From an uncultured Gammaproteobacteria bacterium (lineage in GTDB: Bacteria; Pseudomonadota; Gammaproteobacteria; JAGOUU01), in assembly GCA_964353115.1 (NCBI GenBank), contig CAYGUI010000002.1, forward strand, positions 1 through 60,738: 60,738 nucleotides of DNA, given 5' to 3'. The notes under the pieces are model-generated. The model did no database searches and was not told where the DNA came from. It worked only from the letters and a program-made list of their open reading frames with translations. The translations under genes were made by a program, and so were the position numbers. How positions within the stretch are numbered: position 1 is the first letter of the stretch; every line of letters begins with the position of its first letter. Below, in pieces: positions 1 to 60,738 of this stretch.

Positions 1-130
1 TGACGAAGTAAAAGTTTATTAAATTTTCAAATTAATTTAAGTCTTTGTTTATAGCGTCATTTTTTTGAATATATTATATTTATACTATATTTAATATTGT
101 AATAAATTAAATACTTAAAAGGAGGACATT

Positions 131-301
131 ATGGGGGTAGGAGTAATAACTGGTGCTTCAATTTTATGGGCATGGATAGTAGTTACATTAGGTACAGCTG
201 GATCTGTTGTTGCTAGTGATGCTAATAAGGATCACAGTAATCATAAAAGAATGGCGCAAGTACAAAAACATAATGTGCAAGAAAAGAATTACGTAGCTTA
301 G
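131..301 (+). CDS. small hypothetical membrane protein (56 aa, below the ORF-track cutoff)
   Basis: ATG at 131 is preceded by AAAGGAGGA (119-127), with TAG at 299-301. One hydrophobic helix (GVGVITGASILWAWIVVTLGTAGSVVA). A hairpin plus T-run follows at 315-341. Confidence 0.5.
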   Translation: MGVGVITGASILWAWIVVTLGTAGSVVASDANKDHSNHKRMAQVQKHNVQEKNYVA

Positions 302-314
302 AAAAATTTAAAAA

Positions 315-341
315 GGGCGGCATAAAGCAGCCCTTTTTTTT
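315..341. terminator. rho-independent terminator, probably bidirectional (small ORF / pepA)
   Basis: GGGCGGC-ATAAA-GCAGCCC stem (one mismatch) followed by T8 on the + strand and preceded by an A-run. It sits between convergent stops at 301 and 352. Confidence 0.5.
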
Positions 342-351
342 ATTATTTAAC

Positions 352-1731
352 TTAATTATTTAAAAAATCCAACAACATTGTAAGAGGGCGACCAGTAGCT
401 CCTTTGTCATCAAAGGCACTGCCAGCGATATCTAAATGGCACCATGGTAAATCATTTTTGATAAAACGCTGTAAAAATTTAGCTGCTACAATACTTCCAG
501 ACTCTGGTTTACCATGAGCATTTAAAATATCTGCATAAAGACTTTTTAAATGATCATCATAGCTTTCCCAAATTGGTAAACGCCAAGCACGATCAAAAGT
601 TTTATTACTTGCTTTTAATATTCTCTCAGCTAAGTCATCGTTATTAGAAAAAACTCCAGTTGCGTCATGCCCCAACGCGACAACAATAGCTCCAGTCAAA
701 GTCGCCAAATCAATAATCTCTTTTGGCTCAAAATTTTGTTGTGCATAAGTTAACGCGTCTGATAGAACTAATCTACCTTCAGCATCGGTATTAGTTATTT
801 CAACTGTTATTCCAGATAAAGATTTAACAATATCATTAACTCTTGAAGCATGACCGCTGACCATGTTTTCAGCACAAATCATGATCCCAACAATATTAAC
901 TGGTAGTTCAAGTTCGGCAGCTGCTTTCATCAACGATAATACTGTTGCAGCTCCAAGCATATCAAACTTCATGCCAAGCATTGCATCGCGTGGTTTTAAA
1001 GAATACCCACCGGTATCAAAAGTTATGCCTTTGCCGACAAAAATAGTTGGTTTAGTTTCAGAATCAGAATTGTTATATGTCATAACAACCATTTTTCCGT
1101 CGTTATCAGAGCCTTGTGAAACTGAGCAGAATGTTTCCATCCCCATTTTTTTTAGTTTGCTCTCATCATAAACAGTAGTCTTTACTTTTTTATGCGTTTT
1201 AGACATTTGCTCAGCTTCATTGGCTAAATATTCAGGATTACAAATATTTGCTGGAATATTGCCAAGATCACGTAAGTAATTAGTTGAATTAGCTAAAATT
1301 AAGATTCGGTTGGTATCAACATGATCAGTTTCAGAGCTTACAAAAGTAACATTATTAAAATAATTAGGATTTTTTTCAGTTTTTAATTTATCAAAAGTAT
1401 ATAAAAAATCATTGGTTTTTAAAATTAAATACTCAAGAGCAAATTGGCTATTGGCATCAGAAATATTTGTTGTGGCAAGTAATACTAAAATTTTATTATT
1501 TTTAAACTGCTGTAAATAATTTTTGTAAATATTAATTACTTTGGCGTATTTTTCTTTGGTAAATTTTTTAAGATCACCGCAGCCAATAGTTATAATATGT
1601 TTATTATTTTTTATTGCAGATGTTACCTTACCTAATTCACTACTATCTGTAGTAATTACTATATGATTTTCAAAGTCAGTGAAATCAGTAAGATTTATAT
1701 TGTTAGAATTAACTAAATTAATTTCTTGCAT
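352..1731 (-). CDS. pepA: leucyl aminopeptidase, M17 family
   Basis: M17 motifs VGKGITFDTGGYSLKP and NTDAEGRLVLSDAL. Divergent from lptF as in E. coli pepA/lptF/lptG. Confidence 0.9.
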   Translation of the reverse strand: MQEINLVNSNNINLTDFTDFENHIVITTDSSELGKVTSAIKNNKHIITIGCGDLKKFTKEKYAKVINIYKNYLQQFKNNKILVLLATTNISDANSQFALEYLILKTNDFLYTFDKLKTEKNPNYFNNVTFVSSETDHVDTNRILILANSTNYLRDLGNIPANICNPEYLANEAEQMSKTHKKVKTTVYDESKLKKMGMETFCSVSQGSDNDGKMVVMTYNNSDSETKPTIFVGKGITFDTGGYSLKPRDAMLGMKFDMLGAATVLSLMKAAAELELPVNIVGIMICAENMVSGHASRVNDIVKSLSGITVEITNTDAEGRLVLSDALTYAQQNFEPKEIIDLATLTGAIVVALGHDATGVFSNNDDLAERILKASNKTFDRAWRLPIWESYDDHLKSLYADILNAHGKPESGSIVAAKFLQRFIKNDLPWCHLDIAGSAFDDKGATGRPLTMLLDFLNN

Positions 1732-1790
1732 ATATCGCCTTTATTGTTGTGAGTTTTCGAATTATTGGAAGATCTATTATATTATATACT

Positions 1791-2870
1791 ATGATTTTAC
1801 GACGCTACTTGGTTCATCAAGTTATACAAGAAATTTTTTCTATAACTATATTATTTTTGTCAATTTGCATCATTGTGCAATTTATGTTGTTCATGGCGAG
1901 AAATATGGGAATTCATTTGGATTTTTTTATTATAAAAGATCTAGTTATTTTGAGTATCCCAGAGTTATTATCAGTTTTATTACCCCTTAGTACCTTTCTT
2001 GGAATAATTTTAGTTTTATCACGTTTATACTCAGATAGTGAAATGGTGATAATGCGTATGTCTGGCATAGTAAATCACAAAATATTAAAATTTTTATTTA
2101 TACCGATATTTTCTATTTGCCTAATATCTTTAGTGATGACTTTTTGGGTCTCTCCAATCGCCAAATTGCAATATTATGCCAAGCGAGGTGATATTCAGTT
2201 TTCTAAGAATCTGTCACTTATAACTCCAGGGCAATTTTATTCTATTGGAAATAGCACTATGTATATTTCTGAGCAGAATAATGAAGGAGAGATGTCTGGA
2301 ATATTTTTTGTTACACGTGATCGAGACAATTTGAGCGTAACTTTTAGTGATAGAGGTTATCAAGATTCTCAAAATTTATCAGATAATGATGATATTTTGT
2401 CATTAGAAAATGGTATGCGCTATGAAGGTGATCCAAAAAAAGATAATGATTTTTCTGTTACAAATTTTATGAAATATAATATTAATTTATCCGCTGGTGA
2501 TAATGGGGCAACACTAAATAGCTACTCTTATAAATCATCTACAAAAAATATTAATGCATTATATAGTTCGAAAAAATCACCAGATAAAGTTGAATTGCAA
2601 TGGCGCATAGCCTTTGCAATGGCGCCTTTTATTTTGGGAATAGTTGCAATCCTTATGAGTTATATACGACCAAGAGAAAGTCAGTTTATTTCTATTCTTC
2701 CAGCATTACTGTTATTTGCATTTTATTATCAACTATTAGTTTTAGCTAAGCATTATGCTTATGGAATTCATAATCAAATGCTTATTATCTTAACTATGCA
2801 GTCGGTAAATTTATTTATTTTGCTAGTTGCATATTTTTATTATTTATTTAGAAAAAGATTGGCGCCATGA
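1791..2870 (+). CDS. lptF: LPS export ABC permease LptF
   Basis: YjgP/YjgQ-type polytopic membrane protein with a large periplasmic loop. The track ORF starts at GTG 1749, but ATG 1791 gives the typical MILRRYLVHQ N-terminus. Located in the pepA-lptF-lptG synteny block. Confidence 0.85.
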   Translation: MILRRYLVHQVIQEIFSITILFLSICIIVQFMLFMARNMGIHLDFFIIKDLVILSIPELLSVLLPLSTFLGIILVLSRLYSDSEMVIMRMSGIVNHKILKFLFIPIFSICLISLVMTFWVSPIAKLQYYAKRGDIQFSKNLSLITPGQFYSIGNSTMYISEQNNEGEMSGIFFVTRDRDNLSVTFSDRGYQDSQNLSDNDDILSLENGMRYEGDPKKDNDFSVTNFMKYNINLSAGDNGATLNSYSYKSSTKNINALYSSKKSPDKVELQWRIAFAMAPFILGIVAILMSYIRPRESQFISILPALLLFAFYYQLLVLAKHYAYGIHNQMLIILTMQSVNLFILLVAYFYYLFRKRLAP

Positions 2871-3949
2871 AAAAAGTCTGGTTTTATACGTTTAGGCAAG
2901 TTTTATTATCAATTTTGACATGCACTTTTTTATTATTTTCATTAGTTACATTTATTATTTTTTTTGGTGAATTAGATAGCGTTGGTGTTGGAAAATATAG
3001 TTTTCTCGATGCTTTTATTTATGCCATTAGCGTATTAACAGCATATTTCTATTATTTATTTCCATTTTGTTGTTTGCTCGGGGTTTTATTTGCCTTTGGG
3101 ATTTTACAAAAAAATAATGAATTGATTATTATTAGATTATCTGGTTATTCAGCTTTCAAGTTAACTGTGGGAATTTTATCATTTATTTTTTTATTAATTT
3201 TAACTGTAAATATCTTTGATGAAGCTTTTGGCCCAGAGTTAGAGAGAAAGGCTGAGCTTAGAAAATCTACCAAAAAACACAATATTGATTATCAATACTC
3301 GCGCTCAGGAGTTTGGTTGCATTTGAAAGATAATTTTTATTACATTGGTTTTTTAAGTGGAAAAAATACAGTTAATAATATTTATCGTTTTAAAGTTGGA
3401 GATAAAAAATCAACGAGAAATATTTCCGAAATATCATATGCAAAATTTGCAGAATATAAAAATAATAAATGGACCATGAAAGATATTAAAAAAATTGAAT
3501 TTAAAAATAATAACAATATAGAAAAATTTAATTTAAAAAGTGAGGAATGGACTGAGCTACTGCCACCAGATTTTATTAAAGCGATGAATAAACAGTTAGA
3601 GCGATTGCCATTTAAAGATTTATTTGTATTAAATAAATATCATTACGAAGAAGATTTAAGTTTAGGATCGGAGTATGTTTCCCAATTTTGGAAAAGAATT
3701 TTTGGGCCGCTTACAGCTATTGCTATGATATTTTTATCCATGCCTTTTGTTTTTACAACTAATAGAAACGCTGCAGTTTTTAATCGAGTTTTTATATCGG
3801 CATTAATAGGTTGTACAGTAATAGCAATTAATGCTCTGGTTGAATCTACAGTTTCTTTATTTGCGTTATCGCCAATGATTACAGCATTGCTACCGGCAAC
3901 AGTGGGCTTTACAATAGGGCTATTAGCTTTTTATCGCTCTTCTCACTAA
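2867..3949 (+). CDS. lptG: LPS export ABC permease LptG
   Basis: Paralogous YjgP/YjgQ architecture. Its start overlaps the lptF stop (ATGA), indicating translational coupling. Confidence 0.85.
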   Translation: MKKVWFYTFRQVLLSILTCTFLLFSLVTFIIFFGELDSVGVGKYSFLDAFIYAISVLTAYFYYLFPFCCLLGVLFAFGILQKNNELIIIRLSGYSAFKLTVGILSFIFLLILTVNIFDEAFGPELERKAELRKSTKKHNIDYQYSRSGVWLHLKDNFYYIGFLSGKNTVNNIYRFKVGDKKSTRNISEISYAKFAEYKNNKWTMKDIKKIEFKNNNNIEKFNLKSEEWTELLPPDFIKAMNKQLERLPFKDLFVLNKYHYEEDLSLGSEYVSQFWKRIFGPLTAIAMIFLSMPFVFTTNRNAAVFNRVFISALIGCTVIAINALVESTVSLFALSPMITALLPATVGFTIGLLAFYRSSH

Positions 3950-4369
3950 TAAAGTTCCTGATGCCAAATCATGAAGTGTGGCATGTTGTTTATTAAAATA
4001 CAGCATGAAATATCCCAAGCCAAAAAATAAAAATGCAGGAATAGCGGTTAAAACGCGTATTGTGCTTTGAATAAATGATATTGGCTTATTGTCATCAAGA
4101 TTTATCAGTTTGATTTTCCATGATCGCATACCAAGAGTTTGCCCTGATTGATGCCAGCAAATATGGTAAAAAATGATGGTTATTAGCAATAAATAGCCAC
4201 GATATATAAAACTATGTGAAATATTGATATTACTAGGCGCTAAAAATACAATTGGCACTGAAGCAAACAATAATATTGCCAGTAAAATCAAAGAGTCATA
4301 AATTAAAGCCCCGATTCTACGACCTAATTTGGCGGGTTGTACTTGATATTGAGTTTTATTATTTTTCAT
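3923..4369 (-). CDS. RDD-family membrane protein
   Basis: 148 aa with N-terminal RRIGALIYDSLILLAI (RDD-domain style) followed by three hydrophobic segments. Its 3' end overlaps lptG by 27 nt. Confidence 0.6.
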   Translation of the reverse strand: MKNNKTQYQVQPAKLGRRIGALIYDSLILLAILLFASVPIVFLAPSNINISHSFIYRGYLLLITIIFYHICWHQSGQTLGMRSWKIKLINLDDNKPISFIQSTIRVLTAIPAFLFFGLGYFMLYFNKQHATLHDLASGTLLVRRAIKS

Positions 4370-4405
4370 GATACAATCAACTAACTTTTTTTATGCTGTA
4401 AATCA

Positions 4406-5521
4406 ATGAGTTATTGTATTAAATTTAACAGGCTTTTAAAACTGCTTTTTGGTGCGGCATTACTTATTTTTGTATGTTCGCAGCATATTTATGGCAAGCA
4501 AATTTTAATCTTTGATGCTGGCAGTTCAGGAACACGAGCGTATTTATTTGATATCACAAATACTAAAAATATTATAAATATCTCAGAAGTTAAATTTTCT
4601 AATCAAAAAATTACCCCAGGGATCGCAAATTTTTCTGGCAATTCATCTGATATAACGAATTATTTTTCGCCATTAATAGGCAGCCTTAAAAACATAAAAA
4701 ATATTTCTAATATTCCAGTATATTTCTATGCCACTGCTGGTATGCGATTATTACCTAATAATAAACAGCAAGAAATTTATAACAAAATAAATAATATCTT
4801 TAAAAATAATAATTTTAAAGTTAAAAATATAAGAACCATTTCAGGTGATGAAGAAGCATTGTTTGATTGGCTTAGCATAAATTATTTAGAGCATAATTTT
4901 ATTAATAATAATTCTGAGCAATATGCTGTATTAGATATGGGTGGGGCTTCGACACAAATAGCTTTTGATGTTCCAGAAGAAGATGCAGCTTTAGCTGACT
5001 TTAAATTAAATATTAATAATAAAAAATATAATATTTATACTAAAAGTTTATTAGGCGCAGGAAAAGATGAAGCTTTAAAACATATAAAAGCAGAAAGTAA
5101 TTCTAATTTTTTATCTTGCTCAGCTGGTAGTTTTAATTATTCTTCATGTAAAGTGTTAGTAAAAAAATACTTACAGAGTTACAAGTTTAATTTGCCAGTA
5201 AATATTAATAATAAAAAAATATTAGGATTTTCTGGTTTCTATTATACTTTTTCTTTTTTTGACGCAAATAATCTTACAGATTTCTTTAATAATATAAATA
5301 CTCAATGTCATCAACCATATGATAAATTTAGCAAAAACCGTGGTGATTTATCTGAAAAATATATTAAATCAGCGTGTTTTGATGGTGTTTATGAATATGT
5401 ATTATTAACTGATTTTTACAATATTCCAGATAATAACAATAATAATTTAATAATCAGTAACAAAAATTATAACTGGGCTGAAGGAGCGGCATTAGATATT
5501 TTTTTAAAAAATAAAAGGTAA
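4406..5521 (+). CDS. GDA1/CD39-family nucleoside triphosphate diphosphohydrolase (ecto-NTPDase/apyrase), secreted
   Basis: Four apyrase conserved regions are readable: IFDAGSSGTRAYLF (ACR1), YATAGMRLLP (ACR2), SGDEEALFDWLSINYL (ACR3) and LDMGGASTQIAF (ACR4). An N-terminal hydrophobic signal is present. Confidence 0.85.
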   Translation: MSYCIKFNRLLKLLFGAALLIFVCSQHIYGKQILIFDAGSSGTRAYLFDITNTKNIINISEVKFSNQKITPGIANFSGNSSDITNYFSPLIGSLKNIKNISNIPVYFYATAGMRLLPNNKQQEIYNKINNIFKNNNFKVKNIRTISGDEEALFDWLSINYLEHNFINNNSEQYAVLDMGGASTQIAFDVPEEDAALADFKLNINNKKYNIYTKSLLGAGKDEALKHIKAESNSNFLSCSAGSFNYSSCKVLVKKYLQSYKFNLPVNINNKKILGFSGFYYTFSFFDANNLTDFFNNINTQCHQPYDKFSKNRGDLSEKYIKSACFDGVYEYVLLTDFYNIPDNNNNNLIISNKNYNWAEGAALDIFLKNKR

Positions 5522-5526
5522 CCCTT

Positions 5527-7752
5527 ATGCCAAAAATAAATGAATTTTCACATAGTTCTGTTCCAGTTTCTCCAGTTTCTCCAGTTTCTCCAGTTTCTCC
5601 AGTTTCTCCAGTTTCTCCAGTTTCTCCAGCTGCTTCTGCAGTATTAGCAAATTTTGCTCAGAAACCGGTAGAAAAAGAAATAAGTAGTGATGAATTTGAA
5701 GATTTAGAAGGTATTGATAGTGACGAGGAGGGCTCTTCTGCTGATCTAGTTACTGATTTTACAGTTCAAGGGCTTCATGTATTGAATTATCAACATATAG
5801 TAAGTTCTATGCAGCATTTACCACACAAAATATTTACATTTTTGCCGACTTTTAATATAACTAGTGGGAAATTTGAACCGCAAGCTACATTACCCTTTCC
5901 AGAAGTTGATTTTTTAAATATAGGAAATAAAATATTTTTTATTCTTGGCTTTAGTGGGAAAATGCGGTTGTTATTTGGAGCATCCCATTGTGTTCTATGC
6001 GAAGTAGATTTGCGAAAAAATTCTTCAGGAGAAATTGAAAGTGTAAATTTCACAATACACGATTCGGGTGGATGTGGAAGAATTAAAGCAGAGCGTGATA
6101 GTCAAGTTTATCCTGGATTAATAGAAGAATTTAAAAATTATTTCTCAACTGAATGTAAAATATCTGATAAAAGTAAAATAAATGGACGTGTAAATTATTT
6201 TGAAGTGCAAGGTCGTTTCCCAGCGCAGCAACAACACCCTGAAGAAAGAAATAGTTACGCAGCACTGTATCATAGCTATAATTCTTATGATCAAAAATGT
6301 ACTCTATATGCTTTTTTTCATGCTTATTTTGCTGCCGCGTCACAAAACTCTCTTACGAGGGTTGAAGCGCAAATAATTTACTTAATGGTTTTAGAATTAG
6401 ATTCAGTACAGTTAAGCAAAATGCAAACTAGTTTTCATAAGTTAAATTTTATTTTAACTGACGAAAAAATTGCTGAAATTAATGCTGAATGGGACAAAAC
6501 ATATCCACATATACCAGCAACCTTTTTATTAAAAGGGGCAGTTTCTAGAACTTTTTTTAAGAGTGAGAGTAAAATTGATTTTAATAAGTTTATGTTAGAT
6601 CGTTTATTAAAAGCGATTGATAATATAAATAATCCAGAGTCACTTGCTCTTTTTAAATTATTATTTATAGAGTTTTTGCGTAAAACAAATATTATTACAA
6701 TTGAAGTAAGTGATGAAATATCTATATTAAATATTTTTCCGACATTTGCAGAGTTAGTAAAGCTGGGTCAGGAGAAAATAGTTTATCCTGCTGCGCCAGC
6801 TGGGACTTTAAAGTCTTCGTTATCTGCTCCTGCGGCTTCTGAATCTCCAGTATTATCATCATCAGAAGAAGCTGATTTTGGAATACCTAGTGTTGAGGTT
6901 AATGCAGTACCAAAATATTATAGAGATGAAATGCCAGTGATTATTACAAATAGCCTTATAAGTAGTCGACACGACTCAGAAGTAGACGAAGAAGAGAAGA
7001 AATGGCGTTATCCTGCTGCGCCAGCTGGGACTTTAGAATCTTCTAATGATGAAGCAGGTCCTGCTTCTGAAAATTCAGTAGTTGTCCCTCTGAAAGCTAT
7101 TTCTTTAGTTAAATCTTTAGTGCCAGGTTTAGATGTATTAAATGCTCTTGGAAAATATCATGCTGGAATAAAAACTCCACATGTTATGCCAAAAAGAAGA
7201 AGAAAAATATCAGAGTTATCTGCTCCTGCAGGGTTAGAATTTAATTTGAATTTATTATTTTTTATTATGCAATATGAATCTACTCCGGCAATAGTAGAAG
7301 TTCTTGATTCTTCTTCTGACGATGAATCAGGTCCTGCAGATGATGTCTTCGAATTGCCAGTTATTACTAGAAATAGACCTGATAAAAAAATAACGGCAAG
7401 AACGGTGCTTTATATTGCTTTATGTCTATTATCTGCAGCGGCAATAGCTATTGCTTTAGCAACTATTGTATTGACCACGAATGGTATTGCATTGCCATTA
7501 ATGATGGGAGTTGTTGGTCTTGCTGCAAAATTTAGTTTTATTAGTGCGATAGTTGGTGGTGCTGGATTACTTTTTGGAGGACTGGCATCTTTGATTCATC
7601 CGAAGAGTTCTTCTTCACCTAAGAAGCCTATTACTCCGGATTCTGAACAGCCATCTTTGGCAAGTTCTTTGCCTGGTGTTGTTAGAGGTGCTGTTCCGGG
7701 TGAAGAAGGTCGCGCTGAAACTGATAAAGGACAAAACCCCCGCCCAGCTTAG
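5527..7752 (+). CDS. hypothetical repeat-rich protein (741 aa) with a C-terminal double hydrophobic domain
   Basis: Long ORF starting 5 nt after the NTPDase stop. Contains (PVS)7 near the N-terminus, duplicated YPAAPAGTL(K/E)SS segments and two adjacent TM helices (VLYIALCLLSAAAIAIALATIVL / PLMMGVVGLAAKFSFISAIVGGAGLLFGGLASL). The last codons and the stop lie inside a GC-rich repeat. Confidence 0.7.
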   Translation: MPKINEFSHSSVPVSPVSPVSPVSPVSPVSPVSPAASAVLANFAQKPVEKEISSDEFEDLEGIDSDEEGSSADLVTDFTVQGLHVLNYQHIVSSMQHLPHKIFTFLPTFNITSGKFEPQATLPFPEVDFLNIGNKIFFILGFSGKMRLLFGASHCVLCEVDLRKNSSGEIESVNFTIHDSGGCGRIKAERDSQVYPGLIEEFKNYFSTECKISDKSKINGRVNYFEVQGRFPAQQQHPEERNSYAALYHSYNSYDQKCTLYAFFHAYFAAASQNSLTRVEAQIIYLMVLELDSVQLSKMQTSFHKLNFILTDEKIAEINAEWDKTYPHIPATFLLKGAVSRTFFKSESKIDFNKFMLDRLLKAIDNINNPESLALFKLLFIEFLRKTNIITIEVSDEISILNIFPTFAELVKLGQEKIVYPAAPAGTLKSSLSAPAASESPVLSSSEEADFGIPSVEVNAVPKYYRDEMPVIITNSLISSRHDSEVDEEEKKWRYPAAPAGTLESSNDEAGPASENSVVVPLKAISLVKSLVPGLDVLNALGKYHAGIKTPHVMPKRRRKISELSAPAGLEFNLNLLFFIMQYESTPAIVEVLDSSSDDESGPADDVFELPVITRNRPDKKITARTVLYIALCLLSAAAIAIALATIVLTTNGIALPLMMGVVGLAAKFSFISAIVGGAGLLFGGLASLIHPKSSSSPKKPITPDSEQPSLASSLPGVVRGAVPGEEGRAETDKGQNPRPA
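5563..5625 (+). repeat. perfect 9-bp tandem repeat (CCAGTTTCT x7), in frame
   Basis: Seven contiguous identical units counted directly in the sequence. They encode PVSPVSPVS... Confidence 0.95.
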
Positions 7753-7976
7753 CTGGGCAGCCCCCTTTAATAAGGGCGCGCGTTAACTCCCCTTTTGTAA
7801 AGGGGAGATGTCGGCAACGCCGACAGAGGGGTTTTCTGGATTCCCGCCTGCGCGGGAATGACGGTTTTGCGCGGGAATGACGGTTTTGCGCGGGAATGAC
7901 GGTTTTGCGCGGGAAACGCCAGTAGCGCAGCGATGACTGGCAACGCCGACAGAGGGGTTTTCTGGATTGCTGCGCC
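7733..7976. repeat. composite GC-rich repeat block (hairpin modules plus a 19-bp minisatellite)
   Basis: Contains CCCCTTTTGTAAAGGGG, GTCGGCAACGCCGAC (twice), CTGGATTCCCGCCTGCGCGGGAATGACGG and GCGCGGGAATGACGGTTTT x3.5 (7850-7915). The same modules recur at six other loci. Confidence 0.9.
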
Positions 7977-8009
7977 AACAGAGCGGTTTTGATCTTTTAG
8001 CAGAGGGCT

Positions 8010-8111
8010 TTAATCCCTCATCTGCTCTTCTTTCAATTCATACCACATAGCGTTTAAAATTGAAAAAGCTGTAGCAAGACTAACGCCTAAAATCCATGAA
8101 AAATACCACAT
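8010..8111 (-). CDS. cydX: cytochrome bd oxidase small subunit CydX (33 aa, below the ORF-track cutoff)
   Basis: Translates to MWYFSWILGVSLATAFSILNAMWYELKEEQMRD, which shows the MWYF-W-LG...NA-W signature of CydX. GAGGAA lies 7 nt upstream, and the ORF follows immediately downstream of cydB. Confidence 0.8.
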   Translation of the reverse strand: MWYFSWILGVSLATAFSILNAMWYELKEEQMRD

Positions 8112-8135
8112 AATATATTCCTCTAAAATTTATAA

Positions 8136-9278
8136 TTAATAAGAATTAACATTATTTTCTTTATTAAGATCATCTTCAGTTACTTTGCCGCGTAGTATGT
8201 AATAAACCCATGATGTATAGCTTAATATTATTGGCATGAAAATTACTGTTGCGATTAGCATAGTAAATAACGTTGATTGACTTGATGAAGCATCCCAAAC
8301 CGTTAAGCTTGAGTTGTATTGTGTTGATGATGGTAATAAAAACGGAAACATTGCCAAGCCAAAAGTACTAATTATTCCAAACAAACTAATACTGCTTAAT
8401 AAAAATCTAGTTTTATATAAGTTAGTGCCGGATAAAATAAAAATTAATAATGCACCTAAAAATCCTGAAATAGGGGCAATCCATAAAAGTGGATAAAGTA
8501 AAAAATTATGCATCCACGCGCCCGGAACTGTAGTTACTTCTTTAAATAACGGATTAGATGGTCCCATATGGTCAACAGAAGTAGTAATTATGTAGCCATC
8601 TATGTATGTTTTGACAAAAAATCCACCGATAGAAAATAACAGTATTACCAAAATAGCGCTGATACGAGAAATATTGTCGCTGCGTTTTAATATATCGCCT
8701 TCTGTTTTAAGTGATAAAAATTGAGTTCCTTGCATAATAAACATGGTTAAGCTCAATAAGCCGCATAATAAAGCAAATGGGTTAAGCAGCTGCAAAAATG
8801 TTCCAGTATATTTGGAATGCAATTCGTTATCTAAATTAAATGGTAATCCTTGCATAACATTGCCAATCGCAACGCCGAATAATAGTGCAGGAATAAAGCC
8901 GCTTAATGAAAATAATATGTCCCAGGTGCTACGCCATCTATTAGTTTCAACTTTACTGCGATACTTAAAGCTCACTGGCCGTAAAATGAACGCTAATAAA
9001 ACAATAAACATTGCAAGATATAAGCTTGAAAAAGATATGGCATATAATAGCGGCCATGCAGCAAATATTGCGCCACCACCTAGAATAAACCACACTTGAT
9101 TGCCTTCCCACACTGGCCCAAGAGTATTTAATATTAGGCGTTTCTCTTTATCAGTTCTAGCAACAAATTTATAAATTGCTGCAATTCCTAAGTCAAAACC
9201 GTCAAAAATTGCAAAACCAATTAATAATACTCCTAATAAAAACCACCAAGTTACACGTAAAATTTCGATATTAGGCAT
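8136..9278 (-). CDS. cydB: cytochrome bd ubiquinol oxidase subunit II
   Basis: 380-aa polytopic protein. Its start overlaps the cydA stop. It sits in the typical CydB position and has the typical size. Confidence 0.9.
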   Translation of the reverse strand: MPNIEILRVTWWFLLGVLLIGFAIFDGFDLGIAAIYKFVARTDKEKRLILNTLGPVWEGNQVWFILGGGAIFAAWPLLYAISFSSLYLAMFIVLLAFILRPVSFKYRSKVETNRWRSTWDILFSLSGFIPALLFGVAIGNVMQGLPFNLDNELHSKYTGTFLQLLNPFALLCGLLSLTMFIMQGTQFLSLKTEGDILKRSDNISRISAILVILLFSIGGFFVKTYIDGYIITTSVDHMGPSNPLFKEVTTVPGAWMHNFLLYPLLWIAPISGFLGALLIFILSGTNLYKTRFLLSSISLFGIISTFGLAMFPFLLPSSTQYNSSLTVWDASSSQSTLFTMLIATVIFMPIILSYTSWVYYILRGKVTEDDLNKENNVNSY

Positions 9279-10855
9279 TATTTTAGATCTCCTTGTGTAG
9301 GTAAATTAGTAATTTCAAACGGTGAAGATAATTTTAAATATGCATCTGGACCAGCCTTAATAGTTTTAAGCATTAAATACATTTCAACTACAAATAATAT
9401 TGAGTAGAAAATTATAAAACCAATTAAAGTCGTCCATACTTTGGCGCTACTTAAGTCAGATGTTCCTAAGAATGTTGGAAGAATTCCTTCTACCACCCAT
9501 GGTTGTCTGCCATATTCAGCTACTACCCATCCAAGTTCAGCTGCAACCCATGGTAATGGGATGCTAAATAATGCTATTCGAAGTAATAATTTATTATCAA
9601 ATTTGTGTCGTGATGCTTGAATAAATGCAACGCCAAATAATCCGATAAAGAATAATCCAAGTCCTACCATTATTCTAAATGACCAAAATAACCATCCTAA
9701 ATGATAAGGAACGGTATCTTGTGCAGCGCGTTCAATGTCTGCATCACTAGCACGTAGTGGGTTTTCAACATAGCGTTTTAGTAGTAGAGCATAGCCTAAA
9801 TATTGATCATTTTTTTGTAGATTTGCTAAAGCTTGTTTATTTTTCGGATCAACTTTTAAAATGCTAAGAGCATCGTAAGCTTTAAGACCATCTCTAATAT
9901 GTTGGCGATTTCTTTCTACTAAATCATTTATTCCATAAACAGGTGTATCTAAAGAGCGAGTTGCGATAATTCCCAACATATATGGAATTTTAACGGTATA
10001 TTCAGTAGTTTTTGTTTCGCGATCTGGCCATCCTATTAAATTAAAAGATGCTGGTGGTTTTTCAGTTTCCCACATTCCTTCCATGGCAGCGATTTTCATT
10101 TTTTGTTGATCAGTATCTAGATAACCACTTTCATCACCTAATACTACAACTGATAGCGCTGACGCTAAACCAAAAGACGCGGCAACTACAAATGATCTTT
10201 TGGCAAAATCAGTATATTTTCCACGTAATAAGTAATAACTACTAATGCCTAAAACAAACATTGCGCCAGTTACATATCCGGCACTGACTGTATGAACAAA
10301 TTTAGCTTGGGCGACAGTATTGAATAAAACATCATAAAAACTGTCCACTTCCATACGCATGCTTTGAAAATTAAAGTGTGATCCTGTTGGTGCTTGCATC
10401 CAGCCATTAGCAACTAAAATCCACAACGCAGATAAGTTAGTTCCAAGTGCAAGTAAAAAAGTTGAGAATAAGTGTTTTACAGGCGACATCTTATTCCAGC
10501 CAAAGAAAAATATTCCGACAAAAGTTGCTTCTAAAAAGAAGGCCATTAGTCCTTCAATAGCAAGTGGGGCGCCAAAAATGTCACCAACAAATTGTGAATA
10601 ATAAGCCCAATTTGTGCCAAATTGAAACTCCATGGTAATTCCTGTTGCAACACCCATAGCAAAGTTTATACCAAACAGAATGCCCCAAAATTTGGTCATA
10701 TCACGCCAAATTTTACGACCAGTCATTACAAACACTGTTTCCATAATGGCTATCATGACAGAAAGACCTAATGTTAATGGAACAAATAAAAAGTGATAAA
10801 GTGCTGTGATTGCGAATTGTAATCGAGATAAGTGAACAAGTGATTCATCAAACAT
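9278..10855 (-). CDS. cydA: cytochrome bd ubiquinol oxidase subunit I
   Basis: N-terminal LSRLQFAITALYHFLFVPLTLGLS and the overall 525-aa architecture are characteristic of CydA. Confidence 0.95.
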   Translation of the reverse strand: MFDESLVHLSRLQFAITALYHFLFVPLTLGLSVMIAIMETVFVMTGRKIWRDMTKFWGILFGINFAMGVATGITMEFQFGTNWAYYSQFVGDIFGAPLAIEGLMAFFLEATFVGIFFFGWNKMSPVKHLFSTFLLALGTNLSALWILVANGWMQAPTGSHFNFQSMRMEVDSFYDVLFNTVAQAKFVHTVSAGYVTGAMFVLGISSYYLLRGKYTDFAKRSFVVAASFGLASALSVVVLGDESGYLDTDQQKMKIAAMEGMWETEKPPASFNLIGWPDRETKTTEYTVKIPYMLGIIATRSLDTPVYGINDLVERNRQHIRDGLKAYDALSILKVDPKNKQALANLQKNDQYLGYALLLKRYVENPLRASDADIERAAQDTVPYHLGWLFWSFRIMVGLGLFFIGLFGVAFIQASRHKFDNKLLLRIALFSIPLPWVAAELGWVVAEYGRQPWVVEGILPTFLGTSDLSSAKVWTTLIGFIIFYSILFVVEMYLMLKTIKAGPDAYLKLSSPFEITNLPTQGDLK

Positions 10856-10962
10856 TGTAAGTGTTCCAAATAATATAATTCAAGGGTAATATAGTAACCT
10901 AAAGAAGATTTGTCAATAAAGTCATTTTTAGCTACAATTATATTTTAAAGTATGGAAAAAAC

Positions 10963-13137
10963 ATGAGTAAAGATCCTTTTTTCGATCGAGAATCAGAAAA
11001 GTACGAGAATCCCATCGCAAGTCGCGAATATATTATTAAAGTTTTAAAAGAATCTGGTAGCGTAGTAACTCTCAAAAGTTTATTAAATAAATTAGACATC
11101 ACCGATAAAACACAGAAAAAAGCGCTAAAATTTCGCTTAAAAGCAATGGAGCGCGATGGCCAAGTAATTTCTATGAATAAAAATAGATATGCATTGCCTG
11201 ATAAAGTTCCACTTATGTCAGGTTATGTTGGTGCTACGCGTGATGGCAGTTGTTATGTGCGTGAAACTGTAAGTGGTAATAAATATTTTATTAAACCACG
11301 CCAATGGCGCATGATTTTCCCGGGCGATAAAATTCTGTTCCGTAAAAGTGGAGCACTTTTACGTGGTGAGCCTGAAGCTGTAATTCAAGAAGTATCTGAA
11401 AAAAATACTAAAGAAATAGTTTGTAAATTAAAAGAGCGCGAAGGTGTTATTTTTGCTTACCCAATTAATACCCGAGTTAATCGTGAAATTTTAATTCAAA
11501 ATAAAAATATAACTCTTATTGCTGATGGCATTGTTAGCGTAAAGCTTTTAGATTATCCAACTCTTGATAATCCAGCTGTTGGTAAAGTGGTCAAAAACTT
11601 AGGTACAGAAATTGATTACAGGTTAGCAGTTGAAATTGCATATCGCGATTATAATATTCCATATAAATGGCCTAAGGATGTTAAAGAAGAATCATATAAG
11701 ATTCCTGATTCGGTACAACAAGAAGATCTTAAAAATAGAACAGATTTACGTGATTTGCCGTTGGTAACTATCGATGGTGAAACTGCAAAAGATTTTGATG
11801 ATGCAGTATATTGTGAAGATAAAGGCGACGAAGGTTTTCGATTAATAGTTGCAATTGCTGATGTTGCTACTTATGTAAAAGAAGGTAGTGCATTAGATCG
11901 TGAGGCGCAAGAGCGCGGTAATTCGGTATATTTTCCAGGAACAGTTGTGCCAATGTTGCCAGAAAAATTATCTAATGGTCTTTGTTCGCTTAATCCTGGT
12001 GTTGATCGCTTGTGTTTAGTGTGTGATGCATTAATTAGTAACGAAGGAATTACCACAGAGTTTAAGTTTTATGCAGCTGTTATGAACTCAAAAGCACGTA
12101 TGACTTATAACAATGTTGCTAAAATTTTATATGACAATGATCGTAAGTTAAAAAAGCAATATGATTATGTTTTAGAAAATTTAGATAATCTTAATAAATT
12201 ATTTAATATTTTGCATAAAGCACGTGTAACTCGTGGAGCTATTGATTTTGATACAGTTGAAACTCAAATTATTTTTGATAAAAACAAAGAAATTGCGGAA
12301 ATTAAGCCAGTTGTACGTAATAACGCTCACAGAATTATTGAAGAATGCATGCTGGTTGCCAATGTTGCAGCAGCAAATTTTGTGACTAAAAATAAAATAA
12401 AAGTTTTATTTCGTAATCATGAAGAGCCGCCAAAAGAAAAAGCTGCAAATTTACGCAAATTTTTAGCTATGCACGGATTAGCATTGAGAAATAAAGACGA
12501 AATTTTACCGCAAGATTTGAATAAGGTTTTAGAGAAAATTCAAGATCGTCCGGATAAACAAATTATTGAAACTATAGTTTTACGCTCCATGGCGCAAGCA
12601 GGATATGAGGCGGAAAACAAAGGACATTTTGGTTTAGCATATGATGCTTATACGCATTTTACTTCTCCAATTAGACGTTATCCCGATTTATTTTTGCATC
12701 GTCAAATTCATAATTTTTTAGGAACTCATCATTTAAATAAAAGAGAAGAAATCATTCATGAAGAGCAGCTAAAAAGAGCGCATCAACTTGGCGAACAATG
12801 TTCGATGACTGAGCGTAGGGCTGATGATGCAACGCGCGATGTTACGGCTTGGTTAAAGTGCAAATATATGTACGATAAATTAGGTAATGTATATCCAGGA
12901 AGTATTACCGGGGTTACTAATTTTGGTATTTTTATAACACTTAAAGACTTTTATGTTGAAGGCCTTGTGCATATTACAACACTTGGCAAGCAAGAATATT
13001 TTGAATATGACGAAGTTAGATTCAGACTAATTGGCGAGCGTAGTGGAAAAATATATAGTATCGGCGATAAAGTAACGGTAAAAGTTATGCGAGTTGATCT
13101 TGATGAGAAGCAAATTGATTTTGATCTAGTAAAATAA
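10963..13137 (+). CDS. rnr: ribonuclease R
   Basis: RNB catalytic motif HFGLAYDAYTHFTSPIRRYPDLFLHRQI, a C-terminal S1-like domain (GSITGVTNFGIFITL), 724 aa. Confidence 0.95.
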   Translation: MSKDPFFDRESEKYENPIASREYIIKVLKESGSVVTLKSLLNKLDITDKTQKKALKFRLKAMERDGQVISMNKNRYALPDKVPLMSGYVGATRDGSCYVRETVSGNKYFIKPRQWRMIFPGDKILFRKSGALLRGEPEAVIQEVSEKNTKEIVCKLKEREGVIFAYPINTRVNREILIQNKNITLIADGIVSVKLLDYPTLDNPAVGKVVKNLGTEIDYRLAVEIAYRDYNIPYKWPKDVKEESYKIPDSVQQEDLKNRTDLRDLPLVTIDGETAKDFDDAVYCEDKGDEGFRLIVAIADVATYVKEGSALDREAQERGNSVYFPGTVVPMLPEKLSNGLCSLNPGVDRLCLVCDALISNEGITTEFKFYAAVMNSKARMTYNNVAKILYDNDRKLKKQYDYVLENLDNLNKLFNILHKARVTRGAIDFDTVETQIIFDKNKEIAEIKPVVRNNAHRIIEECMLVANVAAANFVTKNKIKVLFRNHEEPPKEKAANLRKFLAMHGLALRNKDEILPQDLNKVLEKIQDRPDKQIIETIVLRSMAQAGYEAENKGHFGLAYDAYTHFTSPIRRYPDLFLHRQIHNFLGTHHLNKREEIIHEEQLKRAHQLGEQCSMTERRADDATRDVTAWLKCKYMYDKLGNVYPGSITGVTNFGIFITLKDFYVEGLVHITTLGKQEYFEYDEVRFRLIGERSGKIYSIGDKVTVKVMRVDLDEKQIDFDLVK

Positions 13138-13184
13138 TATTTATGCTATAGTTTTTATTATATTCAATTTAATTGCAAGGATGC

Positions 13185-13991
13185 ATGAATTTAAAAAAAT
13201 ACGCTATTTTTTTCTTAAGCATATGTTTTTGTAACATTTTTGCGGCAGAGTATTGCGATAAAAGTAAATCATCTTGCCAACAAAAATGTCTTGAGATACA
13301 TAACTATCTTGATTCTAAGAAAAATGATTTAAAAAAGTATGCTAGCTTAATGCAAAAGGCGAAAGAAGCGCGTTGCATACAAAGGGTTAAGCGTTTTGAG
13401 CATGTAAATTTTTTAAAAAAGCACAATAAAAAAGAACCTGTAGTTGGACAATCTTCAAATCAGGCAATAATTCAAATTGCTGACAAATATAAAGTATTAA
13501 ATATATGTGACGATTTTGGTTCCAGTAATATTAAACAAATTGAAAATGAAAAAATTGAACTGGGATTTTTTCAATCAAGAAATCAATTTGAAAAAGAGAC
13601 TGGAACATTTTTAAGTGCTTTTGGAGACATAGCGGCTAATCCTGATGTTGGAGTCCAATCTGTCACTCCTGTTTGTTACAAAAAAAATTCTGGAAAGTTA
13701 AGTCGTTTGATAAATTTAGCGCCAGAGCAAGGTATTTATACTATAAACAAAGGTTATAAATTATATCCTGGAGATATAGAAAGAATAGCTTGTAAGCCAA
13801 AGCAAGGGACATCAAGAGAGTGCGTATTAATTACGGTCAATCGTTATCAATTAAATAAATACAATATAAATAATGGAAATGTTTTTGAATCAACATTAGG
13901 AAATCCAAATACTTTAAATCAAAGTTACATTAATAATTTTATTAAAAGTAGTGATTTAGTCTATCCTCAAAATATTAAAAGGTTAAATTAA
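13185..13991 (+). CDS. hypothetical secreted protein, first gene of the cysteine-rich operon
   Basis: ATG at 13185 (the track gives TTG 13173) yields the signal peptide MNLKKYAIFFLSICFCNIFA. The C-terminal ACKPKQGTSRECVLI resembles the start of the 4-Cys module of the downstream genes. The stop overlaps the next start (TAATG). Confidence 0.65.
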   Translation: MNLKKYAIFFLSICFCNIFAAEYCDKSKSSCQQKCLEIHNYLDSKKNDLKKYASLMQKAKEARCIQRVKRFEHVNFLKKHNKKEPVVGQSSNQAIIQIADKYKVLNICDDFGSSNIKQIENEKIELGFFQSRNQFEKETGTFLSAFGDIAANPDVGVQSVTPVCYKKNSGKLSRLINLAPEQGIYTINKGYKLYPGDIERIACKPKQGTSRECVLITVNRYQLNKYNINNGNVFESTLGNPNTLNQSYINNFIKSSDLVYPQNIKRLN

Positions 13992-15322
13992 TGAAGAAAT
14001 TTTTTATATTTTTAGTAGCAGGCATATTTAATATTTCATTTGCAAATACTAATCCACAAGATTTGGGGCCAATAACCTATGAATGTGCAGCAGTATGTAC
14101 TGATAATGTTAAATATTATAAGAATTTTTATAAGTTTGAAGCTGCAGCCTATAAAGGAGTTATAACTTATTCTCCTGAGAATAGTAATTATAGTTTGACT
14201 CAGCAGGATGTTATCGATCTTGGTAAATCATATTGTCAAGATATGGCATTAATTGCACTTACATGCGATCGAGAATCTAATAATTTAATCAATAAAAATA
14301 ATTATCCTGATAGCTCTTTTGGTGCAATGCCTGTTAATTGTAATGAAGAGACTCCGCCGCCACCAGCAAAAGAAGATTATATGTTGATTCCTGAAGAAAA
14401 TATTTATGTAAAATTATTTTCTCGTGAAAAAGAATCGGTTAATACTTTGATCTCTCAAGTCCAAGATCAAACTATCCCAAAAGTTGAGAGAATTGATGAG
14501 ATAGAAGATCAGTTAACAACTGCATCAGGGCAACAAAGCACTGATTTACAAAATGAAAGAACTAGGTTAGAAAATGAAATTAAACAAATATCTAGTCAAG
14601 CAACACCATATATTAAAGATATTAAAGAAGCATGTCCTTCTAATGCTGTAGATTATTCAATAATTGAAGTAGATGATGATGTATATAAAAAATATTGCTT
14701 TGAAAACTGTAAAGCTGATTTTAGCCGAATAAAGGCAGAGCAAGAAATACAGGGAGATATTTATAACGTTATAACTGCAGATGATTATAGTATTTGCTAC
14801 AAACAATGCCCAAGTTCACAAAAACTATATAAAGATTTTTATTGCTATCAAGATATTCCATGCCCAGTTTTTAATCCCTATGCTAAAGAGAATAATTCAC
14901 AAGATTTTAATTGTTATCAGATAAATACTAAGCAATTTAGTGTTTGTCCTTATCATGAATCTTTATTAAATAAAAATATTTTGTTCTCATCGACTAGTAA
15001 TATGTTTCTAAATTCAGGAACTTATGAGGTTAAATCTTTAAGAAATAATGATCAACAATGTTTAGATGAGCGTTACGGTATTAAAATTTATGGAAAATTG
15101 ATTGAACTTACTGGAGTTTCAGGTGATTTATTTTGCTTATATTTTGATGGAAGTTTATGGTCTATAACTAATAAGCTGACTCTTGGATTTGTAAAAATGA
15201 AAAATTTTAATTTCTTTGATTCAGAAAATAACTTAAAAAGAGAGCCTGCAAGAAATTATGCTCCGCATCAAGAAATACCTCCTGATGAAATTATGTTGAA
15301 TTTAGGTGCTACAGAAGGCTAA
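13991..15322 (+). CDS. hypothetical secreted cysteine-rich protein (443 aa)
   Basis: Signal peptide MKKFFIFLVAGIFNISFA, many Cys residues, and a central charged, coiled-coil-like stretch (ERIDEIEDQLT...LQNERTRLENEIKQ). I recognised no family. Confidence 0.7.
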   Translation: MKKFFIFLVAGIFNISFANTNPQDLGPITYECAAVCTDNVKYYKNFYKFEAAAYKGVITYSPENSNYSLTQQDVIDLGKSYCQDMALIALTCDRESNNLINKNNYPDSSFGAMPVNCNEETPPPPAKEDYMLIPEENIYVKLFSREKESVNTLISQVQDQTIPKVERIDEIEDQLTTASGQQSTDLQNERTRLENEIKQISSQATPYIKDIKEACPSNAVDYSIIEVDDDVYKKYCFENCKADFSRIKAEQEIQGDIYNVITADDYSICYKQCPSSQKLYKDFYCYQDIPCPVFNPYAKENNSQDFNCYQINTKQFSVCPYHESLLNKNILFSSTSNMFLNSGTYEVKSLRNNDQQCLDERYGIKIYGKLIELTGVSGDLFCLYFDGSLWSITNKLTLGFVKMKNFNFFDSENNLKREPARNYAPHQEIPPDEIMLNLGATEG

Positions 15323-15338
15323 GTAAAGAGGATCAAGG

Positions 15339-18300
15339 ATGACATTTAGAAAGATTACAGCAAGTTTCGTATTATTTACATATTTAGTATCAATTACGGC
15401 TACGAGCTTTGCTCTTAATAGTCCTCTTTCAAAAATAATTAGCTCCGGTAATCAGGATGCTAAACGAATAAGTGAAGTGTTAACTGGTGGAATTGCTGAT
15501 ACTGGCAGAGGTTGGTGCTGGAAAAGTAATTACTATAAAGATGATCCTCGGCCATTATCAGACTGCCCAAGTAATAAAGAAAAAGTTGGCGCATTATGTT
15601 TTCCTTTTTGCCCTGAAGGATATAGAAGATTGCCTGGAGATATTACAGGTATTTGTTATGCAAATTGTCCCTCTAATTCTACTGATACCTTATTATTTTG
15701 TGGTTTTAGTACCTCTTGTGATACTCAATTTTTTAAAAGTGGGGTAATGCCATCTTGCCCTAAAAAATCAATCATAGGTAGAAGGCCTTATACCGCTAAG
15801 TGCACTGCGTCAAGGTGGAAAAAAATAGTGACATTAGGAACTATTTGCTTAGCTAGACGTTATTTGAAGTGTAAAAATGATCGAGTTTTGGGCTCTGGTG
15901 GCTCTTTGTTGTGTTATGATCGATGCCCCAGTAATATGAGTATTAATGGAGTTGGGGATTGCTACGCAGGGTGTCCTAGCGGTTGGACAAGTCATGGGCT
16001 ACTTTGTAATAATCAGCCAGCGATGAATTGTCAGAATGAGCCAAGAATGGCTGCTGGATCTAAGCCATTGTGTCCAAAAAGTAGCAATGGAGCTGGTGCT
16101 CTTGGTACTCCATTACAATGTCCACCACATCGTGAACGTGATGGAGCATTGTGTTATACGCCATGTAACCCTGGTTATGATCGAACTGCTGGTTTTTGTT
16201 GGCAAGAATGTTCAAATTCTTTTTTCCCATCAAGTTGTGCTTCTGCATGCGCTATTTCCAGTGGTACATGTGGTAGTGTTATTGCTAATCAAGTAATTGC
16301 CCCAGTTATGGCGGTTGTAACTATTTTAGTTACAGCATTAAGTGCTGGTACAGCAGCACCAGCAATGAAAGCAGCAAATGCTGGTATGAAAGTTGCAGCA
16401 AATACTGCGAAGGTCGGTAGAATTTCCACAAGGGTTGCAAGAGCTGGACAAAGAATTTCAGGTAGTTTATTACGTTCAAGCAGTAGAATTTTGCAAAAGG
16501 TGGGGCAAAAACTAGGTACTTATAGTACAACTATTGCTACTCATACTTCAAAATCATTTGCTAAGCAAGTTGCTGTTAATTTAGCCAAATCTGCAGTAGC
16601 GCGCTCTTTTGCTGTTGGTGTTAGAGTTGGATGCCAAGAAGGTATGAAGCCACATTTGGCACAAAATAAAGATTTAGCGTATGTTTGTACAGCAGCCAGT
16701 GCTGCTACAGCAATTGTTGCTAATGTTGGACTTACTGCGGCATCAGGTGTTGCTGGTTATTCAGGTAAAGAATTGTTTAATGGCATTGCTCCAACTGGTC
16801 TTGCTGGAGTTAAAAATACTTTTAGTTTTACAACAGCGCTACCAGTATTGGCTAATTTAGCTAGTATGGGTGTTGATATGCGTAAGTATGCTTCTTGTCA
16901 AGATGAAGTAGCAAAAGCAACAACAGCATCAGCAGTAAGTATGCACTGTAAAAAATATGCTTCAATTATTAATGAATTGAAGAGAATAAATCAGGTTAAT
17001 ACTAAAAATAACGAAAACGATTTTACTAATTTAGTTAATTTAAGTAAGCAAGGTTGGGCATCTGCTGCAGCTAACTCATTTAGACTGGAAAATTTCCCTG
17101 CTATCAATAAACAGAATTGTGACAATCTAGAGATACTACGACAAAATGGTATGTGTCGTGTAGCAGGATTATTTATAAAATCTGATACACCTTTTAGTTA
17201 TATTGATTTTACAAAAGATACTAAATCTAATGATATTATCTTGACAGATTATACTGATGTTGGATTTACTCTTGAAGAAGCAATGGAGTGTAACAATGGA
17301 GCAGCTAATGATAAATGCCAATTTGCTGCGGTAATAGTCAACTCTAATATTCCTAATGTATTAAATCCACTAATAGAGGTGCAAAAATTAGTACAATCTA
17401 CTAATTTTCAACAAACATTTGGTTTGCCAACAGGTACTGTTTCGCAAGATGTTAATGTTAGCCCAATGGAAAAATTAATTTGTAAGGAGATTAATAATAA
17501 AGCTCGTTTAGAAGATCCAAATGCTGGTATACAGATTAGTGATGCTAATTGTAGAAAAATAATAGATTCTTACGAAAAATTTTATCAGTCAGGGGATCTT
17601 TCAAATATAGATCTAGATTTAGATACTATTAGTGGAAATTTAACTGATAAAGAAGAAGTGGAATGGCGCTTAAAAATGGAGTTATCAAATTCTATATTTG
17701 AAACTTCCAAAGCGATTCAAGAAAGTGATAGGGTCAATAGTATTTTAAATAAGGTTATTGATGAAGTAGAGCGACAAGGCTTTAATCGTGATGATGCCTC
17801 AAAATATGCTGGAGTTATTATTGACACTATAGCAACGGCAGTTTCAAAAAAATCAGCAGAAGCTCAGGCGCGTGAAATATATGAAGATCCATATTTTTGG
17901 TTGGGAGTTGCTTCGGCAGTTGATCCAACAGGGCTTGTGGCTGTAATTGATGCATTTTTATCTGATAAATGCCAAACAATTAGTTCATTACCATTTAGCC
18001 AAGTTATTAGAGATCCGCGTTTTAGTCTAGATAATGTGAATAAATATTATGCATTTAAATATGGAGTGCAAGCACTGAATGCTTCAGCCTCAAATGGTAT
18101 TGTTCATCCGGAAACAGTATTTGATCATGATAGGTGGTTTGCTGCAGTAGTAGATAACGATGAATTATTTGGTTATGTTTCCGATCTTAAGGATGTAAGG
18201 GTAGATGGATCTAGAGTAAATGTTGTAAAAGATGGTAAATCTGCGATTGAAATGATGATTGAGGTAATGCCAAGTTTACCAGAATTTAGTCGATTAAATT

Positions 18301-19265
18301 ATTCTTGGATCGACCAGTCATCATATGTTGGTAATAAGGATGTTTATAAAAAAATTCATATGGATAATAATTTAAATTTCTGGTATTGGAAATTAGTAAA
18401 TAATACTCCAACACTTTACGTGTATGTTTACAAAGATCAAGCTGAGAAAAAAGCCATTGATTATAATAAATCAGGCACGTATCAAGTTGAAAATAAACTC
18501 GTCAATAAAATAACAGGTGATATATCTATTGCTCCAAATGCTGCGGCTAGTGCAAAACAAAAATCTGGTGCAAATTTATTATTTAATGTTGACTTTGATA
18601 CAAATAGTAATTTACGTGCTAGAGAAAATACACATAATTTAACCGTATTTGATCCAACATCCGCTAACGAGCAACCAAAAGCAATAAATTGTTTAGATAA
18701 AGTAGATGCTTTAGATAATAGATCTTGCGTACTATTTTATGCTGATAGATGTGAAAATGTATTTGTTGCTGGAGATGGAAGCAAGGTTTTATCTACAGTG
18801 ACTGATGCAAATTGTGGCTCTGATACTTTAATTAAAAGAAGAATTGCTCGTGCAAAATATCATCAGCCTGGAGTAAAAACCTTCAAGCAAGATTATAAAA
18901 ATGTAATATTTATTGAATTTGAGGCTGTTAATAATAATGGAAATTTATCAGCTAGTATTGTTGGTGATGAAGAAATTAATAATGATCCAGGTCGTCAGGC
19001 TGATGCAATCATTTGTAAAGATAATGCTGATTCAAGCAATAATCGACAATGTGTTTTCATAAGCGAAGATTCTTGTCTTCGTGTAAGTATTGATAATTTT
19101 TCAGGTAGAGAAACTGCTCGTTCAGTTGATAGAAACTGTGGTTACGGTACAACGCAAAAACTTGTACAAATAAAGCAAGAATTTGCTGAGCCAGGTAAAA
19201 GAGCATATAACGATAAATTTTTAAATGCAGTATCAATTGACTTTATAGTCAGCATTACACCATGA
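15339..19265 (+). CDS. hypothetical large secreted/membrane protein (1308 aa): Cys-rich N-domain, Ala/Gly-rich hydrophobic region, two C-terminal 4-Cys modules
   Basis: Has a signal peptide and roughly 50 Cys in the first 310 aa, with a recurring LC[FY]xxCPxG[YW]...C[YW]xxC[PS] unit. A hydrophobic helix VIAPVMAVVTILVTALSAGTAA follows. C-terminal modules begin at Cys codons 18690 and 19014. Confidence 0.8.
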   Translation: MTFRKITASFVLFTYLVSITATSFALNSPLSKIISSGNQDAKRISEVLTGGIADTGRGWCWKSNYYKDDPRPLSDCPSNKEKVGALCFPFCPEGYRRLPGDITGICYANCPSNSTDTLLFCGFSTSCDTQFFKSGVMPSCPKKSIIGRRPYTAKCTASRWKKIVTLGTICLARRYLKCKNDRVLGSGGSLLCYDRCPSNMSINGVGDCYAGCPSGWTSHGLLCNNQPAMNCQNEPRMAAGSKPLCPKSSNGAGALGTPLQCPPHRERDGALCYTPCNPGYDRTAGFCWQECSNSFFPSSCASACAISSGTCGSVIANQVIAPVMAVVTILVTALSAGTAAPAMKAANAGMKVAANTAKVGRISTRVARAGQRISGSLLRSSSRILQKVGQKLGTYSTTIATHTSKSFAKQVAVNLAKSAVARSFAVGVRVGCQEGMKPHLAQNKDLAYVCTAASAATAIVANVGLTAASGVAGYSGKELFNGIAPTGLAGVKNTFSFTTALPVLANLASMGVDMRKYASCQDEVAKATTASAVSMHCKKYASIINELKRINQVNTKNNENDFTNLVNLSKQGWASAAANSFRLENFPAINKQNCDNLEILRQNGMCRVAGLFIKSDTPFSYIDFTKDTKSNDIILTDYTDVGFTLEEAMECNNGAANDKCQFAAVIVNSNIPNVLNPLIEVQKLVQSTNFQQTFGLPTGTVSQDVNVSPMEKLICKEINNKARLEDPNAGIQISDANCRKIIDSYEKFYQSGDLSNIDLDLDTISGNLTDKEEVEWRLKMELSNSIFETSKAIQESDRVNSILNKVIDEVERQGFNRDDASKYAGVIIDTIATAVSKKSAEAQAREIYEDPYFWLGVASAVDPTGLVAVIDAFLSDKCQTISSLPFSQVIRDPRFSLDNVNKYYAFKYGVQALNASASNGIVHPETVFDHDRWFAAVVDNDELFGYVSDLKDVRVDGSRVNVVKDGKSAIEMMIEVMPSLPEFSRLNYSWIDQSSYVGNKDVYKKIHMDNNLNFWYWKLVNNTPTLYVYVYKDQAEKKAIDYNKSGTYQVENKLVNKITGDISIAPNAAASAKQKSGANLLFNVDFDTNSNLRARENTHNLTVFDPTSANEQPKAINCLDKVDALDNRSCVLFYADRCENVFVAGDGSKVLSTVTDANCGSDTLIKRRIARAKYHQPGVKTFKQDYKNVIFIEFEAVNNNGNLSASIVGDEEINNDPGRQADAIICKDNADSSNNRQCVFISEDSCLRVSIDNFSGRETARSVDRNCGYGTTQKLVQIKQEFAEPGKRAYNDKFLNAVSIDFIVSITP

Positions 19266-19275
19266 GGAATGTAAT

Positions 19276-22200
19276 ATGAAATCAATATTAAAATTATTGC
19301 TTCTAATTTTTTTTGCAAGCTGTTATGCAGAAGAGTTGACTGTAAAAATTGAAAAGGGTCCAATAATTAATTTGAATGATCAAGCAGATATTTTAGCGGC
19401 TAATTGTAAAAATGATATCGATCAAGATAATAATAGAGAATGTGTTGTAATAAAAAGAAGTAAATGTATAAAAATATTATTTAATAATTTTAATGGTAGG
19501 GAAATATCAAGAACTGATGATAATACCTGTGGTTTTGATACTCCAGCAAAAAAAATAATAGCTGAGAGAGAATATTTTAAAAAAGGTGAAAAAGCTCATA
19601 AAAAAGAATTTAGTGAAATTGGCGCAATTAGATTTGATGTAAGATTAGGAAATGATACGCCAGTTATTGATATGATTGGTCATAGAAATATTATAGATAT
19701 GACTGGCGATCAATACGCTGTAAACTGTAAAGATCAGATTTTCCCAAATAATTTACGTGAGTGTTTTATTGCCTATGATAATAAATGTATAAAATTATAT
19801 TTTGATAATGATACAGGGGTAGAAAATACTGCTGCGAAAACAGAAGATACTAGCTGTAATGCATCGCAATCAGGGCGCGGAAAATTAAAAGAAAATTATA
19901 TTCAAGATGGAAGAAAAGCTCATAGACCATACCTAGAAGATTATTTAAAAATTAATTTTAAATTTACAGGTTCGAATTTACAAATAATAGATAATTCAAA
20001 TAATAAAACGACGTCTTTTACATATCCTTCAAATCAAACGCCGGATGCTGTAAATTGTCTTGATGAAATTTTTCCAGGAAACAATAGGCAATGTTTTTTA
20101 ATTTATTCTGATAAATGTATTAAAGTTACTTTAAATAATTATAGTTCTGAAACTGTTGCTGAAGAGGCAGATAATAGTTGTAATTATAGTAGTAAAGAAG
20201 GTCGTAATTCTATTCGTGATAAATTTTCTAAAAAAGGCGTTCAATATAGTAATGAAAATTTTATAAAAAATATTGCTCTTAAATTTGACGTTAAAAAAAA
20301 TAATAATGGTAAATTATCTGCTGATATATTAGATATAAGAAATATTTTAAATAAAGACTCTTCAGACTCTCCATCCGCAGTTATTTGTAAAAATAAAGTA
20401 GACTCATCTAATAACAGTAGAGAGTGTGTATATTTTTATCCTGAGTATTGTTTGCGTATAAATTTAGGTAATTTTAGTGGGATTGAGCTGAGTAAAACAA
20501 AAGATGTTAGCTGTGGTTACTCTATTAAAAATAATTTAGATAAAGTTCTTGAAGAGCTAAGAGAGGATGGTGAAAAGGCTTTTATTGATAATTTTTTTCC
20601 ATCGATACCATATAAATTTAATTTAAAATTAAACAAACCATATAATGGTCAGGATGATATTACAAAGAATACGGTAACTATAAATGATATAGCTTATCAT
20701 TTTACGGATAGGCAAATTACTCAAGTTCTTAATTTTATACCAGCATTTTATTGTAAAGATGTAAATTTAGACAATAAAGTGGAATGTGTAGAGGTTTTAG
20801 CTGATCATTGTATTAGAACTACTTTTTTAAATAAAGAATTTGATCCACAGGGTAAAAATTTTAAGGATATTTATGAATCGCAAATAACAGATGAAAAGTG
20901 TGGTTATTTAACAACGGAGTTATATAATATTTCAGCTAATGAATTAGCTGCTCAAAAAAAATCTGAAAGAAAATTTATCAATTCCCCATTTTACGATAAG
21001 CCTTCGGAGCAATTAGAAGTAAAAGTAGAAAGAGTTCCGTGGTTTTCAATACATGCTTCACCAGTCCTTACTCTTTCTGCCGGCGGTAAGTTTATTGTAA
21101 AACCTTTTATAGAAACAAAAGAAAGAGATTACTTATTTAACCAGTATGGAATTGATAGACCATATAGTATTATTTGTAAAAGGAGTAATTCTGCAAATGT
21201 AATAGATTGTGAGGTTATTAATGATAATAGTTGCCATGTTTTGCAATTTGATGCAACTAGTTATGATTATAAAAATACTAAAATTAGCAATAGTTGCACA
21301 AAATTCTCTAAAGGTAATATTACAGTAGATTTTAGTGCTCCTAATGGATATACATCAACAGCACCTTCAAATTATATTCAGTTAGAAAAATCTTATAAAG
21401 ATTATTTTTTATCAGCAGCTCCTAATATGCGCGGAACAGTAGTAGATAGCATATATGGAAATAATGATCATAGTTTTGTATTTCCAAGAGATAAAGATGG
21501 TTATTTAAATCTTAAAATTACAAATGTTGGTCGCCAGGATATTAATGTACCAATAACTATTTCTAATGTAGCTGGTATAGCATGTCAAAATCACAAATTA
21601 TTTCCAGGAACTTCATCGATTCCTGCGCCAAATATTGATAGTAGAAATTTATATTTTAGAGATAATAAATACTATCCGGCTTCTACATGGTGTTTAGCAA
21701 TCGGTGAGAATTCTTGTGAATATATAGAAATAAATAGTTCCGCTGAAGTTGTGTCACGAAAAAGAGATAATGATTGTGGTTATGTTTCAAATAAAAAACT
21801 AGAGCGTTCATTATGGTATGATCTATTTTTTCTTCAACCGGATTTACAATATTTAGTACCAGATAAAGATGCGCTATTTACCTATCATTATTTAATAGCT
21901 ATTGATTGGAAAAAAACAAACTCTCCTGTTTTTAGTTCTTCGGTGAGTGTATTTGATAGAAATAAATATTATTTTAATTATGGTTCTGAACTCAAATTTT
22001 GGATTGATCATTCAACCAATACTCCAATGGCTCAGGCCAGCATATTTCCAGATCTTATAAGTTCAGATGATCCAAAAAAAGTAATTTTTATTGATAAACA
22101 AGTTGGTTTTGATCCACCAAATGATAATTCTACAGCTATTGCTGCAGGATGCAAAAAAATAACCAAGGATAATCCTGATTATCGAGAATGTATTTTAGTT

Positions 22201-25200
22201 TTTGAGAATGGTTGCCATTTATTTGAACTTAATAATGAAAGTGGTGAAATAAAAAAAGCTTCATTAAGAAAAATTAAAGAATGTGGTTATAAAACACAAA
22301 AACAATTTTCTTATGCGAATGATTTTATAAAAGATTTAGAACTTCATAAGGATAAAACTTTAAAAATTGAATGGTTTAAAAAGCCAAGAGCTAATTTAAC
22401 ATTTGAAAAACAGCAATTTTCTGGTGCTGATAGGATTATTGTTTCTTCAGAAAATCGTACTGATAAAATAGTCGATCAAAATACAATATATAGAAAAAAT
22501 ACCGAAACATTTAACCCAGTTGCTGCTGTTTGTAAAGATGTGGATGCTAATGATCCAAATAATCGCGAATGTTTAATTGTATATCGTGATAAATGTGATT
22601 ATTTTAAAATAGATAATATGACTTCTGTTGAAGTTCCAAATAGTCGAGAAGTAAGAGAAGATTGTGGTTATTTGATTACCTCTCGTTATGTTGAGGCTAA
22701 GAAGTTTTTAGATGCTCAAAAAGATGAAACGCAAAAAATTATTTTGAATGATTTTCAAGCTTCTGATATTCAATTAGTTTTTTCATTACAAAATCAGCGT
22801 CCTATAATTAGTGCAGTAGGAATTACAACGCCAATCATAGATAGTTTGTATAAAACAGTTAATCTTGATTTTGCATTGGCTGCAGCTTGTAAAGATGAAG
22901 ACCGAGTCAATAATATTGGTTTTAGGGAATGTTTAGTCATATTTAAAGATGAATGTCATAAGTTTTTATTGGATAAATTAACAGGAGATATTAAAACAGG
23001 ATCAAAAGAAATTTTAACTAGTTGTGGAGCAAGTACTAAAGATAAATTTAATATCGCAAATAATTTTTATACTTCAAATCAAGTTAGCCAGGGTCAAAGC
23101 ATAAAAGGTAACGGTTACTATTCTCCAATAATTGAATTATCATTTATTTTAGATAGCTTAGGCTGGTTTTCGACAACTAAAGCGCCGGTTATTAAAGATT
23201 TGACCAATAGTAAAATAATAAGTGATCAATACTCAAAATCCTCAATTAGCAGTCGTTTTGCAGCAGCTGCTGCTTGTCAGCCATCAAAAAATTTGCCACC
23301 AGATTTTATAGAATGTTTAATTATTTATCCTGATAGCTGTAGATATTTTAAAATTGATCCTTACACTGGCGTAAAAATAGCAAATTCAGAAGAGATTAGA
23401 ACTTTTTGTGGCTATGAAGAAATTAATAAATATTATGTTTCTTCAAAATTTTATGACCCACTTACTTTAAATACGCAGAAAATTGCAACTAAAGATTACC
23501 ATCCTGTTATTGATACATTAAATTTTTCATTAAGAAGAGATCAAAATTTAAATGTAGATAATATAAAAATAGTATCCTCATCATCTGGATATAATATTAT
23601 TAATGTATCAGATTATATAGGAGGGCCTTATCCAAATATTGAATATGCTGCAGCTGCAGTATGTAAAGATCCTAGTCCTAATAATGAAGAAATTAGAGAG
23701 TGCTTATTAATTTTCAAAGATCAGTGTTTGCATTTTAAAATAAATAGTTACACAAGTTTTTATTATGAGCCAGGAAATATGTTTAGTCATAATAGATTAA
23801 AAGATAGGTGGAATAATTGCGGTTACTCTAATGTTAAAAAATATAAAGTAGCTAATGATTTTTATGAATCACAAATAAATTCAAGTGATAAAATACAGAC
23901 AGATAGGTATGTTAGACCAAAAATTCCACTTAACTTTAGCTTAAGTAACAATACTAATTCTCCAGTTATTGCAAGTGATCAGTTATCTGATCCTATAATA
24001 AAAGAAGATTATACGTTGCCATTTTTATCTACCCCAGAGAGCTCTGTAGCTGCTGGGTGTAAAGATTATCCGCTAAATCCAGCTCAAAAAGAATGTTTAG
24101 TAGTCTTTAAAGATTATTGTAGTTCTTTTAGGATTGACTCATATACTGGTGATATTAATGTAACTACTCAGTCATATCCTAGTGATTGTGGATATAGTAC
24201 ATTAGCAAAATATCTTTACGCTTTAAAATTCTTAGAGACTGTTGAAAAAGATCAAAAAGTAGTAAATTCTGATTTTTTACCACCATTGTTAAAATTATCT
24301 TTTAATAAAGATAGGTTTTATAGCACTGAAATTACAGGTATTGGTCGTACTAGTCCTATAATTGATAAATTCTATATAATAGGAGCTCTTCCTAATCAGG
24401 AATACGCCGAAGCTGCAGTTTGCCAAGATCCTGACGTAAATAATAACTCAAAAAGAAGATGTATGTTGATATTTGCTAACGAATGTCATTCTTTTGATAT
24501 TAATTCTTATACGGGAGATATTAATACGGCTAGTAAATCTATTACTACTACTTGTGGTTATAGTACTTCAGCCAAATTTAGAAATGCTAATGCATTTTAT
24601 ATGTTGCAAACGAAAGTAGATCAAAAAATTGCAGGTGCTAAATTTGCTGATCCAAACTGCTCATTACCTGATAGTAAATTAAAAGAGCTTGATGATTTTA
24701 TATTAAACAAATTTACTGGTTACTATCAAAATGATACTAATTTTATAAATATTAAATTGGATTTATCACGTTCAATAGATCGTCAATTTAATATTTCAAC
24801 TTGTAGTTCAGCAGATCCTTTGCCAGCAAAAATTGTGGAGTATAAAAATTTACTTAACACTGATGCATGTAATCTGGTATTAAAAACAATGAGTTTAGAT
24901 CTTGTTGGTGATAAAAGTAGAAATTTTTATACGTATGTTAATTCTCGTAAATTAATTAATACTTCTTTGCCTACAGTAACTAATCCATATAGCTTGGATA
25001 TTGATAAATTAAATTTATATAACTCAGGTATGAGTGATATGGATTTTATAACTGAATTTTTGGCAACGATACAAAATATAACAGCCAATAATTTTAGATC
25101 TGATTGGAATTGTAATATTAATGCGACTACAAATACTGCTACTAACATCGCGGCATTTAGTCGTGAGAACAGAATTGAACAAAATTTAGTTGCTAATAGA

Positions 25201-25527
25201 AATATTGCTAATAATACCAAAATAATGGATGGTCAAGCACAAAGAACTATATTATTTACTGCAAAAGAGCTTGATATATACTCAGCATTAAATTTAAACA
25301 TTAATATTAATATTCAGCCAGCAAATTGTGGAATAGTAGCTCTGTGTTTAAATAACTATGAATTTGATATTAAAGACGTATTAAGATTAACTAAAAGCTT
25401 AAAATCTCTAAAACTTAATATCGATACACAATGTTTTGCAAATAGAGGAAATGCTATAGTTAATGTTCCGTTATTGGTGTATTTTGATAGTAGTTGTAAT
25501 AGTGGTAATATGAGCCTTTCTTCTTAG
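19276..25527 (+). CDS. hypothetical giant secreted protein (2083 aa) built from 14 tandem 4-Cys modules plus a unique C-terminal domain
   Basis: Signal or lipoprotein-like N-terminus MKSILKLLLLIFFASCYA. Module first-Cys codons are at 19405, 19726, 20055, 20386, 20752, 21175, 21583, 22149, 22531, 22888, 23275, 23662, 24058 and 24421. The ORF is uninterrupted for 6.25 kb in an AT-rich genome. Confidence 0.85.
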   Translation: MKSILKLLLLIFFASCYAEELTVKIEKGPIINLNDQADILAANCKNDIDQDNNRECVVIKRSKCIKILFNNFNGREISRTDDNTCGFDTPAKKIIAEREYFKKGEKAHKKEFSEIGAIRFDVRLGNDTPVIDMIGHRNIIDMTGDQYAVNCKDQIFPNNLRECFIAYDNKCIKLYFDNDTGVENTAAKTEDTSCNASQSGRGKLKENYIQDGRKAHRPYLEDYLKINFKFTGSNLQIIDNSNNKTTSFTYPSNQTPDAVNCLDEIFPGNNRQCFLIYSDKCIKVTLNNYSSETVAEEADNSCNYSSKEGRNSIRDKFSKKGVQYSNENFIKNIALKFDVKKNNNGKLSADILDIRNILNKDSSDSPSAVICKNKVDSSNNSRECVYFYPEYCLRINLGNFSGIELSKTKDVSCGYSIKNNLDKVLEELREDGEKAFIDNFFPSIPYKFNLKLNKPYNGQDDITKNTVTINDIAYHFTDRQITQVLNFIPAFYCKDVNLDNKVECVEVLADHCIRTTFLNKEFDPQGKNFKDIYESQITDEKCGYLTTELYNISANELAAQKKSERKFINSPFYDKPSEQLEVKVERVPWFSIHASPVLTLSAGGKFIVKPFIETKERDYLFNQYGIDRPYSIICKRSNSANVIDCEVINDNSCHVLQFDATSYDYKNTKISNSCTKFSKGNITVDFSAPNGYTSTAPSNYIQLEKSYKDYFLSAAPNMRGTVVDSIYGNNDHSFVFPRDKDGYLNLKITNVGRQDINVPITISNVAGIACQNHKLFPGTSSIPAPNIDSRNLYFRDNKYYPASTWCLAIGENSCEYIEINSSAEVVSRKRDNDCGYVSNKKLERSLWYDLFFLQPDLQYLVPDKDALFTYHYLIAIDWKKTNSPVFSSSVSVFDRNKYYFNYGSELKFWIDHSTNTPMAQASIFPDLISSDDPKKVIFIDKQVGFDPPNDNSTAIAAGCKKITKDNPDYRECILVFENGCHLFELNNESGEIKKASLRKIKECGYKTQKQFSYANDFIKDLELHKDKTLKIEWFKKPRANLTFEKQQFSGADRIIVSSENRTDKIVDQNTIYRKNTETFNPVAAVCKDVDANDPNNRECLIVYRDKCDYFKIDNMTSVEVPNSREVREDCGYLITSRYVEAKKFLDAQKDETQKIILNDFQASDIQLVFSLQNQRPIISAVGITTPIIDSLYKTVNLDFALAAACKDEDRVNNIGFRECLVIFKDECHKFLLDKLTGDIKTGSKEILTSCGASTKDKFNIANNFYTSNQVSQGQSIKGNGYYSPIIELSFILDSLGWFSTTKAPVIKDLTNSKIISDQYSKSSISSRFAAAAACQPSKNLPPDFIECLIIYPDSCRYFKIDPYTGVKIANSEEIRTFCGYEEINKYYVSSKFYDPLTLNTQKIATKDYHPVIDTLNFSLRRDQNLNVDNIKIVSSSSGYNIINVSDYIGGPYPNIEYAAAAVCKDPSPNNEEIRECLLIFKDQCLHFKINSYTSFYYEPGNMFSHNRLKDRWNNCGYSNVKKYKVANDFYESQINSSDKIQTDRYVRPKIPLNFSLSNNTNSPVIASDQLSDPIIKEDYTLPFLSTPESSVAAGCKDYPLNPAQKECLVVFKDYCSSFRIDSYTGDINVTTQSYPSDCGYSTLAKYLYALKFLETVEKDQKVVNSDFLPPLLKLSFNKDRFYSTEITGIGRTSPIIDKFYIIGALPNQEYAEAAVCQDPDVNNNSKRRCMLIFANECHSFDINSYTGDINTASKSITTTCGYSTSAKFRNANAFYMLQTKVDQKIAGAKFADPNCSLPDSKLKELDDFILNKFTGYYQNDTNFINIKLDLSRSIDRQFNISTCSSADPLPAKIVEYKNLLNTDACNLVLKTMSLDLVGDKSRNFYTYVNSRKLINTSLPTVTNPYSLDIDKLNLYNSGMSDMDFITEFLATIQNITANNFRSDWNCNINATTNTATNIAAFSRENRIEQNLVANRNIANNTKIMDGQAQRTILFTAKELDIYSALNLNININIQPANCGIVALCLNNYEFDIKDVLRLTKSLKSLKLNIDTQCFANRGNAIVNVPLLVYFDSSCNSGNMSLSS

Positions 25528-25541
25528 TTAAAAGTAGTACC

Positions 25542-26273
25542 ATGAAAAAGAATATAATTGAACTTTACGGCATTCATGTCGCGGCAACAGCCTTACAAGA
25601 ATGCCCTGAAAATATAATAAAAATAGTTGCGATTGATGCTAAAAATAGCCCGAAAATAAATAGCCTGTTAAGCTTGGCGCGTAAATATGGAATTAGTATT
25701 GAAGTTCGCGCTGCTAAAAGGGCCGACGAAGAGTTGGCCCATCAGGGAATTTTTGTTGAATTAAAGGCACCTAAGCACAAGGGGCTGTCAGAGCTTGCAA
25801 GTTTTCTTGATAAAATAGCTGATAAAAAAGGTAAGCGAATTTTAATTTTAGATCAGGTGCAAGATCCGCGTAATTTGGGTGCTTGCCTACGCTCAGCTGA
25901 TGCAGCTGGTGTTGACTGTGTTATTTTGCCAGAAAAGCATAGCGCGCCACTATCAAGCGTTGCTTACAAATCTTCAGCTGGAGCGGCATTTTATTTACCA
26001 ATCTTTTACGTTAATAATTTGGCACAGAGCATACAAGTATTAAAAGATCATAATTTTTGGATTTATGGTAGTGATCTTAAAGCTCAAAAAACTTTGCATA
26101 ATATTGATTTTGCTGATAATTCAGTGATAGTCATGGGGTCGGAAGATACCGGGATTCGTGACTTAACAGCTAAAAGCTGCGACGAGCTGTTTTATATCCC
26201 AATGAAAGGACGCGTTGAGAGCCTTAATGTCTCGGTCGCAACGGGAATATCCTTGTTTTTTTGTGCAAAATAG
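25542..26273 (+). CDS. rlmB: 23S rRNA (guanosine-2'-O-)-methyltransferase RlmB (SpoU/TrmH family)
   Basis: SpoU motifs (DQVQDPRNLGACLRSADAAGV, MGSEDTGI, ESLNVSVA), 243 aa, positioned upstream of rpsF as in Pseudomonas. Confidence 0.85.
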   Translation: MKKNIIELYGIHVAATALQECPENIIKIVAIDAKNSPKINSLLSLARKYGISIEVRAAKRADEELAHQGIFVELKAPKHKGLSELASFLDKIADKKGKRILILDQVQDPRNLGACLRSADAAGVDCVILPEKHSAPLSSVAYKSSAGAAFYLPIFYVNNLAQSIQVLKDHNFWIYGSDLKAQKTLHNIDFADNSVIVMGSEDTGIRDLTAKSCDELFYIPMKGRVESLNVSVATGISLFFCAK

Positions 26274-26344
26274 GTTACCATTCTTGCTTACCTTTCTTTG
26301 GCATGGGGTCAAAGATTACTATTAATAAACCATAAGGTGACAAA

Positions 26345-26737
26345 ATGAGACACTATGAAGTGGTATTCATGGTCCATCCGGATCAAAGCGATCAAGTAAC
26401 TGTAATGATCGAAAAATATAAGACTTTAGTTGAAAGTAATGGCGGTAAAATCCACCGTTTAGAAGACTGGGGTCGTCGTCAATTAGCTTATCCTATCAAT
26501 AAAGTTCGCAAAGCTCATTATGTATTAATGAACATTGAATGTGAGCCAAGCGTACAATTTGAGCTAAAAGAATTATTTACTTTCAATGACGCTGTTATGC
26601 GTTATTTAATTTTAGCAAAAGAAGAAGCTTGTACTGAAAAATCTTTTATCATGAATCCTCCAGAGAAAAGTGAGGATGATAAAAAAGGTAGAAGAGATGA
26701 TAAAGGTAGAAGAGATAGAAACGAAAATGCTGCATAG
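26345..26737 (+). CDS. rpsF: 30S ribosomal protein S6
   Basis: [19 protein letters not shown]-terminus with an acidic/basic C-terminal tail. Confidence 0.95.
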
Positions 26738-26745
26738 GTAATAAC

Positions 26746-26928
26746 ATGGCTAAAGAAAAGAAAAATTTTGATTACAAAGAAGATTTGAAAAAATATCTAA
26801 CAGAAACTTTTCAAATTACTCCTGCAAGAGTAAATGGTAACAGTGCAAAAGAACAACGTGCACTTAATAGAGCAGTTAAATTAGCGCGCTATTTAGCTCT
26901 AGTTCCATATACTGATCAACACAGATAG
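26746..26928 (+). CDS. rpsR: 30S ribosomal protein S18 (short N-terminus, 60 aa)
   Basis: C-terminal [20 protein letters not shown] matches the S18 core. Located between rpsF and rplI. Confidence 0.85.
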
Positions 26929-26937
26929 AGGTGTAAC

Positions 26938-27384
26938 ATGCAAGTAATTTTATTAGACAACATTAAAAATTTAGGTCGTTTAGGCGAAAAAGTTAAAGTT
27001 AAGGCTGGATTTGGTCGTAACTATCTTATCCCACAACAAAAAGCTGTATTTGCAACTAAAGACAACTTGGCAATGTTTGAATCGCGTCGTGCTGAATTTG
27101 AACAAAAAGCACAAGAAACTTTAGCTGGAGCGCAAAAAAGAGCCGAAGAGTTTAAAGATAAAAAAATCCTTATTGCTGCTAAAGCTAGTGAAGAAGGAAA
27201 ACTTTATGGCTCAGTTGGAACTCGTGAGATTTCTAAAGTAGCTAACGCTATGGGTCTTAATCTTGAAGCGAGTGAAATAATTCTAACAGAAGGCGTTATT
27301 CGCATGGTTGGCGAATATAACATCACTATATCATTACATAATGATGTTAACTTTGATCTTCCATTAGAAATTGTTGCAGAGTAG
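26938..27384 (+). CDS. rplI: 50S ribosomal protein L9
   Basis: N-terminus MQVILLDNIKNLGRLGEKVKVKAGFGRNYLIPQ, 148 aa. Confidence 0.95.
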   Translation: MQVILLDNIKNLGRLGEKVKVKAGFGRNYLIPQQKAVFATKDNLAMFESRRAEFEQKAQETLAGAQKRAEEFKDKKILIAAKASEEGKLYGSVGTREISKVANAMGLNLEASEIILTEGVIRMVGEYNITISLHNDVNFDLPLEIVAE

Positions 27385-27955
27385 CTTTTAGCTCATCTAA
27401 CCCCAATTTATTGTGTGCAGAAAAAATCTGTGTCGAGAATAAATTGGGGTAGTCTTTAATATATTCTTTTACTTCTCTTAAGCTTTTTGCTTTATCTTTT
27501 TGGTTAACTTTATCAGCTTTTGTTAATACTATATGAGTTTTAATATTGTGCTCTAGACACCAATCTAGCATGTTGCAATCAGAATCTTTTAATGGGTGTC
27601 TAATATCCATGATAAGAACCAATACCGCTAGAGATTCTCGGTGAGATAAATAATTACTAATTAAATTATCCCAATCTTTTTTCATCTTATGTGATACTTT
27701 AGCGTAGCCATATCCAGGTAAATCAACCAACCTTGTTTTTTCAGACTCATCAAGTACAAAAATATTAATTAACTGTGTGCGTCCAGGAGTTTTACTAACC
27801 CGAGCCAGGCTCTTTTGATTAGTTAACACATTAATAGTGCTGGATTTTCCGGCATTAGATCTGCCAATAAAAGCAATCTCGATACCGTTATCTTGAGGTA
27901 AATCAGAATTTTTAGCGCCGCTTAGTAAAAAATAAGCATTTTGAAACAAGATCAT
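27347..27955 (-). CDS. engB: ribosome biogenesis GTPase EngB/YihA
   Basis: G1 motif GRSNAGKSSTIN, DLPGYG (G3) and TKADK (G4). Divergent from cytochrome c4, as in many gammaproteobacteria. Confidence 0.9.
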   Translation of the reverse strand: MILFQNAYFLLSGAKNSDLPQDNGIEIAFIGRSNAGKSSTINVLTNQKSLARVSKTPGRTQLINIFVLDESEKTRLVDLPGYGYAKVSHKMKKDWDNLISNYLSHRESLAVLVLIMDIRHPLKDSDCNMLDWCLEHNIKTHIVLTKADKVNQKDKAKSLREVKEYIKDYPNLFSTQIFSAHNKLGLDELKATLQQFLMEDQS

Positions 27956-28027
27956 CTTTGTATTATTGTTCTTTTAGGTATAAAATTATGCACTAAATAT
28001 AACATATATCAGCACATAGAGGTGTAA

Positions 28028-28657
28028 ATGCGAAAAGTTTATTTAGTTACGTTTATTTTTTTATTTTCTATAATTCCAGCGATTATTCAAGCCCAGGCGA
28101 TTAATGTCCAAAAGTTGATTGAACCATGCGCTGCGTGCCATGGGGCAAATGGTAATAAGACTTTAATGGAAAGTTATCCAAAATTAGCATCGCAGCATAG
28201 AACCTATATTGCTGAGCAATTAAGCATATTTAAAAAAGGTGCGGATAAGGGTAATAATCCTAATTATCGTACTTCTGATCAAGCGGCACTAATGTATGCT
28301 CAAGTTCAAAATTTGTCAGAAGAAGATATCTACGCGATTGGCAATTACTATAGCCAACAAAAAATTACAAGTGGAGAAATTTCACAAAAGTTTGTTGATA
28401 AAACACGTAACATTTATTTAGGTGGAAACTTAGAGCATAATGTTCCTGCTTGCGCTGCTTGTCATGGACCTCAAGGGTACGGTAATGAAGGAGCAAAATT
28501 TCCACGCTTAGCTGGACAAAATGCTGAATATATAAAACAGCAATTAATTAATTATAAAAATAAAACTCGTGGTAATGATATGATGCAAGATATTGCATCA
28601 AAATTAAGTGATAATGAAATTGAATTGGTATCACAGCTTATTCAAGCACTAAAATAA
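28028..28657 (+). CDS. dihaem cytochrome c4
   Basis: Signal peptide plus two CAACHG haem-binding motifs about 100 aa apart. Confidence 0.85.
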   Translation: MRKVYLVTFIFLFSIIPAIIQAQAINVQKLIEPCAACHGANGNKTLMESYPKLASQHRTYIAEQLSIFKKGADKGNNPNYRTSDQAALMYAQVQNLSEEDIYAIGNYYSQQKITSGEISQKFVDKTRNIYLGGNLEHNVPACAACHGPQGYGNEGAKFPRLAGQNAEYIKQQLINYKNKTRGNDMMQDIASKLSDNEIELVSQLIQALK

Positions 28658-28683
28658 TTTTTATAATTTAACAGGGAGAAAAA

Positions 28684-29457
28684 ATGAAAAAAATTGTATT
28701 TATAGCAATGATATTTTGTAGCGTTGGATTAGTGTCAGGATGTAAAAAGAAAACTCAGGAGCCTAATAAAGTAGTCACTACTCAAGTAACTACTCATCAG
28801 CCAGAGCATAAAAAAGTTGAAGTTGAGCAGCCAATGCAGCACGATGAAAATGCTCCAAAATTTGTTGAAGGTAAAGATTATAAAATTCTTCCTGAAAGTG
28901 TTAGAAATAATGATCAAGTTAAAGCATTTGTTGCGCAAGATGCTGGAAAAATTCAAGTAATAGAATTTTTCAGTTATGGATGCCCAGCGTGTAATGCATT
29001 AGAGCCGTATTTCGAAGGATGGATTAATATTCAACCAGAAAATGTTGTAATAAGAAGAGTTCCTGCAACTTTTGAACCTAGTTGGGATGTTTTAGCAAAA
29101 TTATATTTTTCGCTTGATCATTTTGGTTTGCTAGATTCTTTAAACATGAATGTTTGGAATTCCATTCATCGTTATGGTGAAAATTTATTCACTGCAGATA
29201 ACATATTTAAATGGTATCAAAAACAAGAAACTAATTCTAAGAGAGTGACACAGTATGAAATTGGTTTAAACGAATTTAAACAATATTTTAATTCTTTAAC
29301 TGTTGATAAGCAGGTAAAAGATAGTACAAAATTATTTTTTGCTTTTAAACTTTCATCAACACCTGCAGTTATTGTTGCTGGTAAGTATGAAGTTAGCCCA
29401 CATGGTAGCTGGCAGAATATGATGAATACGGTTTCTTATTTGGTGAAGAAAGGGTAA
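28684..29457 (+). CDS. dsbA: DsbA-family thiol:disulfide oxidoreductase, lipoprotein-type signal
   Basis: Thioredoxin-fold active site FFSYGCPACNALEP and lipobox LVSGC. Follows cytochrome c4, as in Pseudomonas-type synteny. Confidence 0.75.
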   Translation: MKKIVFIAMIFCSVGLVSGCKKKTQEPNKVVTTQVTTHQPEHKKVEVEQPMQHDENAPKFVEGKDYKILPESVRNNDQVKAFVAQDAGKIQVIEFFSYGCPACNALEPYFEGWINIQPENVVIRRVPATFEPSWDVLAKLYFSLDHFGLLDSLNMNVWNSIHRYGENLFTADNIFKWYQKQETNSKRVTQYEIGLNEFKQYFNSLTVDKQVKDSTKLFFAFKLSSTPAVIVAGKYEVSPHGSWQNMMNTVSYLVKKG

Positions 29458-29473
29458 AAAACCTCAATAAGGA

Positions 29474-29616
29474 AAAAACCCCTCTGTCGGCTGACGCCGA
29501 CATCTCCCCTTTACAAAAGGGGAGATAATTGCCCCCTTTTGTAAAGGGGGCAGCGCCGTAGGCGCGGGGGTTTTTTCCCTTATTAAAGGGGGCAGCGCCG
29601 TAGGCGCGGGGGTTTT
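29474..29616. repeat. GC-rich mosaic hairpin repeat element
   Basis: AAAACCCCTCTGTCGGCTGACGCCGACATCTCCCCTTTACAAAAGGGGAGA..GCCCCCTTTTGTAAAGGGGGCAGCGCCGTAGGCGCGGGGGTTTT, with the last unit duplicated. Fills the convergent dsbA/M28 peptidase gap. Confidence 0.9.
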
Positions 29617-30829
29617 ACTTAACCGCTTGCTCTCCAACAAACGCAACAGCCACTTTCGCATAATCAGTCATATGCTCAATTGATAAATGATCCATTGTAT
29701 CTTTCGAAGAATGAATATACGGATTCATTTCTTCAAATTTAGATTCTGTTGGAATGGCAGAAGGAATTCCCGCATTATACCAACTGGCATGATCACTGCA
29801 CTGATAACCACAACGAGTATATTTTACTGGAGCAGTTGTATAGTTTTTAAACAATGATCCAATATAAGTAGTTAAGTTTTTTGAAACATTATCAGTCATT
29901 AAATATACAGTCGGATCATTATTATTTTGATATCCGGTCATATCGAAATGTAGAACATTTTCAACCGCAATATTGTTATTTACAAACTCTTCAACAACGC
30001 GTTGTGATCCGATTAAGCCATATTCTTCTGCCGAATACCAAATAAAATGTACTGGTTTTGTTAATTCACTTTTACTTTCTGCTAAAACACGCAAAGTTTC
30101 AAAAACAGTAACACTACCAGTACCATCATCATCAGCTCCTGGTTTATTGCCAGGCAAAGTATCCATGTGGCCGCTAACTACAATCCCTGGTTTGTTGATA
30201 CTATTACCTAATGTCACAACAATAGAAGGTTGCTGTAGATTCCAGCTAGTAAAAATAGTTTGTACTTTAAAATCAGTGTAATTATTTTTAGTTAATATTT
30301 CTTCGGCATGGCTTTTGATCCACTCTGCAGCTTTCTCTCCGTCATCAGTATCTGCTGCGCGTTGATAAAAAGAACTTAATTGTTTTAAATCATCCCAAAA
30401 TCTTTTTGGTTGAACCATACTAACTAAATGATGAGTTTGTTCGTTATCTTTAACTTTTAATTCACTCAGTTCAGCCTTCGCTAAGATATTTTTATCTAAT
30501 TCTTTAGCAGTATAATTAGCTAAAAATTGTCGTACAGTTATATCTCTGGAATGCTCCCATTTATTGGTAACGTTAATAAATTTACCACAAGGCTCTTTAT
30601 TGCTGCCGCTTAACTCTGCTAATTTTTTAACATAGTCAAATTCAGTAGTAATTAACGATAATTTTTTATTTACCGCAATAAGTTTATATTGATTCTCATC
30701 CGCCTTTTCGAGTAAACAATTTGGAGCGATTAGCATTTGTCTTGTGCTTTGCGGATCACTACCAAAACCATAAGAATTAAGGGCTATCGTCGCTGATAAT
30801 CCTAGAATAGTAAGTTTGATATTTTTCAT
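29615..30829 (-). CDS. secreted M28-family aminopeptidase
   Basis: Zinc-ligand motifs GHMDTLPG..GADDDGTGS and SAEEYGLIGS, plus a signal peptide. The start is probably ATG 30829 (GGAGA 5 nt upstream) rather than the track start 30841. Confidence 0.8.
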   Translation of the reverse strand: MKNIKLTILGLSATIALNSYGFGSDPQSTRQMLIAPNCLLEKADENQYKLIAVNKKLSLITTEFDYVKKLAELSGSNKEPCGKFINVTNKWEHSRDITVRQFLANYTAKELDKNILAKAELSELKVKDNEQTHHLVSMVQPKRFWDDLKQLSSFYQRAADTDDGEKAAEWIKSHAEEILTKNNYTDFKVQTIFTSWNLQQPSIVVTLGNSINKPGIVVSGHMDTLPGNKPGADDDGTGSVTVFETLRVLAESKSELTKPVHFIWYSAEEYGLIGSQRVVEEFVNNNIAVENVLHFDMTGYQNNNDPTVYLMTDNVSKNLTTYIGSLFKNYTTAPVKYTRCGYQCSDHASWYNAGIPSAIPTESKFEEMNPYIHSSKDTMDHLSIEHMTDYAKVAVAFVGEQAVK

Positions 30830-30934
30830 ATTCTTCTCCATTTCTTGAGCTTCAAGAGTAGCATAACAGCATGGGCTATACTATATAATGGGAAGAAATA
30901 TTATAATTAGTTACACAACAACCTATTTTTAACT

Positions 30935-32056
30935 ATGGAAGATAAAGCGTTTAGTGCGATAAAAAAAAATAATATCTTAACGCTAATTTTTGGTAATAAT
31001 TGGACGCAAAAGGTTAATACCGTAAGTCATGATTATGTCCTTAAATTTATTGCAACCAATTATCCTTTTGAAAAATTAGAAGTTAAAATTAATAATCCCC
31101 AATGGGATAGTTATTTGGTAAGCTTAATATATGATATAAAACTTAACTGTCAGCAACAAAATATAACATTCGATAGCTCCTCGTTAACTGAAGGTCTACA
31201 GCGCCTTATAAATATGTTACCGGAGCAAAGAAAAGAAATAGAATTAAAAGAAGTGGAAATTACTAATCCAATAGAAAAAATAGGAGACAAAATTTATCAT
31301 TTTTTTGATGAATTATCTGGAACTATTAGTTTTTTTGGTGACACAATCATCTCGGCAATTAGTTCTTTTAAAAATAAGAATACATTTAGAAGTAAAGATT
31401 TTTGGCTCATAATGCAGAGCACAAGCTCAAAAGCACTATCTATTGTAACTTTAATTAGTTTTTTAATAGGTCTAATTTTAGGCTATGTGGGAGCAATTCA
31501 GTTAAAACAATTTGGTGCAGGTATTTATCTTGCAAATCTTGTTGGTATTGGCATGATGCGTGAAATGGGCGCAATAATGACTTCGATTATCATGGCGGGC
31601 CGTACCGGAGCTGCTTTTGCTGCTGAGCTTGGCACTATGAAATTAAATAAAGAAATAGCAGCTCTTAATGTTCTTGGCATTTCTTCTTACAGTTTTTTAG
31701 TTTTGCCACGAATTATTTGTCTTTCTTTGAGTATCCCTATGTTAACTATTTATGCTGATGTTGTTGGGATTATTGCTGGTGGTTTGGTTGGTATGTGGGT
31801 TCTTAATGTTTCATGGATGCAATATTATAATCAACTTATTAATTCGGTAACTTTGACAGATTTTTATGTTGGCCTAATAAAATCAGTATTTTTTGGTATT
31901 GCTATATCACTAGTAAGCTGTGTTAAAGGAATTCATTGCGAAGAGCGAGCTGAAGCTGTTGGTAAAGCAACAACTATGGCCGTAGTTAATTCTATTATTA
32001 TGATTATAGTTATAGATGCAATTTTCACGGTAATTTTCAATATATTGGATATGTGA
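30935..32056 (+). CDS. MlaE-family ABC permease with an N-terminal extension
   Basis: The C-terminal ~260 aa have MlaE/YrbE-like polytopic topology. First gene of a permease-ATPase-MCE-lipoprotein operon. Confidence 0.8.
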   Translation: MEDKAFSAIKKNNILTLIFGNNWTQKVNTVSHDYVLKFIATNYPFEKLEVKINNPQWDSYLVSLIYDIKLNCQQQNITFDSSSLTEGLQRLINMLPEQRKEIELKEVEITNPIEKIGDKIYHFFDELSGTISFFGDTIISAISSFKNKNTFRSKDFWLIMQSTSSKALSIVTLISFLIGLILGYVGAIQLKQFGAGIYLANLVGIGMMREMGAIMTSIIMAGRTGAAFAAELGTMKLNKEIAALNVLGISSYSFLVLPRIICLSLSIPMLTIYADVVGIIAGGLVGMWVLNVSWMQYYNQLINSVTLTDFYVGLIKSVFFGIAISLVSCVKGIHCEERAEAVGKATTMAVVNSIIMIIVIDAIFTVIFNILDM

Positions 32057-32057
32057 T

Positions 32058-32798
32058 ATGCAAGATATAATGATTGAAGCAAAAAATTTAACAGTAGGTT
32101 ATGGAGAAACTAAGGTTCAAAATAATCTTAACTTTGAAATAAAAAAGGGCGAAATTTTTCTAGTAGTGGGCGGCTCTGGCTGTGGAAAAAGTACTTTGTT
32201 AAGTTCGCTAATAGGTATAAACAGACCTATAGAAGGAGATATATTTATAAAACAGGAAAATTTTTGGGAGTCTGATAAAAGCCAAGATAGTCTAAAACAG
32301 TCTATGGGGGTGTTATTCCAAAGTGGTGCATTATGGAGCTCTATGACACTAGAAGAAAATTTGAGCCTACCACTACAACGTTTTACCAATCTTGACGATC
32401 AAGATATAGCAGATATTGTAAATTTAAAATTATCACAAGTAAGTTTGGCTGGTTTTAATGAATATTTACCAGGTGAAATAAGTGGTGGGATGCAAAAACG
32501 TGCGGGGCTTGCCCGAGCCATGGTACTTGATCCTGATATCTTATTTTTTGATGAGCCATCTTCGGGTCTTGATCCAATAACTGCACGCGCTCTTGATGAT
32601 CTAATTCTTGAGTTAAGGGAAAATTTGCACACAACTATGGTTATTATTACTCATGATTTAGCGAGTATTTTAAAAATAGGAGATACGGCATTATTTTTAG
32701 ATGCTACTGCAAAAACTGCAATTGCAATGGGTAATCCGCGGGACATGAAAGCAAATAATAAAAACAAAGTAGTGCAAAAATTTTTTAGTAGTGATTAA
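32058..32798 (+). CDS. ABC transporter ATP-binding protein (MlaF-like)
   Basis: Walker A GGSGCGKSTLL, signature ISGGMQKRAGLARA and Walker B ILFFDEP. Confidence 0.85.
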   Translation: MQDIMIEAKNLTVGYGETKVQNNLNFEIKKGEIFLVVGGSGCGKSTLLSSLIGINRPIEGDIFIKQENFWESDKSQDSLKQSMGVLFQSGALWSSMTLEENLSLPLQRFTNLDDQDIADIVNLKLSQVSLAGFNEYLPGEISGGMQKRAGLARAMVLDPDILFFDEPSSGLDPITARALDDLILELRENLHTTMVIITHDLASILKIGDTALFLDATAKTAIAMGNPRDMKANNKNKVVQKFFSSD

Positions 32799-32831
32799 AG
32801 ATTATGAATAATTATAATATGGGGAATAAAA

Positions 32832-33668
32832 ATGCGTAATCGTCCACACCCACTATTTGTAGGATATTTTGTAATAGGTTTTATTTTATTATTAGCGTCT
32901 ATTTTAATAGTAATAGGAAACTATAATTTTCAAACTAACCGATATATTTTATTTTTCAATAATGCAGTAACAGGTTTACAAAAAGGTGCCACTGTGAATT
33001 ATCGTGGTGTTAAAGTTGGAACCGTAATCGAAGTTTATGCAACATTAGATGGTGAAGATATACGTAATAAAGATATAAGTATTCCAGTTATCATCGAAAT
33101 AGACACTGATCATTTTAAAATGGTAAGTGAAGATGGTGATTATAATTTTGATGAAACTTTAGAGCAATATATCGAAGATGGTCTGCGTGCTCAATTAGAA
33201 ATGCAAAGTTTTTTAACAGGATTATTACAAATAGAGTTGGATTTTTATCCAGAAACACCAATTAATCTTAGTCATAGAGTTTTTGAATATAAAGAAATTC
33301 CAACTATTCCATCTAACTTCCAAATGTTTACTAAAGAATTGCAAAAAGTAAATATAAAAGAAGTTGTGGATAAATTTACTTCAATGACAGCAAGTATTGA
33401 TAAGGCAGCACAAGAATTTACTAAAACAGCAGAAGAAATTAATAAAAAATTACCAGGCATTGCTGATAATGTAGATAGTGCAACTAAAGAGTTGAAAGGT
33501 ATGGCTGAAAATGCGAAGAGATTAACTAATGAAAACTCTGAAACACTGCGTAACTTTAATCAAACATTAGAAAGTGTTAATTATGCCGCACAATCAGTAA
33601 AAGAATTATCAGATAACATGAACGCGAAACCAAATTCTTTAATATTTGGCAAGGGGGATAAAAAATGA
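32832..33668 (+). CDS. MCE-domain (MlaD/PqiB-like) substrate-binding protein
   Basis: N-terminal TM helix followed by the MCE core GLQKGATVNYRGVKVGTVIEV, with a coiled-coil C-terminus. Confidence 0.8.
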   Translation: MRNRPHPLFVGYFVIGFILLLASILIVIGNYNFQTNRYILFFNNAVTGLQKGATVNYRGVKVGTVIEVYATLDGEDIRNKDISIPVIIEIDTDHFKMVSEDGDYNFDETLEQYIEDGLRAQLEMQSFLTGLLQIELDFYPETPINLSHRVFEYKEIPTIPSNFQMFTKELQKVNIKEVVDKFTSMTASIDKAAQEFTKTAEEINKKLPGIADNVDSATKELKGMAENAKRLTNENSETLRNFNQTLESVNYAAQSVKELSDNMNAKPNSLIFGKGDKK

Positions 33669-34270
33669 AAATAATAACAATAAAAAAATATATTAGTATT
33701 TTACCGATTTTAATTTTAACTAGCTGTGCATCGAAAGATATTACCCAATATCATACGTTACAACCAAATAATAATAGTTATAAAAATGCACAAAACTTAA
33801 AAAATAAAAAAATAATTGTATTATCAACAGTTAGTACAGATAATTATTTGCATCGCTTAGCTTTAGTAACTCGTGATGCTAATAATAATATTCAAATATC
33901 AAATTATAATTATTGGGCAGAGCCACTTGATAAAAATATAACAAGTACTATTGCAGATAACCTAGCAACTAAAATTCCAGGTTATGTAGTAGTTCCACAG
34001 GATTGGCATTTGGTAAATAAATATGATTATCAGCTTAATGTTTATATTGAAAATTTTGATATTAATAATTTTTCAAGTTGTGATTTAACTGCTAGCTGGA
34101 ATTTAATAAAAAGAAATGGCAATGATAAACTATTAGCAATACAGCGCTCACATTATTTTAATAATATAGGTCATACTAATTATCATTGTGCTGTTAATTG
34201 TTTAAGTGGATTGGTTAGCAACTTATCAAATGAAATTGCGCATGAAATTAATAAAAAAATAAAGGGGTGA
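33665..34270 (+). CDS. ABC-type transport auxiliary lipoprotein (PqiC/DUF330-like)
   Basis: Lipobox ILTSC, ~200 aa, overlapping start with the MCE gene. This is the usual fourth gene of such operons. Confidence 0.65.
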   Translation: MKIITIKKYISILPILILTSCASKDITQYHTLQPNNNSYKNAQNLKNKKIIVLSTVSTDNYLHRLALVTRDANNNIQISNYNYWAEPLDKNITSTIADNLATKIPGYVVVPQDWHLVNKYDYQLNVYIENFDINNFSSCDLTASWNLIKRNGNDKLLAIQRSHYFNNIGHTNYHCAVNCLSGLVSNLSNEIAHEINKKIKG

Positions 34271-34274
34271 TAAA

Positions 34275-35501
34275 TTGAGTGAATGGTATAAGCGTTTAAG
34301 AAGTTTACCGTTAAAAACCCCAAATGATTATCAGAATCAATATCAAAAAGATTATAGTCGTTTATTACATAGTGAATCTTTTCGTAGGCTTCAAGGGAAA
34401 ATGCAAGTTTTTCCAATTAATATGGGCGATTTTCATCGCACAAGATTAACTCACTCGCTTGAAGTGTGCCAGGTTGGTAAAAGTATTTTGTGGCAATTAA
34501 AGCATAAATATAGAAACAATAAAGAGCTTTTATCGTGGCTGCCAGCTGAAATTTTATTAGATACTATTTGTTTGGGCCATGATCTTGGTCATCCACCATT
34601 TGGTCATGGTGGCGAAGATATTTTAAATCAATTAATGATAAATAGCGGTGGTTTTGAGGCCAATGCCCAAACTATTCGTCTAGTTTCCAAATTAGAAAAA
34701 TATTCGCTTAATTCAGGTATGAACTTAACGCGCCGAGCTTTATTAGGATTAATAAAATATCCAGTATTATATTCTGATTGTTTAATTGATGATGCTACGT
34801 TGCCACCTAAGTGTATTTATGATGCTGATAAGCCAATATTAAATTTCATTACTGAAACTTTTAGCGAAGCTGATCGTGAAAAATTTTGTAGTATTAAAAA
34901 TAATAGGGCTCAGTATAAAGCTCTAGATACTTCAATTATGGAGCTTGCCGATGATATAGCCTACAGCACTCATGATTTAGAAGATGCCTTAATTATGCAA
35001 GTTATAGATAAATCTATTTGGTTAAAAGCGGTGCGAAATTCTGACAAAAAATTATTAGAAATCCCCCTAGTTTCTGAAATTTTTGCAGAAATATTTATTG
35101 ACCAGTCATCGTATAAATTAAAAGCAGCAATTGCTAAATTAATTAACTTTTTTGTAACTAGTATAAGCATAAATAATAATCAAAATTTTGAGCACCCTTT
35201 ATTACATTATCAAGCAGAATTAAGCGCTAATGCCAAATTAGTTTTAAAATTTTTACGAAAGCTAATTTTTGACAATATTATCAATTCACCGATGTCTATA
35301 CAAAAAATTCATCAAGGGCATAAAATTATTAAAGATTTATTTTATTTCTTTAACGATAATCCAGATAAAATGCCAGATAATACACATGATCGTTTTGAAA
35401 ATTCAGAAAATAAAAAACGTATAGTTTGTGATTATATAGCTGGTATGACTGATAATTACGCGGTTAAATTGCATAAAGAGTTGATTGCAGTTACAACATG
35501 A
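34275..35501 (+). CDS. dgt: dGTPase-like HD-domain triphosphohydrolase
   Basis: SESFRRLQGKMQVF, RTRLTHSLEV and GHDLGHPPFGHGGE motifs. TTG start as given by the track. Confidence 0.85.
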   Translation: MSEWYKRLRSLPLKTPNDYQNQYQKDYSRLLHSESFRRLQGKMQVFPINMGDFHRTRLTHSLEVCQVGKSILWQLKHKYRNNKELLSWLPAEILLDTICLGHDLGHPPFGHGGEDILNQLMINSGGFEANAQTIRLVSKLEKYSLNSGMNLTRRALLGLIKYPVLYSDCLIDDATLPPKCIYDADKPILNFITETFSEADREKFCSIKNNRAQYKALDTSIMELADDIAYSTHDLEDALIMQVIDKSIWLKAVRNSDKKLLEIPLVSEIFAEIFIDQSSYKLKAAIAKLINFFVTSISINNNQNFEHPLLHYQAELSANAKLVLKFLRKLIFDNIINSPMSIQKIHQGHKIIKDLFYFFNDNPDKMPDNTHDRFENSENKKRIVCDYIAGMTDNYAVKLHKELIAVTT

Positions 35502-35538
35502 GTAATTTTTTATTAAAAGAAAATTGGTATTATTTTGC

Positions 35539-35575
35539 GTCATTGCGAGGAGACTTTAGTCGACAAAGCAATGAC
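35539..35575. repeat. short palindromic element GTCATTGC-N21-GCAATGAC
   Basis: A perfect 8-bp inverted repeat read directly. GCGTCATTGCGAGGAG resembles Rickettsia-type palindromic element termini. Confidence 0.7.
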
Positions 35576-35613
35576 AATAAAATAAAAGCCAAGGAATTAA
35601 TTAAGAGATAATG

Positions 35614-36126
35614 CTACACACTCTTAGCTCTTCTTTGTGAAGGTGCAGTAATAACTGCAGCGCCTGTTTCAAGTCTATCTTCAGCTTCATGCGCTTTATT
35701 TAATTTACGTAATGCAGATTTTGTAAGTCTTATTGGCGCTGCTTCTTCACTTCTTTCTTTATCTTTCTCAGAACTAATTGATTTAGAAGATTCTTTTTTA
35801 TCATCTTTAGAAAACAAAGCCTTAAAGAAACACTTAGCTGCTGTTGTCAAAGCTGCAACACCATAAGTAAATCCTGCACCAGAAGCTGCGCCAATAAGGC
35901 CTCCAGCTATTGTTATTGAAAATATTGAAACTATTAGTAAAGATGGTGCTAATATTGGCGCTAAAAAGGGCATAACAAGCGCAAAAGCTGCAAAAGCCCC
36001 TACAATTCCACATACTATCCCAGCAGTCGCCATTAAAAAGGTCAAACTAGAGTCATTTCCACCATGAACGCTAAAATCACCGATTTCTTCTTGATAATGC
36101 TTTTTGAATTTTTCTATAAATTTCAT
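35614..36126 (-). CDS. hypothetical membrane protein (170 aa) with a long Gly/Ala-rich hydrophobic block and a charged tail
   Basis: ORF with a ~75-aa continuous hydrophobic region and a Lys/Glu/Ser-rich C-terminus. I recognised no family. Confidence 0.5.
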   Translation of the reverse strand: MKFIEKFKKHYQEEIGDFSVHGGNDSSLTFLMATAGIVCGIVGAFAAFALVMPFLAPILAPSLLIVSIFSITIAGGLIGAASGAGFTYGVAALTTAAKCFFKALFSKDDKKESSKSISSEKDKERSEEAAPIRLTKSALRKLNKAHEAEDRLETGAAVITAPSQRRAKSV

Positions 36127-36291
36127 AATGATACTTCTTTTTTATTTATATTATCGTTATTTTACCAGATAAGGATTAATTGAGTATTAATTTGGTGGAG
36201 GCGGCGACTATTTAATTTAATGTAAATCATTGAATTTGATGTAATTAATTTTTGAAAAATAAATAGGCACCACCAAAAGTACCCAGATAGA

Positions 36292-36867
36292 TTACGAGCT
36301 AATAATTTTTTTACCGCCATTAAGAGCACCTTTTATTTCTGAGGAGCTATCTATATACACTTCACCAATCCCTGATTCAAAAGTTATATCTCCACTTACA
36401 GTGCTACCATTTGCTAATATTACAGTTTGTACCACCTTGGCATATGTAATTTTTTTAACAAATATACTGTTAATTGAGCATTTTGAAAAATGTGCTTTTT
36501 GAGCAAGTAATGTAAGTCCATTTAAAAAGAGGCAATTATTAGTGCTTATATTCCCACTAAAACTAGCGTTTCCTTTTAAAGAGCAATATTCCAGCGTAGC
36601 TACTCCATTAGCGAATACATCTGATTCAAATATTGTGTTGAATGCTTTAAGCTGCCCGTTAACTATTATAATATCTTTTACAATAGTATTATCTTTTAAT
36701 GTGGCCTCACCATTTACCTTTAATTTGCTGCTGACTATATTATTACTTATTTTATAAGATCCGTTGATAGTCTGAAATAAGTGTTCTGGAGATGACTGTA
36801 TGCTAGGTGATGTTGTAATAATCATAAAAATAATACCTATTTTAATTAATAGACAAAGATTGCTCAA
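36292..36867 (-). CDS. hypothetical secreted protein with degenerate beta-helix-like repeats (bactofilin-like pattern, uncertain)
   Basis: Hydrophobic N-terminus, repeated xNGxxT/L short units, TTG start per the track. Lies between ssrA and a 12-nt copy of the ssrA 3' end. Confidence 0.45.
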   Translation of the reverse strand: MSNLCLLIKIGIIFMIITTSPSIQSSPEHLFQTINGSYKISNNIVSSKLKVNGEATLKDNTIVKDIIIVNGQLKAFNTIFESDVFANGVATLEYCSLKGNASFSGNISTNNCLFLNGLTLLAQKAHFSKCSINSIFVKKITYAKVVQTVILANGSTVSGDITFESGIGEVYIDSSSEIKGALNGGKKIISS

Positions 36868-36984
36868 AATATCGACTCTGATTAAAAGTATAAAAACGAT
36901 AAATTAAATTTACCCCTCCGAAAAGAATGCCCAGAAATAACTCCGTCCACATACTTTATTATGAAATGTTGTTAGATTAGAATA

Positions 36985-37353
36985 TGGTGGAGGCGGTGGG
37001 AATTGAACCCACGTCCGCAATCCTTTTTCCGATAAGCTCTACATGTTTAGTAGCGTTCTTGTTTTAACATATGAGCACTCAACGTACAAAGTAAACCCAT
37101 ATGCGAGCTCTAATGTTTTCGAAGCTTAACTTGAGCAGTTTTAAGCCCTTATCTCATGTATATAACCGTAACATTCAGGCCATGAGCAACTAGAAGTTAC
37201 GGGTCTAAAGCTGGTTATTAAGCAGCTTTTAGATCAGCGCTAGCGAAGTTTTCGTCGTTTGCGTTTATGGTTTTGCAACATTTTTTACGAGAAAGTTACG
37301 TCCTCGACATGCACTTAAAAGCGTCCAGACCCCGTCGAAGCCAAGTCGCCCCC
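36985..37353 (-). ncRNA. ssrA: tmRNA (SsrA), 369 nt
   Basis: Reverse complement reads 5' GGGGGCGACTTGGCTTCGACGGGGTCTGGACGC ... GGACGTGGGTTCAATTCCCACCGCCTCCACCA 3'. The tag ORF (37262-37221) encodes ANDENFASADLKAA and is followed by TAATAA. Confidence 0.95.
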
Positions 37354-37360
37354 AACTACT

Positions 37361-37366
37361 ATTATA
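37361..37366 (-). promoter_or_regulatory. candidate -10 box (TATAAT) for ssrA
   Basis: A perfect TATAAT on the minus strand, 7 nt upstream of the tmRNA 5' G. The -35 is weak. Confidence 0.4.
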
Positions 37367-37399
37367 CGATATTTGCTGCTAAAATGCTATGGTGTTGCT

Positions 37400-37472
37400 C
37401 TGGATTCCCGCCTGCGCGGGAATGACGGAGGGAGCGCGGGAATGACGGAGGGAGCGCGGGAATGACGGGGTG
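37400..37472. repeat. anchor CTGGATTCCCGCCTGCGCGGGAATGACGG plus a 20-bp minisatellite (GCGCGGGAATGACGGAGGGA x2.8)
   Basis: Units at 37414-37433 and 37434-37453, with a partial unit at 37454-37470. Located in the ssrA/phr divergent region. Confidence 0.9.
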
Positions 37473-37497
37473 GTAAAATCAAATACTTAAGGACAAG

Positions 37498-38916
37498 ATG
37501 ACAGCAAAAAAACGAATAATAGTTTGGTTTCGTTTAGATTTTAGGTTAAAAGACAATCCAGCACTAAATAATGCCGTAAAGGATGCTGATTCGATTCTTC
37601 CACTTTTTATCTATAATTCTGAAGATAAGCACTATATTGGTGCGGCTCAAGCCTGGTGGCTTCATAATACACTGAATCAGCTAGAAGAAAATCTTAAAAA
37701 ACATAAGCAAAAATTAGTAATATTAGCTGGTAATTATAAAGACGAATTATTAAAAATTATCAAAAACAATAATATTTCTGCAATATATTGTAACGATGTC
37801 CCAACACCGGCATTTATAAATTATGATAAAAAATTATCTGAGTTATTAGAAAAAAATGACGTAGAATTTAAAATATTTGATAATTATTTACTGCATAGTC
37901 CAGATTTAATACTCAATAAGTCTAAAGCTAATTTTAAAGTATTCACACCTTTTTGGCGTACTGTGCAAGAAAAACTATCTTTACCAAAAATTTTACCAAT
38001 ACCAAATTTCGAAAAAGTATCAAGTATTGCCCTGAAAAATATAGATTATAAAAAAATAGCAGACTTAAAATTACTACCAACCAATCCTGATTGGGCTGCG
38101 CAATTTACCAAATTTTGGCAGCCAGGGGAAGAATCAGCACATAAAATTTTTACTAAATTTAATCATGAAATTATCGAAGATTATAAAAAATTGCGTGATT
38201 TTCCTGCAAAAATTGGTACATCACAATTATCCCCACACATTCATTTTGGAGAAATTTCTGTTAATTATCTTTATCAAAAAGCTGAGAAACCTGCAGTTAC
38301 CTTTTTGAGTCAATTGGGTTGGCGCGAATTTTCTTATAATTTATTACATTATTATCCAAATTTAGCGAAAAAAGATTTACAAAAAACTTTAGAAAATTTT
38401 ATTTGGCAGAAAAATAAAAAATTATTAACACTATGGAAACAGGGTAAAACTGGTTATCCGATTATCGATGCTGGCATGCGTCAGTTATGGCACAGTGGTT
38501 ATATGCATAATCGAGTACGTATGATCGTTGCATCTTTTTTAACTAAAGATTTACAAATCGATTGGCGAGTTGGTGAGCGTTGGTTTTTTGAAACTTTACT
38601 TGATTATGATATGGCCAATAATGCCGCTAGTTGGCAGTGGGTAGCAGGCTGTGGTGCTGATCCGGTGCCGTATTTTCGAGTTTTTAATCCAACTTTACAA
38701 AGCAAGAAATTTGATGCTGATGGTGATTATATTCGCACTTGGGTACCTGAGCTTAAGAATATTCCTGAAAAATACATTCATGAACCAGTAAAATATGCCG
38801 ATAAAGTACTAGAGTATGGTGTAACTATAGGAAAAGATTATCCCTATCCTATTGTTAACCATGATGAAATGCGTAAAAAGTACTTAAGTTTACATAAAAA
38901 AATTGGTGGTGATTAG
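37498..38916 (+). CDS. phrB: deoxyribodipyrimidine photolyase (class I CPD)
   Basis: GWREFSYNLL and NNAASWQWVAGCGADP FAD-binding domain motifs, 472 aa. Confidence 0.9.
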   Translation: MTAKKRIIVWFRLDFRLKDNPALNNAVKDADSILPLFIYNSEDKHYIGAAQAWWLHNTLNQLEENLKKHKQKLVILAGNYKDELLKIIKNNNISAIYCNDVPTPAFINYDKKLSELLEKNDVEFKIFDNYLLHSPDLILNKSKANFKVFTPFWRTVQEKLSLPKILPIPNFEKVSSIALKNIDYKKIADLKLLPTNPDWAAQFTKFWQPGEESAHKIFTKFNHEIIEDYKKLRDFPAKIGTSQLSPHIHFGEISVNYLYQKAEKPAVTFLSQLGWREFSYNLLHYYPNLAKKDLQKTLENFIWQKNKKLLTLWKQGKTGYPIIDAGMRQLWHSGYMHNRVRMIVASFLTKDLQIDWRVGERWFFETLLDYDMANNAASWQWVAGCGADPVPYFRVFNPTLQSKKFDADGDYIRTWVPELKNIPEKYIHEPVKYADKVLEYGVTIGKDYPYPIVNHDEMRKKYLSLHKKIGGD

Positions 38917-38917
38917 T

Positions 38918-39358
38918 ATGAGTATGGATAGATTTTGGATGGTAATATCAGATGCCTCTGTTGCTAAGATTTTTAAAGCCCAGAAAATTGGCGGCACAAT
39001 GAATTTTATAGCAAAAATTGAAAATGATTCAGCTCACCTTCATGATTCTGATATAGCTGCAGATAAATACGGTGATAGACAAAGTAGTAATTTAGGTGGT
39101 GGTAAAAGCTATGAGCAAAAATCTGATCCTAAAAAAGCTGAAATTAAAATCTTCGCTAAAAACTTAGTAAATTTTATAAGAGATAATATTCATGAATTTG
39201 AGCGATTAGTGCTTACAGCACCGCCAAAATTTATGCACGATTTACGAGAACATTTAACTCGTGATTTGCAAGATAAAATTGAATTAGAAATCGTTAAAGA
39301 TTATTCAAAAATGGCGACTGAAGAAATTGAGAAAGATTTGGAGAAGGGGCGACCGTAA
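38918..39358 (+). CDS. host-attachment-protein-family (PF10116-like) protein
   Basis: ~145 aa with N-terminal RFWMVISDASVAKIF and C-terminal LVLTAPPKFMHDLREHL, a pattern typical of that family. ATG 38918 is preferred over the track TTG 38903. Confidence 0.5.
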   Translation: MSMDRFWMVISDASVAKIFKAQKIGGTMNFIAKIENDSAHLHDSDIAADKYGDRQSSNLGGGKSYEQKSDPKKAEIKIFAKNLVNFIRDNIHEFERLVLTAPPKFMHDLREHLTRDLQDKIELEIVKDYSKMATEEIEKDLEKGRP

Positions 39359-39460
39359 AAAACCCCCCGGCGCTGGCGCGCCGACCCCCTTTACGAAAGG
39401 GGGTATAAGAACGCCCCCTTATTAAAGGGGGCAGAACGGCGAGGCCGGGCGGGGGTTTTT
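39357..39460. repeat. GC-rich mosaic hairpin repeat element
   Basis: AAAACCCCCCGGCGCTGGCGCGCCGACCCCCTTTACGAAAGGGGG...GCCCCCTTATTAAAGGGGGC...GGGGGTTTTT between convergent genes. The hemL stop lies in its last bases. Confidence 0.9.
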
Positions 39461-40745
39461 AAGAATTATCCAAAAAAGCCTTAGCAGCCTCTAAAGTTTT
39501 TTCAATATCAGCATCACTATGCGCCGAGCTGATAAATCCAGCTTCAAACGCTGACGGTGCTAAATAAACGCCGTTTTTTAGCATATGATGAAAAAATTTG
39601 TTAAAAAGTTCTTTATCGCAAGCCATTACATCTCTATAAAGCTCAATCTTTTTATCAGAATTATCTTTTGCAAAAAATATTCCAAACATTCCACCTAAAT
39701 AATTTGTTTTAACTTTTATATTTTTTTCAGTAAATATTTTAGTAAGGCCAGTGATTAATTTTTCAGTTTTTTTGCTTAAATTTTCGTAAAAATTTGGCTG
39801 TGTAATATTATCAAGTGCTGCAAGACCAGCTGCCATGGTGATTGGATTACCAGATAAAGTACCTGCTTGGTATACAGGGCCTTGCGGTGCTAAATAATCC
39901 ATAATTTCTTTTTTGCCGCCAAAAGCACCAACTGGCATGCCGCCACCGATAACTTTTCCGAAAGTTGTCAGATCAGGATTAACACCGTAATGACCTTGTG
40001 CGCCAGTTAAGCCAACACGAAATCCAGTCATAACTTCATCAAAAATTAATACTGCGCGATGCTCATCACAAAGCTCACGTAAACCTTGCAGAAAACCTTT
40101 TTTTGGTAAAACACAGTTCATATTACCAGCAACGGGTTCAACTATAACTGCCGCTATTTTTCCAGGATATTTAGCAAATAATCCTCCGACATCTTCTAAA
40201 TTATTATATTCAGCATTTAGTGTTTCAGAAGCAAAACTTTCTGGTACGCCTGGCGAGCTTGGAACACCAAGTGTTAAAGCTCCAGAGCCGGCATCGACTA
40301 ATAAACCATCACTGTGTCCATGATAGCAGCCAGTAAATTTTATAATTTTATTTTTGCCAGTAAAGCCGCGTGCTAAGCGTAATGTACTCATGGTAGCTTC
40401 GGTACCTGATGATACAAATCTAATTTTGTCCATTGATGGAATTAAATCGCATATTCTCTGTGCTAAATTTAGCTCAAGCTCAGTTGGAGCGCCGAAACTT
40501 AAACCATTTTCTACCGCTTTATTTACTTCTTGGTTAATGTGGGTATTTGCATGACCGCTGATTATGGCGCCCCATGAGCAAACATAATCAACGTATTTAT
40601 TTCCATCAACATCAAATAAATATGCGTCTTTGGCAGATTTAATGATTAGTGGATTGCCCCCAACACTCTTAAATGCACGAACTGGAGAGTTTACTCCGCC
40701 TGGTATGTATTTACATGATTTTTCGAAAATTTCTTGAGATTTCAT
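39459..40745 (-). CDS. hemL: glutamate-1-semialdehyde 2,1-aminomutase
   Basis: Class III aminotransferase motifs [10 protein letters not shown] and [15 protein letters not shown], 428 aa. Confidence 0.95.
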
Positions 40746-40800
40746 AATTTTTTATGCGTATAATTTTGAGTAAGAATATATTTTACTGTGAAAATTATAC

Positions 40801-41652
40801 ATGAATAAACAAATTAAACTAAACAACATAACTTTTAGTAATGACAGCCCATTAGTTTTAATCGCAGGTCTTAACGTTTTAGAAGACTATAATTTGGCCG
40901 CAAAAACTTGTGAGACGATACAAAAAATATGCTCGGAACTTAAAATTCCATATGTTTTTAAAGCATCTTTTGATAAAGCAAATAGATCATCAATAACATC
41001 TTATCGTGGTCCAGGGCTAAAAAAAGGCATAGAGATATTCAAAAAATTAAAAAAAGAATTTAATGTGCCGATTATTACCGATATTCACGAACCACATCAG
41101 GCAGAAGATGTGGCTGAAGTTGCCGATATTTTACAGCTACCAGCATTTTTATCGCGTCAAACAGATTTAATTGAGGCACTGGCCAAAACTGGAAAATTAA
41201 TAAATATTAAAAAAGCTCAATTTTTAGCACCGCAAGAAATGAAGCATATTTTGAAGAAATTTGAGGATTTTGGTAATAATAATTTAATGCTTTGTGAGCG
41301 TGGAACAATGTTTGGCTATAACAATTTGGTTGTTGATATGCTGGGATTTCCAATCATGAAATCTTTTGGTTATCCGCTTATTTTTGATGTCACTCATTCA
41401 TTGCAACTTCCAGGTGGATTATCTACTAGCGCTGGTGGACGAGGGCAATTTGCTCTTGATTTGGCAAAATCTGGGGTCGTGCAAGGTCTAGCAGGGTTAT
41501 TTATTGAAACCCATCCTGATCCTAATTCAGCTTTGTGTGATGGCCCATGCGCCTTGCCACTTTCAGAGGTTAAAAGCTTCTTAAGTGAGATTGTTGAGGT
41601 TGATAAACTAGCGAAAACAAGTGAGAAATGTTACAATACTGAGTTTTTGTAA
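40801..41652 (+). CDS. kdsA: 3-deoxy-8-phosphooctulonate (KDO8P) synthase
   Basis: [12 protein letters not shown] and [11 protein letters not shown] motifs, 283 aa. Confidence 0.95.
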
Positions 41653-41670
41653 CTACTTGATTTTAAAATT

Positions 41671-42525
41671 ATGAGCTGGTTTAAAAAGCTTTTCCCATCA
41701 AAAATTAGAACTAAATCTGATACACGTCGCGGCTCTGTCCCTGAAGGTGTGTGGATCAAATGCGACAACTGTTTGGCAGCACTTTATGGCCAAGAGCTTG
41801 AGAGTAACTTACAAGTATGCTCTAAGTGCTCTCATCATTTGCGTCTTAGCGGTAGAAAAAGGTTAGACGTTTTTCTTGATGCTGAAGGGCGTGAAGAAAT
41901 TGCTGCTAATATTCAGCCAATTGATATTTTAAAATTTAAAGATAGTAAAAAATATCGCGATAGAATTCATCAAGCACAAAAAAATACCGGCGAAAAAGAT
42001 GCTTTAGTTGTAATGGCTGGACTTGTTAAAAATTCACCTGTTGTTGCTGCGGCGTTTGATTTTGACTTTATTGGCGGCTCGATGGGTGCTGTGGTCGGAG
42101 AAAAATTTGTTCAAGGCGTAGAATATGCGATAAAACATAATTTGCCTTTTATTTGCTTTTCTACCAGTGGTGGTGCGCGAATGCAAGAAGGATTATTCTC
42201 ACTATTTCAAATGGCAAAAACTAGCGCTGCACTTAAAAAATTAGCTAATAAAAAACTGCCTTATATTTCTGTTTTGGTTAATCCAACTTTTGGTGGCGTT
42301 TCTGCGTCATTAGCTATGCTAGGTGATATCAATATAGCTGAGCCAAAAGCATTAATTGGTTTTGCTGGACCGCGAGTTATTGAGCAGACAGTGCGTGAAA
42401 TATTGCCTGAAGGATTTCAAAAAAGTGAGTTTTTACTTGAGCATGGTTTTGTTGATCGTATTATTGATCGACGTGATTTGCGTGATGAAATTAAAAATAT
42501 AGTTTCTTTTTTAGCACATGGATAA
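41671..42525 (+). CDS. accD: acetyl-CoA carboxylase carboxyltransferase beta subunit
   Basis: N-terminal zinc ribbon CDNC...CSKCSHH and a carboxyltransferase core. Part of the accD-folC synteny. Confidence 0.95.
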
Positions 42526-43702
42526 ATCTGGTTGGTTACAGCACATTGATAATATTCATAAATTACGAATAGACTATACGCTTGAGCCAGTAAAAGAATT
42601 ATATAGCAAATTAAAATTCTCAAAAAATAAAATAGCCAAAACAATAATTACAGTAGCTGGAACTAATGGCAAAGGCTCAACTGTCGAATTATTAGAAAAA
42701 ATTTATTTGGCTGCAGGATATAAAACAGGTAGTTGTATTTCCCCGCATTTAGTTGATTTTAATGAACGAATTAGAATAAATAATCAAAAAATTTCAGATC
42801 AAGAATTAATCAGTGCTTTTGAGGTTGTTGAAAAACATAGAAAAGATCAAATTATAAGCTCTTTTTGTTTTACGACTATGGCTGCACTACATATTTTTTC
42901 ACAACATGATTTAGATGTAGTTATTTTAGAAGTAGGCATGGGAGGCAGGCTAGATGCAGTCAATGTAGTTGATAATGATTTGGCCATTATTACTTCTATT
43001 GGTTTAGATCATATGGAGTTTTTGGGGGATACAATAGAAAAAATAGCTTTTGAAAAAGCTGGAATAATACGTGAAAACGGCATTGTAATTAGCGGCGTAC
43101 GAGTAAAAGAGGCGCAAGAAGTTATTAGTAACATAGCTCAAGAAAAGCACGCAAAGATTTATGATATTAATAATATTTATGAAAATTTTGAATTAGATAA
43201 TATTTCTAAATTAATTCATCCAGATAATGCCGCGATAGCTTATAAAACTATCGAAGTCCTACAAGATATTTTGCCAATAAATAATTATAAAAATAATCAA
43301 AAAATATTAGATATATTTAAGAATTTTAAGTTACAAGGCCGCAAGCAAGAATTAGTTATTAAAAATAAAATAATCATATTAGATGTTGCCCATAATCTTC
43401 AAGCAGTTGAATATGTAATTAATTATTTAAAAGAAAATAAAATAAATGACATATTTGTGGTTTTTGGTGGTTTAAATACCAAGGATACAAATGGTATCTT
43501 AAAATTAATAAGCGATAATATTAATGTATTAAAATATTTTTTAGTAAAAGTTGATGCTGAAAAAGCCATGGATTTCCAGCAATTTAATAGCGTTTTAGAA
43601 GGTCTAGATGCCGCTATTTTAGAAGCAACTCAAGATAATATAATATTAGTATTAGGTTCATTTCATACAGTTAAACCGGTTATAGAAAAATATGTCAAGT
43701 AG
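42518..43702 (+). CDS. folC: dihydrofolate synthase/folylpolyglutamate synthase
   Basis: Mur-ligase P-loop [10 protein letters not shown]. Overlaps the accD stop. Confidence 0.9.
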
Positions 43703-43862
43703 AACTAAATTCATTCAGCGCTTTATTGGGGCTATTACATTGACGGCTTTTTTGGTAATTTTTTTACCAATATTATTTAATAAACGTCAATATAATGTTG
43801 ATGCTCCTAAAATTGAAAAAAATACGGTTAATATACCTGTAGATAATTTACGAAAAGCATAA
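43692..43862 (+). CDS. dedD: DedD-like membrane anchor without a SPOR domain (56 aa, below the ORF-track cutoff)
   Basis: [31 protein letters not shown] aligns by eye with the E. coli DedD N-terminus (KFQNRLVGTIVLVALGVIVLPGLL). Occupies the dedD slot between folC and cvpA. Confidence 0.55.
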   Translation: MSSRTKFIQRFIGAITLTAFLVIFLPILFNKRQYNVDAPKIEKNTVNIPVDNLRKA

Positions 43863-43874
43863 GAGAATACTCAA

Positions 43875-44363
43875 ATGGAATTGAATGTTACAGATTTAAT
43901 AATCGCGGGAATAATCTCTGTTTCTGCATTTTTAGGAGTTAAACGAGGATTAGTAAAAGAAATTTTTTCCTTATTAACTTGGGCTTGCGCAGCGCTATTG
44001 TGCATAAAACATTCAAATTATGCATATAAATTTTTATCAAATTATATTAATGATACTGTTGTATTAACTGCAGCTTCTTACTCTAGTATCTTTCTTTTTG
44101 TTTTGATACTAGGCTCATTAATTTCAATATTTCTAACCAAAATAGTTAGTTTTTCTGGGATGGGTATTACTAATAGATTGACTGGCTCAATCTTTGGTAT
44201 TGCGCGTGGATTAATTATCGTATCTATTATGATTTTATTAATTAATACATCGCCATTTTCGCATAATAAATATTGGGAAAAATCTTCATTAGTACCAAAA
44301 TTTAAGCCAATTATTAATATCGCTGCTAATTATCCAAAAATTTTTGATCATAAATATCTTTAA
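43875..44363 (+). CDS. cvpA: colicin V production protein CvpA
   Basis: 162-aa protein with four TM segments in the conserved folC-dedD-cvpA position. Confidence 0.85.
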   Translation: MELNVTDLIIAGIISVSAFLGVKRGLVKEIFSLLTWACAALLCIKHSNYAYKFLSNYINDTVVLTAASYSSIFLFVLILGSLISIFLTKIVSFSGMGITNRLTGSIFGIARGLIIVSIMILLINTSPFSHNKYWEKSSLVPKFKPIINIAANYPKIFDHKYL

Positions 44364-44544
44364 TACTCTCAAGGTATTTTATTATTTCAGAGCTATCGTG
44401 CACTGAAATCATGGCGCTAATAGCTATCGTTGAGAGTTTTTTTGTTATTAGTTTAACGTCTTGTTTTTTCTGCGGATTACAGTTTTTAACAAATTTTTCG
44501 ATGTTTTGTACGGCATCGTGGTAAATCAAATCTGAACTAATCAT
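44326..44544 (-). CDS. hypothetical small protein (72 aa), uncertain
   Basis: ORF with AGGA 8 nt upstream of the ATG. Overlaps the cvpA 3' end by 38 nt. No recognisable family. Confidence 0.3.
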   Translation of the reverse strand: MISSDLIYHDAVQNIEKFVKNCNPQKKQDVKLITKKLSTIAISAMISVHDSSEIIKYLESIKDIYDQKFLDN

Positions 44545-44632
44545 ATATTTATCCTATAATTTTATTGTTACAAGGAATATATTAAAAAATAATAACTATA
44601 AAAAAAATAATAAAAAATAGGATTTTTCTAAA

Positions 44633-45862
44633 ATGCGCATATTATTTACAAATACTGGTCCATGGGGAACAGGAAGTTTCACCTCTATTTTAGGAATTAT
44701 TAGTCAATTACAAAAGCTTGGCCATACGATAAAAGTATTTTTTCCCGATACTTTTAGCCCCTCGACTCAAAATGAAGCATATTATAATAACGATTTGTAT
44801 AAAATATGGCATTTCCCGATAAAAAATAATAAAACTGAAATACAAACTTTTCCATTAATGATCACCGATCCCCATCCGCGCAGTCCTAACTTTATTACGT
44901 ATAAAAATTTTACGGCGGATCAAACAGAGCTATATTACAGTGAATGTGAAAAACAGCTAGAGCAAGTTGTAGCAGAATTTAAGCCAGATATTATAGAGTG
45001 TCATCATTTATGGGCGATGAGTTATGTTATGCATACTTTGGGTCATAAATATTTTGCTGTTGCGCATCACAGTGATCAAATGGGTTTTCATTATGATCCA
45101 ACAATTCGTGATAAAGCGATTATTTCGGCACAAAATGCTGAAAAAATATTTGCAATTTCTGATTATGTAAAAGAAGAAGTTCACAAACTTTATGACGTTG
45201 ATATCGATAAAATAATGGTTGCTGAAAATGGTTATGATGACGATATTTTTCGACCACAAGAAACTGATCGTAAAAAGTTATTAGAATTATTTAATTTAAA
45301 AATACCAGATGATGCAGATATTATTACTTTTACTGGTAAATTATCTAGAACTAAAGGAATAGATACTTTAATCGAAGCAAATTATTATTTGCGTAAAAAA
45401 AATATCAATGCACATTTTATAATTTTAGGTGCTGGTGAATTATCAAAAATAATTTCTGAATTATCGGATAAAAATTATTCTATCGAAAATATGCATTTTA
45501 TTGGGCATCAGGATCTGCATGTTTCATCTGGATTTCATAATATTGCAAAATTTAGTGTTATGCCATCGCGAACTGAAGGATTTGGTATTGCGGGTCTTGA
45601 GGCTATGGGCTGCGGCATACCGCTTATTACAACTTTTAGTGGCGGACCTGAGAGCTTTGCAGTTGGTGATATTCTAGATCCGGGTGATCCAGTAAAGCTC
45701 GCGTATAGTATAGAAAAAATGCTATCAATGCCACAACGCTCATATGAATCTTTATGCAAAAGAGCATTAGATGCTGCTAAGCAATATGCGTGGAGTGCCG
45801 TTATTCAAAAACGCATATTAGCATACGAGCAATTTCTCAAAAATTCTCATAAAAACTTATAA
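44633..45862 (+). CDS. GT4/GT1-family glycosyltransferase
   Basis: C-terminal EGFGIAGLEAMGCGIPLI (E-x7-E region) typical of GT-B retaining glycosyltransferases. Confidence 0.8.
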   Translation: MRILFTNTGPWGTGSFTSILGIISQLQKLGHTIKVFFPDTFSPSTQNEAYYNNDLYKIWHFPIKNNKTEIQTFPLMITDPHPRSPNFITYKNFTADQTELYYSECEKQLEQVVAEFKPDIIECHHLWAMSYVMHTLGHKYFAVAHHSDQMGFHYDPTIRDKAIISAQNAEKIFAISDYVKEEVHKLYDVDIDKIMVAENGYDDDIFRPQETDRKKLLELFNLKIPDDADIITFTGKLSRTKGIDTLIEANYYLRKKNINAHFIILGAGELSKIISELSDKNYSIENMHFIGHQDLHVSSGFHNIAKFSVMPSRTEGFGIAGLEAMGCGIPLITTFSGGPESFAVGDILDPGDPVKLAYSIEKMLSMPQRSYESLCKRALDAAKQYAWSAVIQKRILAYEQFLKNSHKNL

Positions 45863-45911
45863 AATCCTGTTATAATCAGCTCTTTTCTATATTCTTATAT
45901 CCTTAATTTTT

Positions 45912-46793
45912 ATGATTGAATTAGTAACTTTAGCTGATTTTTTGCGCTATTTAACCACTGTTTTTATTAAAGAAAAGCTGTTTTTTGGCCATGGTACAGA
46001 CAATGCTTGGGATGAAGCTGTGGCATTATTATGCTCTTTTACTTGTTTATCAGAAGAGGAATTATCCAAAGTTTTATCAGCTAAGCTGACAGAAGATGAA
46101 AAGCTGGAGTTAATTAAGTGGGCTAATCTTCGCATTAAAGATAGAAAGCCATTGCCATATATAACTAACAAATCTTATTTTGCTGGTCTTGAATTTTATG
46201 TTGATGAGCGAGTTATTATTCCGCGATCACCATTTGCTGAAATTATTTTAAATAATTTTGAGCCATTTATTGGTGATAAAAATATTGATCGAGTATTAGA
46301 TTTATGTACTGGTAGCGGTTGCATGGCCTGTGCTACTGCTTATTACAATCCAGATACTATTGTCGATGCCGTTGATTTATCTGATGATGCGCTAGAGATT
46401 GCTGGAAAAAATATTAAAAACTTAGGATTAGAAAATCAAATTAATTTAATAAAGTCAGACTTATTTAAAAATATAAAAAATAAATATGATTTAATTATTT
46501 CCAATCCTCCATATGTTCCAAATAACTCTATGAAAAAATTACCAAAAGAATATGCTCATGAGCCTAATATGGCTTTAGAGTCAGACAATAACGGTATTTT
46601 TCATGCAGAAAACATTTTAAAAAATGCGGCACAATTTTTAACCGATGATGGTTTATTGTTTTTAGAAGTTGGTGAAGCGCAACAAGAATTAGAAGATAAA
46701 TTTCCAGAGGTACCGTTTACTTGGCTTGAATTAGAGCATGGTGGAGAGGGTATCTTGGTCATTACAAAAGATTTACTAGAAAAATATTTATGA
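45912..46793 (+). CDS. prmB: ribosomal protein L3 glutamine N5-methyltransferase
   Basis: N-terminal FFGHGTDNAWDEA (PrmB-type) and the catalytic ISNPPYV motif. Confidence 0.85.
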   Translation: MIELVTLADFLRYLTTVFIKEKLFFGHGTDNAWDEAVALLCSFTCLSEEELSKVLSAKLTEDEKLELIKWANLRIKDRKPLPYITNKSYFAGLEFYVDERVIIPRSPFAEIILNNFEPFIGDKNIDRVLDLCTGSGCMACATAYYNPDTIVDAVDLSDDALEIAGKNIKNLGLENQINLIKSDLFKNIKNKYDLIISNPPYVPNNSMKKLPKEYAHEPNMALESDNNGIFHAENILKNAAQFLTDDGLLFLEVGEAQQELEDKFPEVPFTWLELEHGGEGILVITKDLLEKYL

Positions 46794-47803
46794 GTATTCA
46801 AAAAAATAAAAATATAGCTATTGTTGGCGCTACCGGATTAGTAGGTAGAACTATTTTAGAAATTTTAGCTGAAAGAGAGTTTCCTTATGAAACAATATAT
46901 GCCTTAGCTAGCGAAAACTCGATTGGAAAAACAGTTAATTGTGGCGATGACAATATACTCGTTGAAAGCCTTGCAGACTTTGATTTTAATAAAGTTGATA
47001 TAGCTTTCTTTACTGCAGGAAGCGCTGTATCAGAAAAATATGCTCCTATTGCTGCGGCATGCGGTGTGAAAGTTATTGATAATACTTCTTTTTTTAGATA
47101 TCACGATGATGTTCCATTAGTAGTATCTGAAGTTAATGGCGATATATTAAAAAATAACAGTTCAAATATAATAGCCAATCCTAATTGCTCAACTATGCAA
47201 TTAATGGTTGCTTTAAAGCCTTTGTATGATGCAGTGGGAATTTCTCGTGTTATTGTATCTACTTATCAATCTGTTTCTGGTGTTGGTCAAAAAGGAATTG
47301 CTGAATTAGCAGATCAAACAGCTGATTTGCTTAATGGACGTGAATTTTCTAATCAAGTATTTGGGAAGCAAATTGCATTTAATGCTATTCCTCATATCGA
47401 TTCTTTTCAAGATAATGGTTATACCAAAGAAGAAATGAAAATTGTTTGGGAAACTAAAAAAATACTGGGTGACGATTCAATAAAGGTTACTGCAACTGCA
47501 GTTAGAGTACCAATATTTTTTGGTCATAGTGAAGCTGTAACTATTGAAACAAGGAAAAAAATTAGTGAGGTTCGGGCTCGTGAACTCTTACTTAAAGCAC
47601 CTGGAATAATAGTAATGGATGATGTCAAAGATAATATTTATCCAACTCCCGCACAAGATCTTGATCATCAAGATGCTGTTTTTATTGGTAGAATTCGTAA
47701 AGATTTAGCATTTAAAAACGGTTTAAGTTTTTGGGTTGTTGGAGATAATATCAGAAAGGGAGCAGCACTTAATAGCGTTCAAATAGCAGAGCTTTTGCTA
47801 TAA
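46790..47803 (+). CDS. asd: aspartate-semialdehyde dehydrogenase
   Basis: GATGLVGR NAD(P)-binding site and active-site ANPNCSTMQL. Part of the asd-fimV-truA synteny. Confidence 0.95.
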   Translation: MSIQKNKNIAIVGATGLVGRTILEILAEREFPYETIYALASENSIGKTVNCGDDNILVESLADFDFNKVDIAFFTAGSAVSEKYAPIAAACGVKVIDNTSFFRYHDDVPLVVSEVNGDILKNNSSNIIANPNCSTMQLMVALKPLYDAVGISRVIVSTYQSVSGVGQKGIAELADQTADLLNGREFSNQVFGKQIAFNAIPHIDSFQDNGYTKEEMKIVWETKKILGDDSIKVTATAVRVPIFFGHSEAVTIETRKKISEVRARELLLKAPGIIVMDDVKDNIYPTPAQDLDHQDAVFIGRIRKDLAFKNGLSFWVVGDNIRKGAALNSVQIAELLL

Positions 47804-47875
47804 ATATATTTATATACTATATTTTATTTGTATAGATATATTTAGGCACCTTTTCGAGAGGAAAAGGATAAAAGA

Positions 47876-49468
47876 ATGGACGCTAAAAGATTTAGACAAT
47901 TAATAAAAATAATTAGCACAGTAGCGATAGCTTATAGCAGCAGTGTTTTTGCTGTTGATTTAGGTGAGTTACAAATAGCTTCAAAGCAAAACAATCCTTT
48001 AATAGCTCGTATCGAATTACATAACCCTGAAAATTATAATTTATCTAATTTTAAAGCACGTATAGCATCTGCTGATGAATATAGCAGAATAGGCTTAGAT
48101 CGCCCTAAAGAAGTTAATAAGCTAAATGTGTCAGTTAAAAGAGTTGATAATAAAAATTATTTAGAAATTAGTAGTAAAAAAGCAATTACTCGTGAAAAAA
48201 CTAACTTATTAATAGATCTTTACTGGGGTGATGGAGAGTTACTACGAGAATATGATCTAAACTTTGCGCGTGCAGAAGAGCCAGCAGTTATAGAAGTTCA
48301 GCCTTTAACAGCTCCAATAGAATTATCAAAGCCTAATAATAATTCTGAGCAGCCACAAGCAATAAATGTTGCAGCAGGTGATAATCTATGGAAAATAGTT
48401 CATGGTTATCATAAGACTTATAAAGTCAGTATGCAGCAAATTATGATGGCGGTTTATCGCGCTAATCCAGAAGCTTTTTATAATAATAATATTAATAATC
48501 TTAAGAAAGGCGCCCGGTTGGTTATTCCATCTCGTGAGCAAATAATTAAAGTTGCTCATAATGATGCTACTCAACAAGTAGCTTTACATAATAATGACTG
48601 GAAAAATTCCTCAGGGGTTCAAGGATCTGCATTTATTGCAAAACAAGAATCAAAAGAAATTACTAAAACAGCCACAAAACCAGCAGCAAAACTTGCTGTA
48701 GTTGCCAAGTCTAAGCCACAAGAAAAAATAGTAGAGCAGCCTAAACTAAAAGTATTAGTTGCCGATTCTTTAACAAAACAAGATTTAGAAAAAGATAAAC
48801 AAGCGCTAAATGACATGCTGCAAAAACAAAGTGGTCATGCGTTATTAAATAGTCTAAGTGTTGCGACTGAAGCAACTGATACTCAGTTGCGTGCTAATGA
48901 AGAGTTAAAAGATCAAATTAGTGAATTAAAAGCACAGCGTGAATCTTTATCAAAATTAGTACAGTTAAAAGAAATAGCAATAACTAAGTATCAGGCATTA
49001 CATCAAAAAGATTCAGGCTCTGCTCCTGTACCAGTTATTAAAGAAAATTTAGCTCAGACTGCAAAAGTTGATGAGTACAACGAGCAAGAGCATAAAAAAG
49101 AAATTATAGAAATTTTATCCTCAGTAGCTGTATTAGCTGGAGGTATACTTGTAGCTCGTCGTTATCGTAAAAAATCAGAAAATGATTTTGATGATATTGA
49201 AAATAATCCTGATGAAGAAGTGGATGGCGATATTATTGAAAGTTTTATGAAAAATTATGATGTTAATAATATTCAAGAAGATGACGGTATCGATTATGAT
49301 GATGTCGATTCAAGATTAAAAATTGCCAAAACTTACGTTGAAATTAAAGATCCTGATTCAGCTCGTGATATGCTAAAAGACATTATAGAGACTTATGGTG
49401 ACAAGGTCGGAAGTACTAGAGAATTTATAGATGTTAAAAAAATAATAGAAAATTATGATAAAAAATAA
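47876..49468 (+). CDS. fimV: FimV-like LysM peptidoglycan-binding protein
   Basis: LysM-like AAGDNLWKIV...YRANPEAFYNNNINNLKKGARLVIPS, a single TM near the C-terminus and an acidic C-terminal TPR-like motif. Located between asd and truA as in Pseudomonas. Confidence 0.8.
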   Translation: MDAKRFRQLIKIISTVAIAYSSSVFAVDLGELQIASKQNNPLIARIELHNPENYNLSNFKARIASADEYSRIGLDRPKEVNKLNVSVKRVDNKNYLEISSKKAITREKTNLLIDLYWGDGELLREYDLNFARAEEPAVIEVQPLTAPIELSKPNNNSEQPQAINVAAGDNLWKIVHGYHKTYKVSMQQIMMAVYRANPEAFYNNNINNLKKGARLVIPSREQIIKVAHNDATQQVALHNNDWKNSSGVQGSAFIAKQESKEITKTATKPAAKLAVVAKSKPQEKIVEQPKLKVLVADSLTKQDLEKDKQALNDMLQKQSGHALLNSLSVATEATDTQLRANEELKDQISELKAQRESLSKLVQLKEIAITKYQALHQKDSGSAPVPVIKENLAQTAKVDEYNEQEHKKEIIEILSSVAVLAGGILVARRYRKKSENDFDDIENNPDEEVDGDIIESFMKNYDVNNIQEDDGIDYDDVDSRLKIAKTYVEIKDPDSARDMLKDIIETYGDKVGSTREFIDVKKIIENYDKK

Positions 49469-49814
49469 ATTAGTAAAACTTAGTTTATTAGCTTTTATGG
49501 CTAATATATTATCTAGTTGTACTTATGAAGTTTATGAAGATCCGTATTGGTCACCGCCGCCACCTGATCCTTACTATGAATGTCATGGTTATGGTTGTGA
49601 GCGTGATAGACATCATCATTATCGTCGACACAGACGTCATCGTGAGCCAGTTCCAAATGGTGGAATTCCTGCTCCGCCGCCGAAACCACAACCGTTAAAG
49701 CCAGATGGCCGAAATGCTGGTAGTGCAGGTCCAGGATGGACTGCGCCAACACAGCCTAGTGGCTCAGGTGGCGCTGGTTGGGAGCCTCCTAAAGAGGAAG
49801 GTTTGGCGAAGTAG
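49455..49814 (+). CDS. hypothetical Pro/His/Arg-rich lipoprotein
   Basis: Lipobox ILSSC and a low-complexity, GC-richer C-terminal half. Overlaps the fimV stop by 14 nt. Confidence 0.45.
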   Translation: MIKNKLVKLSLLAFMANILSSCTYEVYEDPYWSPPPPDPYYECHGYGCERDRHHHYRRHRRHREPVPNGGIPAPPPKPQPLKPDGRNAGSAGPGWTAPTQPSGSGGAGWEPPKEEGLAK

Positions 49815-49831
49815 ATCGCTAATTTTTGTAT

Positions 49832-49960
49832 CTCCCGGCGCTGACGCGCCTTGGTGAGAAAAACCCCCGGCGCTGACGCGCCGACCCCCTTTAATAAGGG
49901 GGTTATATTCTCCCCTTTTGTAAAGGGGAGATGTCGGCGTTAGCCGACAGAGGGGTTTTT
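49832..49960. repeat. GC-rich mosaic hairpin repeat; 49853-49960 is the left copy of the direct repeat flanking the TA cassette
   Basis: GGTGAGAAAAACCCCCGGCGCTGACGCGCCGACCCCCTTTAATAAGGGGGTTATATTCTCCCCTTTTGTAAAGGGGAGATGTCGGCGTTAGCCGACAGAGGGGTTTTT. Confidence 0.95.
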
Positions 49961-49989
49961 AATCAAAAGTTTCTTAAGGTTGCATAAAG

Positions 49990-50018
49990 TTGCATAAGGT
50001 TTCATATTTCACTATAAT
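49990..50018 (+). promoter_or_regulatory. sigma70-type promoter of the TA operon (TTGCAT-17 nt-TATAAT) overlapping a direct repeat GTTGCATAA x2
   Basis: -35 at 49990-49995, a 17-nt spacer and -10 at 50013-50018, 36 nt upstream of the antitoxin ATG. GTTGCATAA occurs at 49979 and 49989. Confidence 0.6.
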
Positions 50019-50054
50019 AAAAATATAATTTTTAATATATCAAAGGTGTGAAAT

Positions 50055-50273
50055 ATGCCAAAAGCAGTTAAATTATCAAGCAATATAGTTGATGATGCGC
50101 GTGTAATTTCCAAAGCTATGCACCGTTCTGTTGCGGGACAAATTGAGCATTGGGCTAAAATTGGTAAAATTGCTGAAGAAAATCCAGAGATGAATTACGC
50201 CTTTATTAAAGATTTATTGATTGCTCAGCAAGAATCAAAAGATAATTCATTAACTCGATACGAATTTGATTAA
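50055..50273 (+). CDS. type II antitoxin, ParD-like family
   Basis: 72 aa. RSVAGQIEHWAKIGKIAEENP resembles the ParD_like (PF11903) core. Sits 2 nt upstream of a RelE/ParE-fold ORF. Confidence 0.7.
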   Translation: MPKAVKLSSNIVDDARVISKAMHRSVAGQIEHWAKIGKIAEENPEMNYAFIKDLLIAQQESKDNSLTRYEFD

Positions 50274-50275
50274 AA

Positions 50276-50557
50276 ATGGATATTTTTCAAACTACTACTT
50301 TCAGTAAGCAGGTAAAAAGAATCCATAAAAATGAAAAAAAAGAATTAAATTCGGCAGTTAAAAAAATAATAGAAGAGCCAAATATCGGGGAAGCAAAAAA
50401 AGGCGATTTATCTGGAGTGCGTGTTTATAAGTTTAAGATGGTAAAGCAATTAACCCTTTTGGCTTATGAGTATAGAGAAAAAGAAAGCCAGATAATATTG
50501 TTATCGTTTGGTGCTCATGAAAATTTTTATAGGGATTTAAAAAATACTAAACATTAA
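50276..50557 (+). CDS. type II toxin, RelE/ParE superfamily
   Basis: 93 aa, with a pattern typical of RelE/ParE-fold toxins (LSGVRVYKFKM..., ILLSFGAHENFY). Tightly coupled to the upstream antitoxin. Confidence 0.7.
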   Translation: MDIFQTTTFSKQVKRIHKNEKKELNSAVKKIIEEPNIGEAKKGDLSGVRVYKFKMVKQLTLLAYEYREKESQIILLSFGAHENFYRDLKNTKH

Positions 50558-50587
50558 ATAGTGCATTTCTGGCACTAATGCAGCTTC

Positions 50588-50697
50588 GGTGAGAAAAAAC
50601 CCCCCGGCGCTGACGCGCCGACCCCCTTTAATAAGGGGGTTATATTCTCCCCTTTTGTAAAGGGGAGATGTCGGCGTTAGCCGACAGAGGGGTTTTT
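50588..50697. repeat. right copy of the direct repeat flanking the TA cassette
   Basis: Identical to 49853-49960 except for A5C5 versus A6C6 and T5 versus T6 homopolymer lengths. Confidence 0.95.
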
Positions 50698-50732
50698 TAC
50701 ACTAGCCCCATATTTTATTGTAAAATATCTCT

Positions 50733-51488
50733 ATGAAGTATAAGTATGTCTTACAACTAGAATATCTTGGTACCAATTACTGCGGTTGGCAAAAACAAAA
50801 GCACCAAACTAATTCCGTTCAAGAAGAAGTAGAAAAAGCTTTATCCACTGTTTTTGCTGAAGAAATCAACACCATTTGCGCTGGTAGAACTGATGCCGGT
50901 GTGCATGCTAAACAGCAATTTGTTGATTTTACAGCAAATAATCATCGTGCATCCCACCAAGTTTTGTTGGGAGTGAATAGTCATTTGCCGAATGATATTC
51001 GAATAAAAGATGTCAAAATAATAGAAAATTTAGAATTTAGTTCACGTTTTAACGCCAAATCTCGCCTCTACAAATACTTTATTCATAATGCCCCTATAGA
51101 CAGCGTTTTTGTTAAAAATCGTGCCTTATGGGCAAAAAAGGCCCTTAATTTAACTAACATGCGAGAGGCTGCAGCTTATCTTATTGGTGAGCATGACTTT
51201 TCTTCTTTTCGTAGTCGTGATTGCCAAGCACATAACCCTGTTAGAAATATGCTGTTAATTGACTTTGAGTTAATTACTGAACATAATGTTGAATTAATTT
51301 GTATAAATATTAAGGCCAATGCCTTTTTACACAATATGGTGCGTAAAATAGTTGGCAGTTTATTATTGGTTGGAGAAGGAAAAAGAGAGCCGGTTTGGCT
51401 AAAAGAGGTTTTAGAGGCACGTGATCGTAGTTTAAGTGGTAATACTGTTGCCCCGTGTGGTCTTTATTTGTGGGAAGTTGAGTATTAA
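50733..51488 (+). CDS. truA: tRNA pseudouridine(38-40) synthase
   Basis: Catalytic AGRTDAGVHA motif, 251 aa. Confidence 0.95.
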   Translation: MKYKYVLQLEYLGTNYCGWQKQKHQTNSVQEEVEKALSTVFAEEINTICAGRTDAGVHAKQQFVDFTANNHRASHQVLLGVNSHLPNDIRIKDVKIIENLEFSSRFNAKSRLYKYFIHNAPIDSVFVKNRALWAKKALNLTNMREAAAYLIGEHDFSSFRSRDCQAHNPVRNMLLIDFELITEHNVELICINIKANAFLHNMVRKIVGSLLLVGEGKREPVWLKEVLEARDRSLSGNTVAPCGLYLWEVEY

Positions 51489-51503
51489 TTTGTTGAGGTG
51501 TTT

Positions 51504-52214
51504 ATGTTTTCATTGGAAAAATTAAATTGTTTTGGTCATTTATCATTGAAAGAAACGTTTAGTGAAAGAAGTTTTATTGATAGGGTTAATGATTGTTTTA
51601 CCATATTTGATGGAAAATGTACTGGTGATACACATGTTAATCAATATGGTATATCTGATTTTGTGATATTTTTCTTAAGTTTGATGCTTCTTCTTTCTAA
51701 TCCATTACTTAATTTGACGGGATTGGGTTTGTTATGTAATACATTAATAGGTTTTATACCATTATCTTTTACCCTATTGGCTGGCTTATCAACTTTATAT
51801 TTAAATATAAGTGACGAAGACAATGACTTTTTTGATAATTTATCACCAAAAGTACGTGAAGTAATAAAAACATTATTAATTCCATTTTATTTACTTGGAA
51901 ATTTTTTAAATACTATTTATCTTAATGCTTATAAATTTGTAAAAAGTTGCTTATCAGTAGCATTAACAATAGCATCTTTGCCAATGGTTTTTGCAGTTCA
52001 TATGGTTGTTAAAATTGTAAATAAGGTATCTTCTTCAAAAGAAGAAGAATTATTATCTGATTCTGATTCTGATTCTGATTTTGATTCTGAGTATTTTTCG
52101 AAAACTGTTGGTAGTAATTCAAGAAGAGTTTTGCGTTCAGCAAGAAGAGAAGCAGTAATACCTCAATCGCTTGAAGGTGGTAAAAGACAAATTAATACGC
52201 TGGAGCCAAGATAG
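51504..52214 (+). CDS. hypothetical membrane protein with an acidic SD-repeat tail
   Basis: ATG 51504 with GAGG 6 nt upstream (the track start is GTG 51498). Several hydrophobic segments, then EEELLSDSDSDSDFDSEY. Confidence 0.55.
   Translation: MFSLEKLNCFGHLSLKETFSERSFIDRVNDCFTIFDGKCTGDTHVNQYGISDFVIFFLSLMLLLSNPLLNLTGLGLLCNTLIGFIPLSFTLLAGLSTLYLNISDEDNDFFDNLSPKVREVIKTLLIPFYLLGNFLNTIYLNAYKFVKSCLSVALTIASLPMVFAVHMVVKIVNKVSSSKEEELLSDSDSDSDFDSEYFSKTVGSNSRRVLRSARREAVIPQSLEGGKRQINTLEPR
52056..52091 (+). repeat. hexanucleotide repeat (TCTGAT x4 perfect plus 2 imperfect), in frame
   Basis: Counted directly. Encodes SDSDSDSDFDSE. Confidence 0.9.
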
Positions 52215-52725
52215 CATCGATATTTTCATTATCGCAAAATGCATTAAACTCTTCGCGTAGACTTGCTAAGTGTAAGTCCATCGGAACTTTAAGCAATACT
52301 TTTAGTCGCGCCATTTCAATGCCTTGTAAGCTGACAAATGGCGTAGCTGATACTTCACCGATTGAAATATCTTGATAAGAGCAAAAATTAACAACTTTAT
52401 TTAAAATACCAGGATCATCAACAGTTGTTAAATTTAAGCTATACGGGATAAAGCACTGATCTTCTAATTCGCCTTCTTGCGTACGTTTTATTACTATAGC
52501 AACTTCATCAGTCTTATTTATTTCATTAATTGCTTTTTCTAAGCGGCAAATGGCGTCCCAGCGGCCTGAAGCCAGAATAAAGAAAGCAATATCAGCTCCA
52601 CAGTCGGACATCTGCATTTTATCGACATTACTCTCATAAGTATCTAAAAAGCTTACTAATTTAGATATGGTATTACTTTTTTGAGATGCGATGCCACTGA
52701 TGATAAAAAAGCTCTTATTATTCAT
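52192..52725 (-). CDS. gcvR: glycine cleavage system transcriptional repressor (tandem ACT domains)
   Basis: 177 aa. The ...SGRWDAICRLEKAI... pattern parallels E. coli GcvR (SGSWNAITLIESTL). Lies in the gcvR/dapA neighbourhood as in E. coli. Confidence 0.75.
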   Translation of the reverse strand: MNNKSFFIISGIASQKSNTISKLVSFLDTYESNVDKMQMSDCGADIAFFILASGRWDAICRLEKAINEINKTDEVAIVIKRTQEGELEDQCFIPYSLNLTTVDDPGILNKVVNFCSYQDISIGEVSATPFVSLQGIEMARLKVLLKVPMDLHLASLREEFNAFCDNENIDAILAPAY

Positions 52726-52822
52726 ATAGTTATTATTATAATTTATTGCTTGCTAGAATATTATGAAAAAATATTTTATAGTATTTGCTAATAAAAAACT
52801 ACAAAATTCTTTAATTATTCAC

Positions 52823-53749
52823 ATGACAAACTCTATTTTTAGCTCGCGCACAAATAACTACTTATTATTAATACTTTTATCAATAATCTGGGGTGGACAG
52901 TTTCTAGCCAATGATCTCTCATTGCGCCAGCTATCACCGCTTAGTATTTGCGCAATGCGGACTGTATTGGGATTGCTAACCTTGCAGCTTATTATCTTTT
53001 TTATGAGTATTAAGCCGCAAAATAATCCGAAGAATAGCCCAAAAATGTGGTTATTCTATGCTTTATTGGGCTTATTTGAGATTGTATTGCCAATGTATCT
53101 TATTCCATGGGGGCAGCAGCGAGTGGCAAGTAGCATGGCAGCGGTTTTAATTGCGACTATTCCTATTTTTACTATATTTATAACGGCTTTTATTCCTCGT
53201 GAAAATTTGAATATAAAAGATTGGATTACGGTAATTTTGGGTTTTACAGCTATGATTATTTTATCTGGCATAACTCAAGGTAATATTGGATTTCTAAATG
53301 AATTAGAAGGGGAGTTAGCAGTTCTTGGCGGCTCATTGTGCTTAGCTATATTTATGGTGCTTGCAAAGCTTATTCCAGCAAATGTGTCTCCGTTAATAGC
53401 TACTCGTAATTTTTTGTGGACTTCTTGTTTAATGATTGTGCCGTTTGCAGCGGTATATGACAAATGGTGGTTATTGCCACATCTAAATTCAGATACTACT
53501 TTATCAATGTTGTTTTTGGGAACTCAGTGTACCGGAACGGCATTTGTTATTTTAATGTTTCTTATTGAGCGAGCTGGACCTGTCTTTGCTTCTTTTACTA
53601 ATTACTTAGTGCCATTTACTGGAATTTCACTTGGCGTTGTGTTTTTGCATGAAAAACTGGATAATACTTATCTTTTAGCAATTGGATTAATATTTTTAGG
53701 CTTATTTATTCGTGAGTATAATTTTAAAAATTTAATCAATAAACGATAA
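52823..53749 (+). CDS. DMT-superfamily (EamA) permease
   Basis: About 10 TM segments arranged as two EamA-like halves. ATG 52823 is preferred over the track start 52763. Confidence 0.8.
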   Translation: MTNSIFSSRTNNYLLLILLSIIWGGQFLANDLSLRQLSPLSICAMRTVLGLLTLQLIIFFMSIKPQNNPKNSPKMWLFYALLGLFEIVLPMYLIPWGQQRVASSMAAVLIATIPIFTIFITAFIPRENLNIKDWITVILGFTAMIILSGITQGNIGFLNELEGELAVLGGSLCLAIFMVLAKLIPANVSPLIATRNFLWTSCLMIVPFAAVYDKWWLLPHLNSDTTLSMLFLGTQCTGTAFVILMFLIERAGPVFASFTNYLVPFTGISLGVVFLHEKLDNTYLLAIGLIFLGLFIREYNFKNLINKR

Positions 53750-53757
53750 TATAAAAT

Positions 53758-54657
53758 ATGTTAAAAGGCAGTATAGTAGCATTAGTAACGCCATTTGATG
53801 AAAATGGTAATGTTGATTTTAAAAGTTTAGAGCGATTAGTTGAGTGGCATCTTAAAAACAAAACTGATGGTTTAGTTGTGTTGGGAACCACAGGTGAAAA
53901 TTCTACTTTATCAGCAGAAGAAAAAGAATTTGTTGTAGCTAATGTTATTGCTCAAGTTGAAAATAAAATTCCAGTAATTGTTGGGACTGGAAGTAATTGT
54001 ACAAAAACTACTATTTTACAGACTAGAAAATTTCATAATATGGGTGCTGATGCATGTTTAGTTGTTACGCCATATTATAATAAACCAACCCAAAGCGGTT
54101 TATATAAGCATTATAAATTAGTTAGTGAAACTGGCGCAAAAATTGTTTTATATAATGTTCCAGGAAGAACAGGATGTGATTTATTGCCAGAAACTGTTAA
54201 TCATTTATCAAAAATAGAAAATATAATTGGTATAAAAGAAGCTAGTAGTGATGATAAACGTTTTCAAGCGTTATTGGCTATTGAGAGATCTGCAAAAGAT
54301 TTTTCTATTTTAAGTGGTGATGATGCTGCAACTTATAATTTATTAAAACTAGGTGGTCATGGCACAATTTCTGTTACCGCTAATATGGCGCCAAGAATAA
54401 TGAGTAAAATGGTTGAGGCTGGACTAAATGGAGATTTTAAGACTAGTGAAGTTTGTGATAAATTTTTAGCTGAATGGCATAAATCATTATTTATCGAACC
54501 TAACCCAATTGCTATAAAATGGATTTTGTATAAAATGAAATTAATAACTACTCCATATTTGCGTATGCCGTTAACCACTTTGGATAAAAAATATCACTCA
54601 ATGTTTGAGTTATTGTTAAAAGATTTTTTGGATATAACTAAAAGGGTATTTGCATGA
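53758..54657 (+). CDS. dapA: 4-hydroxy-tetrahydrodipicolinate synthase
   Basis: LGTTGENSTLS and YNVPGRTG motifs, 299 aa. Confidence 0.95.
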   Translation: MLKGSIVALVTPFDENGNVDFKSLERLVEWHLKNKTDGLVVLGTTGENSTLSAEEKEFVVANVIAQVENKIPVIVGTGSNCTKTTILQTRKFHNMGADACLVVTPYYNKPTQSGLYKHYKLVSETGAKIVLYNVPGRTGCDLLPETVNHLSKIENIIGIKEASSDDKRFQALLAIERSAKDFSILSGDDAATYNLLKLGGHGTISVTANMAPRIMSKMVEAGLNGDFKTSEVCDKFLAEWHKSLFIEPNPIAIKWILYKMKLITTPYLRMPLTTLDKKYHSMFELLLKDFLDITKRVFA

Positions 54658-54875
54658 AAATAAAAAGCGTAGTCATTTTATTGAGTTTATTATTAACATC
54701 TTGCTCTAATAAAGAGCCGCAAGAGTATAAAAAGTCGCAACTTGCACCAGTGATTAAAATTCCAAAAAAATTAAAATCTAAAGTTACTCTTGATGATCAA
54801 TATAAAATTCCTTCAAATAAAAATCTTGGTGGAAAAATAGATGTTGATTTAATGCCACCAACGATTAAATCTTAA
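54654..54875 (+). CDS. bamC: minimal BamC-like lipoprotein (73 aa, N-terminal BamD-binding segment only)
   Basis: Lipobox LLTSC and an ATGA overlap with dapA (the E. coli dapA-bamC arrangement). YKIPSNKNLGGKIDVDLMPP resembles E. coli BamC [21 protein letters not shown]. Confidence 0.55.
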   Translation: MKIKSVVILLSLLLTSCSNKEPQEYKKSQLAPVIKIPKKLKSKVTLDDQYKIPSNKNLGGKIDVDLMPPTIKS

Positions 54876-54907
54876 TAGATTATCAGATTAATTTTATCCA
54901 AAAAAAA

Positions 54908-54936
54908 TCCGCCATGATCATAATAATCATGGCGGA
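54908..54936 (-). terminator. rho-independent terminator of the paralog array
   Basis: Perfect 11-bp stem TCCGCCATGAT/ATCATGGCGGA with a 7-nt loop. The A8 on the + strand gives a T-run after the hairpin on the minus strand. Confidence 0.7.
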
Positions 54937-54964
54937 CTGTATAAATCCTAAAAGTAACTAAAGA

Positions 54965-55348
54965 TTAGTTGCTAAAAGAAAATTTAACGTTTTTAGCACA
55001 TTTGGGAGCAGGCACGCGAGAGCTATTTCTAAACTCTACAAATTTACCAACTTTATCATTGCTATTTTCATCAACTATTTCAAGAAATAATTCTGTTGGA
55101 ATACCTGATACCGAGTTATTTACATCAAGTTCTAAATTTGCTTCTCCTCTGATTTTAGTTGTCACAACCAATGCAGGAATTGAGCAATCTTCTTTAACTT
55201 GTATCGAAAAAAACTTAAATTTTTCAAAGTTTGTACGAGTAAAATTTCCGGTCAATGTGCTGCCATCAAAATTTACAGCACTTGCAAAAGAAGATGAGCT
55301 GATTAAAGCGAACATTAGAGCACTGATTTTTAAATATTTTTTTAGCAT
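54965..55348 (-). CDS. small secreted protein, paralog 4 of 4 in transcription order (unknown family)
   Basis: Signal peptide. Conserved LTGNFTRTNFEKFK, a mid-protein Cys and C-terminal FVEFRN...P.P.CAKNVKFSFSN shared with the three upstream paralogs. Confidence 0.75.
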   Translation of the reverse strand: MLKKYLKISALMFALISSSSFASAVNFDGSTLTGNFTRTNFEKFKFFSIQVKEDCSIPALVVTTKIRGEANLELDVNNSVSGIPTELFLEIVDENSNDKVGKFVEFRNSSRVPAPKCAKNVKFSFSN

Positions 55349-55361
55349 TTTTATTTACCTC

Positions 55362-55742
55362 TTAATTTTTAAAGCTAAATTTAGCATTTTTTGCACAGTT
55401 AGGGATAGGTCTTGAGTCATTATTTCTAAACTCTAAAAATCTACCAAATTGATCTTCATTTTCATCAAGTACCTCAAGCAATTCTTGAGTTGAAGCATAA
55501 GGCATAGAATCTTGTTCAATAAATTCTACATCATCTGAGCCCATGAATTTTTCTGTAACTATAGTCAAAGGAACTGAACATTTTTGGCTAATATTTATAG
55601 AGAAAAATTTAAAATTTTCAAAATTTTCACGTGTGAAATTACCTGTTAAGTGTCCAGCATCAAAATTTAAAGTATTTGCAAATACAGATGATCCCGCCAA
55701 GGCAAGAGCAAATAAATTAAGTTTTAATATTTTTTTAAGCAT
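55362..55742 (-). CDS. small secreted protein, paralog 3 of 4 (unknown family)
   Basis: Signal peptide, LTGNFTRENFENFK and FLEFRNNDSRPIPNCAKNAKFSFKN. AGGAGA upstream. Confidence 0.75.
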   Translation of the reverse strand: MLKKILKLNLFALALAGSSVFANTLNFDAGHLTGNFTRENFENFKFFSINISQKCSVPLTIVTEKFMGSDDVEFIEQDSMPYASTQELLEVLDENEDQFGRFLEFRNNDSRPIPNCAKNAKFSFKN

Positions 55743-55764
55743 TTTAATTTCTCCTAAATTATTT

Positions 55765-56151
55765 TTAGTTGCTAAAAGTTCCAGTTATTTTATAAGCACA
55801 TTCAGGAATAGGGTATTTTTCTGAATTTCTAACTTCCTTAAATCCACCAACACCCATAAAAAAGGCTGCTTCTTCTAAGAGTTGCAGCGCATATTTTGTG
55901 TTCATTTCATCATCAATAGGATCAACAGTTACAGTATTAGCTGGTATTTCTTTTTTACCAAGAGTGCCAATTAATCTTACTGGAATTTTGCATTTTTCAG
56001 GATTATGATAATGAACTTTCTTGAAGTGCTTAAAATTACTTTTAGTTAAATTTCCTGTTAATTGAGCAGCAGTAATAGTTAACTCTTCAGAAAATCCAGT
56101 TGCGTTAAATAATGAAAGAGCAAAAATAGCAATATTTATTTTATATTTCAT
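55765..56151 (-). CDS. small secreted protein, paralog 2 of 4 (unknown family, most divergent)
   Basis: Signal peptide, LTGNLTKSNFKHFK and FKEVRNSEKYPIPECAYKITGTFSN. Confidence 0.7.
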   Translation of the reverse strand: MKYKINIAIFALSLFNATGFSEELTITAAQLTGNLTKSNFKHFKKVHYHNPEKCKIPVRLIGTLGKKEIPANTVTVDPIDDEMNTKYALQLLEEAAFFMGVGGFKEVRNSEKYPIPECAYKITGTFSN

Positions 56152-56177
56152 ATAATTCCCTTTATTTTTCTTTTATT

Positions 56178-60738: not shown

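Follow-up and report, generated by a model that had tools for sequence, protein, structure and literature searches.

The window, which is the whole 60.7-kb stretch of DNA that was analysed, features four open reading frames, ORF1 to ORF4, that lie on the same strand and occupy the 12.4 kb separating rnr, which encodes RNase R, from rlmB (Table 1). The sizes, shared strand and placement of the four genes described in an earlier note on this DNA were reproduced, as were the junctions of -1 (a 1-nt overlap), +16 and +10 nt between them and the 14 nt between ORF4 and rlmB; rnr and ORF1 are 47 nt apart. The likely start of ORF1 is the ATG at 13185, which has an AAGGA motif 5' of it and agrees with the public gene call. 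A stop codon is expected by chance about every 12 codons at ~30% GC, so reading frames of 1308 and 2083 codons are not chance, and the GC3 and synonymous codon usage of ORF1-4 are like those of the real genes of the window. A promoter scan placed the sole strong promoter-like site of the block at 10910-10938, 5' of rnr, and a scan for terminator-like sites found none at the block's rnr/rlmB junctions. The gaps and the missing terminators are compatible with a single transcription unit that runs from rnr through ORF1-4 to rlmB. The statement that rnr is directly followed by rlmB in E. coli K-12 was checked and holds, and the two genes are also adjacent in Pseudomonas. A ribosome/RNA-metabolism block is an unusual location for a 12-kb accessory system with native codon usage.

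Table 1. Coordinates of ORF1-4, their domains and the neighbouring genes in the window.
Feature	Position	Strand	Properties
rnr (RNase R), upstream flank	10963..13137	+	TIGR02063, 818 bits
ORF1	13185..13991 (ATG; alternative TTG 13173)	+	268 aa; signal peptide MNLKKYAIFFLSICFCNIFA, cleaved before AE; mature protein 28 kDa, pI 9.4, 8 Cys
ORF1 half-module	C-terminal aa 204-237 (counted from TTG at 13173)	+	C1 and C2 only; 6.6 bits
ORF2	13991..15322	+	443 aa; signal peptide MKKFFIFLVAGIFNISFA, cleaved before NT; acidic, pI 4.6, 16 Cys
ORF3	15339..19265	+	1308 aa; signal peptide ends TSFA, cleaved before LN; 46 Cys in mature form
ORF3 N-terminal Cys-rich domain	15513..16271	+	aa 59-311; 27 Cys
ORF3 Ala/Gly/Ser-rich region	16269..16898	+	aa 311-520; predicted helical
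ORF3 C-terminal module pair	18648..19262	+	aa 1104-1308
ORF4	19276..25527	+	2083 aa; signal peptide MKSILKLLLLIFFASCYA, cleaved before EE; mature protein 234 kDa, 64 Cys
ORF4 module array	19363..24708	+	n = 14; period 107-189 aa
ORF4 C-terminal non-repeat domain	24709..25524	+	~272 aa; Asn-rich; 7 Cys
rlmB, downstream flank, followed by rpsF, rpsR, rplI	25542..26273	+	TIGR00186, 213 bits
DsbA/Thioredoxin_4-like periplasmic oxidoreductase candidate	28684..29457	+	NF008198 33.7 bits, PF13462 24.8 bits, PF01323 23.7 bits

All four products feature a predicted signal peptide, assigned by direct reading of the sequence: the start is rich in K/R, the core is hydrophobic and the cleavage site is of the A-x-A type. 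Cysteine makes up 3.1-3.7% of ORF1-4, a three- to four-fold enrichment over the median of ~1.1% in 40 other genes, and the earlier description of the four products as exported and cysteine-rich is thereby borne out. The mature proteins contain 8, 16, 46 and 64 cysteines, and every one of these counts is even. ORF4 also has a possible lipobox, FFAS/C, but a K at position -10 would put it at odds with the PROSITE lipobox rule. The earlier note had placed a DsbA about 3 kb downstream; a gene is present there, however, its match to the DsbA models is weak in both NCBIfam and Pfam (Table 1), and the encoded protein has an N-terminal extension of ~85 aa. It is possible that this DsbA-like protein is the oxidant of the cysteine-rich cargo, the sole link being proximity. 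A dihaem cytochrome c is also encoded near the cluster.

The main feature of the cluster is a module of ~120 aa with four cysteines, which occurs 16 times in total, as 14 tandem copies in ORF4 and as two copies at the C-terminus of ORF3. The ORF4 array follows the pattern C-x10-13(35)-C-x7-C-x19-30-C[GNT][YFAK], and all 64 module cysteines are conserved. The amino-acid identity between copies is 11-46% with a mean of ~24%, and this divergence indicates that the array is old. The two ORF3 modules and ORF4 modules 1 and 3 are reciprocal closest matches, with 32% identity between the reciprocal best pair of ORF3 module 2 and ORF4 module 1; judged from the sequences, the array crosses the boundary between the two genes. 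An HMM built from ORF4 modules 8-14 alone finds ORF4 modules 1-7 with an E-value of 1e-30 and ORF3 with an E-value of 3e-6, both computed for a database size of 1.84e9, and since the leave-out HMM stays significant the homology of the modules is not circular. Pieces of the module had been claimed for three of the four proteins. This is solid for ORF4 and ORF3, whereas the half-module of ORF1 is weak (BLAST E-value of 5.5e-4 in one pairwise comparison); ORF2 is without the module. The AlphaFold2 (AF2) model of the module is compact and beta-rich with one helix, with a pLDDT of 82.4 that exceeds 90 for residues 11-90. Foldseek found no similar fold for it in the PDB (best E-value 0.24, TM at most 0.31) or in BFVD (best E-value 0.043, TM 0.33).

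The remaining parts of the four proteins are less uniform. ORF2 has a charged, heptad-like central stretch at aa ~140-215, recognized by eye, and two C[YF]xxC motifs that resemble those of the ORF3 N-terminus; a C[YFW]xxC motif is common to both proteins. In the N-terminal domain of ORF3, three repeats that follow the pattern G-x-LCYxxCPxGYxxxGxC[YW]xxC account for six C[YFW]xxC motifs. The predicted helical region that comes next opens with a segment of 33 aa (aa 311-343) whose hydrophobicity is marginal, with a Kyte-Doolittle value of 2.24 and a summed Hessa-scale value of +1.3 kcal/mol, about that of the ORF3 signal peptide itself. This segment was considered as a transmembrane anchor and was not accepted as one, its hydrophobicity being marginal; as a stop-transfer anchor it would leave the ORF3 modules in the cytoplasm. 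An AF2 model of ORF3 aa 40-560, made from a two-sequence alignment, has a pLDDT of 30.7 and is unusable, and its helices at aa 300-560 are indicative only. The sole match for the C-terminal domain of ORF4 is a sub-threshold one to Exop_C, which is galactose-binding-like (15.7 bits vs a cutoff of 26.1).

The claim that none of the four products belongs to a nameable family is upheld by searches in which whole proteins and isolated segments had no significant match in Pfam, NCBIfam, PHROGs or PADLOC. The hits to BRE4, FadA, Cadherin, Exop_C, Polyoma_VP2 and PbeC in the family libraries were rejected as sub-threshold noise. Searches of PDB sequences with the single proteins and with profiles A1 and A4 returned nothing below an E-value of 0.03, and tblastn of plasmids with ORF2, ORF3 and ORF4 gave no match. 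No significant homology to a characterised system was found in any of the family libraries or in the PDB sequences. Exact look-ups of ORF3, ORF4 and RpsR gave no record elsewhere. Word-indexed searches of 5.8 billion proteins found only ORF4 itself for ORF4 and, with the best 8000 candidates scored, ORF3 itself and one other protein, P0002, for ORF3. A concatenate of ORF1, ORF2 and the ORF3 N-terminus returned nothing from the same 5.8 billion proteins, not even the window's own proteins, and is a weak negative. A search of the literature found nothing on the module family, the sample accessions or an rnr-rlmB insertion.

The known classes of large exported proteins were considered individually. 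ORF1-4 have no RTX/HemolysinCabind match and carry their signal peptides at the N-terminus, and the ABC genes of the window are of the Mla and Lpt types only, which places the proteins outside the RTX/type I adhesins. They are likewise outside the type V class, with no Autotransporter, TPS, ShlB or POTRA match in ORF1-4 or the flanks and with C-termini that are without an aromatic terminal residue. For the Big/cadherin-like/HYR class there was one Cadherin score of 14.5 bits vs a cutoff of 28.8 and no fold match, and for the Rhs/YD, Tc and polymorphic toxin class there was no match in Pfam, NCBIfam or PADLOC. EGF, TSP type 3 and eukaryotic Cys-rich repeats were absent from ORF1-4 when isolated segments were searched at E-values up to 10.

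A profile of the module, as the earlier note had suggested, was built and used to search 1.84 billion cluster representatives, and the module was found elsewhere in two proteins only. P0004 (1618 aa, ENA ERZ15185898 contig, 33.8% GC) has 9 tandem modules and an E-value of 3.7e-27, and P0005 (1111 aa, Logan SRR28640819 contig, 33% GC) has 8 tandem modules and an E-value of 8.3e-11. Both contigs are metagenomic, low-GC and bacterial, with housekeeping genes around the module proteins. Like ORF4, the two proteins feature tandem copies with a C...C-x7-C...CG[YF] signature. Defined as C1-x(9-16)-C2-x7-C3-x(19-30)-C4-G-[YF] in tandem copies of ~110-130 aa, the family comprises ORF3, ORF4, P0004 and P0005, and its members carry the module in long tandem arrays beside Cys-rich domains of adhesion type. 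P0004 and P0005 are mutually much closer (E-value 6e-42) than either is to ORF4 (E-value about 1e-5). In P0004, DxDxDG-type repeats and a CxxC-rich region precede the modules. EGF_CA, cEGF and FXa_inhibition domains, all above the Pfam cutoffs, are encoded by the gene that lies 18 nt upstream of P0005, and the Cys-rich region of that gene product matches P0004 with an E-value of 1e-5, a similarity that points to a fusion or fission link between the two. The DxDxDG-type repeats, CxxC-rich regions and EGF_CA domains that accompany these arrays are missing from the window. P0004 and P0005 are encoded by a solo gene or a two-gene unit rather than by four genes, neither is located between rnr and rlmB, and no homologues of ORF1, ORF2 or the ORF3 head were found beside them.

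The Cys-rich head of ORF3 has a different relative. P0002 is a 1608-aa ORF (ENA ERZ27293425, 48% GC) whose probable start is a signal peptide inside the frame, around aa 382, and its aa 579-855 match the ORF3 N-terminal domain with 24% identity and E-values of 5e-22 in the pairwise comparison and 8e-18 in the database search. P0002 has in common with ORF3 the Cys-rich head, the region of hydrophobic and helical character and a second hydrophobic motif, (D/A)PTGL..V...F, which occurs twice in ORF3. The shared domain spans ~400 aa in P0002 vs ~840 aa in ORF3, and P0002 continues into Ig-like HYR adhesion domains and a CarboxypepD_reg-like domain whereas ORF3 continues into the four-Cys modules. 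The contig that carries P0002, the only detected homologue of the ORF3 head, is possibly of eukaryotic origin. No genes common to the window and L001 or L002 were found.

On indirect evidence, the source bacterium is probably a Legionellales-like, host-associated gammaproteobacterium. The window encodes a eukaryote-type CD39 NTPDase whose best PDB matches are 3AAP and the 4BR* entries, which we take to be the Legionella pneumophila enzyme, and a LapA whose best NCBIfam model is the Legionella-type one. The eukaryote-like extracellular proteins of Legionellales, such as the CD39 NTPDase, likewise combine a signal peptide with a eukaryote-type extracellular or Cys-rich architecture; unlike them, the four-Cys module has no detected eukaryotic or other homologue outside its own family. 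A neighbouring orphan protein resembles a vacuole-membrane effector.

Our preferred reading, which is held tentatively and at somewhat less than an even chance, is that ORF1-4 form a fibre, adhesin-like and stabilised by disulfides, which this Legionellales-like bacterium exports by Sec and either displays on its surface or secretes. The adhesin-like character is suggested by the relatives of the module and of the ORF3 head, which adjoin EGF-type and HYR adhesion domains, and the original proposal of an adhesin, coat or host-interaction complex is a reasonable one that the domain company of the module elsewhere strengthens. The proteins would be exported by Sec and their cysteines would become oxidised once in the periplasm, where the DsbA-like protein is a possible oxidant. 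ORF4 would then be a long shaft of modules strung like beads and tipped by its C-terminal domain, and ORF3, which would contribute the Cys-rich head and a weakly hydrophobic helical segment that could associate with a membrane, may dock onto ORF4 via the like modules. ORF1, with its half-module, and ORF2, with its coiled-coil-like stretch and CYxxC motifs, would be accessory subunits. No beta-barrel, TPS, RTX or usher component was found in the cluster or the 60.7-kb window, nor was an outer-membrane anchor or a dedicated secretion or assembly gene found within the window, and passage of the outer membrane would have to rely on a general pathway, type II secretion for example. The fibre would serve to contact the surface of a eukaryotic host. 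The giant repetitive adhesins (Big/Ig-like, cadherin-like, RTX and type V) are likewise very large and exported, and like ORF4, which probably also works as they do, they are built of many tandem, ~100-aa, beta-rich domains and a distinct terminal domain. However, ORF4 matches neither Ig-like and cadherin repeats nor any other repeat in sequence or fold, it has a Sec signal peptide instead of a C-terminal T1SS signal, it is without a beta-barrel or TPS domain, and four cysteines in every module are unusual among Gram-negative adhesin repeats.

It is also conceivable, and in our view rather unlikely, that the cluster encodes a disulfide-locked surface apparatus of an unseen kind, made from a domain whose fold is without a known relative and with the domain array divided between genes. 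ORF3 would be the membrane-associated base with two modules, ORF4 the shaft of 14 modules and its tip, ORF1 a cap or adaptor with a half-module and ORF2 a coiled-coil accessory part. Contacts between modules would hold these parts together, and the assembly would mediate contact with host cells in a Legionellales-like lineage that is as yet unsampled. A further alternative is a disulfide cross-linked envelope or coat lattice that stiffens a resistant, transmissive cell form, by analogy in principle with the chlamydial complex; the four proteins would remain in the periplasm or outer envelope, with cross-links between molecules. Chlamydial OmcA and OmcB are co-encoded, Sec-exported, Cys-rich envelope proteins of an intracellular bacterium that need periplasmic oxidation, and here all four products have export signals and 3-4% Cys, the DsbA-like gene and the dihaem cytochrome c are nearby, the window hints at an intracellular lifestyle, and native codon usage in a housekeeping operon suits a core structural role. 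However, the even Cys counts and the invariant four-Cys pattern point to disulfides within domains and not between molecules, 14-domain tandem arrays are typical of fibres rather than of lattices, and the relatives of the module are joined to EGF- and HYR-type adhesion domains. Additionally, OmcA and OmcB are not tandem-repeat giants, and ORF1-4 have no similarity to them (the Chlam_OMP families were negative in Pfam) or to another envelope family. Such a lattice is unlikely.

A secreted, membrane-active toxin or translocon, in which the Ala-rich helical region of ORF3 with its hydrophobic helix inserts into the membrane of a host or competitor and the modules of ORF3 and ORF4 bind a receptor or deliver, is quite unlikely. 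The hydrophobic 33-aa segment is followed by a basic amphipathic sequence that is conserved with P0002, as is the second hydrophobic motif, and AF2 places helices across aa 300-560 at low confidence. However, searches of Pfam, NCBIfam and the PDB matched neither a pore-former nor a toxin family, the hydrophobicity is marginal, and the ORF3 model is too poor for its fold to be compared. No small immunity-like ORF was found downstream of ORF4, where rlmB begins after 14 nt.

The cluster had also been described as an island-like insertion, and it is very unlikely that a genomic island, eukaryotic or otherwise foreign in origin, was recently acquired and landed between rnr and rlmB. The description had position as its sole basis, the cluster splitting two genes that are neighbours in E. 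coli, and a comparison with the flanks lends it no support, the synonymous codon usage and the GC3 (0.14-0.19) of ORF1-4 being within the flank range. The one homologue of the ORF3 head is on a 48%-GC, possibly eukaryotic contig. The raised GC of the 5' part of ORF3 comes from codon positions 1 and 2 and not from GC3, and is due to amino-acid composition. An 11-nt direct repeat is present at 13143 and 25451, but its significance is doubtful: one copy lies inside ORF4, ~0.06 such matches would occur by chance, and there are no convincing flanking repeats. The cluster borders are free of integrase, transposase and tRNA genes and of a convincing target duplication, in agreement with the earlier statement that no mobility genes flank it (cydBA and rnr are on one side and rlmB-rpsF-rpsR-rplI-engB on the other), and the module copies are anciently diverged. 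Locus scans of genome contigs with rnr and with P0004, of metagenome contigs with A2 and with ORF4, and of viral contigs with A2 were empty within the limits of the scans. Among 15 billion proteins clustered at 90% identity, seven housekeeping proteins from the window are singletons. The lineage is without sequenced close relatives in the collections, which leaves a recent island unsupported, and the apparent uniqueness of the cluster is partly due to these missing relatives. A chimeric assembly or a set of decaying, functionless pseudogenes is hardly credible: the cluster is known from a single contig with no close relatives for a cross-check, but its four ORFs, the longest with 2083 codons, are intact in 30%-GC sequence, its junctions are tight on either side, its codon usage is uniform and the module cysteines are fully conserved.

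The four-Cys module is a new domain family in a kind of protein that is already known. It folds confidently in the AF2 model yet is without a detectable relative in sequence or structure beyond the proteins described here. If the preferred reading of ORF1-4 as an adhesin-like surface fibre is true, the module would be a new building block among bacterial adhesins, with every repeat stapled by disulfides, a rare trait in Gram-negative bacteria, and the cluster could point to the way in which a host-associated lineage that is still unsampled makes contact with its host.

Four same-strand genes, ORF1 to ORF4, lie between rnr and rlmB, and each encodes a cysteine-rich protein that begins with a signal peptide. 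A direct reading of the sequence shows, in all four proteins, basic residues at the start, then a hydrophobic core and a cleavage site of small-x-small type. Cysteine makes up 3.1-3.7% of the residues in ORF1-ORF4, where the median across 40 further genes of the window is ~1.1%, and the cysteine count of the mature protein is even in each case. ORF2 features cysteine clusters at both termini and a centre that by eye is a charged, heptad-like stretch. Two C[YF]xxC motifs of ORF2 are common to the ORF3 head, and no motif of this type occurs in 13,750 aa of other window ORFs.

Coordinates and properties of the features of the window and of the related metagenomic genes (mass, pI, and Cys refer to mature proteins)
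Feature	Position	Size	Strand	Character
GDA1/CD39 ecto-NTPDase	4406-5521		+	eukaryote-type; Pfam 177 bits
Orphan	5527-7752	741 aa	+	N-terminal (SPV)x7; repeated YPAAPAGTL(K/E)SS
rnr	10963-13137			TIGR02063, 818 bits
Direct repeat ATGCTATAGTT	13143-13153; 25451-25461	11 nt		
ORF1	13173/13185-13991	268 aa	same as ORF2-ORF4	28 kDa, pI 9.4, 8 Cys
ORF2	13991-15322	443 aa	same as ORF1, ORF3, ORF4	49 kDa, pI 4.6, 16 Cys
ORF3	15339-19265	1308 aa	same as ORF1, ORF2, ORF4	140 kDa, pI 8.3, 46 Cys
ORF3 Cys-rich head	aa 59-311			27 Cys; three repeats holding six C[YFW]xxC motifs
ORF3 Ala/Gly/Ser-rich region				begins with a 33-aa hydrophobic stretch
ORF3 middle part		~580 aa		Cys-poor
ORF3 C-terminus				two modules
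ORF4	19276-25527	2083 aa	same as ORF1-ORF3	234 kDa, pI 6.1, 64 Cys
ORF4 module array	aa 30-1811			14 tandem modules
ORF4 C-terminal region		~272 aa		Asn-rich, distinct from modules
rlmB	25542-26273			TIGR00186, 213 bits
rpsR	26746-26928	60 aa	+	
dGTPase	34275-35501		+	NCBIfam 'anti-phage dGTPase' type, 449 bits
Two orphan ORFs	35614-36126; 36292-36867		-	beside tmRNA
tmRNA	36985-37353		-	tag ANDENFASADLKAA
Host_attach/baeRF family 12 protein	38903-39358		+	adjoins photolyase gene
Four tandem paralogues	54965-56567	126-129 aa	-	each with signal peptide
P0004	L001 10001-14857	1618 aa		9 modules
Gene upstream of P0005	L002 1-1110			EGF_CA, cEGF, FXa_inhibition above Pfam cutoffs
P0005	L002 1128-4463	1111 aa		8 modules and signal peptide

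The module is a unit of ~120 aa with four cysteines. In a MAFFT alignment of the 16 copies three of the cysteines never vary and the fourth hardly does, and a table of cysteine positions places the full set of four in each copy. They are spaced as C-x10-13-C-x7-C-x19-30-C, with x35 in the first gap of one copy, and the last cysteine is usually followed directly by G-Y. The claim of the earlier note that three of the proteins carry pieces of this module holds for ORF3 and ORF4; the C-terminus of ORF1 resembles only the first third of the module, with C1 and C2, and the match is weak (6.6 bits; the BLAST E-value of 5.5e-4 refers to one pairwise comparison only). An HMM built from ORF4 modules 8-14 alone recovers ORF4 modules 1-7 (E 1e-30) and ORF3 (E 3e-6), with E-values scaled to 1.84e9 sequences, and the homology of the modules is therefore not circular. 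The duplications are old, because the copies share 11-46% protein identity and their DNA is alike (64-86%) in short patches only. Two subtypes are distinguished, one formed by ORF3 modules 1-2 with ORF4 modules 1-4 and the other by ORF4 modules 8-14. ORF3 module 2 and ORF4 module 1 are reciprocal best matches, which together with the grouping means that the array crosses the ORF3/ORF4 gene boundary. An AlphaFold2 model based on the 16-copy alignment is compact and beta-rich with one helix (mean pLDDT 82.4); pLDDT exceeds 90 at residues 11-90, and certainty drops over the final ~30 residues. Foldseek searches with this model returned no similar fold in the PDB (best E 0.24, TM <=0.31) or in BFVD (best E 0.043, TM 0.33). 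The module is provisionally a new fold on the basis of its predicted structure, as compared with PDB and BFVD.

A profile of the module was compared exhaustively with 1.84 billion cluster representatives, and it found the module in only four proteins, ORF4, ORF3, and the metagenomic proteins P0004 (E 3.7e-27) and P0005 (E 8.3e-11). The gene for P0004 stands alone, in the vicinity of rpsU-dnaG-rpoD and rho, on a 41.6-kb, 33.8%-GC bacterial contig. Upstream of its modules the protein features ~12 DxDxDG-containing repeats and a CxxC-rich region, and Pfam recognises neither of these nor the modules. P0005 is encoded on a 9.7-kb, 33%-GC contig and starts 18 nt after a gene with Cys-rich repeats that resemble P0004 aa 467-581 (E 1e-5). 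A Cys-rich region similar to that of this upstream gene is fused to the module array within P0004, and from their sequences the two-gene and one-gene arrangements look like a fusion or fission pair. The head and helical region of ORF3 have one distant relative, P0002 (1608 aa, 24% identity, E 8e-18), from a contig of 48% GC, and in P0002 the shared part precedes HYR domains. Both new domains, wherever found, are therefore seen in combination with domains of extracellular, adhesion-type, Cys-rich, or Ig-like character. No homologues of ORF1 or ORF2 were recovered in a search that is weak for both.

The reading preferred here, tentatively, is that the four products are exported, folded oxidatively, and form a fibre. 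Export would follow the Sec route, and oxidative folding would take place in the periplasm, as suggested by the even cysteine counts, the four-Cys pattern of each domain, and the nearby DsbA-like gene. The proteins could instead make up a cross-linked envelope lattice, which is unlikely. A general pathway would release or display the fibre proteins, since no dedicated one is encoded. ORF4 would form the shaft and tip. From ORF3 would come the Cys-rich head, along with a helical part of weak hydrophobicity and two modules for docking; ORF1 and ORF2 would act as accessory proteins. The helical region of ORF3 is also the centre of a different proposal, a membrane-active toxin or translocon, which is quite doubtful. 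For the fibre, the tandem-domain architecture and the EGF/HYR company of both domains elsewhere suggest an adhesin-like role.

The spacing from rnr through ORF1-ORF4 to rlmB is 47 nt (to ATG 13185), a 1-nt overlap, and 16, 10, and 14 nt, and the junctions had been described correctly. The start of ORF1 is most likely ATG 13185, because it is preceded by an AAGGA motif, yields a 268-aa product, and agrees with the public gene call. The strongest promoter-like site of the block is upstream of rnr, and a sequence scan found no terminator-like site at either cluster junction; co-transcription of ORF1-ORF4 with rnr and rlmB is plausible. Upstream of rnr, on the other strand, are cydB and cydA. Downstream of rlmB are rpsF, rpsR, rplI, engB (opposite strand), a dihaem cytochrome c gene, and genes for a DsbA/Thioredoxin_4-like protein and a LapA-type aminopeptidase; the expected DsbA is thus present, with a weak match. 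The rpsR ORF has no longer in-frame start after the preceding stop, and the S18 protein of E. coli has 75 aa.

In E. coli K-12 rlmB comes directly after rnr, as had been stated, and the order in Pseudomonas is rnr-rlmB-rpsF-rpsR-rplI. A possible island, as proposed earlier, would lie between two genes that are neighbours in K-12; GC3 (0.14-0.19) and synonymous codon usage of the ORFs are like those of genuine genes of the contig (~32% GC, 60,738 bp, all of it window). A recently acquired island is improbable, as composition argues against it. A GC bump in the 5' part of ORF3 arises at codon positions 1 and 2 and is due to Ala, Gly, and Cys content. The borders of the cluster carry no mobility gene, in line with the earlier note, and neither a tRNA nor a repeat that is convincing. 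One copy of ATGCTATAGTT lies just after the rnr stop and the other 75 nt before the ORF4 stop; the repeat is probably fortuitous, given that chance predicts ~0.06 such matches and that its second copy falls within coding sequence. An artefact is hardly credible; at the window GC a stop codon is expected about every 12 codons, so reading frames as long as 1308 and 2083 codons do not arise by chance. Seven conserved housekeeping proteins (CydA, KdsA, HemL, AccD, L9, S6, and RlmB) each stand as singletons when ~15 billion proteins are grouped at 90% identity, and the locus scans were likewise all empty. The lineage has no close sequenced relative.

There are hints that the organism is Legionellales-like with a host-associated lifestyle. 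The best PDB matches of the CD39-type NTPDase are 3AAP and 4BR* entries (E ~1e-43), which represent Legionella pneumophila NTPDase1, the best match of the aminopeptidase is the Legionella-type LapA model, and the tmRNA tag is presumably similar to that of Legionella. The adjacent 741-aa orphan ends in a ~60-aa bilobed hydrophobic stretch and lacks a signal peptide. Searches of Pfam, PHROGs, and PADLOC found no match for it, and it looks similar to the Inc-type or vacuole-membrane effectors known from intracellular bacteria. Local GC reaches 0.44 at window 7-8 kb. One of the orphan ORFs beside the tmRNA has a sub-threshold Phage_head_fibr match (19.8 bits), and the pair may be what is left of an element that had integrated at ssrA. 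All four tandem paralogues conserve the motif LTGNFTRxNFExFK and two cysteines, and the one scanned against Pfam had no match. The rest of the window consists of housekeeping genes and includes no secretion-system genes.

In architecture, and presumably in its way of working, the cluster is like giant repetitive adhesins. By the membership tests it belongs to none of the RTX/T1SS, type V, Big/cadherin/HYR, Rhs/Tc, EGF/TSP3, and chlamydial Omc systems. The earlier description stands, with small corrections, and its interpretation holds in part, for a novel, exported, modular cluster. With an adhesin-like architecture and no named family to which it belongs, the cluster is therefore classed as exported tandem-domain proteins of a known architecture, the building block of which is a new domain family.

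Follow-up and report, generated by a model that had tools for sequence, protein, structure and literature searches.

The giant adhesins of bacteria, such as SiiE, LapA and MpIBP, are built from arrays of bacterial Ig-like (BIg), cadherin-like, Calx-beta or HYR repeats that are usually Cys-free and rigidified by Ca2+, and they typically carry C-terminal T1SS signals. In the eukaryotic EGF, Sushi/CCP, PAN/apple and TSP repeats an invariant Cys framework is combined with an otherwise free sequence in mosaic extracellular architectures, and Cys-rich tandem repeats are also found in cell-surface proteins such as TraA (NF033759), the Myxococcus outer-membrane exchange protein. Here we describe a gammaproteobacterial array of 16 four-Cys modules that shares features with all of these systems, and whose units are best read as copies of one extracytoplasmic domain previously uncatalogued in the libraries we tested.

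The array lies in a 12.4-kb island of four genes (g1-g4), tightly packed on one strand between rnr and rlmB (Table 1), in the window, i.e. the whole 60,738-nt stretch of DNA that was analysed. No terminator-like site was detected in a scan of the gene junctions between rnr and rlmB, and the first terminator-like hairpin behind a gene end in a consensus scan is found after rlmB, at 26295-26315. The GC3 of the island genes is slightly below that of the core genes. Translations and hydropathy reveal signal-peptide-like N-termini on all four island proteins. Neither g1 nor g2 was matched by Pfam, NCBIfam or PHROGs, and the sole match to g4 among 5.8 billion clustered proteins was g4 itself. The window showed neither a secretion system nor a Dsb gene, and neither a sorting signal nor an outer-membrane anchor was seen in it.

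Table 1. Features of the island and its flanks, in window coordinates. Module cores run from C1 to C4, each starting with its first-Cys codon, and are based on the translation regular expression, the MAFFT alignment, the outside-only HMM and the coordinate table.
Feature	Position	Strand	Remarks
rnr (RNase R), upstream flank	10963..13137	+	ends 47 nt ahead of g1; identity read from translation
g1, 268-aa exported protein, first island gene	13185..13991	+	signal peptide MNLKKYAIFFLSICFCNIFA; N-terminal hydrophobic segment
g1, possible degenerate module remnant IACKPKQGTSRECVLITVNRY...	13779..13886	+	C1, C2 kept; C3 (to Tyr) and C4 lost
g2, 443-aa exported Cys-containing protein	13991..15322	+	no detectable relatives
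g3, 1308-aa protein	15339..19265	+	signal peptide, Cys-rich N-terminal region, hydrophobic segments, central region, two C-terminal modules
g3 residues 59-311, Cys-rich 'GALC[YF]xxCxxGY' repeat region	15513..16271	+	27 Cys
g3 residues 315-340, strong transmembrane-like segment	16281..16358	+	Kyte-Doolittle maximum 2.24
g3 residues 446-467, weaker hydrophobic segment	16674-16739	+	Kyte-Doolittle maximum 1.54
g3 residues 1088-1302, two-module block	18600..19244	+	paralogous to third and fourth modules of g4, nt 19966-20619
Module 1 core (g3 C1118-C1159)	18690..18815	+	
Module 2 core (g3 C1226-C1267)	19014..19139	+	
g4, 2083-aa protein	19276..25527	+	signal peptide MKSILKLLLLIFFASCYA with lipobox-like FAS|C; 14 modules; 287-aa C-terminal region
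Module 3 core (g4 C44-C85)	19405..19530	+	
Module 4 core (g4 C151-C194)	19726..19857	+	
Module 5 core (g4 C261-C302)	20056..20181	+	
Module 6 core (g4 C371-C413)	20386..20514	+	
Module 7 core (g4 C493-C542)	20752..20901	+	divergent
Module 8 core (g4 C634-C674)	21175..21297	+	divergent; T and insertion after C4
Module 9 core (g4 C770-C834)	21583..21777	+	divergent; 35-residue C1-C2 loop, long spacer behind
Module 10 core (g4 C959-C1003)	22150..22284	+	
Module 11 core (g4 C1086-C1130)	22531..22665	+	copy modelled by AlphaFold2
Module 12 core (g4 C1205-C1250)	22888..23025	+	
Module 13 core (g4 C1334-C1378)	23275..23409	+	
Module 14 core (g4 C1463-C1515)	23662..23820	+	
Module 15 core (g4 C1595-C1638)	24058..24189	+	
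Module 16 core (g4 C1716-C1760)	24421..24555	+	
g4 residues 1797-2083, C-terminal non-repeat region	24664..25524	+	without relatives
rlmB (23S rRNA methyltransferase), downstream flank	25542..26273	+	14 nt after g4; Pfam and NCBIfam

The first-pass annotation had reported 16 tandem four-Cys modules over two adjacent genes, and a regular expression run on the translations, an alignment and an HMM made only from the modules of two outside proteins (see below) all confirmed them, two at the C-terminus of g3 and 14 in g4. This outside-only HMM recovered every copy (g4, E 2.6e-62; g3, E 2.9e-10), and in a six-frame translation of the window it matched nothing beyond the 16. Fourteen of the 16 first-Cys positions given earlier were exact, while 20055 and 22149 should be 20056 and 22150; likewise the C1-to-C1 spacing of 321-423 nt holds, with its single outlier corrected from 566 to 567 nt, and measures 391 nt across the g3/g4 boundary. 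Modules are ~105-130 residues long, have all four Cys within about 45 residues and follow the signature [AG]-x-[AG]-C1-x(9-17)-C2-x7-C3-x(19-30)-C4-G-[YF]. The claim that the Cys pattern is conserved was borne out by MAFFT, which gave four invariant Cys columns over the 16 units, with column identity averaging 22%; the C2-x7-C3 spacing is fixed in all copies, and the 56 Cys counted in g4 residues 19-1794 make exactly four per module with none spare. The motif as originally written captured the four Cys but was too strict elsewhere: N or T replaces G after C4 in three copies (C1 at 19726, 20056 and 21175), the [RE]-[EQ] pair ahead of C2 is missing in five, and the C1-C2 loop reaches 35 residues in the copy at 21583. 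Inside g4 the modules fall into two subtypes, and three copies are strongly divergent. The degenerate half-module said to close g1, with Cys3 changed to Tyr, is weakly supported as a possible remnant, scoring 7.7 bits (E about 2e-4 when a single sequence is tested) and being absent at E <= 10 from the six-frame search; its C4 is lost as well.

At the DNA level the copies are diverged, as had been proposed. TRF found no array of 320-570 nt period, and recurrence between copies is confined to short patches (about 24 nt). The view of a real, old and diverged protein module is supported. The suggested dN/dS between copies is uninformative, synonymous sites being saturated (pS 0.49-0.67).

A profile made from the window alone matched P0003 (E 6.7e-30) and P0004 (E 1.4e-9), the only two proteins outside the window in which the module was found among 1.84 billion representatives, mostly prokaryotic gene calls. 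Judged by these matches, the four-Cys module occurs beyond this locus, in independent relatives. P0003 (1618 aa; ENA ERZ15185898) has 9 tandem copies, and P0004 and P0007, which cluster together at 90% identity (1111 aa; ENA ERZ28615365 and Logan), have 8-9; the contigs of P0003 and P0004 are bacterial with ~33% GC, and the N-terminus of P0004 is signal-peptide-like. As in the window, the tandem copies show C1-C2-x7-C3-C4-G-[YF] and then a helix, but they are just 15-17% identical to the window modules, have shorter periods (about 100-115 aa), possess a conserved Trp ahead of C4 and are joined to other N-terminal partners. In both outside proteins the array is placed behind Cys-rich, eukaryote-like or surface-type repeats. 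Those of P0003 are Asp/Cys-rich and 'CxEC' repeats, the latter in the middle of the protein, and in L002 the gene just upstream carries cEGF/EGF_CA domains with 'CxEC' repeats like those of P0003. No g1-, g2- or g3-like genes neighbour P0003 or P0004. Over 33 modules from three lineages the four Cys are invariant, and conservation is limited to Cys, one Gly and hydrophobics, which fits a scaffold.

In agreement with the first-pass annotation, no named domain could be assigned. Pfam and NCBIfam run on whole proteins left the module unmatched, as did Pfam on each of the 33 modules, PHROGs and PDB sequence profiles. The suggested single-module AlphaFold2 check gave a confident model for module 11 (pLDDT 89, pTM 0.71), in which four strands surround the Cys and a helix and three strands follow; the four Cys are predicted to sit in an antiparallel beta-meander followed by an alpha-helix and two or three more strands. 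Foldseek against PDB and BFVD returned no significant neighbour. A two-module model was moderately confident (pLDDT 71) and does not fix unit packing or the domain boundary.

The 'GALC[YF]xxCxxGY' region of g3 matches P0012 and P0013 (E 4.4e-18 and 1.4e-16; homologue search and BLASTP alignment) and on this evidence is a separate uncatalogued family common to both. Pfam detected nothing in this region and HYR adhesion domains in P0012, where BLASTP places them at the position of the g3 modules. The two hydrophobic segments of g3 are separated by a K/R-rich loop, and the first is Ala/Gly-rich and conserved in P0012 and P0013; any g3 topology drawn from hydropathy is a guess. Between g3 and g4 lie, as described earlier, a stop (19263-19265), 10 nt and the start of a new signal peptide (ATG at 19276); the 10 nt contain a GAGGAA ribosome-binding site. 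Of the two origins put forward for this arrangement, fission or duplication, we favour duplication over simple fission because the g3 pair aligns best, and colinearly, with the third and fourth modules of g4 (34% identity over 218 aa, 3 gaps, E 8e-38 by BLASTP; 26%, E 7e-19 with the first and second), and because g4 lies in a different reading frame and is equipped with a ribosome-binding site and a signal peptide of its own. The two blocks are reciprocal best module pairs, a 29-nt patch is common to 18930 (g3) and 20299 (g4), and the g3 pair is a block duplicate of those g4 modules. Downstream of the g4 array are 8 Cys, 7 inside residues 1797-2083 and C1795 just ahead; this C-terminal region could serve as a 'head' or as an anchoring domain.

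Compared with the giant adhesins, g4 similarly fills most of a >1000-aa protein with head-to-tail, beta-rich units of ~100 residues; the module proteins also share strongly diverged copies and a distinct terminal region with them, and the HYR domains of P0012 extend the likeness to g3. On the other hand, the adhesin repeats have no sequence or profile relationship to the module, Foldseek gave no Ig-like matches to the module models, the units possess four invariant Cys, and the proteins begin with Sec signal peptides, where C-terminal T1SS signals are typical of the adhesins. Cadherin (Pfam E 0.048, under Pfam's cut-off) and Calx-beta (hhalign probability 0.5%) were each rejected as identities. 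The eukaryotic disulfide modules provide the parallel of an invariant Cys framework in mosaic extracellular architecture, and genuine cEGF/EGF_CA domains physically adjoin the module in L002, but the EGF, Sushi/CCP, PAN/apple and TSP models of Pfam match 0 of the 33 modules, the four-Cys module is larger than these small domains, and its predicted topology of meander, helix and strands is without a PDB neighbour. In L002, repeats that lie ahead of the array are faintly of the TraA type (E 8e-5; 21 against a family cut-off of 750 bits), and NCBIfam found nothing in P0003 despite the same repeat type; the similarity to TraA is that of the neighbouring 'CxEC' repeats and not of the four-Cys module.

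By its domain neighbours the module keeps extracellular company ('CxEC', cEGF/EGF_CA and HYR partners), and the proteins look exported because of their signal-peptide-like starts (g1-g4 and P0004) and the exact four Cys per module of the g4 array. We give about an even chance to the reading that it represents a new extracytoplasmic domain family whose units, stapled by disulfides, provide adhesin-like envelope proteins with a stalk or spacer, this role, like every other considered for the module, being assigned by analogy. Under such a scheme g3 and g4 would be exported via their Sec signal peptides, each unit would close two disulfides between its four invariant Cys in the oxidising periplasm, and the head-to-tail units would make up a long stalk resisting proteases and force, which with 14 units could span on the order of tens of nanometres. 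The g4 stalk would bear the unique C-terminal Cys-containing region and may be lipid-anchored at its N-terminus, the two units of g3 would lengthen a membrane-anchored Cys-rich protein, and g1-g4 would most likely be an accessory island for an adhesin-like envelope or surface structure, presumably located beyond the inner membrane.

A multivalent array in which each module binds a ligand (lectin-like or host-receptor-binding), acting by avidity instead of as an inert stalk, is an unlikely alternative. The C1-C2 loop, variable in length and sequence and rich in D/N (26% vs 16% overall), resembles binding loops on a disulfide-fixed scaffold and could instead be a ligand or Ca2+ site; the subtypes and divergent copies within one protein could mean diversified specificities, and extracellular domains of eukaryote-like type accompany the module. 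Yet conservation across the three lineages extends to no polar or aromatic position on the surface, and neither Foldseek nor Pfam revealed a resemblance to lectins or receptor-binding folds. We regard as still more doubtful a toxin-like two-component system, with g3 as a membrane-inserting or pore-forming partner, g4 for receptor binding or delivery, and repeats like those of large bacterial toxins. The conserved Ala/Gly-rich segment of g3 and the four co-oriented orphan secreted proteins, with their slightly low GC3, would suit it, but no toxin, enzymatic or translocation domain was found in any library searched, and P0003 and P0004 do without g1, g2 or g3 companions.

That the meander is a blade, with 14 units closing into one or two oversized propeller or toroid rings and not a rod, is very improbable. 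Nearly all of the best Foldseek matches are weak ones to beta-propellers (DPP-IV, prolyl oligopeptidase, TolB, Nup133, DDB1), but with either model none of them reaches significance (best E 5.6e-3, TM no higher than 0.34), the 105-190-residue period is two to four times that of a blade, each unit has its own helix and extra strands, and unit numbers (2, 8-9, 9, 14) and spacer lengths vary in a manner atypical of closed propellers. As for a chance pattern, low complexity or an assembly artefact, only the AT-rich and Asn/Lys/Ile-rich composition of g4 speaks for it, and we reject it as virtually refuted by the independent profile (E 2.6e-62), the Cys invariant across 33 modules and three lineages, and the TRF result, which leaves no DNA-level repetition able to cause assembly collapse or expansion.

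Scans of genome collections with RNase R returned no close relative. The host is an AT-rich, uncultured gammaproteobacterium, probably host-associated (Legionellales-like), host association being hinted at by a CD39-type ecto-NTPDase encoded in the window, an enzyme of eukaryote-like type that Legionella is known to have (PMC7542358).

The four-cysteine repeat that the first-pass annotation described in two adjacent genes, here g3 and g4, is recovered in full by a pattern search on the translations: 16 modules with cysteines C1 to C4, two at the C-terminus of g3 (1308 aa) and 14 in g4 (2083 aa). The first-Cys positions listed there hold, with the exception of 20055 and 22149, which should read 20056 and 22150. 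The spacing of 321-423 nt is likewise reproduced, the single outlier being 567 nt rather than 566 nt, with a step of 391 nt across the g3/g4 boundary. Aligning the 16 units gave four invariant Cys columns at a mean column identity of only 22%, and g4 residues 19-1794 contain exactly 56 Cys, four per module and none elsewhere in the array. The C2-x7-C3 spacing is invariant; C1 and C2 lie 9-17 residues apart (35 in one module), and C3 and C4 19-30. In an alignment of 33 modules from the window and from outside proteins the four Cys remain invariant, and a Gly follows C4 in more than 90%.

The copies had also been called diverged at the DNA level, and indeed TRF reported no array with a period of 320-570 nt; recurrence in the DNA is limited to patches of ~24 nt around C1. 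Since there is no DNA-level array, the repeat is old and not an assembly artefact. That it might still be an artefact of some kind has a practically negligible probability, given that a profile HMM built only from modules outside the window finds all of the window copies. The ratio dN/dS between copies, suggested earlier as a further measure, carried no information, as synonymous sites have reached saturation (pS 0.49-0.67 at a GC3 of 0.14).

A full HMMER search of 1.84 billion representative proteins with a profile of the 16 window modules returned g3, g4 and only two true relatives: P0003 (1618 aa, E 6.7e-30) and P0004 (1111 aa, E 1.4e-9), the latter with a cluster mate at 90% identity, P0007. 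They carry nine and 8-9 tandem copies, respectively, of the motif [AG]-x-G-C...C-x7-C...C-G-[YF] followed by a helix. In the reverse direction, the outside-only HMM detected the 14 and the two window copies (E 2.6e-62 and 2.9e-10) and nothing else in six frames of the window. Judged by this reciprocal profile detection, g3/g4, P0003 and P0004/P0007 are one new four-Cys module family. It is extremely rare, with three lineages among the 1.84 billion representative proteins. A word-indexed protein search with whole g4 matched only itself, scans of genome, metagenome and viral contig collections with g4 and of metagenome contigs with the P0003 array found none, and tblastn of g4 against plasmids gave no match. 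Both outside arrays sit on bacterial contigs of ~33% GC amid housekeeping genes. P0003 and P0004 matched no library family in Pfam (nor, for P0003, in NCBIfam), and a literature search with the sample accessions gave nothing significant. The window profile also reached two flavobacterial Calx-beta proteins (P0005 and P0006) through many matches of ~8 bits at profile positions 64-112, the Cys-free half; these are taken as spurious because hhalign of the profile against the Calx-beta repeats gave a probability of 0.5% (E 0.12).

The earlier statement that the module matches no named domain is borne out by Pfam scans of the 33 modules singly, in which every family hit was confined to a single module (best E 0.06). 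Whole proteins gave only sub-threshold noise against Pfam, NCBIfam and PHROGs (BRE4 at E 0.023, Cadherin at E 0.048), and hmmsearch of PDB sequences gave a best E of 0.44 for the window profile and none at E <= 10 for the 33-module alignment. By these comparisons the module belongs to none of the families tested. An AlphaFold2 model of a single module, with the 16 paralogues as input alignment, was confident (pLDDT 89, pTM 0.71), and has four Cys-bearing strands, a 12-residue helix directly after C4-G-Y, and three further strands. Foldseek found no significant neighbour for it in the PDB (best E 0.72, TM <= 0.32) or in BFVD (best E 0.065, TM <= 0.34), so that, within the scope of those two collections, the model possibly represents a new fold. 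A two-module model, from an alignment of non-overlapping module pairs, was less confident (pLDDT 71; Cys cores 75-89, inter-core hairpins 59-73), and its best PDB matches were beta-propellers that fell short of significance (E >= 5.6e-3, TM <= 0.25), which we read as local beta-meander likeness only. In g4 and P0004 a strand or hairpin precedes the first C1, and in g3 a single strand follows the last helix. A hairpin linking adjacent cores is therefore possible, and with it more than one phase for the structural domain. With the refinements given here, the picture of an undescribed, old and selectively maintained module spanning two genes is supported.

Pairwise identities divide the window modules into three groups: an A-type of ~108 aa, to which the two g3 copies and the first four of g4 belong, a B-type of ~120-130 aa, made up of g4 copies 8-14, and three divergent copies in the middle of g4. 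The C-terminal pair of g3 is colinear with g4 231-448, that is copies 3-4 (34% over 218 aa, 3 gaps, E 8e-38), and matches copies 1-2 at 26% (E 7e-19); a 29-nt patch is common to the pair and copies 3-4 at the equivalent position. The g4 gene starts behind a ribosome-binding site of its own and with a separate putative signal peptide, and its reading frame differs from that of g3. Gene fission or duplication had been offered as the origin of this arrangement; given the colinear match and the separate start and frame of g4, a block of two modules that was duplicated or transferred explains it better than a simple split of one gene. As to the degenerate half-module reported at the end of g1, the first gene of the group, its C1 and C2 are in register, but the match is weak (7.7 bits). 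If real, this remnant would retain C1 and C2 but neither C3 nor C4, which would hint at disulfide pairing C1-C2 and C3-C4.

The four genes g1-g4 lie in one co-oriented string between rnr and rlmB (see table), with intergenic gaps of -1 to 47 nt. Downstream, rlmB, rpsF and rplI were identified by Pfam and NCBIfam; g1-g4 matched neither library, and PDB searches with g2, g3 and the g4 C-terminus gave nothing significant. The junctions between genes from rnr through rlmB showed no terminator-like hairpin in a consensus scan, which placed only a few inside rnr and g3, a count no higher than in shuffled sequence; the first such hairpin 3' of a gene end, by consensus match only, is at 26295-26315, right after rlmB. 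In gammaproteobacteria rnr and rlmB are normally neighbours, so that g1-g4 have the look of an accessory insertion of 12.4 kb. Their GC3 (0.14-0.19) is slightly lower than that of the core genes (0.20-0.32), and all four proteins have a signal-peptide-like start (by eye and by hydropathy).

Coordinates of features in the window and at the two outside loci (L001, L002)
Feature	Position	Strand	Remarks
Ecto-NTPDase, GDA1/CD39-type	4406-5521		Pfam E 8e-52
741-aa ORF	5527-7752		N-terminal (PVS)n repeat
rnr	10963-13137	same as g1-g4, rlmB	RNase R by reading translation
g1	13185-13991	co-oriented	268 aa
g2	13991-15322	co-oriented	443 aa
g3	15339-19265	co-oriented	1308 aa
Second-family regions in g3	15513-16358, 17844-18023	+	residues 59-340, 836-895
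g4	19276-25527	co-oriented	2083 aa
rlmB	25542-26273	co-oriented	Pfam and NCBIfam; rpsF, rplI next
tmRNA	36985-37353	-	Rfam 205 bits; tag peptide ANDENFASADLKAA
'Host_attach'/baeRF family-12 protein	38903-39358		Pfam E 9e-29; after photolyase gene
Four small exported paralogues	54965-56567	-	126-129 aa
P0003 gene	L001 10001-14857		residues ~100-640: 11 or so 'DTDNDGTPDCNDQC...PGxCGCG' repeats, then 'CxEC'
EGF-domain gene upstream of P0004/P0007 array	L002 1-1020		cEGF/EGF_CA and 'CxEC'

The putative g4 signal peptide (19276-19329) ends in I-F-F-A-S-C16-Y-A, a lipobox-like FAS|C in which positions -2 and -1 fit the consensus [LVI][ASTVI][GAS]C and position -3 is F instead of L, V or I. C16 is the sole Cys of g4 residues 1-1794 outside the modules, and by this motif g4 would be a lipoprotein. 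Its mature region holds the 56 array Cys plus eight that follow the array, seven of these within the C-terminal 287 residues. In g3 the putative signal peptide is followed by a repeat region with 27 Cys (residues 59-311), and hydropathy shows a strong transmembrane-like segment at 315-340, then a K/R-rich loop and a weaker hydrophobic segment at 446-467. With two spans arranged in this way, the large regions of g3 on either side, the module pair included, would lie outside the cytoplasm. Homologues of the g3 N-terminal region are P0012 (1608 aa, E 4e-18) and P0013 (665 aa, E 1e-16), and in P0012 HYR adhesion domains occupy the place of the g3 modules. These three proteins share a second uncatalogued family of Cys-rich repeats, 'GALC[YF]xxCxxGY', with a conserved hydrophobic segment; its g3 regions had no match in Pfam or the PDB.

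Other Cys-rich repeats accompany the module outside the window. P0003 carries Asp/Cys-rich and 'CxEC' repeats ahead of the array in one polypeptide, and the gene directly upstream of the array in L002 encodes the same 'CxEC' repeats together with its EGF-type domains. Thus one lineage combines the Cys-rich region and the four-Cys array in a single protein, and two encode them in neighbouring genes. The 'CxEC' repeats of the L002 gene bear a faint likeness to repeats of the myxobacterial surface protein TraA. In P0003 'CxEC' lies mid-protein, after the 'DTDNDGTPDCNDQC...PGxCGCG' repeats (see table), which Pfam did not recognise.

Apart from the Cys, conservation in the module is limited to a single Gly and to hydrophobic core positions, and a structural role is therefore the most economical reading. 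We put at about even the chance that the modules serve as stalk or spacer units, stapled by disulfides, in adhesin-like proteins that are exported by Sec and anchored in the envelope; the C-terminal 287 residues of g4, which have no relatives, would be the candidate functional end. In kind the design would resemble the stalks that giant surface proteins of bacteria build from repeats; known giant adhesins are built of Cys-free Ig-like or cadherin-like repeats and depend on Ca2+, whereas the unit here is new and would be Cys-stabilised. An RTX giant adhesin secreted by a type I system (T1SS) was rejected: g4 has a signal-peptide-like N-terminus, Pfam gave no RTX or hemolysin-type Ca-binding match, and no T1SS genes were found in the 60-kb window. 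That the modules are multivalent binding repeats seems rather unlikely, and a toxin-like pair quite improbable. Propellers do dominate the weak Foldseek lists, but every match has E >= 5.6e-3 and TM <= 0.34, and the module period of 105-190 aa, which includes a helix, is too long for four-stranded blades expected at ~40-50 residues, making a closed propeller-like assembly highly improbable.

More speculatively, and with a low probability in our estimate, the module could be a new fold stapled by disulfides, taken from or mimicking eukaryotes (protist hosts), which a few amoeba-associated Legionellales-like bacteria acquired with EGF-, TSP- and HYR-like domains and use as a surface fibre of at least 50 nm to engage the surfaces of host cells. 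Were this true, it would represent a new class of 'eukaryote-like' bacterial protein and a new extracellular domain superfamily. Returning to the stalk reading, confirmation would add a new extracytoplasmic domain family, possibly with a new fold, and a stalk with two disulfides per unit, unusual for bacteria. As the module is consistently found beside Cys-rich, eukaryote-like extracellular domains, it is a candidate marker of surface structures through which uncultured, AT-rich gammaproteobacteria would interact with hosts, and it lends itself readily to family curation and to structure determination. Orphan repeat domains are no rarity among metagenomic bacteria, and by itself the module neither opens nor settles a major question, because its function is only inferred.

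Elsewhere in the window, neither the RNase R nor g4 had close relatives in a 185,579-species genome collection, and the organism is therefore poorly represented in public data. The 741-aa ORF that adjoins the ecto-NTPDase gene has no Pfam match and no obvious signal peptide, and could encode an effector. CD39-type ecto-NTPDases are eukaryote-like enzymes known from Legionella pneumophila (PMC7542358). The four small exported proteins are tandem paralogues with pairwise identities of ~30-50%; three of them (55362-56567) were scanned against Pfam with no match, and common to all four are a signal peptide, a pair of conserved Cys and the motif 'LTGNFTRxNFExF'.
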